This document shows positions 1 to 39,743 of a stretch of DNA of 39,743 nucleotides, in pieces; the first letter of the stretch is position 1; each line of letters opens with the position of its first letter. Below the pieces are notes generated by a model. That model did no database searches. It was not told the origin of the DNA and saw only the letters and a list, made by a program, of their open reading frames with translations. The position numbers were made by a program, and so were the translations under genes. Source of the DNA: a virus (lineage: Duplodnaviria; Caudoviricetes); IMG/VR virus record IMGVR_UViG_3300037424_000096, positions 1 through 39,743 of that record, one strand, 5' to 3'.

Positions 1-2
1 AC

Positions 3-644
3 AAAGTAGTGCGCAAACATCACGCCGCCAATTTCTACAGGTTCCAAGAACGGGTAAACTTCCCATCCGAACTTCTCGTAGTTAAGGTCACTCAAACTGA
101 TCGTGCCATCCAGTTTGCGGTCACTTTCGATAGCACGAGTAATGCGGTTTTCGTGATTACCGAGCGTCAAGACCATCCTCGGGTTCCAGTCAGAATTGCG
201 CTGAGCTTCGCGGATAGGCGCAAGGAACTTTCGCATTCCGTCGTTGGCAGCCTTAATGTCAGCCCTGTATGTTCGGCCTTCAAAACTCTTTTTGCCGATG
301 TCGTAGGAACTTAGGCTTTGCATGTCAGCGAAGTCTCCGATACAGACAATCACATCAGGCCGCTTTTCCGCCACGTACTTGCCTGCGGCAGCCAAGTGAG
401 AGGTGTCAACCCCCGGCTTAACCTGTGCATCCGGCATGACAAAAATCTTCAAGCCGGAGCTTTCGATAAGTTTTGGCGATGGCCGCGCAGCCGAAGGAGG
501 TTGCCCGTACCTGTGCAGCCTGTGCTGCATTGAACTACGCCCAATTCCGAGCAAGGTAGCGGCCTTGGTAATGTTGCCGTCACACTTCGCCAGCGCGTCG
601 TGAGTCTTAGCAATCTCTTCGAGTGTCAGGGGTGGGATAACCAT
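3..644 (-). CDS. Calcineurin-like metallophosphoesterase with N-terminal Fis-like HTH (3' end runs off the window)
   Basis: Absent from the ORF track; translated by hand from ATG at 644: MVIPPLTLEEIAKTHDALAKCDGNITKAATLLGIGRSSMQHRL (HTH), then IFVMPDAQVK, VCIGDFADM and LTLGNHENR (metallophosphoesterase motifs). Confidence 0.9.
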   Translation of the reverse strand, partial: MVIPPLTLEEIAKTHDALAKCDGNITKAATLLGIGRSSMQHRLHRYGQPPSAARPSPKLIESSGLKIFVMPDAQVKPGVDTSHLAAAGKYVAEKRPDVIVCIGDFADMQSLSSYDIGKKSFEGRTYRADIKAANDGMRKFLAPIREAQRNSDWNPRMVLTLGNHENRITRAIESDRKLDGTISLSDLNYEKFGWEVYPFLEPVEIGGVMFAHYF

Positions 645-935
645 TTAAACCTCCAAGTCTCCGATGCAGACATTCGCCGGAGTCCCGTTCTTAACAGACT
701 CACGGATGCACTGCTTTAGCTCGGTATAAGCGTCAAACCAGTAAAACTTTTCAGCAGACTGTTGGGAAATCTCCTGTGACTGCTGACTCAAATAGGATTG
801 CACTTGCATCCATTGTTCAGCGGTCAAGGTGACAGGCTCGCCTGCCTCTGCCGCGTATAAAGGGGTCACAAATGCCACGGCCAGAGCAAGGGCTGCGGAA
901 AGAGTGAACACGAATGACAATAAGCGTTTCATCAT
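645..935 (-). CDS. Hypothetical exported or membrane-anchored protein
   Basis: Basic N-terminus, hydrophobic stretch and possible signal-peptide cleavage site (LYA-AE); abuts or overlaps both neighbours. Confidence 0.7.
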   Translation of the reverse strand: MMKRLLSFVFTLSAALALAVAFVTPLYAAEAGEPVTLTAEQWMQVQSYLSQQSQEISQQSAEKFYWFDAYTELKQCIRESVKNGTPANVCIGDLEV

Positions 936-1144
936 GGCCTCTTCAAAGTAAAGTGTTGCACAGTTGTCAGGTCGTATCTTTTGGAAAAATCGAATGGATG
1001 CTTGCGGAAATCCTCAAGTGCCATCCTGTCGATTATTACGCCGGGCAGATACACAGACAACACCTTGTGCCCGTCACAGTATACAGTATGCTGAAAGCCG
1101 TCAAGCGATTCCCGGCACTCTATCAACAGTAAATTTGCCATCAC
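932..1144 (-). CDS. Hypothetical protein
   Basis: GAGGTG upstream of ATG; 4-nt overlap with the next gene; tiles the operon. Confidence 0.65.
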   Translation of the reverse strand: MMANLLLIECRESLDGFQHTVYCDGHKVLSVYLPGVIIDRMALEDFRKHPFDFSKRYDLTTVQHFTLKRP

Positions 1145-1150
1145 GTCACC

Positions 1151-1417
1151 TCAATAAAACAGTTTTTCGATTGTGTCAGCAAGGCATTCGAGTTCGGTTT
1201 TCTTCATCACTTGCCACATAAACTGCTGACCGTGAATCCCGTTTCTCGAATCCTGATGGCAGTCCTTGCACAGCGGTATAACACAGAAGTCGCTGCACCG
1301 CCTACCCGGAGTTCGCCCTTCGAGAATGTGGTGAGCATCCGAGGGGGCATGTGCGCCGCACACTGCGCACGGCAGGCACTTCACCCGCGTAATGTGCCAT
1401 CTTTCGGCCTTGGTCAT
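1151..1417 (-). CDS. Ref-like / DUF968-like HNH zinc nuclease
   Basis: LPCAVCG...DAHHI...VIPLCKDCH...GIHG, the Cys/His pattern of P1 Ref-type HNH nucleases. Confidence 0.8.
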   Translation of the reverse strand: MTKAERWHITRVKCLPCAVCGAHAPSDAHHILEGRTPGRRCSDFCVIPLCKDCHQDSRNGIHGQQFMWQVMKKTELECLADTIEKLFY

Positions 1418-1687
1418 TTAATCAGACTCGGGTTGAGGTTCGCCTGTAGCTACTGCGATACCACCGAGTTCCTTAGTCTGCCCCAAGTACAAGACCTGAG
1501 CATCCTTGCCTAGCCGTACTTGAAACTGCACGTTGTAGGCACGATTGAAAGCGTGTTGCTCGTCGGCAACCATCTTGGCTGCCGTGAATCCATTGAGAGT
1601 CGGGGAGAACAGCCCTACAATCTCTTCAGTTGGCAGAACGTAAGGCAACTCAGGCTGAGTCACTTTGTAAAGTTTGTACTGTGTCAT
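1418..1687 (-). CDS. Hypothetical protein
   Basis: AAGGAG RBS before ATG; tiles the operon. Confidence 0.65.
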   Translation of the reverse strand: MTQYKLYKVTQPELPYVLPTEEIVGLFSPTLNGFTAAKMVADEQHAFNRAYNVQFQVRLGKDAQVLYLGQTKELGGIAVATGEPQPESD

Positions 1688-1697
1688 GGCTAACTCC

Positions 1698-1910
1698 TTA
1701 ACGGCACTTCAATCCGAATGCAGGGGACGGAGCGGCCACGCCCCGGTCAATCCCGTAGTAGGTTCCAGCGGTAGTAATATCACCACTGAAGTCCAGCACG
1801 GTAGGCGGACACTCCAGCATGTACTGGCTATCGTATCTTTCGACTGGCAGCATGAAATATGCTCCGGCCAGCAGGCCGCATATCAAAACAAGTTTACAGT
1901 AGATGTTCAT
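1698..1910 (-). CDS. Small protein with N-terminal hydrophobic segment
   Basis: AAGGAG RBS; LVLICGLLAGAYFML hydrophobic helix. Confidence 0.6.
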   Translation of the reverse strand: MNIYCKLVLICGLLAGAYFMLPVERYDSQYMLECPPTVLDFSGDITTAGTYYGIDRGVAAPSPAFGLKCR

Positions 1911-1912
1911 TT

Positions 1913-2380
1913 TTAACTCCTTTGCACTCTGGCCTTGGCAGGCTGCTTTATCACAGCCACATCAACGCCCATGCCGCAATACACGTTGAACTTACACGCA
2001 ATCTCAACTGCGCGCACAACGCCTGCGCCTGCTTCCATCGCCCCTAATGCAAGGTCTGAGCCGCTTCCCCAAGCCATCGGGCACGTCTCGACTGCCATCG
2101 GTCTGCCTAGTTGCCCGAAGGTGAAAGCTCCTTTCGGGGTGAACAGCACAAACTCAGTAAGCAAGTCCTCGTTCATCTGAACCTCTACAGGCCAGTCGTC
2201 GGGCTTCGCCCCTGCGTTGTACCAGTCTACCAGTAGGTGGGACGTTTCCATGTTGCCAGCGAATCCCCCGATGTTACCGTTCTTCAGCCTGTGGAGTTTT
2301 GTCACAGTCATGGCTACGTCACCGCGAGTTCCTTGACGGTCTGCTGCAACCGTTTTTCCATCCCACACGATAACGCTCAT
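1913..2380 (-). CDS. HslV/proteasome-beta-like Ntn-hydrolase
   Basis: (M)SVIVW..VAAD, TKL, GFAG and AWGSGSDLALGAM match proteasome-beta/HslV motifs; N-terminal residue is Ser rather than Thr. Confidence 0.8.
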   Translation of the reverse strand: MSVIVWDGKTVAADRQGTRGDVAMTVTKLHRLKNGNIGGFAGNMETSHLLVDWYNAGAKPDDWPVEVQMNEDLLTEFVLFTPKGAFTFGQLGRPMAVETCPMAWGSGSDLALGAMEAGAGVVRAVEIACKFNVYCGMGVDVAVIKQPAKARVQRS

Positions 2381-2799
2381 GTCGTTCTCCTTTTTGATTT
2401 CGCTCCGACCATAGCACGTTTTCTCTTGGCCGTCAAGCTGCGCTGATATTTGCGGCGGCAGCTTTCAGAGATAAGGTACTTGGAAAAATACTGTACAGCG
2501 TATGCCTCAATCTCCACGCCGGGGGACTTTTCTCCTATCAATTCAAATGTGAATTGCATGACGTGAACCGCCTCGTGAACTAGAATCAAGTCAGCTTCAA
2601 AGGGGGACATTCCAGAACAGTCTCCGAGTGCCACAACAATTAGCGCACCGTCCTCGTCGTCAGGTACGTAATACGTCATTCCGCTGAACGGCTGAGGATA
2701 TACGCCTAGATTTAATCGTAAGGCATGTCTGTCAAACTCAGCCTCTTCGTCAATGTATATCACCTTGACAGGGAAGAACTCGCATCGTAGTGGCTTCAT
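2377..2799 (-). CDS. HExxH zincin-like metallopeptidase
   Basis: LILVHEAVH plus downstream EIEAY; start moved to ATG 2799 (GAGGTG RBS). Confidence 0.7.
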   Translation of the reverse strand: MKPLRCEFFPVKVIYIDEEAEFDRHALRLNLGVYPQPFSGMTYYVPDDEDGALIVVALGDCSGMSPFEADLILVHEAVHVMQFTFELIGEKSPGVEIEAYAVQYFSKYLISESCRRKYQRSLTAKRKRAMVGAKSKRRTT

Positions 2800-2807
2800 G
2801 TCACACC

Positions 2808-3191
2808 TCAAATCTCAATAGCATACCCGTCAAACTCAGGGCCATGTTTTACGAACAACTCTTCTGAAAAAGTTTTCCAACTGTGGAATCCTGCACGTTC
2901 GGCGAAAATCTCTTGTTCAGCGTGAGTTGCAGGGTATCCATCAACCCACAGCGGATGGTCGTCTGATGCAGATATCGCAATCGTGTAGATGGCACACACG
3001 CGGCACACATGCCTCGCGTAGCTGCGAGTTCCAGCATAACCGATTTCAACCAGTTCACCACACTCAGGTCTGGCCCTTCGTTCTGAACGGCAGCCCATAT
3101 CAACATCAGAATAGCCCCCGTCACGCAAGATTATCTTGCCGGGCTGTATCCGACTAAATTCAGCACGGCTAACTGTGATTGTGGAGGCCAT
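2808..3191 (-). CDS. ASCH/PUA-like domain protein
   Basis: C-terminal FAERAGFHSWKTFSEELFVKHGPEFDGYAIEI resembles phage ASCH-like proteins; ATG 3191 follows the upstream stop. Confidence 0.55.
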   Translation of the reverse strand: MASTITVSRAEFSRIQPGKIILRDGGYSDVDMGCRSERRARPECGELVEIGYAGTRSYARHVCRVCAIYTIAISASDDHPLWVDGYPATHAEQEIFAERAGFHSWKTFSEELFVKHGPEFDGYAIEI

Positions 3192-3192
3192 G

Positions 3193-3414
3193 TTACGCTT
3201 CCAGTTCGCGAAGCAGCACTTCGGCGCGGTCACCAATCTTGGCAAACCTTGATTGAAGCTGTGCCGCTTTGATTAAGTCCTTTTGCCACATGGCAGAGCG
3301 AATTGCCTGCTCGACCACACGCGCTTCGTCCAACAAGTCAGCTAAATTATTGCTCAGGGCCAGCCGGGTTGACTGCACGGTTTCCATTTCACGTAATCGT
3401 TCCAAGCGTTTCAT
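3193..3414 (-). CDS. Hypothetical helical protein
   Basis: GGAGG RBS before ATG 3414. Confidence 0.65.
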   Translation of the reverse strand: MKRLERLREMETVQSTRLALSNNLADLLDEARVVEQAIRSAMWQKDLIKAAQLQSRFAKIGDRAEVLLRELEA

Positions 3415-3447
3415 TTTAGGTTCCTCCAAAAACTAGGTTACTGGCAA

Positions 3448-4410
3448 CTAGACAGGCAGGTTAGATAAAAGTTCCGGGCTTGCAAAATCTAATCCAGTTC
3501 CCGGTGCAATCTTGACCTTAACGCGCCTGCCTTTCACAGCCATCTTGTGAGCAAGTCCATAAGCAGCGGCCTGACCTCCAAACTTTTCGTCGTTATCTCC
3601 CGCAACTACAATTTCCCTTACAATATCAGGAATTTCGATACAAGTCAATAGGGTTGAATTTAAGGCTGACCACGCTGGCATTCCGAAGTACAGGGAGGCG
3701 GCTAAGCAAGTCTCAATACCCTCCCCTACAACCAAGGGCAACAACCCGTCCAAAGGTGAGGTATTCAGGTGTATTGCGGCCCCGTTTAATGCCCCGTCAT
3801 ACATCGCGAGAACCCTTCGAGGGCTTGCGATAGGGGCCTTCTTGCCATCTTTCAGCAGGGTAAGGTGAACGCCCTTGAGTGCCTTGCCATTGGTCACACT
3901 GCACATCATGGCGTTGTACGTTAACTTTTCAGGGCCGCTAAAGTCAACATACTTTGCTTGACGAATCGAAGGGGGGATTATCAATTCCTGACCCTTGAAC
4001 TTTAATACGTGAGAGAGTCTGCTGGCAAGGTAGTTGTGAACGTCGCTCCCCGGCACGACTGCAATCGAAGAGTCAACCAACGAGGCAATCAGTTTAGAGT
4101 AATCGCGACTCTTTTTAGGCGCGTCGTAATCGCTCGACGGAAGGGCTTTTTCGACGACTTGCCACGCATCGGACTCGCTGATATGCAGGTAATTCGCAAT
4201 CAAAGTGATTCCACTTGACGACCTGCTGCACTGATTGCAGATATAAGAACCTGAGCCTGCTCGATTGGTGAACCTGAATCGGTCTGTTCCACCGTCACCA
4301 GTAAGTTCGCAGACAGGGCACTTGCAGTGCCTCCCTGTAAAATACTCTTCGCCTATGATGCCTGACAAAATAGATTTCCAGTGCCCGGTAGCAGCCTGTT
4401 TCATGTTCAT
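3448..4410 (-). CDS. DNA primase (P4-alpha-like Zn-binding domain + TOPRIM, no helicase domain)
   Basis: HCKCPVC...GGTDRFRF...YICNQC; GVHLTLL; VVGEGIET and VVAGDND TOPRIM motifs. Confidence 0.9.
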   Translation of the reverse strand: MNMKQAATGHWKSILSGIIGEEYFTGRHCKCPVCELTGDGGTDRFRFTNRAGSGSYICNQCSRSSSGITLIANYLHISESDAWQVVEKALPSSDYDAPKKSRDYSKLIASLVDSSIAVVPGSDVHNYLASRLSHVLKFKGQELIIPPSIRQAKYVDFSGPEKLTYNAMMCSVTNGKALKGVHLTLLKDGKKAPIASPRRVLAMYDGALNGAAIHLNTSPLDGLLPLVVGEGIETCLAASLYFGMPAWSALNSTLLTCIEIPDIVREIVVAGDNDEKFGGQAAAYGLAHKMAVKGRRVKVKIAPGTGLDFASPELLSNLPV

Positions 4411-5870
4411 TGCATGTCCCTTCGTTTTCCCATAGCATACTTCATTCGGTTGTGAGTGTCCATGTTCCTGACTTTATCACACGGTTCACACGGTTCATCA
4501 AGTAACCCTGAAGGGTATTGGTGCGTAATGTCGTGGTACAGGTGAGCAGCCCACCCGCGAGAACGATTGCGCTTTCCCGCCAGCCCTAAACAACCTGACC
4601 AGAATTCCTGCAACTCTTCGTCTGTAAACAAATACTTACGTTCAAGTTTCGTCAGCTTACCTTCGATTGGGTTGACTTTGTTCTGAGCCTGCATTTCAAA
4701 GTGGCACTTCGGACAAATGTGTTGCCCGGCAGGTATCAAAAAGTGGCAGCGAGGGCAAGGCTTGGGGCTAGGCAGAGGCTTGACAGACTTTTCACCCTGC
4801 TCACTAGGTGAACCGCCATCCAGTTCGAGAGGGAGTTCTGTAGTAGGATAGCCCAAATGGTGACTGGTAGTTGAGTGGTCAAGAATGAGGCCGTAAGCCT
4901 TGCCGGGGAAAGGTCTGAGGATACGCCCTGCCATCTGAATGTATCGTGTCAAACTCTTGGTGGGTCTTGCCAATATCATAACGCTTGCACGAGGCATGTC
5001 AACCCCTTCGGCAAGAACAGCTACACAGGACAGCACTAGCGTTTCGCCGCTCTCAAACCGAGCGAACATCGCGTCGCGATCATCCCCCTCAGTATAGGCA
5101 TCCATGTGTTCTGCCGGAATTCCACGGCGCAAGAACTCTTCGACAATATGTTTGCTATGAAGAATGTTGGTAGCGAACACGAATGTCGATTGCCCGTTCG
5201 CCAATTCCTGCCAGTGGCTCACAATGTTACCAAGTAGAGTGGGCTTGTCCACAACTTTGCCTAAGTGCTTTTCGCTGTAGTCGTAGCCATCCGTCGCCCT
5301 AACCAACGGCACGTCAGCTAGATCGGGGCCGGGAGGCGCGTAGATTTCGCAATCCACAAGATGCCCTTTCGCAATTAACTCGGGGATAGTTGCTGAAATA
5401 ATCAATCGGTCAAACACTGTACCTAAGCCCTTCGTAAAAGGGGTTGCTGTCAGGCCGATACACGGAGTGTTTTCGTAGTGCTTAATGAGCTTTCGATACG
5501 TAGGCGATGTCGCCCCGTGAGCTTCGTCAATGATAACCAAGTCGGCAGGCGGATAGCCTCTGCGCGCCAAAGTGTTGACGCTGCAAACAAGAATGTCGCG
5601 ATCTGTTCCCCAAGTATTATCGCCCTGTACAATACCGTGAACCAAGTCCCATACTTTACGCAAGTGAACGCTGGCCTGTTTGACAAGTGTGATTCGGTTT
5701 ACCACGAATACCACGCGCTTGCCCTTGCCGACAGCGAGTTCCATTATCTTCGCGGCGATCACAGTTTTACCGGAGCCAGTAGGCCCGTAGATAATTAATC
5801 GCCTGATGCCGCTGCGTAACGCATCCCGCGCATCCTCAACTGACTGAATCTGGAATGGACGGAGTTCCAT
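4407..5870 (-). CDS. SF2 DEAH-box helicase with C-terminal Zn finger
   Basis: GPTGSGKT, IIDEAH, GLTATP, LAEGVD, QMAGRILR; CPRC..CPKC. Confidence 0.95.
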   Translation of the reverse strand: MELRPFQIQSVEDARDALRSGIRRLIIYGPTGSGKTVIAAKIMELAVGKGKRVVFVVNRITLVKQASVHLRKVWDLVHGIVQGDNTWGTDRDILVCSVNTLARRGYPPADLVIIDEAHGATSPTYRKLIKHYENTPCIGLTATPFTKGLGTVFDRLIISATIPELIAKGHLVDCEIYAPPGPDLADVPLVRATDGYDYSEKHLGKVVDKPTLLGNIVSHWQELANGQSTFVFATNILHSKHIVEEFLRRGIPAEHMDAYTEGDDRDAMFARFESGETLVLSCVAVLAEGVDMPRASVMILARPTKSLTRYIQMAGRILRPFPGKAYGLILDHSTTSHHLGYPTTELPLELDGGSPSEQGEKSVKPLPSPKPCPRCHFLIPAGQHICPKCHFEMQAQNKVNPIEGKLTKLERKYLFTDEELQEFWSGCLGLAGKRNRSRGWAAHLYHDITHQYPSGLLDEPCEPCDKVRNMDTHNRMKYAMGKRRDMQ

Positions 5871-6130
5871 CAGGCTTGCAAATCTTCCAGCGCACGAGTC
5901 ACATTGTCCAGCGCGTCGAGCAGTTTATTCTGCTCGTCGTTGCTGTACTCAGCACCAGAAATGCCATACTTGACCACGCCGTCTCGAAGCTCGTCAATGT
6001 GTTCGGAAATCTCTGCCTTTGACTTAAACAGCCTGCGCTTATCAGAGCGTTCGTTATCCTCAGCCAAGTCTATTCTGGCAAGGTAAATCTCACGAATGAT
6101 TCCTTCCATTTTTTCAGGTGGGTAGGACAT
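5870..6130 (-). CDS. Hypothetical acidic helical protein
   Basis: GGAGGTGA RBS before ATG 6130; stop overlaps helicase start. Confidence 0.7.
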   Translation of the reverse strand: MSYPPEKMEGIIREIYLARIDLAEDNERSDKRRLFKSKAEISEHIDELRDGVVKYGISGAEYSNDEQNKLLDALDNVTRALEDLQA

Positions 6131-6132
6131 AA

Positions 6133-6354
6133 TCACCTCCAAGTTTCGTTCTCAACGGTCTGTCCGAATGCGACCAATTTAGTCGCCTTGCTGTTTCCGA
6201 GTAACTTAATCAAGTCACCTATAACGATTCCACGCGACGGCCCCGACAGTTTGAGTGTTTCAATCTGCTTGCCATCCTTAGTCACGACGACTGATGGTGA
6301 TAGATAATTTCCTATCACAGTAAACGTGAACGGTACACTTTTATGGTGTCGCAT
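6133..6354 (-). CDS. Hypothetical protein
   Basis: AAGGAG RBS before ATG. Confidence 0.65.
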   Translation of the reverse strand: MRHHKSVPFTFTVIGNYLSPSVVVTKDGKQIETLKLSGPSRGIVIGDLIKLLGNSKATKLVAFGQTVENETWR

Positions 6355-6500
6355 AACATTCTCCTTTGTAACAGTTCCACAGTGGCGTAATCGGTGTATC
6401 CAAACAGGTGAGTGACAATGCCAACGTCACGGTTGAAGATAGCGCGATGGCACAATCTTAACGCTTTCCTGACAACGTGCGACTCGCACTTGAATAACAC
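6315..6500 (-). CDS. Hypothetical protein, first CDS of the leftward operon
   Basis: AAAGGAGG sits 5 nt before GTG 6500, a better start than ATG 6533. Confidence 0.55.
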   Translation of the reverse strand: MLFKCESHVVRKALRLCHRAIFNRDVGIVTHLFGYTDYATVELLQRRMLCDTIKVYRSRLL

Positions 6501-6522
6501 CTGAGCCTCCTTTGTTGCGCGT

Positions 6523-6551
6523 GAGTGTCGCATATTCGAGGCAACTTGTCA
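6523..6551 (-). promoter_or_regulatory. Possible sigma70 promoter re-initiating the leftward operon
   Basis: TTGACA-17 nt-GACACT with extended -10 TG; the -10 is weak. Confidence 0.4.
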
Positions 6552-6556
6552 AGCAG

Positions 6557-6590
6557 ATAAAAAGCTGCCAGCACTGGTTAGGTACTGGCA
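6557..6590 (-). terminator. Probable intrinsic terminator after the tRNA
   Basis: Minus strand CTGCCAGTAC-CTAACCA-GTGCTGGCAG (10 bp, one G-U) followed by C and a short T run. Confidence 0.55.
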
Positions 6591-6676
6591 GTCAATTTGC
6601 ACATTGCCGTTCGGCTTTCTTCTCAAGCCTGTTTAGACTAGATCACTCTCCTTTCGGCTGTTGCAATTCTGTTGTC

Positions 6677-6751
6677 TGGTTGCGAGGGCAGGGATTGAAC
6701 CTGCGACCTTGGGGTTATGAGCCCCCTGCTCTACCGCTGAGCTACCTCGCT
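6677..6751 (-). tRNA. tRNA-fMet (initiator type, anticodon CAT), CCA encoded
   Basis: AGCGAGG TA GCTC AGCGGTA GAGC A GGGGG CTCATAA CCCCA AGGTC GCAGG TTCAATC CCTGC CCTCGCA ACCA: full cloverleaf, unpaired 1:72, GGG/CCC anticodon stem. Confidence 0.93.
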
Positions 6752-6763
6752 ATTCAAGTTTTC

Positions 6764-6792
6764 ATTTTAATCCAACTCGCTTTAAAAAGCAA
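6764..6792 (-). promoter_or_regulatory. sigma70 promoter for tRNA/leftward operon
   Basis: TTGCTT-17 nt-TAAAAT, ending 12 nt before the tRNA. Confidence 0.75.
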
Positions 6793-6827
6793 GCAGTATT
6801 TTGCACAGGACAGCACTGCGAGACTGC

Positions 6828-6856
6828 TTGACACGCCCCAGTTCTTCGAGTAGAAT
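6828..6856 (+). promoter_or_regulatory. sigma70 promoter for the rightward recombination/replication operon
   Basis: TTGACA-17 nt-TAGAAT; AAGGAG RBS and ATG 6900 follow. Confidence 0.85.
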
Positions 6857-6899
6857 CTGAGCCAAGTTTCATTTCCCTTTCGCGAAGGAGTATATAATC

Positions 6900-7661
6900 A
6901 TGGCAGAGCAACTGACAACAGAACAATTGGCATCACTCGCAAAACTGAGGGAACCTTTCCCTGACAATCTGGTGAGTTACAGGCCAGTGCAGACGTGCGG
7001 AAAAGAAGAGTACAAGGCTTTGCCGAAGGGAACGTGCAAAATCTGTGGAGGCTATCACGCCACAAGCAAGACTACTCACCTCTCCTATGTGGGCCACGCC
7101 GCGCTGACCAGTAGGCTCCTTGAGGTAGACCCCACATATCAGTGGGAACCATTCTCGCTTACCGAAGAGGGCTTGCCAAGGTTCGACGATTCAGGAGGAC
7201 TCTGGATTCGCCTGACCATTCACGGCATCACCCGTCCCGGCTACGGCCACGCAGTACAAAATCCGTATTCTGAAATTGGGTCACGCGAGAAAGAGGTTAT
7301 CGGTGACGCGCTTCGCAACGCGGCCATGAGGTTCGGTGCAGCACTGGAAATGTGGCACAAAGGCGACTTGCACGTGGAAGAGGGCGACGACGACGCACCG
7401 CCAGTAGAAACTCCCACTGTGGCTATGCCGAAATCGAAGAAAGCAAAGGCCGCTGAACCAGCCGCTCCTGTCGAAACGGCAGAGGCCGCTGAAATTGGTG
7501 AAATCAATTTTATCAAGGGCAAGTTTAAGGCACTCCGGCAAGTCACCCCGAGCGACGTTCTAGTAGAAGCTGGATGCGACTCCCTCAACCCTGACACACT
7601 GGAAGGTTTAACTAAAGCACAATTTGCGGTAATCAGGAACGTGCTGAAGGCATCCAAGTGA
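6900..7661 (+). CDS. Sak/Rad52-family single-strand annealing protein
   Basis: LSYVGHA...RLLEVDP, IRLTIHG..R.GYG, KEVIGDALRNAAMRFG; CKICGGYH insert; acidic/Ala-rich linker. Confidence 0.8.
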   Translation: MAEQLTTEQLASLAKLREPFPDNLVSYRPVQTCGKEEYKALPKGTCKICGGYHATSKTTHLSYVGHAALTSRLLEVDPTYQWEPFSLTEEGLPRFDDSGGLWIRLTIHGITRPGYGHAVQNPYSEIGSREKEVIGDALRNAAMRFGAALEMWHKGDLHVEEGDDDAPPVETPTVAMPKSKKAKAAEPAAPVETAEAAEIGEINFIKGKFKALRQVTPSDVLVEAGCDSLNPDTLEGLTKAQFAVIRNVLKASK

Positions 7662-8305
7662 GCGAGTTCGTGTTCGATGAAGTTGCGCACAAGTACTATC
7701 TCGACGGGGTAGAGTTACCGAGCGTGACAAGAATCCTAAAACCGCTGTATGACTTTTCAGCAATTGCCCCGGCAGTTCTGAAACATGCTGCGGATAGGGG
7801 GTCTGCTGTTCATAGAGCAATTGAACTCTGGATTGCTGACGATTTGGACGAATCCTCCCTGTGCGAAGAAATCAAACCGTACTTCGCCGGATTCAAGAAA
7901 TTCGTGTCGGAAAAACGTCCAGAGTTCGTCATGTCTGAACAAAAGCTGTACCACCCCGACATGATGTACGCTGGCACAATGGACATCATGCTTAAAATGC
8001 CCGGCCTGTACCTGATTGACGTAAAGAACACGGCAGCAGTGTCAGCGTCATGGGGAATCCAGCTACTCGCGTACCAAGAGGCTGCTATCGCTTGCCCTGA
8101 TATTGATTATGATAAAGTTGAGATAGGCAGAGCGCAGAGGGCCGTGCTGTGGTTAAAGAAAACCGGAACATACCAACTCGTACCGTTCCAGAAGCGTGAC
8201 TACGCCAACGACTTGCACCTGTTCACTGTTCTGCTCAACGCAGTTCACGCTGAAGCCACAAGCCAGAATGCCGTCGCTCAGTGGAAAAAATCGAAAGGAG
8301 AATAA
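7658..8305 (+). CDS. PD-(D/E)xK (RecB/lambda-exo-like) nuclease
   Basis: LPSVTRIL, RGSAVH, SEQKL, YAGTMD, LIDVK, QLLAY. Confidence 0.85.
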   Translation: MSEFVFDEVAHKYYLDGVELPSVTRILKPLYDFSAIAPAVLKHAADRGSAVHRAIELWIADDLDESSLCEEIKPYFAGFKKFVSEKRPEFVMSEQKLYHPDMMYAGTMDIMLKMPGLYLIDVKNTAAVSASWGIQLLAYQEAAIACPDIDYDKVEIGRAQRAVLWLKKTGTYQLVPFQKRDYANDLHLFTVLLNAVHAEATSQNAVAQWKKSKGE

Positions 8306-8306
8306 C

Positions 8307-9044
8307 GTGGAACTACCAACTCAAGTCACAATCGCGCAGGTTGACTACCGCGAATTGAATGAAGAGGCCGAAGGCTCCCTTCAAGTTTCGTCCAGCTTCA
8401 TCGTAGACAGTCCGGTTACATACGAACTCGCTGGTGAAGAATTGATTGCTGTGAAAAGCAAAATCAAGGCACTGGAAACACGCCGCGAGGGTATCACCAA
8501 GCCCCTAACCGCAGCGCACAAGTCTGTCATGGATTTGTTCAGGCAGCCTCTTGCCCTGCTCGGGCAGGCTAAAGACAACTTGCAGCGCGGGATGATTGCG
8601 TACAGTACCGAACAGGAGCGTGTCCGCCGCGAAGAACAGGCGCGTCTGGATGCAGAGCGTCGTCGGCAGGAAGCGGAGGCCGCTGAGAAAGTTCGCGAGG
8701 CAGAACGTCTGGCATCAGCAGCAGTGACCGAGGCACAACGAGAGGCTGCCGAAAAAGCGAGGCTTGAGGCTGAGGCTGCTCAGACTGTAGCCGAAAACGC
8801 AACGAGTGTGGCTGTTACGGCAACACCCAAGGCCGATGGTAACTCAGTGCGCAAGGTGTGGAAAGGGAAGTGTGACGACAAAGCTACCCTGATTAAATTC
8901 GTCGCAAGCAACCCCGCATACGCAAGCCTGTTGGAAGTAAGTCAATCCGCGCTCGACAGTTTCGCAAAAGCACAGAACGAGTCCTTCGACATTCCCGGCT
9001 GTGTCGCATACCAAGAATCAAGCATTGTGTCTAGGACTAAGTAA
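8307..9044 (+). CDS. Coiled-coil phage protein of the recombination module
   Basis: AAGGAG RBS then GTG 8307; long E/R/A-rich coiled coil; IPG near the C-terminus. Confidence 0.75.
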   Translation: MELPTQVTIAQVDYRELNEEAEGSLQVSSSFIVDSPVTYELAGEELIAVKSKIKALETRREGITKPLTAAHKSVMDLFRQPLALLGQAKDNLQRGMIAYSTEQERVRREEQARLDAERRRQEAEAAEKVREAERLASAAVTEAQREAAEKARLEAEAAQTVAENATSVAVTATPKADGNSVRKVWKGKCDDKATLIKFVASNPAYASLLEVSQSALDSFAKAQNESFDIPGCVAYQESSIVSRTK

Positions 9045-10948
9045 TGGCAACTGCTCTGTTCGACACAGAGGTATATCCAAACTACTTTCTGTGCAAGTTC
9101 TTCAATCCGGCCACAAGCGGCGAGGGTGACTTCGAGTTGTACGAAGGGCATCCTTTAGACAAGGAAAAGCTCAAGGAAGTCTTGACGAAGTACGAACTCG
9201 TGTCATTCAACGGAATCAATTTTGACGTGCCTATCGTCTGTCTCGCACTGGCAGGCGCATCCAACGAAGAACTCAAGGGCGCATGTGACCTCATTATTAG
9301 GGACAGCCTCAAGTCATGGCAATTTGAGCAACGCTACGACATCAAAATCCCCAAGCTGAATCACATTGACTTAATCGAAGTCGCGCCCGGCGTGATGGAC
9401 TCACTCAAGATATACGGCGGCAGGCTGCACACCAAGAAAATGCAAGACCTTCCCTACCCTCCCAACACAATCCTGTCCCCTGAACAAATGGCCGAAGTCA
9501 AAAAGTACTGCGGCAATGACGTGAAAGGCTTGACGCTCGATTTGTATAATGCCCTGAGCGTTGAACTAGATTTGCGCCGCGAAATGTCAGCGCAATACGG
9601 CGTTGATTTGCGTTCCAAGTCTAACCCTCAAATCGCAGAAACAATCATCTGCTCTGAGATTGAAAAGCTGCAAGACGCTCCTGTGAAAAGGTCTGATGCA
9701 AAACCGGGAATGACTTTCAAATACGAAGTCCCGAAGTTTATATCGTTCCAAACCGAATACCTGAAAAACGTGCTACGACTGGTACAAGAATCCACGTTCA
9801 CCGTGACGAACAGCGGAGCAGTTGAAGGATTGCACGAAGAGTTAGCTGAGCCGATTGAAATTAAGGGAAGCACGTACCAGATTGGCATCGGTGGTCTGCA
9901 CTCTTGCGAGTCCTGCGTTTCATATAGGTCTGACGTATACACTCAGATACTTGAGCAGGACGTAACCAGTTACTACCCGTTCATCATTCTGGTTTGCTCA
10001 CTGTTCCCAAAGCATATCGGGAAAGTTTTTTTAGATATTTATCGCAGTCTGGTCGATACAAAACTTTACGCTACCGTGAAGAAAGTGATTGAGTGCGCAA
10101 AGGTGCAAATCAACGGCCTGTTCGGAAAGTTGGGAAGCAAACACTCAAAACTATTTTCGCCTGACCTGATGCTGCAAATTACTATCACAGGACAGCTTGC
10201 CACGATTATGCTGATTGAAGATTTGGAACTCAACTCGATTCCAGTAATCAGCGCAAACACGGACGGTATCGTAATTGCCTGCCCGAGAGAACGGTTAGCA
10301 GACATGAACAAGATTGTTCGTACGTGGGAACACGACACAGGTTTCAAACTGAAGGACACGCCCTACCTCGCCATACACTCACGCGATGTGAACAACTATA
10401 TCGCAGTCAAGACTGACGGAACAATTAAACGCAGAGGGGTGTTCAGGAAGCCAGACTTGCAGCACAATCCGAAAAATGAAATATGCACAGACGCACTAAT
10501 TGCTTACCTGCGCGACGAAACTCCGATGGAGCAAACAATCAAAGACTGCACCGACATCCGTAAGTTCGTAGAAGTCAGGCGCGTAAACGGGGGCGCACTC
10601 TATGGGGCCATCGTGACCAAAACAAAAGAGTCAATCGGCTTCAACGAAGAGGGTGTCGAAAAGTTTACAACGCACACTGAAATAGAGGGCGGGGTTTACA
10701 TCGGCAAAGCTATCCGCTGGTATCACTCGACTGCGCCTGTGGAAGAACTCGTTGACGGCAAATCTGGAAATCACGTAGCAGACTCGGACGGAGGGATGCC
10801 CTGCATGGAATTACCGAACAGTCTGCCGGACGACATTGATTACGGCTGGTACATGCGTCAAGCTGAAGCAATGCTGCGCGGAGTTGGATTTAGTGAATCG
10901 TTTTTGCAATGGAAAGGGTACTTCAATGAAGATGCTGATTCTGAATAA
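9044..10948 (+). CDS. Family B DNA polymerase with 3'-5' exonuclease
   Basis: Exo motifs FDTE, FNGINFD, YCGND; polymerase motifs DVTSYYP, KVQINGLFGK, SANTDG. Confidence 0.92.
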   Translation: MATALFDTEVYPNYFLCKFFNPATSGEGDFELYEGHPLDKEKLKEVLTKYELVSFNGINFDVPIVCLALAGASNEELKGACDLIIRDSLKSWQFEQRYDIKIPKLNHIDLIEVAPGVMDSLKIYGGRLHTKKMQDLPYPPNTILSPEQMAEVKKYCGNDVKGLTLDLYNALSVELDLRREMSAQYGVDLRSKSNPQIAETIICSEIEKLQDAPVKRSDAKPGMTFKYEVPKFISFQTEYLKNVLRLVQESTFTVTNSGAVEGLHEELAEPIEIKGSTYQIGIGGLHSCESCVSYRSDVYTQILEQDVTSYYPFIILVCSLFPKHIGKVFLDIYRSLVDTKLYATVKKVIECAKVQINGLFGKLGSKHSKLFSPDLMLQITITGQLATIMLIEDLELNSIPVISANTDGIVIACPRERLADMNKIVRTWEHDTGFKLKDTPYLAIHSRDVNNYIAVKTDGTIKRRGVFRKPDLQHNPKNEICTDALIAYLRDETPMEQTIKDCTDIRKFVEVRRVNGGALYGAIVTKTKESIGFNEEGVEKFTTHTEIEGGVYIGKAIRWYHSTAPVEELVDGKSGNHVADSDGGMPCMELPNSLPDDIDYGWYMRQAEAMLRGVGFSESFLQWKGYFNEDADSE

Positions 10949-11075
10949 GCTGTACGGAAAAGTCACTGTTCACGAATTTCTTTATACGTTAATTTTTTGT
11001 GCAGTAGTGATTCACATCATCGCCCTGATATTTGGAATCCCAATTGACGTAGAGGTGTTTGACGCAGCGAGGTAA
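10926..11075 (+). CDS. Small single-pass membrane protein
   Basis: ATG 10926; FLYTLIFCAVVIHIIALIFGI; fills the space up to the convergent giant gene. Confidence 0.55.
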   Translation: MKMLILNKLYGKVTVHEFLYTLIFCAVVIHIIALIFGIPIDVEVFDAAR

Positions 11076-14000
11076 TCACTTTCTTGTAGCTACAAGAATT
11101 CGTTTCGCAACCACTTCTTTCTGTGCCTGCAATTTCAGAATCTCAACTCGCTTTTGTTCAGCCGACATTTCCGTATCCACTTCTATCTGACGGATGGCCG
11201 CGTTCAACTTAGCGATAACACTCTTCGATTTTCCAAAAGCCCTCGCCTGTTTTATTTTTTCAATGTTTTTCTTGCCGTACTCTTCAGCTTCCTTCGACTG
11301 GCCCTTCTTAATCAGCGAACGATATGTGCCGTAGGCAAGCTCGACTTCCTTAGCCTGTTCATACATCTGAGTCACATAACGGCTAGGCGCACCCTCAAGT
11401 TGGCTTATCAGCCCTCCGGTTGCTTTCTTTAAGGGGTCTGTAGCAGGTTGTACTGGCTGGCCTGTCAGCGGCCTCAGGATAAGGTCTGTTGCCTGCGATA
11501 TGAATGTCCCGAGCCATCCGAAGTAGCCTCGAATCACGTGATCTATCTGTACAGGTGAGGCAAAATTGCCTGACGTGACCGCGTCACCTGCAATAGACGC
11601 GCCTCGCGCAATAATTGTCGTGCCTGAGCGGTAGCGATATTCAGGTTCTACATTTTCCATTCCCTGACTTTCAATCTCTCTGCCTGTGAAGCTGTCCTTG
11701 TTGGCGTAAACGTCAAGCATGGGTTTGACTGCCTGCGGGATAGGATTCATGTTCAAATTATCTGCCAGATTGCGCAACAGCCTGTCCATGAACCTCTCAC
11801 CAGTCATTTCATCGCTGGCAAATAGCTCGACTCCGCGCTCAGCCATCGTAGCAATCGCGCCTATTTCAAATGGCTTAGGTACACGGTACGCAATTCCGCC
11901 AATCTTGAACCACCAGTACGTGTCCCTGTCCCAATCTTCGCGTTTCTTCCAGTCCTCGTCGTCCTTGTAATACAGCATGAGGAAAATTGAAATCATGGCT
12001 ACGGCAGAGAGAACTTTAGCTACTCTGGCCGGATTTTGTTTTGTAGCTTTTCCAAGCTTATACAACCCTTGAATACGTGCATTAATAAACGTGACAGTTT
12101 GGGTGATAAACCTGATTGCAGTCCACGAGCCGCCCATCGAAAAGTCAAGCAAGTCTCTCGCTTGGAATGCGGCCTCTCCGTGAGGGACACCCTGCTTGAT
12201 TAGCTGATTGTATAAAGCTGCGCGGTTGATTGCCTCGCCTCTGTTACCGAGTTCGTTGTATGCAGTGATGCTAGGTTCAATGACCCTCTTGTAAAACTTG
12301 CGCACGGCAGTCTCATTATCCAAGATAGTGCTTCTGTCAACGCCCTTCTCGACAAGAGCGCGAACCCTGTCCGATTCTCTGTTTTCCAGCATTGTGCCGA
12401 AGTGAATCGTGCTTCCGCTGGCAAGCAAGTTAAACATATCGTCGCTTCCGGGTTTGGTTTTTTTCCAGCCCTCTACTACGTTTTTTAACGGATTGTAGCT
12501 AAGCTCAGCGGCGGCAATCGAATGGACAGAGTCTCTAATCAGGTTACGAATCTTGAAGAACGGACTCGCAGTGACACCCATCGTAAGGAAGTGCTTAGGC
12601 GCACTGAGTAAATCCATAGCGTGACCGCGTAGCCCTGCGTATTCAAGTGCAGTGATTGCAACCAGCACAGCAGGGTCGTCTACGACGAAGTGACGCTTCT
12701 CACCCCTGTCCATGAACCACACTGAGTTCTTTTCAGGTGAAGTGACTTCATGTGCTACGCCGATTTTATCAGCAGCTTCAAGCGCAGCTTTTGCTCCACG
12801 ATTCTTAGCGGCAGCATCCAGCAAGTGCGACCAATTCAAGAGAGTGTTTTCAAGCAAGTCTGTATTAAGTTTTTCTGTGCCTCCACGAAGGTGTTTGAAT
12901 GCCTGCTGACGCACAACGCCTGACTTCACGTTTACCCCGCGTAGCCCTGAAATGTCGTCGTCGCTCACGCGGTAGAACGGAACATAAAATTCATACTCCC
13001 AAATCTTGCGCGCAGTCGGGTCAATCAGTCCAGACTGTTCGGCCATGTCCAAAGTGTTTTTGTTGAACTCGTTGAGAGTCTTGATTGCGTCCATGTAAAT
13101 TTCAAGACGCACTTTGGTCGTCTTTCCTTTTGACTGTCCGTGTTGCAGAGTGTAGTCAAACCCTGTGGTTCCGCTAGACAGCGATTTCATCGCAGTAATA
13201 TCAGACTGGGTGAACAGATTTTCCCTAGTCTGCGCGGCAAGACGTTCAGCACGGTTTGCGGCTACCCACCACAAGAAATCATCTCCCTCTCCTTGCAGCG
13301 GGACAAGCAGCCTGTTAATTACGCCGCCCTTTTTAGAAGTGTCAAAGGCGTAGGTCTGGTCAACCAGTTTAAGCTGTCCACCTTCCAGCAAAGTTGCGAA
13401 TGCTCCACTGGCCCCCTTGGATTGACGCAGCAGGCGGTATGCTTCATGGTCAATATCTTCAATCGGTGCAAACTGGTCTGCGATGCCTTGTGCCATAGAC
13501 TTCCCAAGCACGTGCCACAGTTTACTCATGCGCTCTTTTACGGTAGGAACTTCCACAGCCCTTCCGAGGTCTTCAAATGCCTTGAGTTGAGCAGCCGTGC
13601 GAGTGCGGCCAGTGTCGCCTGTGATTACTTTTTTCGAGTACTGAATTTCAGGCTTTGACATTTCGTTAAGAGTATTGCCTTGTACCGCCTCGATTTTAAT
13701 TTGACTCGGATTGAACACCACATACTGCGACCCCTCTCCGTATTGGTCTAAAACATCACGAGCAATGAGTCCGTCATAGCCATTGTCTCTCGCCCATTTT
13801 GCGATGTCGTCAATCTGTAGTGTCTTTTCAGGATTACCCCACTCCGCCTTGACTTCAGCGGGAGCAGGCAGTTCTAGCCACGACTCTCCATCTGCTTCAA
13901 CAACGTATGGGTTTTGTATGTTGAGATAGACCGCGTATAACTCACGCCCCTTGGCGTACCGCTCAGCGATATTGCGATTGTCAGTAAAAAATAAATTTCC

Positions 14001-17000
14001 ACCAACTCGCGTACCTCGCGCCAGAGCAAACTCGGTTTTGCCGGGAGCGTCACCCCGATACACAAGAAGCGGCTCACCCTTCGTGTTGACGACCTTTGAA
14101 CCGTCAAACCAGTGTCCGGGTGTTTCTGTCACAACTCGCACATTTTCTGCCGCCTTACCTAGCAGCACTGCCGTCCCTTGCCTGCCGAAGCCCTCCTTCA
14201 CATAGTAGCCGTCGAATCCAGCGTCAAGTACAGCACTCTCGAAATCGTTAAAAGTCTTTACCGTCAACTTAAGCGGATTGTTCGCAGCGTCGTAGAGGTT
14301 ATCCAGTTTGACTTCGTGCCTGAAACTACCTACGCCGCTCTCAGGGAACACTCCTTGACCTTCGTCAACATAGAACGAAATGCGCGACTTAATTCTCTGG
14401 TCACTGGATTCTACGAGGCGTTTCGATTCCGCGCCACGGATACCAGTACCGTATGCTGCGCCTGAGAGAGTTTTACGCTGTTGATTAGAAAAGTGGATAC
14501 CTGTTACAGACACGCGACCTGTCTTGCTAGAAACTTGTACTGCGCGCTTACCGCTAGGCAGCAAGAAAAACTCTGGATTGAAGTCACCCCACTTGGCGGC
14601 TTCAGGGCCAGCTAAGAACCCCTTGCCTCCGGCGTACTGCGCAATCGCGTCTTGCCGTAAGGTCTTGCTCACCTCGAAGGCTTCGGCCTTTGTCAGTGGT
14701 CGGTCAAGTTCAATCACACGAGTTGGTTCAGTGCCGGAAGTGTGAGTAATTTCACTCACCACAATCGCGCCAGTTGAATCGACTGCTTTTCGTATTTCTG
14801 CTTCAGTGAGTTTGCTGCCGTCATTCACGTCCATGCCAACGTTGAGCGTGGGCCGAGCTTTACGTTCACTTGCTGCAACTCTCTTTCCAGTAGCAATCTC
14901 TTTCATCGCGCTAACCGCAACGGCTTGCATGTCGTCAACGGTGAGGTCGTCAGCTTTCAATAACAGGCCGTGCTTGTACATCGCAGCACGGATGGCGGCA
15001 ACCCACTTGCGCAACGTCTGGCCTATCGTGAAATGCAGATTCCTTTGCACCCATCCCCAAAAATCTGAATCAAGCCGTGAGAATCCTGCACGGTGAGCTT
15101 CTTGCAGAGACTCTTCAACCAAGTAGTTCAGTGCCTCACGCGAATTCCCTTCTTGTCCAGCGCGTTGCATACGGTCAAACACTCGGTCATAAATCGGTAT
15201 GCCTTTGTAGAGGTCAATCTTTTTGAGTACAGCTTCGCCCAACGCAGCCATCTTAACGTCAGTGTCGGAAGCGTGAGTCATTTCATGCAGCATAACTGCA
15301 ACAGCTTCCTTGGCAGATACGTTGTCTGAATTTACGAAGGCGAGTCCGAGTTCTGGAACGTACAACCCGCGAGTAAATTCCAGTTTACGGCTAAACAGTG
15401 GCAGCCCTTCGTGTAAAACTTTCGCTTTGAGTTCAGCAGTGATGGTGAAGCCCGGCTGTTGCATAGCCTCGTCGCTGGTGACGTTTATCCGCACACCCTC
15501 GGAGTCAACCACTTCCTTTTGATGCGGCACGTCCAGCATTTCAAAAGAACTAACCTTACCTCCACCGCCGATCTTCTTCAAAATGTCGTTCGCTACCTGC
15601 GGCACGATATGGTCGTAGTAGCCTTTCATTCCTTCGCCGCCGACTTTGAGGTCTAGGCCTGAGTATGATTTTATGAATGCGCCCGGTCCAACAGAATCTT
15701 CTACAATCTTTTTTGCCAAGTCTTTACCAACGAACTCTTCCAGATCGTTAGCAGGCACGCTTGACTTTAAATGCTCCCATGTTAAATCATCGGCTGTCCG
15801 CTTTATTTGCAGCGCATAGCTTCCGTCACTGTTTTTATTCGCGCGAATACCTGCGACCTGTTTGGAAAGGTCGTATCTTGCACTTTGCTGTTCACCTGTC
15901 GTCCACGCAACCCGGTCGAATCCGTTCTCGGCGGCGTAGCGAATCATGCGTTTCAGGGCGAGGGCTGTCCATGATTTTGTGTCGGTGACGAAGGGGGCGG
16001 CAGGCACGAAGCCTCCGCCTTGAGGGTGATTCTGACGAAAATCGTCGTTATTCCTAGCTTGAAGGTCACGCCACTCAACTTCTCTACCTAAATACCCTGC
16101 AATTCCTTCGAGAGTGAGATTATTAACCGCGCCACGAGCAGCGTCAATGCTGACATTCAACGCAACTGCCCATTTCTGCGCAAGCTCATTTTTCCATCCG
16201 TCAATTGTTTTCTCGAACTCATCTTTCGCAAGCGGTTTCGTCTCACGCGCTTTGAACCCTTCCTTCTTCCCCTTCTGTCCCCAATCAGATTGTATTTCCT
16301 CAATGAAGAGAACCTTGTTTCCATTCGCGTCTGTGCGCTCGTTGAAGCGGACATGCGTGATGATGTTCGGTTGACCAGTAAAGTGCGGCGATTTGAAACT
16401 AGCAGGTTCACCCTCCTTTTTTGCAAGGCGTAACTGAGTTTCGAGATTGCGCAACTTACGTCCAAGTTCAACCTCGTCATCCTTCATTTCACCGAGGCCG
16501 CCAAGTAAAAGCTCATCATATTCAGCTTGCAAGGCGGCTATCCTATCCTTATTCGGCTTAGTCCGTTCTCCTTCAGGCAGCGTCAGCAGCAACTCGCGGT
16601 AGTTCTTTCCGCCGGGAAGCTGCCAAGATTGGTACTTTGGTGTGCCTTCTGGACGGTCAACGATGCGTTCTCCGCCAGCAATGCGTATGTAGCGGCGCTG
16701 ATTGTTCGCTCCGAGTTCTGCCCAAACATGTCCGTCGGCTTCCGCCCGAGCGCGGCCCGCCGCTTCTGCGTCGGCGCTTTCACCAAGTATCGTTTCTTTA
16801 ACCTGTACACCGCGCTGTTGCAAGAACTGGCGCACGTCGTCTTTAGAAATCTTACCCTGAGTTTCGAGCCAGTCACCGATGCCTGTCCAGAACAGTTCCT
16901 CTTTCTTCACGCCATATTTTGCAGCGTTAGATTCCAGCCAAGCCTTCACTTGTTTGCCGTTCGTAAAAATTCTGTCCGGGGCAGCGTCGATGGCGCGTTC

Positions 17001-20000
17001 AAGCTGACTGTAAAATACGGGAGCGAGTTCTTTAGTCTCTTTCGAGAATTGTATAGTCGCCGTTGGAGCATCTTCAACGCGAGATATTTTAGTTTTAACA
17101 ACGCTATTCGACATATCTAGCATGGTCTGCCAGTAGGCTTTAGCGTGGCCTTGGTAGAGTGCCGCTTTTTTAGCACCAGCCAATCCTTCTAACGCGACCC
17201 GTTGCGCAAACAATTTGTTATTGCTCAGGGTGAGGTCAAGCGCACGTCCTTCAGGACTGTTCAGCTTGTATGTTTTTCCTTCAAATTCAAATTGCGGAAT
17301 TGAATACCACGAACGCGCAGGGCCTTTCGAGTATTCCACCGAATACCATGCAGTATATAGTTTTCCCTTTTCGTCAACACGCTTGCCTTCGATGAAATCT
17401 GAAAGTGCGTCGTCGCGGTTGTAATCGAACATGTCCTGCAAGCGATGCACTTGCTCGTCTCTTTCCACCTGTTCGTCATAACTTAAGGGACGAATAGAAT
17501 ACTGTGCCTCACCCCGAGCCTTTAACAAGGATGCCAAGCGTCTATTATTTTCCCTTTCGGTTGAAATTATCAGGCCGCCGCGTTCGTTTTTATCACCTTT
17601 ATCCAGCAGCTTCTTGACGTAAGGAACCCACCCCGGTTGTTCTTTTTTAATTTCGTCCAGCACGGCCTCGCGACTCGCCCTGTGAAGTTTTTGAGTAAGG
17701 AACATCTCTTCGCCAGACGTGTCGCCCACCGATTTGAATATGCCCCGGTCGTCAGGATGGAACGTGCCATCCTCAACACCTGACCTCGTTGCAGTACCGT
17801 CTGCATACGAAATGACATCCAGTGGCCTAACTCCCATTGCACGGAGGGCAGTGCCTAAGTTGTTCATCGCATCTTCGGAAAATGAAGCATTTGGATTAGC
17901 GATGAACGCAGCACCCGGCGTAGTTTTTCCGAGGTCACGCGCAAGTGCAATCAGCCTACCGTCAGTGCGCAGTTCGGCGGCATGTTCAGGATTGACTGGA
18001 ATGAACGCAACAGGAACGTGCTGCCAAGACAGCACGAGAATTCCGGGAACATCACCAGCGAGTTTAGGCACAACTGCCTTAGCTGTCTCAGGACGGCTCA
18101 CTGAAGGTGCGTGTTCAGTTCGGCTATCATTCATTATCATACGTTCCTTAACAGGAACAATTGTAGTGTCGAACAACTCACCCTGTGATGTTCGCTGATT
18201 TGTGATATTGTTTAACGCAGTCTCGAATCCGCTGTGGTCAACAAAATTGTACATCACGCCGCCAGAGTCATTCCCAGCCATTGCGAACAATCCTTGATAC
18301 CTGACTCCTGACCTGTCTAGCAGCATCGAAATCATCTGATTCAGTTTGTAATCTTGCTCTGAGAACATAGAGTTGCCGGACGGGTGATTGTGGGATGTCC
18401 ATACGTTCTTCGCGTTCGGAATCTGAGCTATTTCAAACAGGAGAGTGTCAGCAAATACGGGAGTTTGACCAATCGCGCCTTTGAACGAACCTACAACTGC
18501 AAGAGGTGTGCCGTTGGCATCGGTAACTATCGCGTCATAATGTTCGACAGCATACTTTGGCATGAACGAAAACGCCCTAGCCGCATCTTCTACTGACACA
18601 ATCACGGTAGGCAACTCGCGGTTGTTCACTTCAACAAGTTCGGTAGTCACCAGATATGTACCCTCGGTTTTTCCGGGGTGTATTGACATGCTGTTTACTC
18701 CACTCTCAATAATCTCAGGAGCGTCTTGCATGGAAATCGGTTCTGCGGCGATATTCGCAGATTCGTCGAATGTGCCTTTATTGCCAAGCGCAGATTTGAT
18801 TTGAGCAGCGTCGAATGCGACATAGACATCGTGATTATTAATCCTGTCTTGGTCAAGTTCTTGCATAATCACGCCGTCATACCCTAACGATTTCAGTGCC
18901 TCGACAAGTTCTTTCCCGCCCTCATCATACTCAAACATTTCCCACTGATTCTGAAGGTTGTTCAGAGCGCGAATGTTTATGCCTGACTTTTCTAATTCAG
19001 TCCACAGTTTTTCAGAAACCCCATTCCGTATATCGGCTGGATTTTCCATACGCACATAAGTCTGGACAACGTTGCGCCCTGCTCTCGGGTCAAGGTTATT
19101 ATTGTTTACTCCGAACGTCTCAGCGAACTTGGCTTCAGGTGTGAAGAAGATACCTGCTCGTTGCGTGTCATACGTGACCCCGAACATACCTGTGTTCTTG
19201 GAAGGGCGGCCACTTTCAAATTCTGAAATATCAGCAGCAGTTCCGTGATAGAGAACCAGCGGTTTATTTTTTTCGTCAACGGTTTTTGAATTGCCGAACC
19301 ACTTGGCGAAATTTGCCAATCCTTGCTTAGTTGAACTAATCGGTTTACCAGCAGAATTCACATTACGAACGCCTGCCGCCGAGGTGCGCTTATTCGCCAG
19401 TTCGTTATCGAACAGTCCGTACTGCGCAGCAGGTTCAGCCACGCCTGTCGTTTTACCACCCTTGACAATTTGCGCGATTGCACGTGCAGCTTCAGCAGCA
19501 GGGGCATCAGCTTGTTCATAGGCTTTTGCAGTGCGATTCCACCATGACAATTCTGCTTGCGTCATTTGCCTAGTGCCGTTCATCAATTCTTTAGCGCGAG
19601 TGATTGCTGGTTGAAGATTCAGTTTCCTGCCAAGTGTACTTGCAGCGGGGGTCTTGCGCTTAATCAGCGTTTCAATTAACGGCTTGATGCCTTGAACTTG
19701 CTCAGCAGTTCCGCGCCCTTCTTCGATGGCAGTTTCTTGCCCTTGGATTTCTGGTTGTACTCTTCCACGTTCACCCTCTGCGATTCCAGCTTCTCCCGGT
19801 TCGCGTTGAAGTATTTGCGCTGTGCTTCCGACTTGTACGGCATTTGGAACCTCCTGTGTCGCCACGATTGACGCGAGTTCGTCGCGAGTGAATTCAGGAA
19901 CATTTAATTCGGTGTCTTGTTGTGTCGGTTGCGGTACTGGAATTGTAGGAGTTCCGACTGCTGTATCGCCGATTGCTTTATCCACGCTGACACTGACTGG

Positions 20001-21539
20001 CCGCTGGATAACATTTGGTGTACCTGTTCCAGAAACGCTACTTGCTCCACTTCCTCCGGCAATATCAGTCCTTTCTTCACTGCCCACTTGAGGTGCCTCG
20101 GACGGTACAGCTTTAGTAGTCGCGCCATTTGTGCCTCCTTGAATTGCTTGTGATAGTTCTTGTCTGTTAAATGTAGGAGGCGTAGTATCTGGCGTAGTTA
20201 CTACACGTTGCGCAGCCCCCTGTATTGCCCCGGCAGGTGCGCCAATCAATCCCCCGATTAACGCAGATGTTCCGGCCCCTTCCATAACAGGGCGGAAGGA
20301 TGCGATATTTTGAATGTTCTGTTGTAATTCTTCTTGGATTGCGTTAGAACCAGCCGCATTCAACGCGCCCTTCAAGGGGGAAATAATGTTGTTGAAAAAC
20401 GCGATTTTATCCGTAATGTAGTTGGTGGGTATGTTCGCCAAAAACACAGCATCCGAACGACTTATTGCCATTTCCTCGGACGCGCCACGCGCCTTCAGAT
20501 CACTGTAGGTTGAGCCAGCTTCCATTGCGGCTTCCAGCGTTGCCATTGTTCCAGCACCCATACCTTGCTTAACCGCGAGAGGAAGTGCCGCCACAACGTC
20601 AGCCGCTTTCATTACACCCAAACCAGTAATATAAAATAATCCGAATGAACCGATGCCAGCAGCAAGTTCATCCGCGAACTTTTGTTCACGAGGGAGTAAG
20701 CGATTAGCCATACCCCCCATTGTCTGACCGACTTCAGATAACGTTGCGATACCCGTTTTTGCTCCAAGGTAGTCGTAGAGAGAACCTATGCCTTGGTTTA
20801 CACCCGCTGCAACATCGGAGGCGTAACGCATCGCGCCTTCCTTATCGGCTGGTGCGAAATTCAACGCAGCGTCAATTGTGGGTAAATTCGTAGTCTGAGT
20901 GCCGCGTTCAAAATCCTGTTGAACAACGTTGGCAGCAGTCTCGGGGGCAATCTCAGGGGTAAATACACGCAAGGACGACTCACGCACCTCTCTGCGGCCA
21001 TCGCCTAAACCAGTAAGGGTAGGTAGCTTAGTGGCTTGTTCGTCGGCTGCACGGTACGTCTCCGTGATTCTGCGCACGACATTGCCAACTGCACCGGGTA
21101 CGTTTTGCATCCGAATGCGTTGTTCAGGAGTGGCTGCATCGAATCTGTATTTGATTTGGTCGAAGGTATCCTGAGTAACAGGTGCGCCCATGCGGTCAAT
21201 CTTCGGCTGAGCAGAGGGTTGAGGCACGTAGCCGTGCATGACAGACTCAGGTAAGTCTACTGGTTCAGGGGATGCCGCGTATTGTCTGTCGGGTACATCG
21301 CGGTTTGCCGCCTGCATAGACGGTTCAGACGGCCCCACTCGAATCTGGCCAGAAGATACATTCTTAGGATTTGGTGCAGGATTAAAGGATTCCGACACTG
21401 CCGCGATGCCACGTTGAAGTGCGGTTTTTGGAGGTGCATATTCAGGGTATTCACTTTGGATAGCCGACTCAATGGATTTGTCATCCATGTAATCAGGAAA
21501 ATCAAGCAAATCCTTATTTGGCAACTCAATGCGTTTCAT
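11076..21539 (-). CDS. Giant polyvalent internal virion/ejection protein (ART-like x3, JAB x2, GNAT-like, HExxH peptidase, SAM-lyase-like, LPD38)
   Basis: 3487 aa, last gene of the ejection cluster. Motifs PLVLYHGT..GIFFT..GYDGV..YVAFDAAQIKS, SHNHPSG..S..D, EEIQSDW, HEMTH, PLLVYRG..LFFT..GYDGL..YVVFNPSQIK, and C-terminal YRVPKPFEIG..NKDSFTGREIE..SPVQIDH (LPD38). Confidence 0.9.
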   Translation of the reverse strand: MKRIELPNKDLLDFPDYMDDKSIESAIQSEYPEYAPPKTALQRGIAAVSESFNPAPNPKNVSSGQIRVGPSEPSMQAANRDVPDRQYAASPEPVDLPESVMHGYVPQPSAQPKIDRMGAPVTQDTFDQIKYRFDAATPEQRIRMQNVPGAVGNVVRRITETYRAADEQATKLPTLTGLGDGRREVRESSLRVFTPEIAPETAANVVQQDFERGTQTTNLPTIDAALNFAPADKEGAMRYASDVAAGVNQGIGSLYDYLGAKTGIATLSEVGQTMGGMANRLLPREQKFADELAAGIGSFGLFYITGLGVMKAADVVAALPLAVKQGMGAGTMATLEAAMEAGSTYSDLKARGASEEMAISRSDAVFLANIPTNYITDKIAFFNNIISPLKGALNAAGSNAIQEELQQNIQNIASFRPVMEGAGTSALIGGLIGAPAGAIQGAAQRVVTTPDTTPPTFNRQELSQAIQGGTNGATTKAVPSEAPQVGSEERTDIAGGSGASSVSGTGTPNVIQRPVSVSVDKAIGDTAVGTPTIPVPQPTQQDTELNVPEFTRDELASIVATQEVPNAVQVGSTAQILQREPGEAGIAEGERGRVQPEIQGQETAIEEGRGTAEQVQGIKPLIETLIKRKTPAASTLGRKLNLQPAITRAKELMNGTRQMTQAELSWWNRTAKAYEQADAPAAEAARAIAQIVKGGKTTGVAEPAAQYGLFDNELANKRTSAAGVRNVNSAGKPISSTKQGLANFAKWFGNSKTVDEKNKPLVLYHGTAADISEFESGRPSKNTGMFGVTYDTQRAGIFFTPEAKFAETFGVNNNNLDPRAGRNVVQTYVRMENPADIRNGVSEKLWTELEKSGINIRALNNLQNQWEMFEYDEGGKELVEALKSLGYDGVIMQELDQDRINNHDVYVAFDAAQIKSALGNKGTFDESANIAAEPISMQDAPEIIESGVNSMSIHPGKTEGTYLVTTELVEVNNRELPTVIVSVEDAARAFSFMPKYAVEHYDAIVTDANGTPLAVVGSFKGAIGQTPVFADTLLFEIAQIPNAKNVWTSHNHPSGNSMFSEQDYKLNQMISMLLDRSGVRYQGLFAMAGNDSGGVMYNFVDHSGFETALNNITNQRTSQGELFDTTIVPVKERMIMNDSRTEHAPSVSRPETAKAVVPKLAGDVPGILVLSWQHVPVAFIPVNPEHAAELRTDGRLIALARDLGKTTPGAAFIANPNASFSEDAMNNLGTALRAMGVRPLDVISYADGTATRSGVEDGTFHPDDRGIFKSVGDTSGEEMFLTQKLHRASREAVLDEIKKEQPGWVPYVKKLLDKGDKNERGGLIISTERENNRRLASLLKARGEAQYSIRPLSYDEQVERDEQVHRLQDMFDYNRDDALSDFIEGKRVDEKGKLYTAWYSVEYSKGPARSWYSIPQFEFEGKTYKLNSPEGRALDLTLSNNKLFAQRVALEGLAGAKKAALYQGHAKAYWQTMLDMSNSVVKTKISRVEDAPTATIQFSKETKELAPVFYSQLERAIDAAPDRIFTNGKQVKAWLESNAAKYGVKKEELFWTGIGDWLETQGKISKDDVRQFLQQRGVQVKETILGESADAEAAGRARAEADGHVWAELGANNQRRYIRIAGGERIVDRPEGTPKYQSWQLPGGKNYRELLLTLPEGERTKPNKDRIAALQAEYDELLLGGLGEMKDDEVELGRKLRNLETQLRLAKKEGEPASFKSPHFTGQPNIITHVRFNERTDANGNKVLFIEEIQSDWGQKGKKEGFKARETKPLAKDEFEKTIDGWKNELAQKWAVALNVSIDAARGAVNNLTLEGIAGYLGREVEWRDLQARNNDDFRQNHPQGGGFVPAAPFVTDTKSWTALALKRMIRYAAENGFDRVAWTTGEQQSARYDLSKQVAGIRANKNSDGSYALQIKRTADDLTWEHLKSSVPANDLEEFVGKDLAKKIVEDSVGPGAFIKSYSGLDLKVGGEGMKGYYDHIVPQVANDILKKIGGGGKVSSFEMLDVPHQKEVVDSEGVRINVTSDEAMQQPGFTITAELKAKVLHEGLPLFSRKLEFTRGLYVPELGLAFVNSDNVSAKEAVAVMLHEMTHASDTDVKMAALGEAVLKKIDLYKGIPIYDRVFDRMQRAGQEGNSREALNYLVEESLQEAHRAGFSRLDSDFWGWVQRNLHFTIGQTLRKWVAAIRAAMYKHGLLLKADDLTVDDMQAVAVSAMKEIATGKRVAASERKARPTLNVGMDVNDGSKLTEAEIRKAVDSTGAIVVSEITHTSGTEPTRVIELDRPLTKAEAFEVSKTLRQDAIAQYAGGKGFLAGPEAAKWGDFNPEFFLLPSGKRAVQVSSKTGRVSVTGIHFSNQQRKTLSGAAYGTGIRGAESKRLVESSDQRIKSRISFYVDEGQGVFPESGVGSFRHEVKLDNLYDAANNPLKLTVKTFNDFESAVLDAGFDGYYVKEGFGRQGTAVLLGKAAENVRVVTETPGHWFDGSKVVNTKGEPLLVYRGDAPGKTEFALARGTRVGGNLFFTDNRNIAERYAKGRELYAVYLNIQNPYVVEADGESWLELPAPAEVKAEWGNPEKTLQIDDIAKWARDNGYDGLIARDVLDQYGEGSQYVVFNPSQIKIEAVQGNTLNEMSKPEIQYSKKVITGDTGRTRTAAQLKAFEDLGRAVEVPTVKERMSKLWHVLGKSMAQGIADQFAPIEDIDHEAYRLLRQSKGASGAFATLLEGGQLKLVDQTYAFDTSKKGGVINRLLVPLQGEGDDFLWWVAANRAERLAAQTRENLFTQSDITAMKSLSSGTTGFDYTLQHGQSKGKTTKVRLEIYMDAIKTLNEFNKNTLDMAEQSGLIDPTARKIWEYEFYVPFYRVSDDDISGLRGVNVKSGVVRQQAFKHLRGGTEKLNTDLLENTLLNWSHLLDAAAKNRGAKAALEAADKIGVAHEVTSPEKNSVWFMDRGEKRHFVVDDPAVLVAITALEYAGLRGHAMDLLSAPKHFLTMGVTASPFFKIRNLIRDSVHSIAAAELSYNPLKNVVEGWKKTKPGSDDMFNLLASGSTIHFGTMLENRESDRVRALVEKGVDRSTILDNETAVRKFYKRVIEPSITAYNELGNRGEAINRAALYNQLIKQGVPHGEAAFQARDLLDFSMGGSWTAIRFITQTVTFINARIQGLYKLGKATKQNPARVAKVLSAVAMISIFLMLYYKDDEDWKKREDWDRDTYWWFKIGGIAYRVPKPFEIGAIATMAERGVELFASDEMTGERFMDRLLRNLADNLNMNPIPQAVKPMLDVYANKDSFTGREIESQGMENVEPEYRYRSGTTIIARGASIAGDAVTSGNFASPVQIDHVIRGYFGWLGTFISQATDLILRPLTGQPVQPATDPLKKATGGLISQLEGAPSRYVTQMYEQAKEVELAYGTYRSLIKKGQSKEAEEYGKKNIEKIKQARAFGKSKSVIAKLNAAIRQIEVDTEMSAEQKRVEILKLQAQKEVVAKRILVATRK
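19676..19843 (-). CDS. Nested +1-frame small basic protein (MPYKSEAQRKYF...), 55 aa
   Basis: AGGAGG-TTCCAA-ATG; resembles small stand-alone phage proteins of the MP(F/Y)KSxAQR...KGKKLP type (recalled, not searched). Confidence 0.7.
   Translation of the reverse strand: MPYKSEAQRKYFNANREKLESQRVNVEEYNQKSKGKKLPSKKGAELLSKFKASSR
19904..20128 (-). CDS. Nested +1-frame small protein, 74 aa
   Basis: AAGGAGG-CACAA-ATG; same frame as, and directly upstream of, the MPYKS gene. Confidence 0.55.
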   Translation of the reverse strand: MARLLKLYRPRHLKWAVKKGLILPEEVEQVAFLEQVHQMLSSGQSVSAWIKQSAIQQSELLQFQYRNRHNKTPN

Positions 21540-21572
21540 GTCTGCACCCTGTGGGAATAGTTATTCAGTGAA

Positions 21573-21601
21573 ATTATACCACAATTCCACATGCGAGTCA
21601 G
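21573..21601 (-). promoter_or_regulatory. sigma70 extended -10 promoter for the giant gene
   Basis: CTGACT-17 nt-TATAAT with TGn (TTGTGGTATAAT) in the 63-nt gap. Confidence 0.75.
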
Positions 21602-21602
21602 C

Positions 21603-22766
21603 TTAATTTGAAACGAAGCCTTGGCCGGGAACGTATCTACGAACCTTTGGCTGGCTGTTTGCCGGAGGTTGTTCACCGGGGTAAAGTTCGCCAGCGATAC
21701 CTCGCGCAGATTCCATCGAAGCACCCGGCATGTCAGCAGCTTTTAAGTAGACCTGACCTGCAAATTGGCTAATCTCGCTAGACCTTATTGGCCGTCCCTG
21801 AGCATCTACAAGTTGCTTAACTGTCCCGTCTTTCATCAAGGCCATCATATTGCCATTAACATCAGCAAAGCTGCGCTGCACTGACGCGCTTCCACCTCCT
21901 ACCGCGCCTGACCTTGGCGCACGACTCTTGCCACGCGCTCCTTCCACCGGAACCATGCGCCCCCTTGCGTCGAACGCAGTTACGTTGCCAGCGTCGTCGG
22001 TTGTTACATGCGCAATCTTACCCGGAGAATTTACCAACTGCTCATACGCTGCCCCAAATGCTTCATCGTAAGACGCGCCCTGTGACATAGCGTCCATCGC
22101 AGTGTTCACAAATGCTGAAATTTGGGATACATCAGCACCCTGCCCCTTGGCGTAAGCTGCCAAAGACTGCACTGAAGTAATTGCTCTCGGGTTGTTGAAC
22201 ATCGGCAAAACGTCTTGCAGCCGATAAAATTCGGCGTACTGTTTGGCTCCTTGCACGTTTCCAACCGCAAGAAGTTCAAGCACCTTGTCTGCCTTTGCGT
22301 CGTGGTCTTTTCTCGCAGCACTTTCTCCGCTCATTTGACCTTGAGCGAGTTGCATTGCAAGCTGTCCGCCTCCGGGTGTTTGCGCGGCAAGTCGCAATGC
22401 GCGTTGTTGGCGAGTATCAGGAGCGGCAGGAACCTGCCGGGCAACTTCACGCTCTGAAGGAATTTCTGAAGCGTTCGGCACAGCAAATCCAGAAAGTGAA
22501 CCACCGCGTTTCAGTCCTTCGACTGAGTTGTTTCGAGTCGCGCCAAATGAAGTCTGGCCTGACGAAAGCCCGTAGTTAGGCTCAGTTGTGGTTTCGGTAC
22601 TCGCAGTAGGCGCACCCTCTCCGTAAATACCTGCCACGCCTCGGGCGAGTTCGTCCTGTTGAATCGCCCTGCGACGTTCCATTTCCTGTTGTGCAAGCTG
22701 GCGGTTGCGATCTTCAGTAGCGCGCATCGTGTCCAACATGATAGGTCTGTCGATGTAGTTTACCAT
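21603..22766 (-). CDS. Putative ejection/DNA transfer protein (P22 gp20-like position)
   Basis: Ala/Gln/Gly-rich; lies between the pilot-like gene and the giant gene. Confidence 0.65.
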   Translation of the reverse strand: MVNYIDRPIMLDTMRATEDRNRQLAQQEMERRRAIQQDELARGVAGIYGEGAPTASTETTTEPNYGLSSGQTSFGATRNNSVEGLKRGGSLSGFAVPNASEIPSEREVARQVPAAPDTRQQRALRLAAQTPGGGQLAMQLAQGQMSGESAARKDHDAKADKVLELLAVGNVQGAKQYAEFYRLQDVLPMFNNPRAITSVQSLAAYAKGQGADVSQISAFVNTAMDAMSQGASYDEAFGAAYEQLVNSPGKIAHVTTDDAGNVTAFDARGRMVPVEGARGKSRAPRSGAVGGGSASVQRSFADVNGNMMALMKDGTVKQLVDAQGRPIRSSEISQFAGQVYLKAADMPGASMESARGIAGELYPGEQPPANSQPKVRRYVPGQGFVSN

Positions 22767-23563
22767 GACGAATTTACCCCTGTGTCATAACTGCTCTTGC
22801 GGCTGTCTGCATTGTAACTTTTTAGTACGTCAACCAGTGACGGTGAAAGTACTTCGCCTATAGCGCGTTGCGTAACACCTGCATTAGCCAGTCCAGCGTT
22901 AGCCAGTTCTTGCCCGGAAGCTCCGGCGAGATTCGCCGTGTTTGTGCCAGTCAGCGAAGTCAGGTTAGATGTCGTTGCGCCTAACTGCCTCTGGCCTGCG
23001 GCAAGCTGATTGCCAAGGTTAATATCTGCGCCTGATGCGGCGTTCGTTGCAGAAACATTTACCCCTGCCAGTCTCGCGGCAGCGTCGTCCGACCTAGCCC
23101 GATTCGAGTCGTAAATCTGATTTTCCAAATTCCCGGCAGCGCGTGTCGCAATCGCTGTCGCAGAACGCCCTCCCAATCTGGATGCCAGTTGATTTGCAGT
23201 TTCCCTGCGAGTATCCATGATGCGTTGCTGCTGCTCAGGGGTGATTGAATTGTCAGAAACTACGCGCCCAAGATAGTCAATAGCTGGCCGTGTCCCCGCC
23301 AGAATCGGGTCAAGTCTCGCTTGCGATTTAGCATTCGCGTCTCGCTGTTGCTGAGCGGCAGCCGCCTCGTATGCGGCGGCTTCGCGCATCGCTTGTATAT
23401 TGGCGTTCGCAGATATTTGCGCGGCCTGAGTATTCGCACCGGCGATTGCGTTCGCGGCATCGGTGTTGGCACTCGTCGTCATGTACGTGCTGATTGCAGC
23501 AGGTATCGCCGTGGTGATAATTCCACCCCAATCAATGTCGCCAAGAAAATCTGACCATCCCAT
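22760..23563 (-). CDS. Putative pilot/ejection protein (P22 gp7-like)
   Basis: Hydrophobic N-terminus, Ala/Asn/Gln-rich helices, position. Confidence 0.7.
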   Translation of the reverse strand: MGWSDFLGDIDWGGIITTAIPAAISTYMTTSANTDAANAIAGANTQAAQISANANIQAMREAAAYEAAAAQQQRDANAKSQARLDPILAGTRPAIDYLGRVVSDNSITPEQQQRIMDTRRETANQLASRLGGRSATAIATRAAGNLENQIYDSNRARSDDAAARLAGVNVSATNAASGADINLGNQLAAGQRQLGATTSNLTSLTGTNTANLAGASGQELANAGLANAGVTQRAIGEVLSPSLVDVLKSYNADSRKSSYDTGVNSSW

Positions 23564-23575
23564 TTGATTCTCCCT

Positions 23576-23938
23576 TTACATACCCCTGCCGAATCTTACT
23601 CCGGTGGGATATTTCATTTCTTCAGGCTCGTTCGCTTCCCCTGCGGCAAACCCTTGAAGTGGATTCTGTGCCATTTGCGGCTGCCGTTGCATTTGAGGCT
23701 GTGCCAATTCTTGAGGAACGACACTTGCCTGCAAGTTTACAAGCGGAGACAGTAGCATCACAGCTTGGTCGCCGAACAGTTTAGCCATGACCTGCACAAG
23801 TTGCGGAGTCACCGATTGGGACAGGATTTGAATTTCCTGTGGAGCAAGTCCTTGCAGCGCGGCCTGCCTAATCTTTTCTCCCATTCCAGAACCGCTCTCT
23901 TGCGGCTGTGCGTCAGTCGGCATTGCTTGCATATTCAT
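23576..23938 (-). CDS. Hypothetical Gln/Pro/Met-rich protein
   Basis: GGAGGGA RBS; ATGA overlap with the upstream gene. Confidence 0.7.
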   Translation of the reverse strand: MNMQAMPTDAQPQESGSGMGEKIRQAALQGLAPQEIQILSQSVTPQLVQVMAKLFGDQAVMLLSPLVNLQASVVPQELAQPQMQRQPQMAQNPLQGFAAGEANEPEEMKYPTGVRFGRGM

Positions 23939-25272
23939 TTTACTTCCCTCCCGTATAAATGTTCGTAATCAGTATCTCCAACAAATTGCCCTATCGTCCA
24001 GCAAATAGCCAAAGCGACTGGAATTGTAATCATCCCCAGTAAAGTCTCCTTGCCGTGTCCAACTCGTGCGGCAGACTCTTTCATAAAGCGTTTAGCAATC
24101 GGACGGACGAAGGCATACACGCGCTCGTTTCTGCGCATTATCTTCGTCACAGGAACAGCCCACAAGCGGTAACCTCGAATCGTTGAATCGGATAGAGTTC
24201 TCACGTAACGGTATTCCAGTTGTAACTCAGTTAGAGTAGCGTCATTGCGTAGAGTAAGTTCAGTGCAAATGACTGAACCACCACCACCGCCGAATACAGC
24301 TCCTACGATACCTCCTATTGGGCCAAGTACTGCGCCTAGCGCAGCCCCACCCATCGAACTACCAACCGCCGCCCCAACTGCGTTTCCAACTAAACCGCCA
24401 ATAGCACCTCCTACGTTCCCTGTAGCTAACGCAAGTGCGGGGCCAACAAACGAAGCGGCTGGGCCGCCGAACGGACTAATTGCCGAAGCTGCCCCTCCCC
24501 CCTCAGCACTGAACCAAGGTGCAGCGGCAGAATAACCGCCATTGAACGCTGCTGACGTGCTTGCCACGCTGCCAATTCCGCTACCTACAGCACTTCCGAA
24601 ATCGCCTAAGCCTGCGCCGTATCCACTGAATCCAGCAGAGGACAAACCTCCGACTGCCTTTGCTCCTGTAGCACCAGCCAAACTGTAAGTAGGCGAGGCC
24701 CAATCAGCCGCGCCTAGTCCGCCTAGCCCTATTGAACTTGAAGCTGCACCTGCTGCCAATCCGTAAGCAGGGGTCGTGTAATTCAGCGCATCGCCGATGT
24801 CGTAACTATCACCAAAATCGCCAAGACCAGCCCCGATGTTACCCGTACTTGAGGAAGTCATTTCACCCACCGCGCCGGGTGTTGGCGCACTCAGATTTGC
24901 CTGAGGGGTCTTGAACGAATCCATAATACTGTTCACGGCCTTACCTGCAACATTTGTTGCGATCTTTCCGCCAACATTCATTAGCAGTTGCTCACCGATT
25001 CCGGGAGCCTGCGGCATTTGAGGCATTTGAACGGCAGGGGCGTAATAGTTTGAAACAGGACTAGGAGCAGGTGCGGGGGCAGGCTGCACCTTTTCCACAC
25101 CCGTATCCTCAGCAGTTTCCTGCGAGGCCCACAACGGCGATACGGAACCAGACGCACGGAACCCGCCACGGCTAGACCGGGAAGTGCTTAAATCTTCAGA
25201 CTTTCCACTGTCTGTCTGAAGTTCCTCGGTGCTTCGGCTTGGCCGTAATCCGCTTCTGTCCTGATAACCCAT
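23935..25272 (-). CDS. Putative internal virion protein with glycine zipper and C-terminal VICTEL...GY..WA.P domain
   Basis: AGGAGG RBS; GxxxG repeats; hydrophobic C-terminal helix. Confidence 0.7.
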   Translation of the reverse strand: MGYQDRSGLRPSRSTEELQTDSGKSEDLSTSRSSRGGFRASGSVSPLWASQETAEDTGVEKVQPAPAPAPSPVSNYYAPAVQMPQMPQAPGIGEQLLMNVGGKIATNVAGKAVNSIMDSFKTPQANLSAPTPGAVGEMTSSSTGNIGAGLGDFGDSYDIGDALNYTTPAYGLAAGAASSSIGLGGLGAADWASPTYSLAGATGAKAVGGLSSAGFSGYGAGLGDFGSAVGSGIGSVASTSAAFNGGYSAAAPWFSAEGGGAASAISPFGGPAASFVGPALALATGNVGGAIGGLVGNAVGAAVGSSMGGAALGAVLGPIGGIVGAVFGGGGGSVICTELTLRNDATLTELQLEYRYVRTLSDSTIRGYRLWAVPVTKIMRRNERVYAFVRPIAKRFMKESAARVGHGKETLLGMITIPVALAICWTIGQFVGDTDYEHLYGREVK

Positions 25273-25298
25273 TCAATCCTCCTATTTTGCCACGTTTA

Positions 25299-25328
25299 AT
25301 TTTACCACAAGTGAGTGCTTACTGTCAA
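25299..25328 (-). promoter_or_regulatory. sigma70 promoter for the ejection-protein cluster
   Basis: TTGACA-18 nt-TAAAAT with TGn (TTGTGGTAAAAT). Confidence 0.7.
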
Positions 25329-25362
25329 GTCGCTACAGAAAATCGGCATGTTCTGCTCCATG

Positions 25363-27906
25363 TTAAGACTCGGTAAAGTAAGTTAAGTCACACATGATGT
25401 TGCTCTGTGGTGAAAGTTGTGGGAAATAAGAACCAGTACCATCAACGGTGTTATTACCAAGGTCTGCATTAGTTCCAAAATTATTCCAGATACCCACAGC
25501 GAGCCCTCCCAGCCCTGATAGCTTGGGAAACGGTAGCGAAAAATACGCAGAAGTCTTAGACGCGGTGCTGATTGACGTTGTGCTAGTAAACGTCGCAACC
25601 ACCCTTACCTGCCTGCCAATCTTGGTATAAAAGCCGGAATAGGTAGGAGTTCCTACAACTGTTGCTCCTGTGACTGTGGGAGTGTATGTTCCTTCTTCGT
25701 AATCGTCCAAAGTGTTCGCATCTGCGCTTGCATTCTGAGCGGCAGGAAATTTGATTTGCCCGGCAGCCGCGCCTGAAATGTCAATCAGCCCTGCCGGAGT
25801 GATGTTCGCACAGTCGATAGTTCCAGTTAACGTAGGCGAAGCCGACAGTACCACGTTGCCTGTGCCTGTGGTCGCCAACTGTTCAACATCGCCAGAACCC
25901 GCTGTCGAACGTCCTAAGACTTTGGCAGTGTCAACGTTTTGCATCTTCGCGAATGTGACAACATCATTATCAATTGTCCACGTCGCGCCGGATGCCGACA
26001 CGGTAATGTCGCCCTTATCGCCGTCAGCCAGAGAACCACTTGCTGCAACTTTCCACAAGGCGTTGCCTGTTGCCGTGTCCTTAGTCAGAACATACTCATT
26101 CGTCGCAGCCGACACTTGCGACAGAGCATCTATCGCCTCTTGTGCAGTGTCCTGACCAGTACCGCCATTTGCAATCGCCACAATGCCAGTCACGTTCACA
26201 GAAGTTCCACTCACCGACCCTGTTGCACTTCCGATGTTCGGAGTTGTAAACACAGGGCTGTTCACTCTCGCAAAAGCCCCTGTTCCGCTGCCAGTATATT
26301 CGGCACTTGTTAGGTGATAAAACTCGTTGGCAGTACCGCCCTGTAGTCCACTTAAATCATTATGTACGCTGACTGCCGATGATGAAAAGTGAGTGTCGTA
26401 AGCACTGTCAACCTGAACGAGTGTAGCCACGCCCTCCCGCACAATTATCCTGCCAATCAAGAACGAGTCACTCATTAACTCAGGGGGAATTGAAGCAGGG
26501 GGCTGTTCGTCTACAATGTCGGCTAACTGAGAATCCTGCGTCTGGCCGTAAATAATGTGAACGTCGCTGTCTACGCTCGAATAAACCCAACGATTAGTGT
26601 ATCTATTTGCCGATAGCGCAGCGAGTACCCCTGAGCCGTCATCGTATTGAGTGTTGTTTACTTGAGTTGCACCAGTAACGTGAGTCCATCCCCCTAGCCC
26701 GTCGCGATGGTATGTATGAAATTCACCCGAAACAGAAGTATCCAGCGCGGCTGTCGTAAATGAAACTAATCCGTGCCAAAATACCCCTTCGGAAATCGCT
26801 AAGTTCCGTGCGCCAGTCTCTCCTAGAATTGCTCCGCTGGCATGTGCATACGGCATGATTGCCTGCATCTGTTCAACCATGTGCGCAGCGTGATCTGCAA
26901 CCAAGTATCTGACAGCAGTGTTTATGTGCATTTCAGAATCGCCATAGAACACAACTGCTAGTTTTATTTTTGTATAGTGTTCAGTCGGCTCAACGGTAGA
27001 CACTGAAACAACAGGTGAGCCTGCGTTGTAGTCAATATAAATCCAGTTCGGCGTATCGGGAGTGATTGCAACAACAGAATCGGCAACCCAATCAAAGAAT
27101 TTGACTGTGGCAAGCTCCGATGCGGTTGCTCGAATTGTTCCAGTTCCAGCAGCAACTGCAACAGTGCCATCGCCGTTATCAGTAACCTCACCGCCGTCAA
27201 AATATCCTGACGAGTGGAACAGATTGTTCATTTCTTGTACAGTGCTGTATGTGGCGGAACCAATCTTTTCAAGTAGTACGGTACTCGCAGCCTGAGTGCC
27301 AGTGTGATTAGCCCTCGCCCTATCAGCAGAATGGAAGTGGAGCGCACTGTCGCCAGCATCCGTTAAGTCAGTCGCATTCGTTGCAGTTAGGTGGGTGTAA
27401 GTGGCTGAGTTCAGATTCCCAAGCGTAGCGTGATCTAAATTTCCGAATAGGATTTCTTCGACGTTTCCTGCTCCCGCGCTTTGCCTGCCAAGTAACACCC
27501 CTGTCGTCGTCAAATTTTGCAACTTGTCGTAAGTTACTGCGTCGTTGTCAATGTAACTCGTACTCACACTGTTAAGTTGAGCCAGTGCCCCGAGGCCAAG
27601 AGTCGCTCTAACTGTTGCCGCGTCCGCGTCATCAAGAATAGTTCTGGCAAATGCAGTGAAGTCAGTTAGTGCGGCAGCACTCGTGCTCGTGGTATAGGGC
27701 AATTTGTCAGCAGCCGGAACCAGCGGAGCAAGGGCGGATAGCATTTGCGTAGTGGGCTGAACAGTCTCACCTACATCAGCCACATTCACAAAATTTGAAG
27801 TCACTGCGCGCCAGAACGACCACAGGTATTCAATCAGTGCGGGATAATCTGATTGAGGGTCGCCGCTTAATCTAGGTGGGCGTAAGGGTTCGGTTCCGTG
27901 GCTCAT
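25363..27906 (-). CDS. Tail fibre protein
   Basis: Ala/Thr/Gly-rich, internal repeats (IDNDAVTYDKLQN / IDNDVVTFAKMQN), C-terminal LDDYEEGTYTP...YTKIGRQV tip domain. Confidence 0.85.
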   Translation of the reverse strand: MSHGTEPLRPPRLSGDPQSDYPALIEYLWSFWRAVTSNFVNVADVGETVQPTTQMLSALAPLVPAADKLPYTTSTSAAALTDFTAFARTILDDADAATVRATLGLGALAQLNSVSTSYIDNDAVTYDKLQNLTTTGVLLGRQSAGAGNVEEILFGNLDHATLGNLNSATYTHLTATNATDLTDAGDSALHFHSADRARANHTGTQAASTVLLEKIGSATYSTVQEMNNLFHSSGYFDGGEVTDNGDGTVAVAAGTGTIRATASELATVKFFDWVADSVVAITPDTPNWIYIDYNAGSPVVSVSTVEPTEHYTKIKLAVVFYGDSEMHINTAVRYLVADHAAHMVEQMQAIMPYAHASGAILGETGARNLAISEGVFWHGLVSFTTAALDTSVSGEFHTYHRDGLGGWTHVTGATQVNNTQYDDGSGVLAALSANRYTNRWVYSSVDSDVHIIYGQTQDSQLADIVDEQPPASIPPELMSDSFLIGRIIVREGVATLVQVDSAYDTHFSSSAVSVHNDLSGLQGGTANEFYHLTSAEYTGSGTGAFARVNSPVFTTPNIGSATGSVSGTSVNVTGIVAIANGGTGQDTAQEAIDALSQVSAATNEYVLTKDTATGNALWKVAASGSLADGDKGDITVSASGATWTIDNDVVTFAKMQNVDTAKVLGRSTAGSGDVEQLATTGTGNVVLSASPTLTGTIDCANITPAGLIDISGAAAGQIKFPAAQNASADANTLDDYEEGTYTPTVTGATVVGTPTYSGFYTKIGRQVRVVATFTSTTSISTASKTSAYFSLPFPKLSGLGGLAVGIWNNFGTNADLGNNTVDGTGSYFPQLSPQSNIMCDLTYFTES

Positions 27907-29300
27907 TTGATTGGTGTCAACTCAACTTTCATTTCGATTAGCTCAAACTCTTCAGCGTCAGTCATGTTCACCTCTATCTGAAAAGTATCAGCACAACCTA
28001 TCTGCCCGAATTCAATCCAAGCGTCAGTCTCTCCGTAACGGCCAAGCTGTCTGCGAATCCACTTCGTCCAGTATCTCCCGTTAATCAAGACACGCACTGA
28101 GATTTGTTTTCTGGCATCATTTGAATTTGTCAATCCGCGTTTCAGTCTAAGCCTCAAGTTATCAATTCTGACTGAGCCGAAGCCAGCGTTGCCAGAACGC
28201 CAGAGTACCCGTTGCAAGTCCGAGCCATTCTGGTAGACATCGGTTTTCAACTCGTAAATGCGCCCGTTGCCCCCGACAAAGTGCCTGCCCCAAAGCGTGT
28301 AAACACTTCTACCCGGCCAGCAGTTCGGCAGAGATAAATCAGCATCCCATCCAAACAAAGATACCCACTTACTCTGTCTGTAATCGTACAGTAGCGTGAT
28401 TCCTTTCGTTCCGTACACGTTCGTCGCTTCTGGCAACTGCAAGATGATGAACTTTTGCCCTGCAATCAAAATCGAAGAAGCCCACGCACCGTCAAAATTA
28501 TCCACAGGTTCAAGTACTCTGCCCCCGATGTCGTCACTGTTAGGCCGCGATACTTGGCCGGATGCCCTGACAAATTCCCGATTCTTGTTCAAACTCCACA
28601 ACGAGTTATCCGCAAAGGTCAGAACGTAGGGCGTATAAGCTCCTTCACCGATAGCCCACCTACGCTGGAATTGAGGGTCGCCAACAGCAGGCAGCTTTTC
28701 CCACTGCTCAATTGAATCGTCACCAGCCAGCATGATTTCACTGTACGGCGTAATCAGCAGTGAGTTCAATCTGTCCGGCCTAGCATCCGCTGCAAAAACA
28801 TCAATCGCGTCCCACGACCTGAAATCGTTAGCGGCACTGTGAAAGAACAGGCCAGTGTTCAATTCGATCGCCATCGCAAACCCGCCGATGTATCCAACGT
28901 GAGTTGAGAGAGGCGCGTCGTCACTGAGTATTTCTGTCTTTTCGGCAGCCAGCCTGACAATCGGCCCCCCTGCTGCCATCAGCAATTCGTTCGGTGTACT
29001 GTCGAACATGACCCTACCATTGCCCGACACTTGCACACCTGTCGCCTCTGTTGCAACACCTGACTTTGAAACTCTCCAAGTACGTGACCCGCACACTGCA
29101 ATCAAGTCACCTTGCCACTCGTGCAAATAAACGTTAGCTGTTCCAGACAGCGTGACAAAAGAGGCGAGTCCGGGAAATCTGCTGATTTCACCGAGTTCAT
29201 TCACATAAGCGTTTTCAAGAGCAGCACTGCCCCGAGTCAAGCAGGCTTCCTTGACGTTCAGGAACAACTTATCGAACGGTATGTTTTTGTCTTTTCCCAT
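27903..29300 (-). CDS. Tail nozzle/DNA stabilisation protein (P22 gp10-like)
   Basis: 465 aa beta-rich; N-terminal LENAY...RFPGL; C-terminal W...RQLGRYGE...FGQIG; position. Confidence 0.8.
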   Translation of the reverse strand: MGKDKNIPFDKLFLNVKEACLTRGSAALENAYVNELGEISRFPGLASFVTLSGTANVYLHEWQGDLIAVCGSRTWRVSKSGVATEATGVQVSGNGRVMFDSTPNELLMAAGGPIVRLAAEKTEILSDDAPLSTHVGYIGGFAMAIELNTGLFFHSAANDFRSWDAIDVFAADARPDRLNSLLITPYSEIMLAGDDSIEQWEKLPAVGDPQFQRRWAIGEGAYTPYVLTFADNSLWSLNKNREFVRASGQVSRPNSDDIGGRVLEPVDNFDGAWASSILIAGQKFIILQLPEATNVYGTKGITLLYDYRQSKWVSLFGWDADLSLPNCWPGRSVYTLWGRHFVGGNGRIYELKTDVYQNGSDLQRVLWRSGNAGFGSVRIDNLRLRLKRGLTNSNDARKQISVRVLINGRYWTKWIRRQLGRYGETDAWIEFGQIGCADTFQIEVNMTDAEEFELIEMKVELTPIK

Positions 29301-29301
29301 G

Positions 29302-31164
29302 TCAATTAGTCGTGCTTGTTACGTTTACTGTCCAGTCAATCGTGTCTCCGGTGTCGCCAGTTACGTTTACTTGGACATTCCCGCTACTCACGGCAAAGTC
29401 CGAAGCGTACCCTGCAACCGTCTCAACGGCAGCCTCAATCGAAGTTGTGCTTCCCAACAGCACTGCATTCTGAGGTGTCAGCACACCGTCGCAAGTTGCC
29501 GCGCCAGTGGCAGTATCTTCGAGAGGCTCGTTATCCAAAAACACCCCCACGATTTCTTTCAGAACCAACGTTCCCGTTAAGCCTGCGTCAGTATCTCCGA
29601 TGATTCTAGCCAACGCGCCACTCGTCTGACCGACAAGAATTTGTCCAAGAGTAAAGTTGCCTGTCTGAGCCTTGTACGCCAACGTCGAACCCGGACGGTG
29701 CGCAGCACGACCAATATGGTACATGCCGTAATCCGTGCCGTTGCGCTGAACGCCGATCACCTTGGCTTCAAGCCACGCTTTTTGTCCCGGCAGCAGGGTA
29801 ATTTCCCAAGCCTTCAACGCTACCGCATCTGTCGTAGTTACCAGAGAACCGGGTGCATCGCCTAGTTCAGTGTACTGCCTTGTCAGTCTGGTTCCTTGGC
29901 CTGACAAGGTGACATCGGAATCTTCGATACAATCCTTGAATACGATATTTCCGCTGAGGTTAGTGAATGTAAAGTCTACATCAGAAATGTTCACCCGCTC
30001 AAAAACAACGTCAACACACGAACCATCAAAGGTTACTGCACCTCCTACAATCGAGCCGCCTACCATGTGGAACGATAGAATCGTGTTATCCGTCACGCTG
30101 GTATCGCTGTCGTCTGCAATTGCTATGTTTGTCGTATTTCCTGAAAAATTACAATCAGTCAACGTCACGAATCTCGCGCCATTCAGGGATAACGCTGTCC
30201 CGGTGTTATCGGAAAATTCAACATTGTGAATGCTAACATGACTTACCACCTTGTCCTCATAGGAGAGCAATACGCCAGTTGTGGTACAGTTTGATACCTT
30301 CCCACCAAACCACGAGTTCTGTGTCCACAAGTCCCCGCCTGAGCCGTCCAAGTCGCCTCTGAAGTCTCCACCGACTCCACAGGAATCAATGTAAAGTTCG
30401 TTCCAGTTGGCGTTACGCCCACCAAGTTGTTTGATGCCAGTCGCGAGTCGCTTAACCAGCACGTCCTGCAAATGTGTTTCGTTTTCAGCCTTGGAATAAA
30501 TGCCGATGCTACTGGCCGAATTTACAACGCCGTCAACGACTACATTTTCCAAGCCGCTCCCTGTACCGAGAGTAATTGCTTTGTCTGCGACTTGGCTTTG
30601 CAGCACAGTTGGTGTGCCGCTACGCCCTCTGCCTTTCAAAATTACAGCGTCAGGAACAGTGATTTGATTAAATGGAATTGCGTTGTCGTCAGGTAGGTGT
30701 GCATATCCACCGCCAGCAGCAGCAGGTCTACCCATTGCAGTTGTGATTGTCGCACTGTTTGTCGCCGCACTAACGTCAAGTAAGGCAGTATCTTCAACGT
30801 AAAATTCACGCGCAGTCAAGTCGCTCAAAGTTGCCGCAACTCCACCACCTGTCGGAATAACCGTAGCCGCACCTGCATTCTCACCACTAAGGGAGGTAAT
30901 CGGAATGCGGATGATGCCAGTCTGGTCGAGCGACACAATGTCAAGCTCATAGGCTTCGCCGATATAAACTGGAACGGCAAATTTCCCGTAGATCACTTCG
31001 TCCAGAGTTAACGAGGCGAGAGTCTGTGGATTGTCTGCGCCTGCCGTCAACGCTTCATCGGTGTAAATTGAAGCCAGCGTAGTTGTTCCGGCCAAATACA
31101 CATTTACCGTCGCACCACCGTATCCTGCGCGCCACGTATCAAACTCTGCAATTCTAGCTGACAT
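29302..31164 (-). CDS. Tailspike-like beta-helix protein with shared N-terminal anchor domain
   Basis: YGGATVNVYLAGTTTLASIY...NPQTL...GKFAVPVY; NSATITTAM...VILKGRG beta-helix start. Confidence 0.75.
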   Translation of the reverse strand: MSARIAEFDTWRAGYGGATVNVYLAGTTTLASIYTDEALTAGADNPQTLASLTLDEVIYGKFAVPVYIGEAYELDIVSLDQTGIIRIPITSLSGENAGAATVIPTGGGVAATLSDLTAREFYVEDTALLDVSAATNSATITTAMGRPAAAGGGYAHLPDDNAIPFNQITVPDAVILKGRGRSGTPTVLQSQVADKAITLGTGSGLENVVVDGVVNSASSIGIYSKAENETHLQDVLVKRLATGIKQLGGRNANWNELYIDSCGVGGDFRGDLDGSGGDLWTQNSWFGGKVSNCTTTGVLLSYEDKVVSHVSIHNVEFSDNTGTALSLNGARFVTLTDCNFSGNTTNIAIADDSDTSVTDNTILSFHMVGGSIVGGAVTFDGSCVDVVFERVNISDVDFTFTNLSGNIVFKDCIEDSDVTLSGQGTRLTRQYTELGDAPGSLVTTTDAVALKAWEITLLPGQKAWLEAKVIGVQRNGTDYGMYHIGRAAHRPGSTLAYKAQTGNFTLGQILVGQTSGALARIIGDTDAGLTGTLVLKEIVGVFLDNEPLEDTATGAATCDGVLTPQNAVLLGSTTSIEAAVETVAGYASDFAVSSGNVQVNVTGDTGDTIDWTVNVTSTTN

Positions 31165-31175
31165 TTAATTCTCCC

Positions 31176-31595
31176 TCATTTCAATAACGCTGCTTCAACA
31201 TTTCTACGAATCACAAGGCCCGGTAGAATTTTTCCTCCACCACGTACCCATTTCGCCAACTCAATTCTCGCTCCGTCCAAATCGCCTGAATTTATTTTGC
31301 GCCTAAGCGTTGAGGCAGCAAGCCGGGTAACCCCGAGATTATAAGCAAAGTCACCTATCGCGGCCAGTGAATCACCACGCAGTGACGGACACAACTTTGC
31401 GGCTGCCCGTTCGTAGTACTCCGCGTCGTCCGACATTCGCTGCTCAGCGTAGTCTACAGTCCACTTTACCCCTGCAACAACGTCCTTACCAGTGCTGCCG
31501 TATCCGCATGTCCAAACCCCAGCAGGGCACTGATACGCGCTGAGCCTCAAGCCTTCAAATCTTCGTATCAAGCCCTTCAAAGTTTCGGAAGCCAT
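31176..31595 (-). CDS. Endolysin, GH24 lysozyme
   Basis: FEGLRLSAYQCPAGVWTCGYG (E-x8-C-x5-T), FAYNLG, GLVIRRNVE; no SAR segment. Confidence 0.93.
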   Translation of the reverse strand: MASETLKGLIRRFEGLRLSAYQCPAGVWTCGYGSTGKDVVAGVKWTVDYAEQRMSDDAEYYERAAAKLCPSLRGDSLAAIGDFAYNLGVTRLAASTLRRKINSGDLDGARIELAKWVRGGGKILPGLVIRRNVEAALLK

Positions 31596-32083
31596 TATCG
31601 TCCGTTATCCTTGCGAATTGACCTGTCAACAAACCAGAATCCGAGAATCATCGAAAGGATGCCCCAATCTTGAGGTGTCCACATGACTACGACAAATTCT
31701 GCGAGTGTCGGAACCGTAGCCGCCACAATGACCAGTGTAGCAATCTTGTATACGGTAAACAGAATCAACCACCAGTATGTCACCACAGGGCGAACAGACT
31801 GATTAAGGGCATCAACCCATTTAACGCCGCTCATTTGGCCTTGGCCTTTGATTGCCTCAATGTAGGCAAGCAATGTCTTGTCCTTTTCGGATGCGTCACC
31901 TTGTGCATGTATCTTGTCAAGGTCAGCGGCAGCACGTGCAGCGTCGATCTTCACTTGTAATTGAGTCATGCGGTACTCGTGGTCAGCATCCTTCTTGTCT
32001 CCGAACAATTTAAGCACGGCAGGCAGCAAGCGCATCAAACCTCCGAGTCCACCACCGAGCAAAGTAAGTATCAGTTCGAGCAT
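31595..32083 (-). CDS. Holin-like membrane protein (3TM/GTA-holin-like)
   Basis: N-terminal hydrophobic helix, NQSVRPVVTY, further TM segments, GFWFVDRS; adjacent to endolysin. Confidence 0.7.
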   Translation of the reverse strand: MLELILTLLGGGLGGLMRLLPAVLKLFGDKKDADHEYRMTQLQVKIDAARAAADLDKIHAQGDASEKDKTLLAYIEAIKGQGQMSGVKWVDALNQSVRPVVTYWWLILFTVYKIATLVIVAATVPTLAEFVVVMWTPQDWGILSMILGFWFVDRSIRKDNGR

Positions 32084-32084
32084 T

Positions 32085-32303
32085 TTATTCTCTCCTTGTC
32101 AAAAATTTCTTCAGCCCCATGCCAAAAGGTGTCGCATTAAAAGGCAGTCCCAATATCATTTCGTAAATGCGAAGGGCTGTCCAGACTATCGTAAACAATG
32201 CTGCAATCGGCGGAAGTGCTGCCACTACGGTTGCAACCGCCGTACCTGCCGCGCTTGCGTCAACTAGGTGTTTTGTGATTTCAACCGTTTCGCTGTAACT
32301 CAT
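32085..32303 (-). CDS. Small holin-like membrane protein
   Basis: GGAG RBS then ATG 32303; LPPIAALFTIVWTALRIYE; basic C-terminus. Confidence 0.65.
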   Translation of the reverse strand: MSYSETVEITKHLVDASAAGTAVATVVAALPPIAALFTIVWTALRIYEMILGLPFNATPFGMGLKKFLTRRE

Positions 32304-32314
32304 TCTGCTCTCCG

Positions 32315-34255
32315 TTAAATGTCCAGCCTCCAAGAAAATAACAAACCACCTGCCGGAGCAGCGGTATCGGTAACTACGTCAAAAGTTGTGGCCGTGATAT
32401 TATCTATCCACTGGCGGTTAGTGGCCCAATCGTTCGTCTTAGCGATTATGATTTCTTCAGGTCTCGGTGTCTTAAAAGCTAAGTGGCTAATCGTTGTTGA
32501 AGTAGAACCGAATACGATTGAACTCGTCGGGCCTTTATACCACGACAGCCTGACAGTCGCCCCCGCAGATAGCGTGACATCGTAACTGTTCGTCTGAAGA
32601 AGTGAACCCGTATCTGTAACTGGTGTGCCTGAGTTAGAGTTCGCATAAATTTTGAAACTTGACAATGCACTCAAGCCGCTGTTAAGCCACGCCGTGTCAA
32701 ATTCGTGAGCGATGATACTGTAGTTACAGTTTGCGCCTGTGCCGCTCTCGAACGAAACACCGCCAGTAACATCGAAATCTAAAATGCTCAGATTTGCATA
32801 AACGTGGTTTCCGCTAGACTTGAACCCAGTGCGATTAGCAACTGTGAGTCCCGCGTCAGTAATCGTCCCCCCTTCAAACCTGTTGCCCGGCCCTGTGTTA
32901 TACAACCCGCCGATGCTTTCACCAGCTTCGCGGCAAGCAATTAACAAATCGCCGATTGTAGTTCTAACAGCCTCGGAACGAACTTCATAAACGTCGCCGG
33001 GATTTCCTTGTCCGTTGTTGTACGCCTCAAGCATGGCGATTTCACTGTACCATGACCCAACCCATTCGCCAGTTGGATGCTGTCCCTCAAAGTAAACGCC
33101 CTCCTTCACATTCGATTCACCGATAATATGGCCTCCCTTTAGCTGGCATCTTATCGTGATTCCTCTGGCAGTGTTAGCGTAACTATGAACCACACCCGAA
33201 ACGTCTGTAGCACCCTGATATGCGCCCGACTTAGCGTCAAAAATAACTCCATCGCACGGAGACTGTTGCCCCGCCTGCGAAACGAAAATGTCGCCGATAG
33301 GTTGGTCATGCGGCCCCCTGTAAATCACGCCCTCTTGCCCTGCCTTATAAACAGACAGTTTGCCTATACGTCCCTCGGGCATATCAAATTCGGATTCTTG
33401 TCCACCGACAAAGGCGCATTCTGAATAAAATCCAACTCCGAATGTGTCCACGATTTTCAGGTCATCACCAACACTGTAGCCTTTGCCATAAAATGCTACT
33501 CCGCCTGCGACAGTCTGGCCTGCTGAATTTCCGTCAAGGGTCATCTTGTCTACCCCGAACCCGTAAGGAACACCGTCTGCTACATGCCACAGGTTTGAGC
33601 CAGTGAGCGTAGCAAAGTCAACTGTTTCAAGAATGTTTGAATTAGCTCCATCCAACAAATAAATTCGAGTTGCGGAACTACCCTGTCCCAAGAGAATCAC
33701 ACCCGTCTTTAATACGAGCGCGTCACCGACTGCGTAAGTTTTTGCCCCGAATAAGACTTCGCCTCCTCCTGCCACAAACTTCGCATCAATTGCAGCTTGA
33801 ATCGCGGCACGGTCATCCGTCGCGCCGCCCCCAACCGCTCCGAAATCTTCAACCGAAAAGTTTTCCCTCAACTTACTTTGTACCGTGCGCAGCACCGCAG
33901 ATACGCCTGCTTGGATAAAGCCTATCAAAGCTGAACCAGTGGATAACGCGAATGACGTGAGAACATCAGCGATTGAATCGGCAGACAGGACAGCGTTAAT
34001 CACACCAGTCTCATGTTCGGGAATAGTCAGTCCACTCACCACAGCTATCACAGGCGCGTCAACATAGGCTGGCTGGAACAGCCTCCCGTTATTGTCAAGC
34101 GTCTGCGGATTAGCGAGAGTTGCTGAACCTGTAATCCCCGCGTAAACGGCAGCCTTCGTCGTAGTTTTCACCCCCGAGGATACGGTGTAAAACGTAACCG
34201 TGGCCCCCCTGTAAAGAGAGTTTGACAGCGAGAAGTCTGAGATTCCGTTGCGCAT
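32315..34255 (-). CDS. Tailspike/depolymerase (pectate-lyase-like beta-helix) with shared anchor domain
   Basis: RTVQSKLRENFSVEDFGAVGGGATDDRAAIQAAID...GGEVLF; start moved to ATG 34255. Confidence 0.88.
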   Translation of the reverse strand: MRNGISDFSLSNSLYRGATVTFYTVSSGVKTTTKAAVYAGITGSATLANPQTLDNNGRLFQPAYVDAPVIAVVSGLTIPEHETGVINAVLSADSIADVLTSFALSTGSALIGFIQAGVSAVLRTVQSKLRENFSVEDFGAVGGGATDDRAAIQAAIDAKFVAGGGEVLFGAKTYAVGDALVLKTGVILLGQGSSATRIYLLDGANSNILETVDFATLTGSNLWHVADGVPYGFGVDKMTLDGNSAGQTVAGGVAFYGKGYSVGDDLKIVDTFGVGFYSECAFVGGQESEFDMPEGRIGKLSVYKAGQEGVIYRGPHDQPIGDIFVSQAGQQSPCDGVIFDAKSGAYQGATDVSGVVHSYANTARGITIRCQLKGGHIIGESNVKEGVYFEGQHPTGEWVGSWYSEIAMLEAYNNGQGNPGDVYEVRSEAVRTTIGDLLIACREAGESIGGLYNTGPGNRFEGGTITDAGLTVANRTGFKSSGNHVYANLSILDFDVTGGVSFESGTGANCNYSIIAHEFDTAWLNSGLSALSSFKIYANSNSGTPVTDTGSLLQTNSYDVTLSAGATVRLSWYKGPTSSIVFGSTSTTISHLAFKTPRPEEIIIAKTNDWATNRQWIDNITATTFDVVTDTAAPAGGLLFSWRLDI

Positions 34256-34257
34256 TA

Positions 34258-35331
34258 TCAAAGTTCCTCGTACAGCCCGGAGTTATATCCAACGGGAGGT
34301 GTGTATGTGAACGGGGAGGCTCCAAAATTAGAGGTTGTCACGTATGTTTCAGGGGCATTATTTGACACGCCTATCGCGGCGTATATTGTGCCTGACAAAC
34401 CACTATATGCAGTGCCTAAGCTAACCCCGTTCTTGTAGTAAACTAATGTGCCTGTGTCCATGTCCAGTGCAACGCCAATAACGTCGCCCTGTACGTGAGC
34501 CTCACCGTAGGCAGTTCTCGTGCCGAATCCGTTGTATTTATATCCAGCTTGAGGCGGGTCATTTTCTGAATCGTAACTCCACCCCTTTACATCAAATCCT
34601 AACGGAAACGCTAGATTAGCTGTAGCCAAAGCTACTCCCATGAACACGCCTGTTTCCTGCGTGTCTACAAAAGTGGTAAGTGTGTTCTCCCAATACCATT
34701 TGCCAGAGGCTTTGCCTATCGTGCTGCGCGCTGTACCGTTTCCAGAGGTCGCACACGTTGCAATTAGATTTCCGCCAGATAAAGCGACTTGCGCATCCTT
34801 GTCTGCCGGATTCCACGTAGCATACGCGATGGAAGGTTCAGGCACAGGGACAAAAGAGAGTGACCAATGCGAGGGGCTATCAGGAGGGTTGTTAGCACTG
34901 TTCTCGTCGATGGCCCAATAGCTGATATGCCTGAAAGTAACTTCGTCACCGATTGAATAGACCGTATCAGTGTCCCACGTCGTGCCGTCAGCGTCATACC
35001 AATTACCAGTCGTATCAGTGGTTCCTGCGATACCAGCTACTTCACTTTCGTCAGGTGTATCGTTGACATCGCCCGTTGAATGGTCTTGCACAGTCATCCC
35101 TACAACTACAGCGAACACTGGCGAAGCGACATACACAGGCTGAAAGAATTTGCCGTCATCATCAAGGTACTGTGGGTTTTTCAGCTTATCAGAACCCCCT
35201 GTTGAACCGTATAGAATAGCTTTTGTTGCAGTTTTTTCTCCACCCGACTCGGTGTAAAAAAATACCTGCATCCCACTGTAAATAGGGTTTGGCAACTCAA
35301 AGTCTGTTAGATTGTAACGTGGAGTAGTCAT
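34258..35331 (-). CDS. Virion appendage: anchor domain + CBM5/12-like motif + SPRY/B30.2 domain
   Basis: WDTDTVYSIGDEVTF; LSGGNL..GKWYWE..GDVIGVALDMDTG..YYKNG..NFG..PF; ATG 35331 overlaps the upstream stop. Confidence 0.85.
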   Translation of the reverse strand: MTTPRYNLTDFELPNPIYSGMQVFFYTESGGEKTATKAILYGSTGGSDKLKNPQYLDDDGKFFQPVYVASPVFAVVVGMTVQDHSTGDVNDTPDESEVAGIAGTTDTTGNWYDADGTTWDTDTVYSIGDEVTFRHISYWAIDENSANNPPDSPSHWSLSFVPVPEPSIAYATWNPADKDAQVALSGGNLIATCATSGNGTARSTIGKASGKWYWENTLTTFVDTQETGVFMGVALATANLAFPLGFDVKGWSYDSENDPPQAGYKYNGFGTRTAYGEAHVQGDVIGVALDMDTGTLVYYKNGVSLGTAYSGLSGTIYAAIGVSNNAPETYVTTSNFGASPFTYTPPVGYNSGLYEEL

Positions 35332-35957
35332 TCGATAACATACTCCGCTGGAATAATCTTGATTGCACAGACACCAGAAGCAGTCCACAGAATATCGTCG
35401 AAATTAGGGTATACTGTAATCACTCCGTCAGTCCCTACAACAGCGATTGCAGCCTTGAACACACCTCCGTTATCTTTTGATAAAATAGGAATCGTCTGAG
35501 CCACAAGAGGCCAAATCGCGCTAGGCGTACCTGTGAGCGTTTTCGATGTGCTGTTGCTTGTCGCAGTAAGTCCAGTGAGGTCGCCTGTAATAACTACTGT
35601 CGCCCCGACCTGCGAATAATTTATACTTGTTGTGGGGGAAGTTGCTCCCCCTGTCATAGTGGCTACAAATGAGCCTGAGCTAGACGTTGGCACTAATTTA
35701 ATTATCCCGGTGTCATGGTCTGGTATGGTCAGACCACTTACTGTTGCAATCACGTCCTCAGAAATATAAACTGCTTGCGAGAATTTTCCATCAACATCAA
35801 GATGAACAGGATTTACGATAATGTTCCCGTTTACCGAAGCCGAATACAAGGTAGCTTTTGTAGCAGTCTTTACTCCCACGAGTACTGTATAAAAAGTAAC
35901 AGTGGCTCCCGCATAAATTCTGTTAGCTAACGAAAAGTCTTGAATTGAGCTTCGCAT
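35328..35957 (-). CDS. Short virion appendage: anchor domain + fibre-tip-like domain
   Basis: IQDFSLANRIYAGATVTFYT...NPVHLD..GKF; C-terminal NYSQVGATVVI resembles the tail fibre tip. Confidence 0.75.
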   Translation of the reverse strand: MRSSIQDFSLANRIYAGATVTFYTVLVGVKTATKATLYSASVNGNIIVNPVHLDVDGKFSQAVYISEDVIATVSGLTIPDHDTGIIKLVPTSSSGSFVATMTGGATSPTTSINYSQVGATVVITGDLTGLTATSNSTSKTLTGTPSAIWPLVAQTIPILSKDNGGVFKAAIAVVGTDGVITVYPNFDDILWTASGVCAIKIIPAEYVIE

Positions 35958-36680
35958 TTAGAAAGCCCCCTTTGTTCGCTGCGAAGTGGAAGTTTTCTGA
36001 GTGTTGCCGTATATCATCAGGCGCGCAAATGCTGCGCCTGCGATTTGTTCCATGCGCGCAGTTTCGGCTGACGGCAGTGTACGCACTGGCCCTGAGCCAA
36101 TCGTCGCAGCCAAGGACATAATGAGATAAAGCTGCCATTCCTGTGTAAATCCGTGGTCAAGATTTCCCGCGCCAGCGACAGTGCCCCCGGTAAGCGTAGC
36201 AGGATATGACTGGAACACCAGCCTCAAACTGTACGTTCCGTCAGACGGGACAGGATAAACGTAAATGTTTTGATTTGCAGACAGCCTATCAATGTAGACT
36301 TTTTCAGGAGGGCCGCTTGTGGTTTTATCCTCAATCTCTTCGTATTCAGCACGATTGATAAGTTCAAGAGGCTCGTCATTACCACTCGAATCGCGTAAGT
36401 ACGCCTCAACCGGAAACGCCATGCCAGTCGCAGGAAAGTTTACCCCCATCAAAGTTGAGAGTACATAGCTTGAAGTGGCGGCAGTGAGTGTTGAGGTGAC
36501 GGTTACTGGAGTTAGAAAAAATAGTCTGTTTGTGCCTGCGACGTGAGCAACCGTAATGTCCAGCCACTCAATGGCCCTTCGTAATTCGTCAGGGTCAGGC
36601 GCGGTCATGTTCGCGGTAAACGCGCCGATTTTCTCAAGTGCCTTAGTTGCAATTTCAACAACCTTTAACTTGCCGCTCAT
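35958..36680 (-). CDS. Head-to-tail adaptor (P22 gp4/T7 gp11-like position)
   Basis: EIATKALEKIG, SGPPEKVY, IYVYPVP motifs; position after head genes. Confidence 0.75.
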   Translation of the reverse strand: MSGKLKVVEIATKALEKIGAFTANMTAPDPDELRRAIEWLDITVAHVAGTNRLFFLTPVTVTSTLTAATSSYVLSTLMGVNFPATGMAFPVEAYLRDSSGNDEPLELINRAEYEEIEDKTTSGPPEKVYIDRLSANQNIYVYPVPSDGTYSLRLVFQSYPATLTGGTVAGAGNLDHGFTQEWQLYLIMSLAATIGSGPVRTLPSAETARMEQIAGAAFARLMIYGNTQKTSTSQRTKGAF

Positions 36681-36755
36681 TCTCTCTCCCTAAAATTCTT
36701 GCTGGTTACGTTTATCCAGCATGGCTTTTCACACCATCGTATTCCCCTCCCGGAG

Positions 36756-37235
36756 TTATTCTTTTCCGAACATCGCATCGAGTTCGTCGGAGGATGCTCC
36801 CAAATCAACGTCGCCAATTACTTCGGGCGTGATTACGCCGGGTGTAGTGGCATTACGATTTAGGAATTCAATCATGTCGGCAACCGGAGTCTTTTTCGGA
36901 TGGACGGACTCTGAGCCAACGCACAGCTTGCAACGAATGAACAGTGCCTCACGCGACAATTCTGCAAGTTCAGCAATCACGAACCCTGCCGGAATTTGTA
37001 CGTGTGAAGTGTGTTCCTTCTTGGCAACCGGACGCATGACTTTGCCTTCCACGTCCTTTACAACAAAAGCGGGGTCGCACAGGAAACGCATTGCATGGTC
37101 ACGAGGCATCTTGGTGAATTCATTTGCCTTGAGTTCGTAATATGTGACAATGCCACTCTGTTCTGTGATAGCGTGTTTACGCGCAGCGGTTACAGCCAGC
37201 GTGTCAACAACGTATCCGATTTCAATCTCTGGCAT
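36756..37235 (-). CDS. Hypothetical protein in the head module
   Basis: AAGGAG RBS; tiles the operon. Confidence 0.7.
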   Translation of the reverse strand: MPEIEIGYVVDTLAVTAARKHAITEQSGIVTYYELKANEFTKMPRDHAMRFLCDPAFVVKDVEGKVMRPVAKKEHTSHVQIPAGFVIAELAELSREALFIRCKLCVGSESVHPKKTPVADMIEFLNRNATTPGVITPEVIGDVDLGASSDELDAMFGKE

Positions 37236-37260
37236 TTAAGTCTCCTTAATCAGTTGGTTA

Positions 37261-37292
37261 ATAGGGGCTGAAAGTTTCCTTCCAACCCCTAT
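37261..37292 (-). other. 14-bp GNRA-capped RNA hairpin after the capsid genes
   Basis: ATAGGGGTTGGAAG-GAAA-CTTTCAGCCCCTAT; no U-tract. Confidence 0.7.
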
Positions 37293-37323
37293 GATACCAC
37301 ATGACTACTTTGTTTTCAAGCAG

Positions 37324-38010
37324 TTATTCGAGAACAACTGGCAAGATTGCAAAGCCCTTCGCTACCGCAGTTCCGGCACTGGTCGTCACGCTGATGGATT
37401 TCTCCGTAGCTGTGTCGGCAATGTACGGCAAACTGGTACTGAACAGTGCGCCTTCAGTCGCGACCACATGGGCCGCAGCCGCCAACGTGACGGCATTTAC
37501 AAGCCCGTCAGCATCACCACCACCTGCACCACCGGATTCCAGTGTGCCGACAGTGATCGTTTCCGCTGCTTCCAGCGTAGCGACACGGATGCTCAGGCCG
37601 TTGTACTTGCCAAGCACTTGAGAGTGCGCTGGCAGGACGAAGCCTGTATCTGTTTCAGTTGCAGCAGTCAAGTCAACCGCAGCAAAAGGAATCACATAGA
37701 CCTGTGCCTTGGCATACAAATCCACGACAACATCATAGTGACCACCAGTTGCAACGCCCTTCTTAACCACGAATTGCCCATCAGGGGCTTGGATATACAA
37801 GTCCACTTCGGCCACTGTGTTCACCACGTAGAACTCAGCCCCACCTGAAACGAGGGCAACAGCGTTGGACGCTGCCACTCCATTCACATCGGTAAGCGTT
37901 GCCTTCGCAGCACTATCAGCAGTCGCGACATGAACCTGTCCGCCTGTACCCGTAATGGCCTTGCCGTCCTGATCTTTCAGTTGGAAGGTAGTACGCACAT
38001 ATTGTGTCAT
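37324..38010 (-). CDS. Putative capsid decoration/cement protein
   Basis: Ala/Thr/Val-rich beta protein directly after the capsid gene; AGGAGG RBS. Confidence 0.65.
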   Translation of the reverse strand: MTQYVRTTFQLKDQDGKAITGTGGQVHVATADSAAKATLTDVNGVAASNAVALVSGGAEFYVVNTVAEVDLYIQAPDGQFVVKKGVATGGHYDVVVDLYAKAQVYVIPFAAVDLTAATETDTGFVLPAHSQVLGKYNGLSIRVATLEAAETITVGTLESGGAGGGDADGLVNAVTLAAAAHVVATEGALFSTSLPYIADTATEKSISVTTSAGTAVAKGFAILPVVLE

Positions 38011-38025
38011 TTTATCACCCTCCTA

Positions 38026-39135
38026 TTAAGCCGCCGCAGCGGTTTTGATTGAAACGACAGCAGCATCTTCCACAGCATTCGCGTCATACTTCGACTTGTA
38101 CTGAGGTTTCAGCAGCCCGAAAATGTTGGAGATACCAATCCCAACCCTGTTGTCATAGTCCTTGTTATCGGACTCTGCCATTGCCGCCTTGCCGCGCAGT
38201 TCGCACATACCCAAGGCTTGCGCCCCGATAAGTGCAGCTTGTGCGCCATGAACGCTGTTACCAGCACCCCATGCCGTGCCGCCAAGCGTGTGATAAACCT
38301 TTTGGTGTTCGTACAGCACCACACCTTGAATCACAGCCTTCGCATTTGCGAACAGCGGGTTTTGTGAGCCACGCGCTTCAGCTTGAGCCACAATCGCCTT
38401 GTAATCGGCAGACTGAACCAAGTCACGCATTTGCTCAGTGGACATCACGATACAGTAGTACTCGCGTCCAGCTTGACGAATCGGCTGAATTGCTTTACGT
38501 TTCGCGAATGCCGCAGCTTTCACCACGAGATTCCACGTCATCGTATCACTGGCCGTCAGTGATGCTTCAGAGTTTGCCGCGCCGCCGTAGATAATGCGAT
38601 TCGTTGAAGCAGCCGCCACGTCTGCCGCGAATTTCAAGTCGGGCAATTGTGATGCTGCGCGAGTCGCGCCATCGGTGGTAAGCGTATACGCACGTCCAGC
38701 AACCGTCAGGAACATCAGTTCGTCCTTAACGTCTGCCAGCCAGAACGCCAGCTTGTCTTGAGCCTGCGCACGGAACCGGATAACAGTTTCCTGTTCGGCC
38801 ATGCGACCCTTCGATTTCACAGCGTTGCGCAACTGGTCAATGCGAATGGTTTGGGAGTCTGCACCGAGTACAGCTTCGTTCCCTTCCAACTCATTGTCAT
38901 TCACGACACCACTGTTAATGTCCAAGTCGGGAACCAGCGGCATGACCGCCTCAGTACCACGCTCAGTTTCATTCAGTTTGGTCACTTTCGTAACCGGAAG
39001 TCCGGTATTGTTTTCGTCGGTAGATACAAAGCCGTTCGACAGCCAAAAGCTGCGATGCCGTCCCTGTACTGCGACTTGGTCAAGCCAGACACGCTTCTGC
39101 AATGCGCTCAATGCGCCGAATGCAGTAAAAGCCAT
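38026..39135 (-). CDS. Major capsid protein (DUF4043/N4-gp56-like)
   Basis: GVVNDNELEGNE...IRIDQLRNAVKSKGRMAEQ..VIRFR..A...LAFW; NPLF; DYDN; 369 aa after the scaffold. Confidence 0.88.
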   Translation of the reverse strand: MAFTAFGALSALQKRVWLDQVAVQGRHRSFWLSNGFVSTDENNTGLPVTKVTKLNETERGTEAVMPLVPDLDINSGVVNDNELEGNEAVLGADSQTIRIDQLRNAVKSKGRMAEQETVIRFRAQAQDKLAFWLADVKDELMFLTVAGRAYTLTTDGATRAASQLPDLKFAADVAAASTNRIIYGGAANSEASLTASDTMTWNLVVKAAAFAKRKAIQPIRQAGREYYCIVMSTEQMRDLVQSADYKAIVAQAEARGSQNPLFANAKAVIQGVVLYEHQKVYHTLGGTAWGAGNSVHGAQAALIGAQALGMCELRGKAAMAESDNKDYDNRVGIGISNIFGLLKPQYKSKYDANAVEDAAVVSIKTAAAA

Positions 39136-39158
39136 TTGTGCCTCCCTTGGTTAGCGAG

Positions 39159-39743
39159 TTACCTCGCGCTTAACTTATCACGGAGTGCTGGCGGCAGAGA
39201 GTCCAGTAATGCTTCGGCCTGCTCAGTCGTCGTGTTTGGGTCAAACAGCCTGCGAGCAACTTCTGATTCGCTCATTGCCGTAGAGTCCCCTCCGTTCCCT
39301 ATTTTTGTTGCATCCGGCGGCATTCTTTCTTGCAGTTTCAGTTTCGCTTCGAGAGCAGCAGACTTGTCGTTAGACTGGTCTGCAACTGGTTTTGCTGCTT
39401 CTTTTTTTGCCTCCGGCTGATACACTTTGGCCGCAAGTTCCACCATACGCTTACGCAGTTCAAGAGTGCCCGATGCACCGACAAGTCTTACGCCTTCACG
39501 TGCTGCCTGACGAATCGCCAAATCGTAGAACGGGGCCATGTCCTCTTCAGTCAGTTCATTAAGAAACTGATAGTTCTGAGCCAGCTTTGCCGTCTGCTCT
39601 GCGAGGTACAAATCTTCGGTAGGTGCAGTCTGTTGTTGCTGCTGCTTGGGTTGTTTGCGTTCAAGACGAATCTCGAACACCTCTTCTTCCAGTACCGCCC
39701 TCTTGTCCTCGTAATCTTCGATTGTCATTTCACCCGCGTCAAC
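39159..39743 (-). CDS. Capsid scaffolding protein (5' end outside the window)
   Basis: Charged helical protein upstream of the capsid gene; frame open to the window edge. Confidence 0.7.
   Translation of the reverse strand, partial: VDAGEMTIEDYEDKRAVLEEEVFEIRLERKQPKQQQQQTAPTEDLYLAEQTAKLAQNYQFLNELTEEDMAPFYDLAIRQAAREGVRLVGASGTLELRKRMVELAAKVYQPEAKKEAAKPVADQSNDKSAALEAKLKLQERMPPDATKIGNGGDSTAMSESEVARRLFDPNTTTEQAEALLDSLPPALRDKLSAR

Follow-up and report, generated by a model that had tools for sequence, protein, structure and literature searches.

Does a phage carry a SAM-lyase-like domain inside a giant virion protein and deliver it, already made, together with its DNA? The question is raised by the window analysed here, a 39,743-base virus contig with a completeness estimate of 49%, in which the first-pass annotation had read such a domain within a very long open reading frame (ORF). 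The phage SAM lyases described in the literature consulted are small free proteins, and that of T3 is produced after entry.

Positions 14556-14852, read on the minus strand, correspond to amino acids 2230-2328 of a 3487-aa ORF (11076-21539); they are stop-free and contain all sequence segments on which the proposal had been built. PHROG 11722, an unnamed family of 124 positions, matches aa 2231-2328 over its positions 5-122 with an E value of 4.6e-12, and a phmmer search against 1.84 billion representatives (50% clustering) returned 811 relatives at E ≤ 0.001, 256 of them at E ≤ 1e-10. On the strength of the PHROG match and these 811 relatives, the segment is a real domain rather than a set of chance motifs. 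Several narrower searches returned nothing: Pfam gave no match for the window's own domain, and none of its LPD models matched the segment aa 2230-2328; a search of this genome for PF23780 found nothing; phmmer with the single domain sequence found no match in the PDB, nor did searches of the ESM Atlas and NCBIfam with it; and a word-based homolog search near the same length yielded 0 of 28 candidates. Elsewhere in the ORF, Pfam recognized ART-PolyVal (in two stretches), RadC/JAB and LPD38. The features of the locus are as follows.

21603..25272, minus strand: four unannotated genes (445, 120, 267 and 387 aa) that separate the giant gene from the tail genes
11076..21539, minus strand: phage polyvalent protein of 3487 aa, the final gene of the minus-strand virion operon and likely a packaged ejection protein
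18768..19277, minus strand: ART-PolyVal domain (aa 755-924, the better of the two stretches; Pfam)
18300..18590, minus strand: RadC-like JAB domain (aa 984-1080; Pfam)
15264..15287, minus strand: HExxH-x-x-D motif of a zincin-like metallopeptidase (aa 2085-2092), about 140 residues ahead of the SAM-lyase-like domain
14532..14852, minus strand: SAM-lyase-like domain (aa 2230-2336, PHROG 11722), with a predicted ferredoxin-like b1-a1-b2-b3-a2-b4 core followed by b5 and a C-terminal tail
14835..14846, minus strand: first-strand motif L-N-[IV]-G (aa 2232-2235), like the first strand of Svi3-3
14721..14738, minus strand: S-x-T-E-x-T motif (aa 2268-2273); its Glu2271 opens b3 and corresponds in position to Svi3-3 E69 and T3 E68
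14649..14654, minus strand: Gln2296-Asp2297 in the a2-b4 loop, the position of Svi3-3 Q104-E105 and T3 Q94-D95
14550..14615, minus strand: tail motif L-x-G-P-x-A-x-x-W-G-x-F-N-P-x-x-F (aa 2309-2330), specific to the PHROG 11722 family
14205..14507, minus strand: neighbouring module without a name (aa 2345-2445), shared by 28 of 63 giant carriers but not at a fixed position
11448..11960, minus strand: LPD38 domain (aa 3194-3364; Pfam)

The giant gene lies on the same strand as the major capsid, adaptor, tail, head-closure and lysozyme genes and closes that block. Several unrelated domains in one giant chain and a gene placed among late virion genes are the marks of a polyvalent protein, and both are found here. 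Neither the region of the HExxH-x-x-D motif nor the neighbouring module had a Pfam match; the motif itself is known from peptidases of phage polyvalent proteins (PMC5512222, section 8). The four genes at 21603..25272 gave no family matches and, judged by their position, likely encode small ejection proteins. The GC content of the domain (0.54) is close to that of the rest of the gene (0.49-0.51) and gives no sign of a recent transfer.

The C-terminal 874 aa of the ORF have matches in giant proteins from 48 phage records. When 16 of the 63 giants that carry the domain were subjected to a Pfam-type scan, 13 contained LPD38, LPD22, LPD23, InPase or ART-PolyVal, one contained GGDEF only and two contained no domain. 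A neighbour scan of 23 proteins from 11 giant-gene loci found a tail protein followed by a muralytic protein and the giant gene at three loci, with an internal virion protein in between at one; a DarB-like neighbour stood at one locus, and seven loci had no annotated neighbours. The succession of tail, muralytic and giant gene is the order of the T7 ejection genes. Two LPD38 giants, phi24B gp47 and JC1 gp69, are reported to have been detected in virions by mass spectrometry; ejection was proposed for the former, and the latter is consistent with it. The putative cargo status of the domain is thus supported by domain architecture, gene order and the virion proteomics of other LPD38 proteins; delivery of the domain along with the phage DNA is likely.

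The domain is found both in giants and as a gene of its own. Among the best 150 of the 811 phmmer matches, 120 lay in proteins of at least 400 aa (63 in proteins of at least 2000 aa) and 30 in proteins under 200 aa, a list that favours embedded forms because it was ranked by likeness to an embedded query. A pattern scan of IMG/VR left 80 loci, of which 17 were embedded and 63 stand-alone, duplicates counted. In the 63 giants, the domain sits anywhere from 4% to 93% of the protein length, and flanking sequences from 64 copies formed 29 upstream and 35 downstream clusters; such varied positions and diverse flanks mark the domain as a mobile cassette. A single-sequence scan of prokaryote genomes, which detects close relatives only, gave no relative among 372 pattern matches, so that cellular or prophage copies may still exist.

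Conservation was examined in 239 domains under 62% identity, 117 of them embedded and 122 stand-alone. Gln2296 is present in all 239; Asn2233, Gly2235, Glu2271, Thr2273, Gly2311 and Trp2317 are each kept in 237, Ser2268 and Phe2325 in 234, and Asp or Glu at position 2297 in 233. Embedded copies hold the Glu (116/117) and the Gln (117/117) as strictly as free ones do, which argues that the cargo form is no relic. A tree of the 239 domains over 117 columns, too short and weakly supported to tell how often or in which direction the domain was captured, set a stand-alone clade of 92 members apart from one in which embedded copies prevail; it required 14 changes, compared with a mean of 80 after shuffling. 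PHROG 11722 is a widespread, divergent SAM-lyase-like module with two lifestyles, one as cargo and one as a small early gene.

The stand-alone form is already present in cultured phages. With tblastn, we found 35 cultured-phage records in which the domain forms a small gene annotated as "hypothetical", in most cases within the early region of a T7-like phage, and none with the embedded form in the regions examined. Gene 003 of Achromobacter phage Axy09 and a gene of Erythrobacter phage vB_EliS-L02 are examples of stand-alone relatives. In vRsoP-WM2, the gene lies at 1046-1405, ahead of the RNA polymerase, a slot comparable to that of T3 gene 0.3 (901-1359). A loose first look at four cultured stand-alone carriers turned up neither Ocr (PF08684) nor a T3-type SAMase scoring above the cut-off, which fits a replacement. 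In viral contigs, for which ORF calls were crude, the neighbours of the stand-alone genes were of replication type by eye, and clustering of the neighbours revealed no recurring defence partner.

AlphaFold2 predicted the same topology, b1-a1-b2-b3-a2-b4-b5 plus a tail, for the window's domain (pLDDT 96.6) and for a stand-alone member (pLDDT 95.9). In the predictions, b3 starts with Glu2271 and the a2-b4 connection contains Gln2296, in agreement with the locations given for known lyases. The SAM lyase Svi3-3 came out on top in five of five PDB fold searches with the two models. Foldseek ranked it first for both (E 5.8e-3, TM 0.40; E 4.0e-3, TM 0.54), with no match reaching E 0.001 for either model, and VIA-align returned it with Z 8.2 (rmsd 2.7, 88 aligned residues), Z 8.6 (2.5, 89) and Z 9.2 (3.4, 92). 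The T3 SAM lyase scored Z 5.7 over 99 residues and the SAM-AMP lyase 9gab Z 5.4 (rmsd 2.9, 78 aligned). The combination of AlphaFold and Foldseek had been proposed as a check; it yielded the expected ferredoxin-like fold with Svi3-3 in first place, but at modest scores (E 0.004-0.006). Because of these scores, and because ACT or HPPK domains came within one Z unit of Svi3-3 (ACT Z 7.9-8.2 versus 8.2-8.6), the fold alone does not decide the kinship.

Sequence profiles point to T3. The SAM lyase family PF23780 matched 4 of 35 members in a Pfam scan, and it was the sole Pfam family matched among 51 further stand-alone members (7/51; the 51 are part of a set of 112 new proteins). The best of these scores was 26.5 bits against a gathering cut-off of 28, so that every scanned member stayed below the membership threshold. 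In the genome of Achromobacter phage Axy09, the lone PF23780 match falls within a PHROG 11722 family member. A profile of 90 stand-alone members searched against 177,635 PDB sequences gave one match at E ≤ 10, the T3 SAM lyase, at E 0.17. Aligned with hhalign to seven T3-type proteins, the same 90-member profile reached 71% (E 3.7e-5), with its Glu on E68 and its Gln-Asp on Q94-D95. A 35-row alignment containing the window's domain reached just 3.7% and a 326-row family alignment 7.5%, the latter with a score of 21.6 versus a maximum of 17.9 over 60 column shuffles; all three comparisons placed the identical residues in register with T3 E68 and Q94. The 35-row profile found no lyase in the PDB; its lone match there, an arsenate reductase at E 0.45 over a short stretch, was dismissed as chance. 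The kinship with phage SAM lyases that the first-pass annotation had suggested is thus supported by fold ranking, register in the profile matches and early-gene position, three lines that agree although each is weak, and the domain probably works like a SAM lyase.

How far the likeness extends to the active site was judged against the named enzymes. The motifs that had been named for these proved right: IFVGLNVGD, TENS and QESVIV appear for Svi3-3 in the supplement of PMC7877911, and TEEKT and QDCVLVY are found in the T3 protein. Their order recurs here, but the claimed agreement in spacing holds only in part, with 25 residues between Glu and Gln compared with 26 in T3 and 35 in Svi3-3, and 38 from the first strand to the Glu compared with about 53 in Svi3-3 (hand count). 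The absence of a GxY motif ahead of the Glu, already remarked on, is real. Because a G-x-[YFW] occurs in the 16 residues ahead of the Glu in only 11 of the 239 members, this absence is a trait of the whole family and not decay of this copy.

Counterparts of Svi3-3 Gly56 and Tyr58 are absent family-wide; the positions in hairpin register hold His/Arg/Gln and an invariant Ser. The b2-b3 turn is predicted to span about 2 residues in the window model and 4 in the stand-alone model, compared with a T-loop of 10-12 residues. The GPxAxxWGxFNPxxF tail lies outside residues 1-91, which align to Svi3-3, and its Trp and Phe residues may be a substitute for the lost Tyr/T-loop lid or for a neighbouring subunit. 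According to Guo et al. (PMC7877911), just three residues are strictly conserved among four aligned enzymes, Gly56 of Svi3-3 being among them; G56D is disabling, and Tyr58 stacks on the sulfonium. Turnover is given there as 9.5 per second, Tyr58Phe costs fivefold and E69Q lowers activity 4500-fold, Glu69 mainly orienting the substrate. T3 SAMase is reported to be inactive as E68Q/Q94A; it is described as a monomeric barrel when bound to MetK and as a dimer in its free form, not as a trimer. In the SAM-AMP lyase, Glu71 and Gln108 correspond to the Glu/Gln site of Svi3-3 (bioRxiv 2025.04.28.651013); their equivalents are present on our predicted fold, which lacks the 10-12-residue T-loop that lines the AMP site. 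Given the loss of Gly-x-Tyr and T-loop, the added tail and scores below the Pfam cut-off, we do not file the domain as a formal SAM-lyase member. Lyase action is still plausible, since the SAM-AMP lyase has only Glu and Gln in common with Svi3-3, Tyr58Phe loses merely fivefold and T3 SAMase is not trimeric.

Our preferred reading is that the giant protein is packaged and ejected and that its domain cleaves SAM or a SAM-type substrate to counter SAM-dependent defence. We put its probability at roughly 0.48, a little short of even. The polyvalent protein would travel in the virion and enter the cell with the DNA, and the HExxH-x-x-D peptidase, some 140 residues upstream, is a candidate for freeing the domain. 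By analogy with Svi3-3, Glu and Gln would hold the methionine end of SAM, and the SAM carboxylate would attack the gamma carbon to give MTA and homoserine lactone. The conserved Trp/Phe tail might take over from the lost Gly-x-Tyr lid, so that a single chain could build its own site, which would in turn make insertion into long proteins possible.

Few copies are expected per virion. An E. coli cell holds about 1e5 SAM molecules, and some 10 copies working at 9.5 per second would, by our estimate, take 15-20 minutes to consume them even if nothing were resynthesized. Bulk drain of SAM by a few injected copies is therefore kinetically doubtful, and the effect would have to be confined to the surroundings of the entering DNA or fall on small cells with small SAM pools, or the enzyme would have to be faster. 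Svi3-3 and Orf1 are reported to have failed against BREX even when expressed from plasmids. We advance the fuller proposal more tentatively, with odds well short of even: that the domain represents a large new SAM-lyase branch, with a one-chain site rebuilt without the Gly-x-Tyr lid, which serves as a standard cassette of ejection proteins on many scaffolds, arrives pre-made with the DNA and destroys SAM or a SAM-derived immune signal ahead of all phage gene expression.

With a substrate other than SAM, namely a scarce SAM-derived signal such as SAM-AMP or another SAM adduct, few copies would suffice and the copy-number problem would disappear. Of the Svi3-3 site, the SAM-AMP lyase and AcrIIIB4 retain just the Glu and Gln, and AMP would collide with the T-loop of Svi3-3. 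In the present domain, hardly any T-loop is left, so that the ribose side would be open. We nevertheless consider this reading unlikely: 9gab ranks below Svi3-3 (Z 5.4 versus 8.2), its T-loop Trp64 has no counterpart, and the family seems more widespread than the rarity of CorA type III systems would lead one to expect.

The loss of Gly-x-Tyr would also suit a domain that binds without cleaving, either as a sponge that soaks up SAM, SAH or a nucleotide signal or by stoichiometric inhibition of a host enzyme, for example a methyltransferase or SAM synthase. Conservation of the Glu is compatible with binding alone, since Glu69 chiefly orients the substrate; catalytically dead T3 SAMase is reported to inhibit MetK still, and PII-like relatives are described as binding nucleotides. 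A sponge, however, would require more copies than an injected giant is likely to bring, the MetK-binding N-terminal tail and the QTH loop of T3 are missing here, and the fivefold cost of Tyr58Phe in Svi3-3 is small, all of which make binding alone quite unlikely.

Alternatively, a SAM lyase might act late, in the producing cell, and keep progeny DNA unmethylated, with injection being incidental. Late expression would supply far more copies than a virion does, and T3 DNA is described as being kept unmethylated by T3 SAMase (PMC8406200). On that account, though, fusion to an ejection protein would be needless; stand-alone forms lie among early genes, and the domain is retained across many different scaffolds. 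We regard late action as improbable. Convergence, under which a ferredoxin-fold domain, ACT-like or otherwise, would serve an unrelated ligand, has the near-tie of ACT with Svi3-3 on Z and the weakness of each single sequence signal in its favour, but it is highly improbable given that independent profile tests point to the T3 SAM lyase and none to the ACT family (no ACT match in the Pfam scans of 35 and 51 members), that Svi3-3 aligns over 88-92 residues compared with 75-78 for ACT, and that the invariant residues coincide with the catalytic positions of the lyases.

Returning to the preferred reading, a pre-loaded lyase would act ahead of any phage gene expression, when restriction and BREX strike. 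If true, it would explain what an unnamed family of hundreds of clusters does, and likewise the early genes annotated as "hypothetical" in cultured T7-like phages and a module that is common in polyvalent proteins. The problem of copy number makes the outcome informative both ways, as it would indicate either a fast or locally acting SAM lyase or a SAM-derived signal as the target. With about 105 residues, the domain is convenient for expression and assay. We found no paper on the PHROG 11722 family or on an injected SAM lyase, while the FTP domain tables of PMC5512222 might list the domain unnamed.

The literature consulted also included bioRxiv 2023.02.27.530186, PMC9144972, PMC12839542 and bioRxiv 2026.04.10.717836. 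The phage polyvalent proteins of Iyer et al. 2017 (PMC5512222) resemble the protein described here as giant multidomain chains with LPD38, ART-PolyVal, RadC and HExxH-x-x-D, encoded in the virion gene block; unlike here, a SAM lyase is absent from the domains in the main text of that paper, where "lyase" and "adenosyl" occur 0 times. The C. botulinum SAM-AMP lyase (9gab) and phage AcrIIIB4 (bioRxiv 2025.04.28.651013) share the fold class and have only the Glu and Gln in common with Svi3-3. The SAM-AMP lyase differs in its long T-loop with Trp64, its trimeric state and its origin as a CRISPR-associated bacterial enzyme (structural Z 5.4).

Closer in fold is Svi3-3 (PDB 6zm9, 6znb; described in PMC7877911), which shares the predicted ferredoxin-like fold with an extra C-terminal strand, a first strand of the G-L-N-V-G type, the Glu at the start of b3 and the Gln with an acidic residue in the a2-b4 loop. 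It differs by its Gly56-x-Tyr58 and 10-12-residue T-loop, lacks the GPxAxxWGxFNPxxF tail and is 15-16% identical to the window's domain; it is a free trimer with its sites between subunits, whereas the domain here sits inside a 3487-aa protein. T3 gp0.3 (PF23780; PDB 7ock, 8bb1) has E68 and Q94-D95 in register with our residues and nearly the same Glu-Gln distance (26 versus 25), provides a precedent for a C-terminal extension and a non-trimeric state, and occupies the early position in which stand-alone relatives of the domain are found. In comparison, the domain lacks the GxY/F, the MetK-binding N-terminal tail and the QTH loop, and its C-terminal extension is a different one. T3 gp0.3 is made after entry, unlike the proposed cargo, which would arrive pre-made.

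Two features lie on either side of the SAM-lyase-like domain (aa 2230-2336) of the 3487-aa giant protein, and two further groups of genes lie beyond the giant gene itself:

14205-14507 (-), unnamed module, aa 2345-2445, reading HFS...YGTG...RISFYVD...GFDGY
15420-17102 (-), long region, aa 1480-2040
6900-10948 (+), replication block of an annealing protein, two exonucleases and a DNA polymerase, convergent with the end of the giant gene
3448-5870 (-), helicase and primase

The module is found at varying positions in 28 of the 63 giant carriers, that is, proteins of at least 2000 aa with the domain among the best 150 of 811 relatives. The long region is common to about 20-22 of the 63. Neither has a Pfam match; the H-x-S and GFDGY ends of the module may be ADP-ribosyltransferase-like.

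The domain itself takes further forms in other proteins. In the relative P0088 (aa 622-846), a degenerate copy comes immediately after an intact one and has neither the Glu nor the Gln motif. Two different giant proteins (L006:10001-10291 and L009:10001-10291) carry similar flanks on either side of the domain, ending ...AVHDAFGH, and judging by these look-alike flanks it is as if the domain had been inserted into another domain. DUF7178 was detected in 7 of the 16 carriers scanned; three of these 7 have it split over two stretches.

Of the domain, five Acinetobacter phage records contain no more than the C-terminal 60% (L003:2630-3124, L103:3220-3707), which in AB_SZ6 sits behind a different N-terminus and in PMK34 forms a short CDS labeled "structural protein" in the record. 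A stand-alone form (P0022, L019:7992-8580) is fused to a second, C-terminal small domain.

The giant protein of Aeromonas phage phiARM81mr shares its C-terminal scaffold with that of the window. Among the tail genes of this phage, a reverse transcriptase adjoins a "23S rRNA-intervening sequence protein" (L104:145-1778), a pair that has the look of a diversity-generating retroelement.
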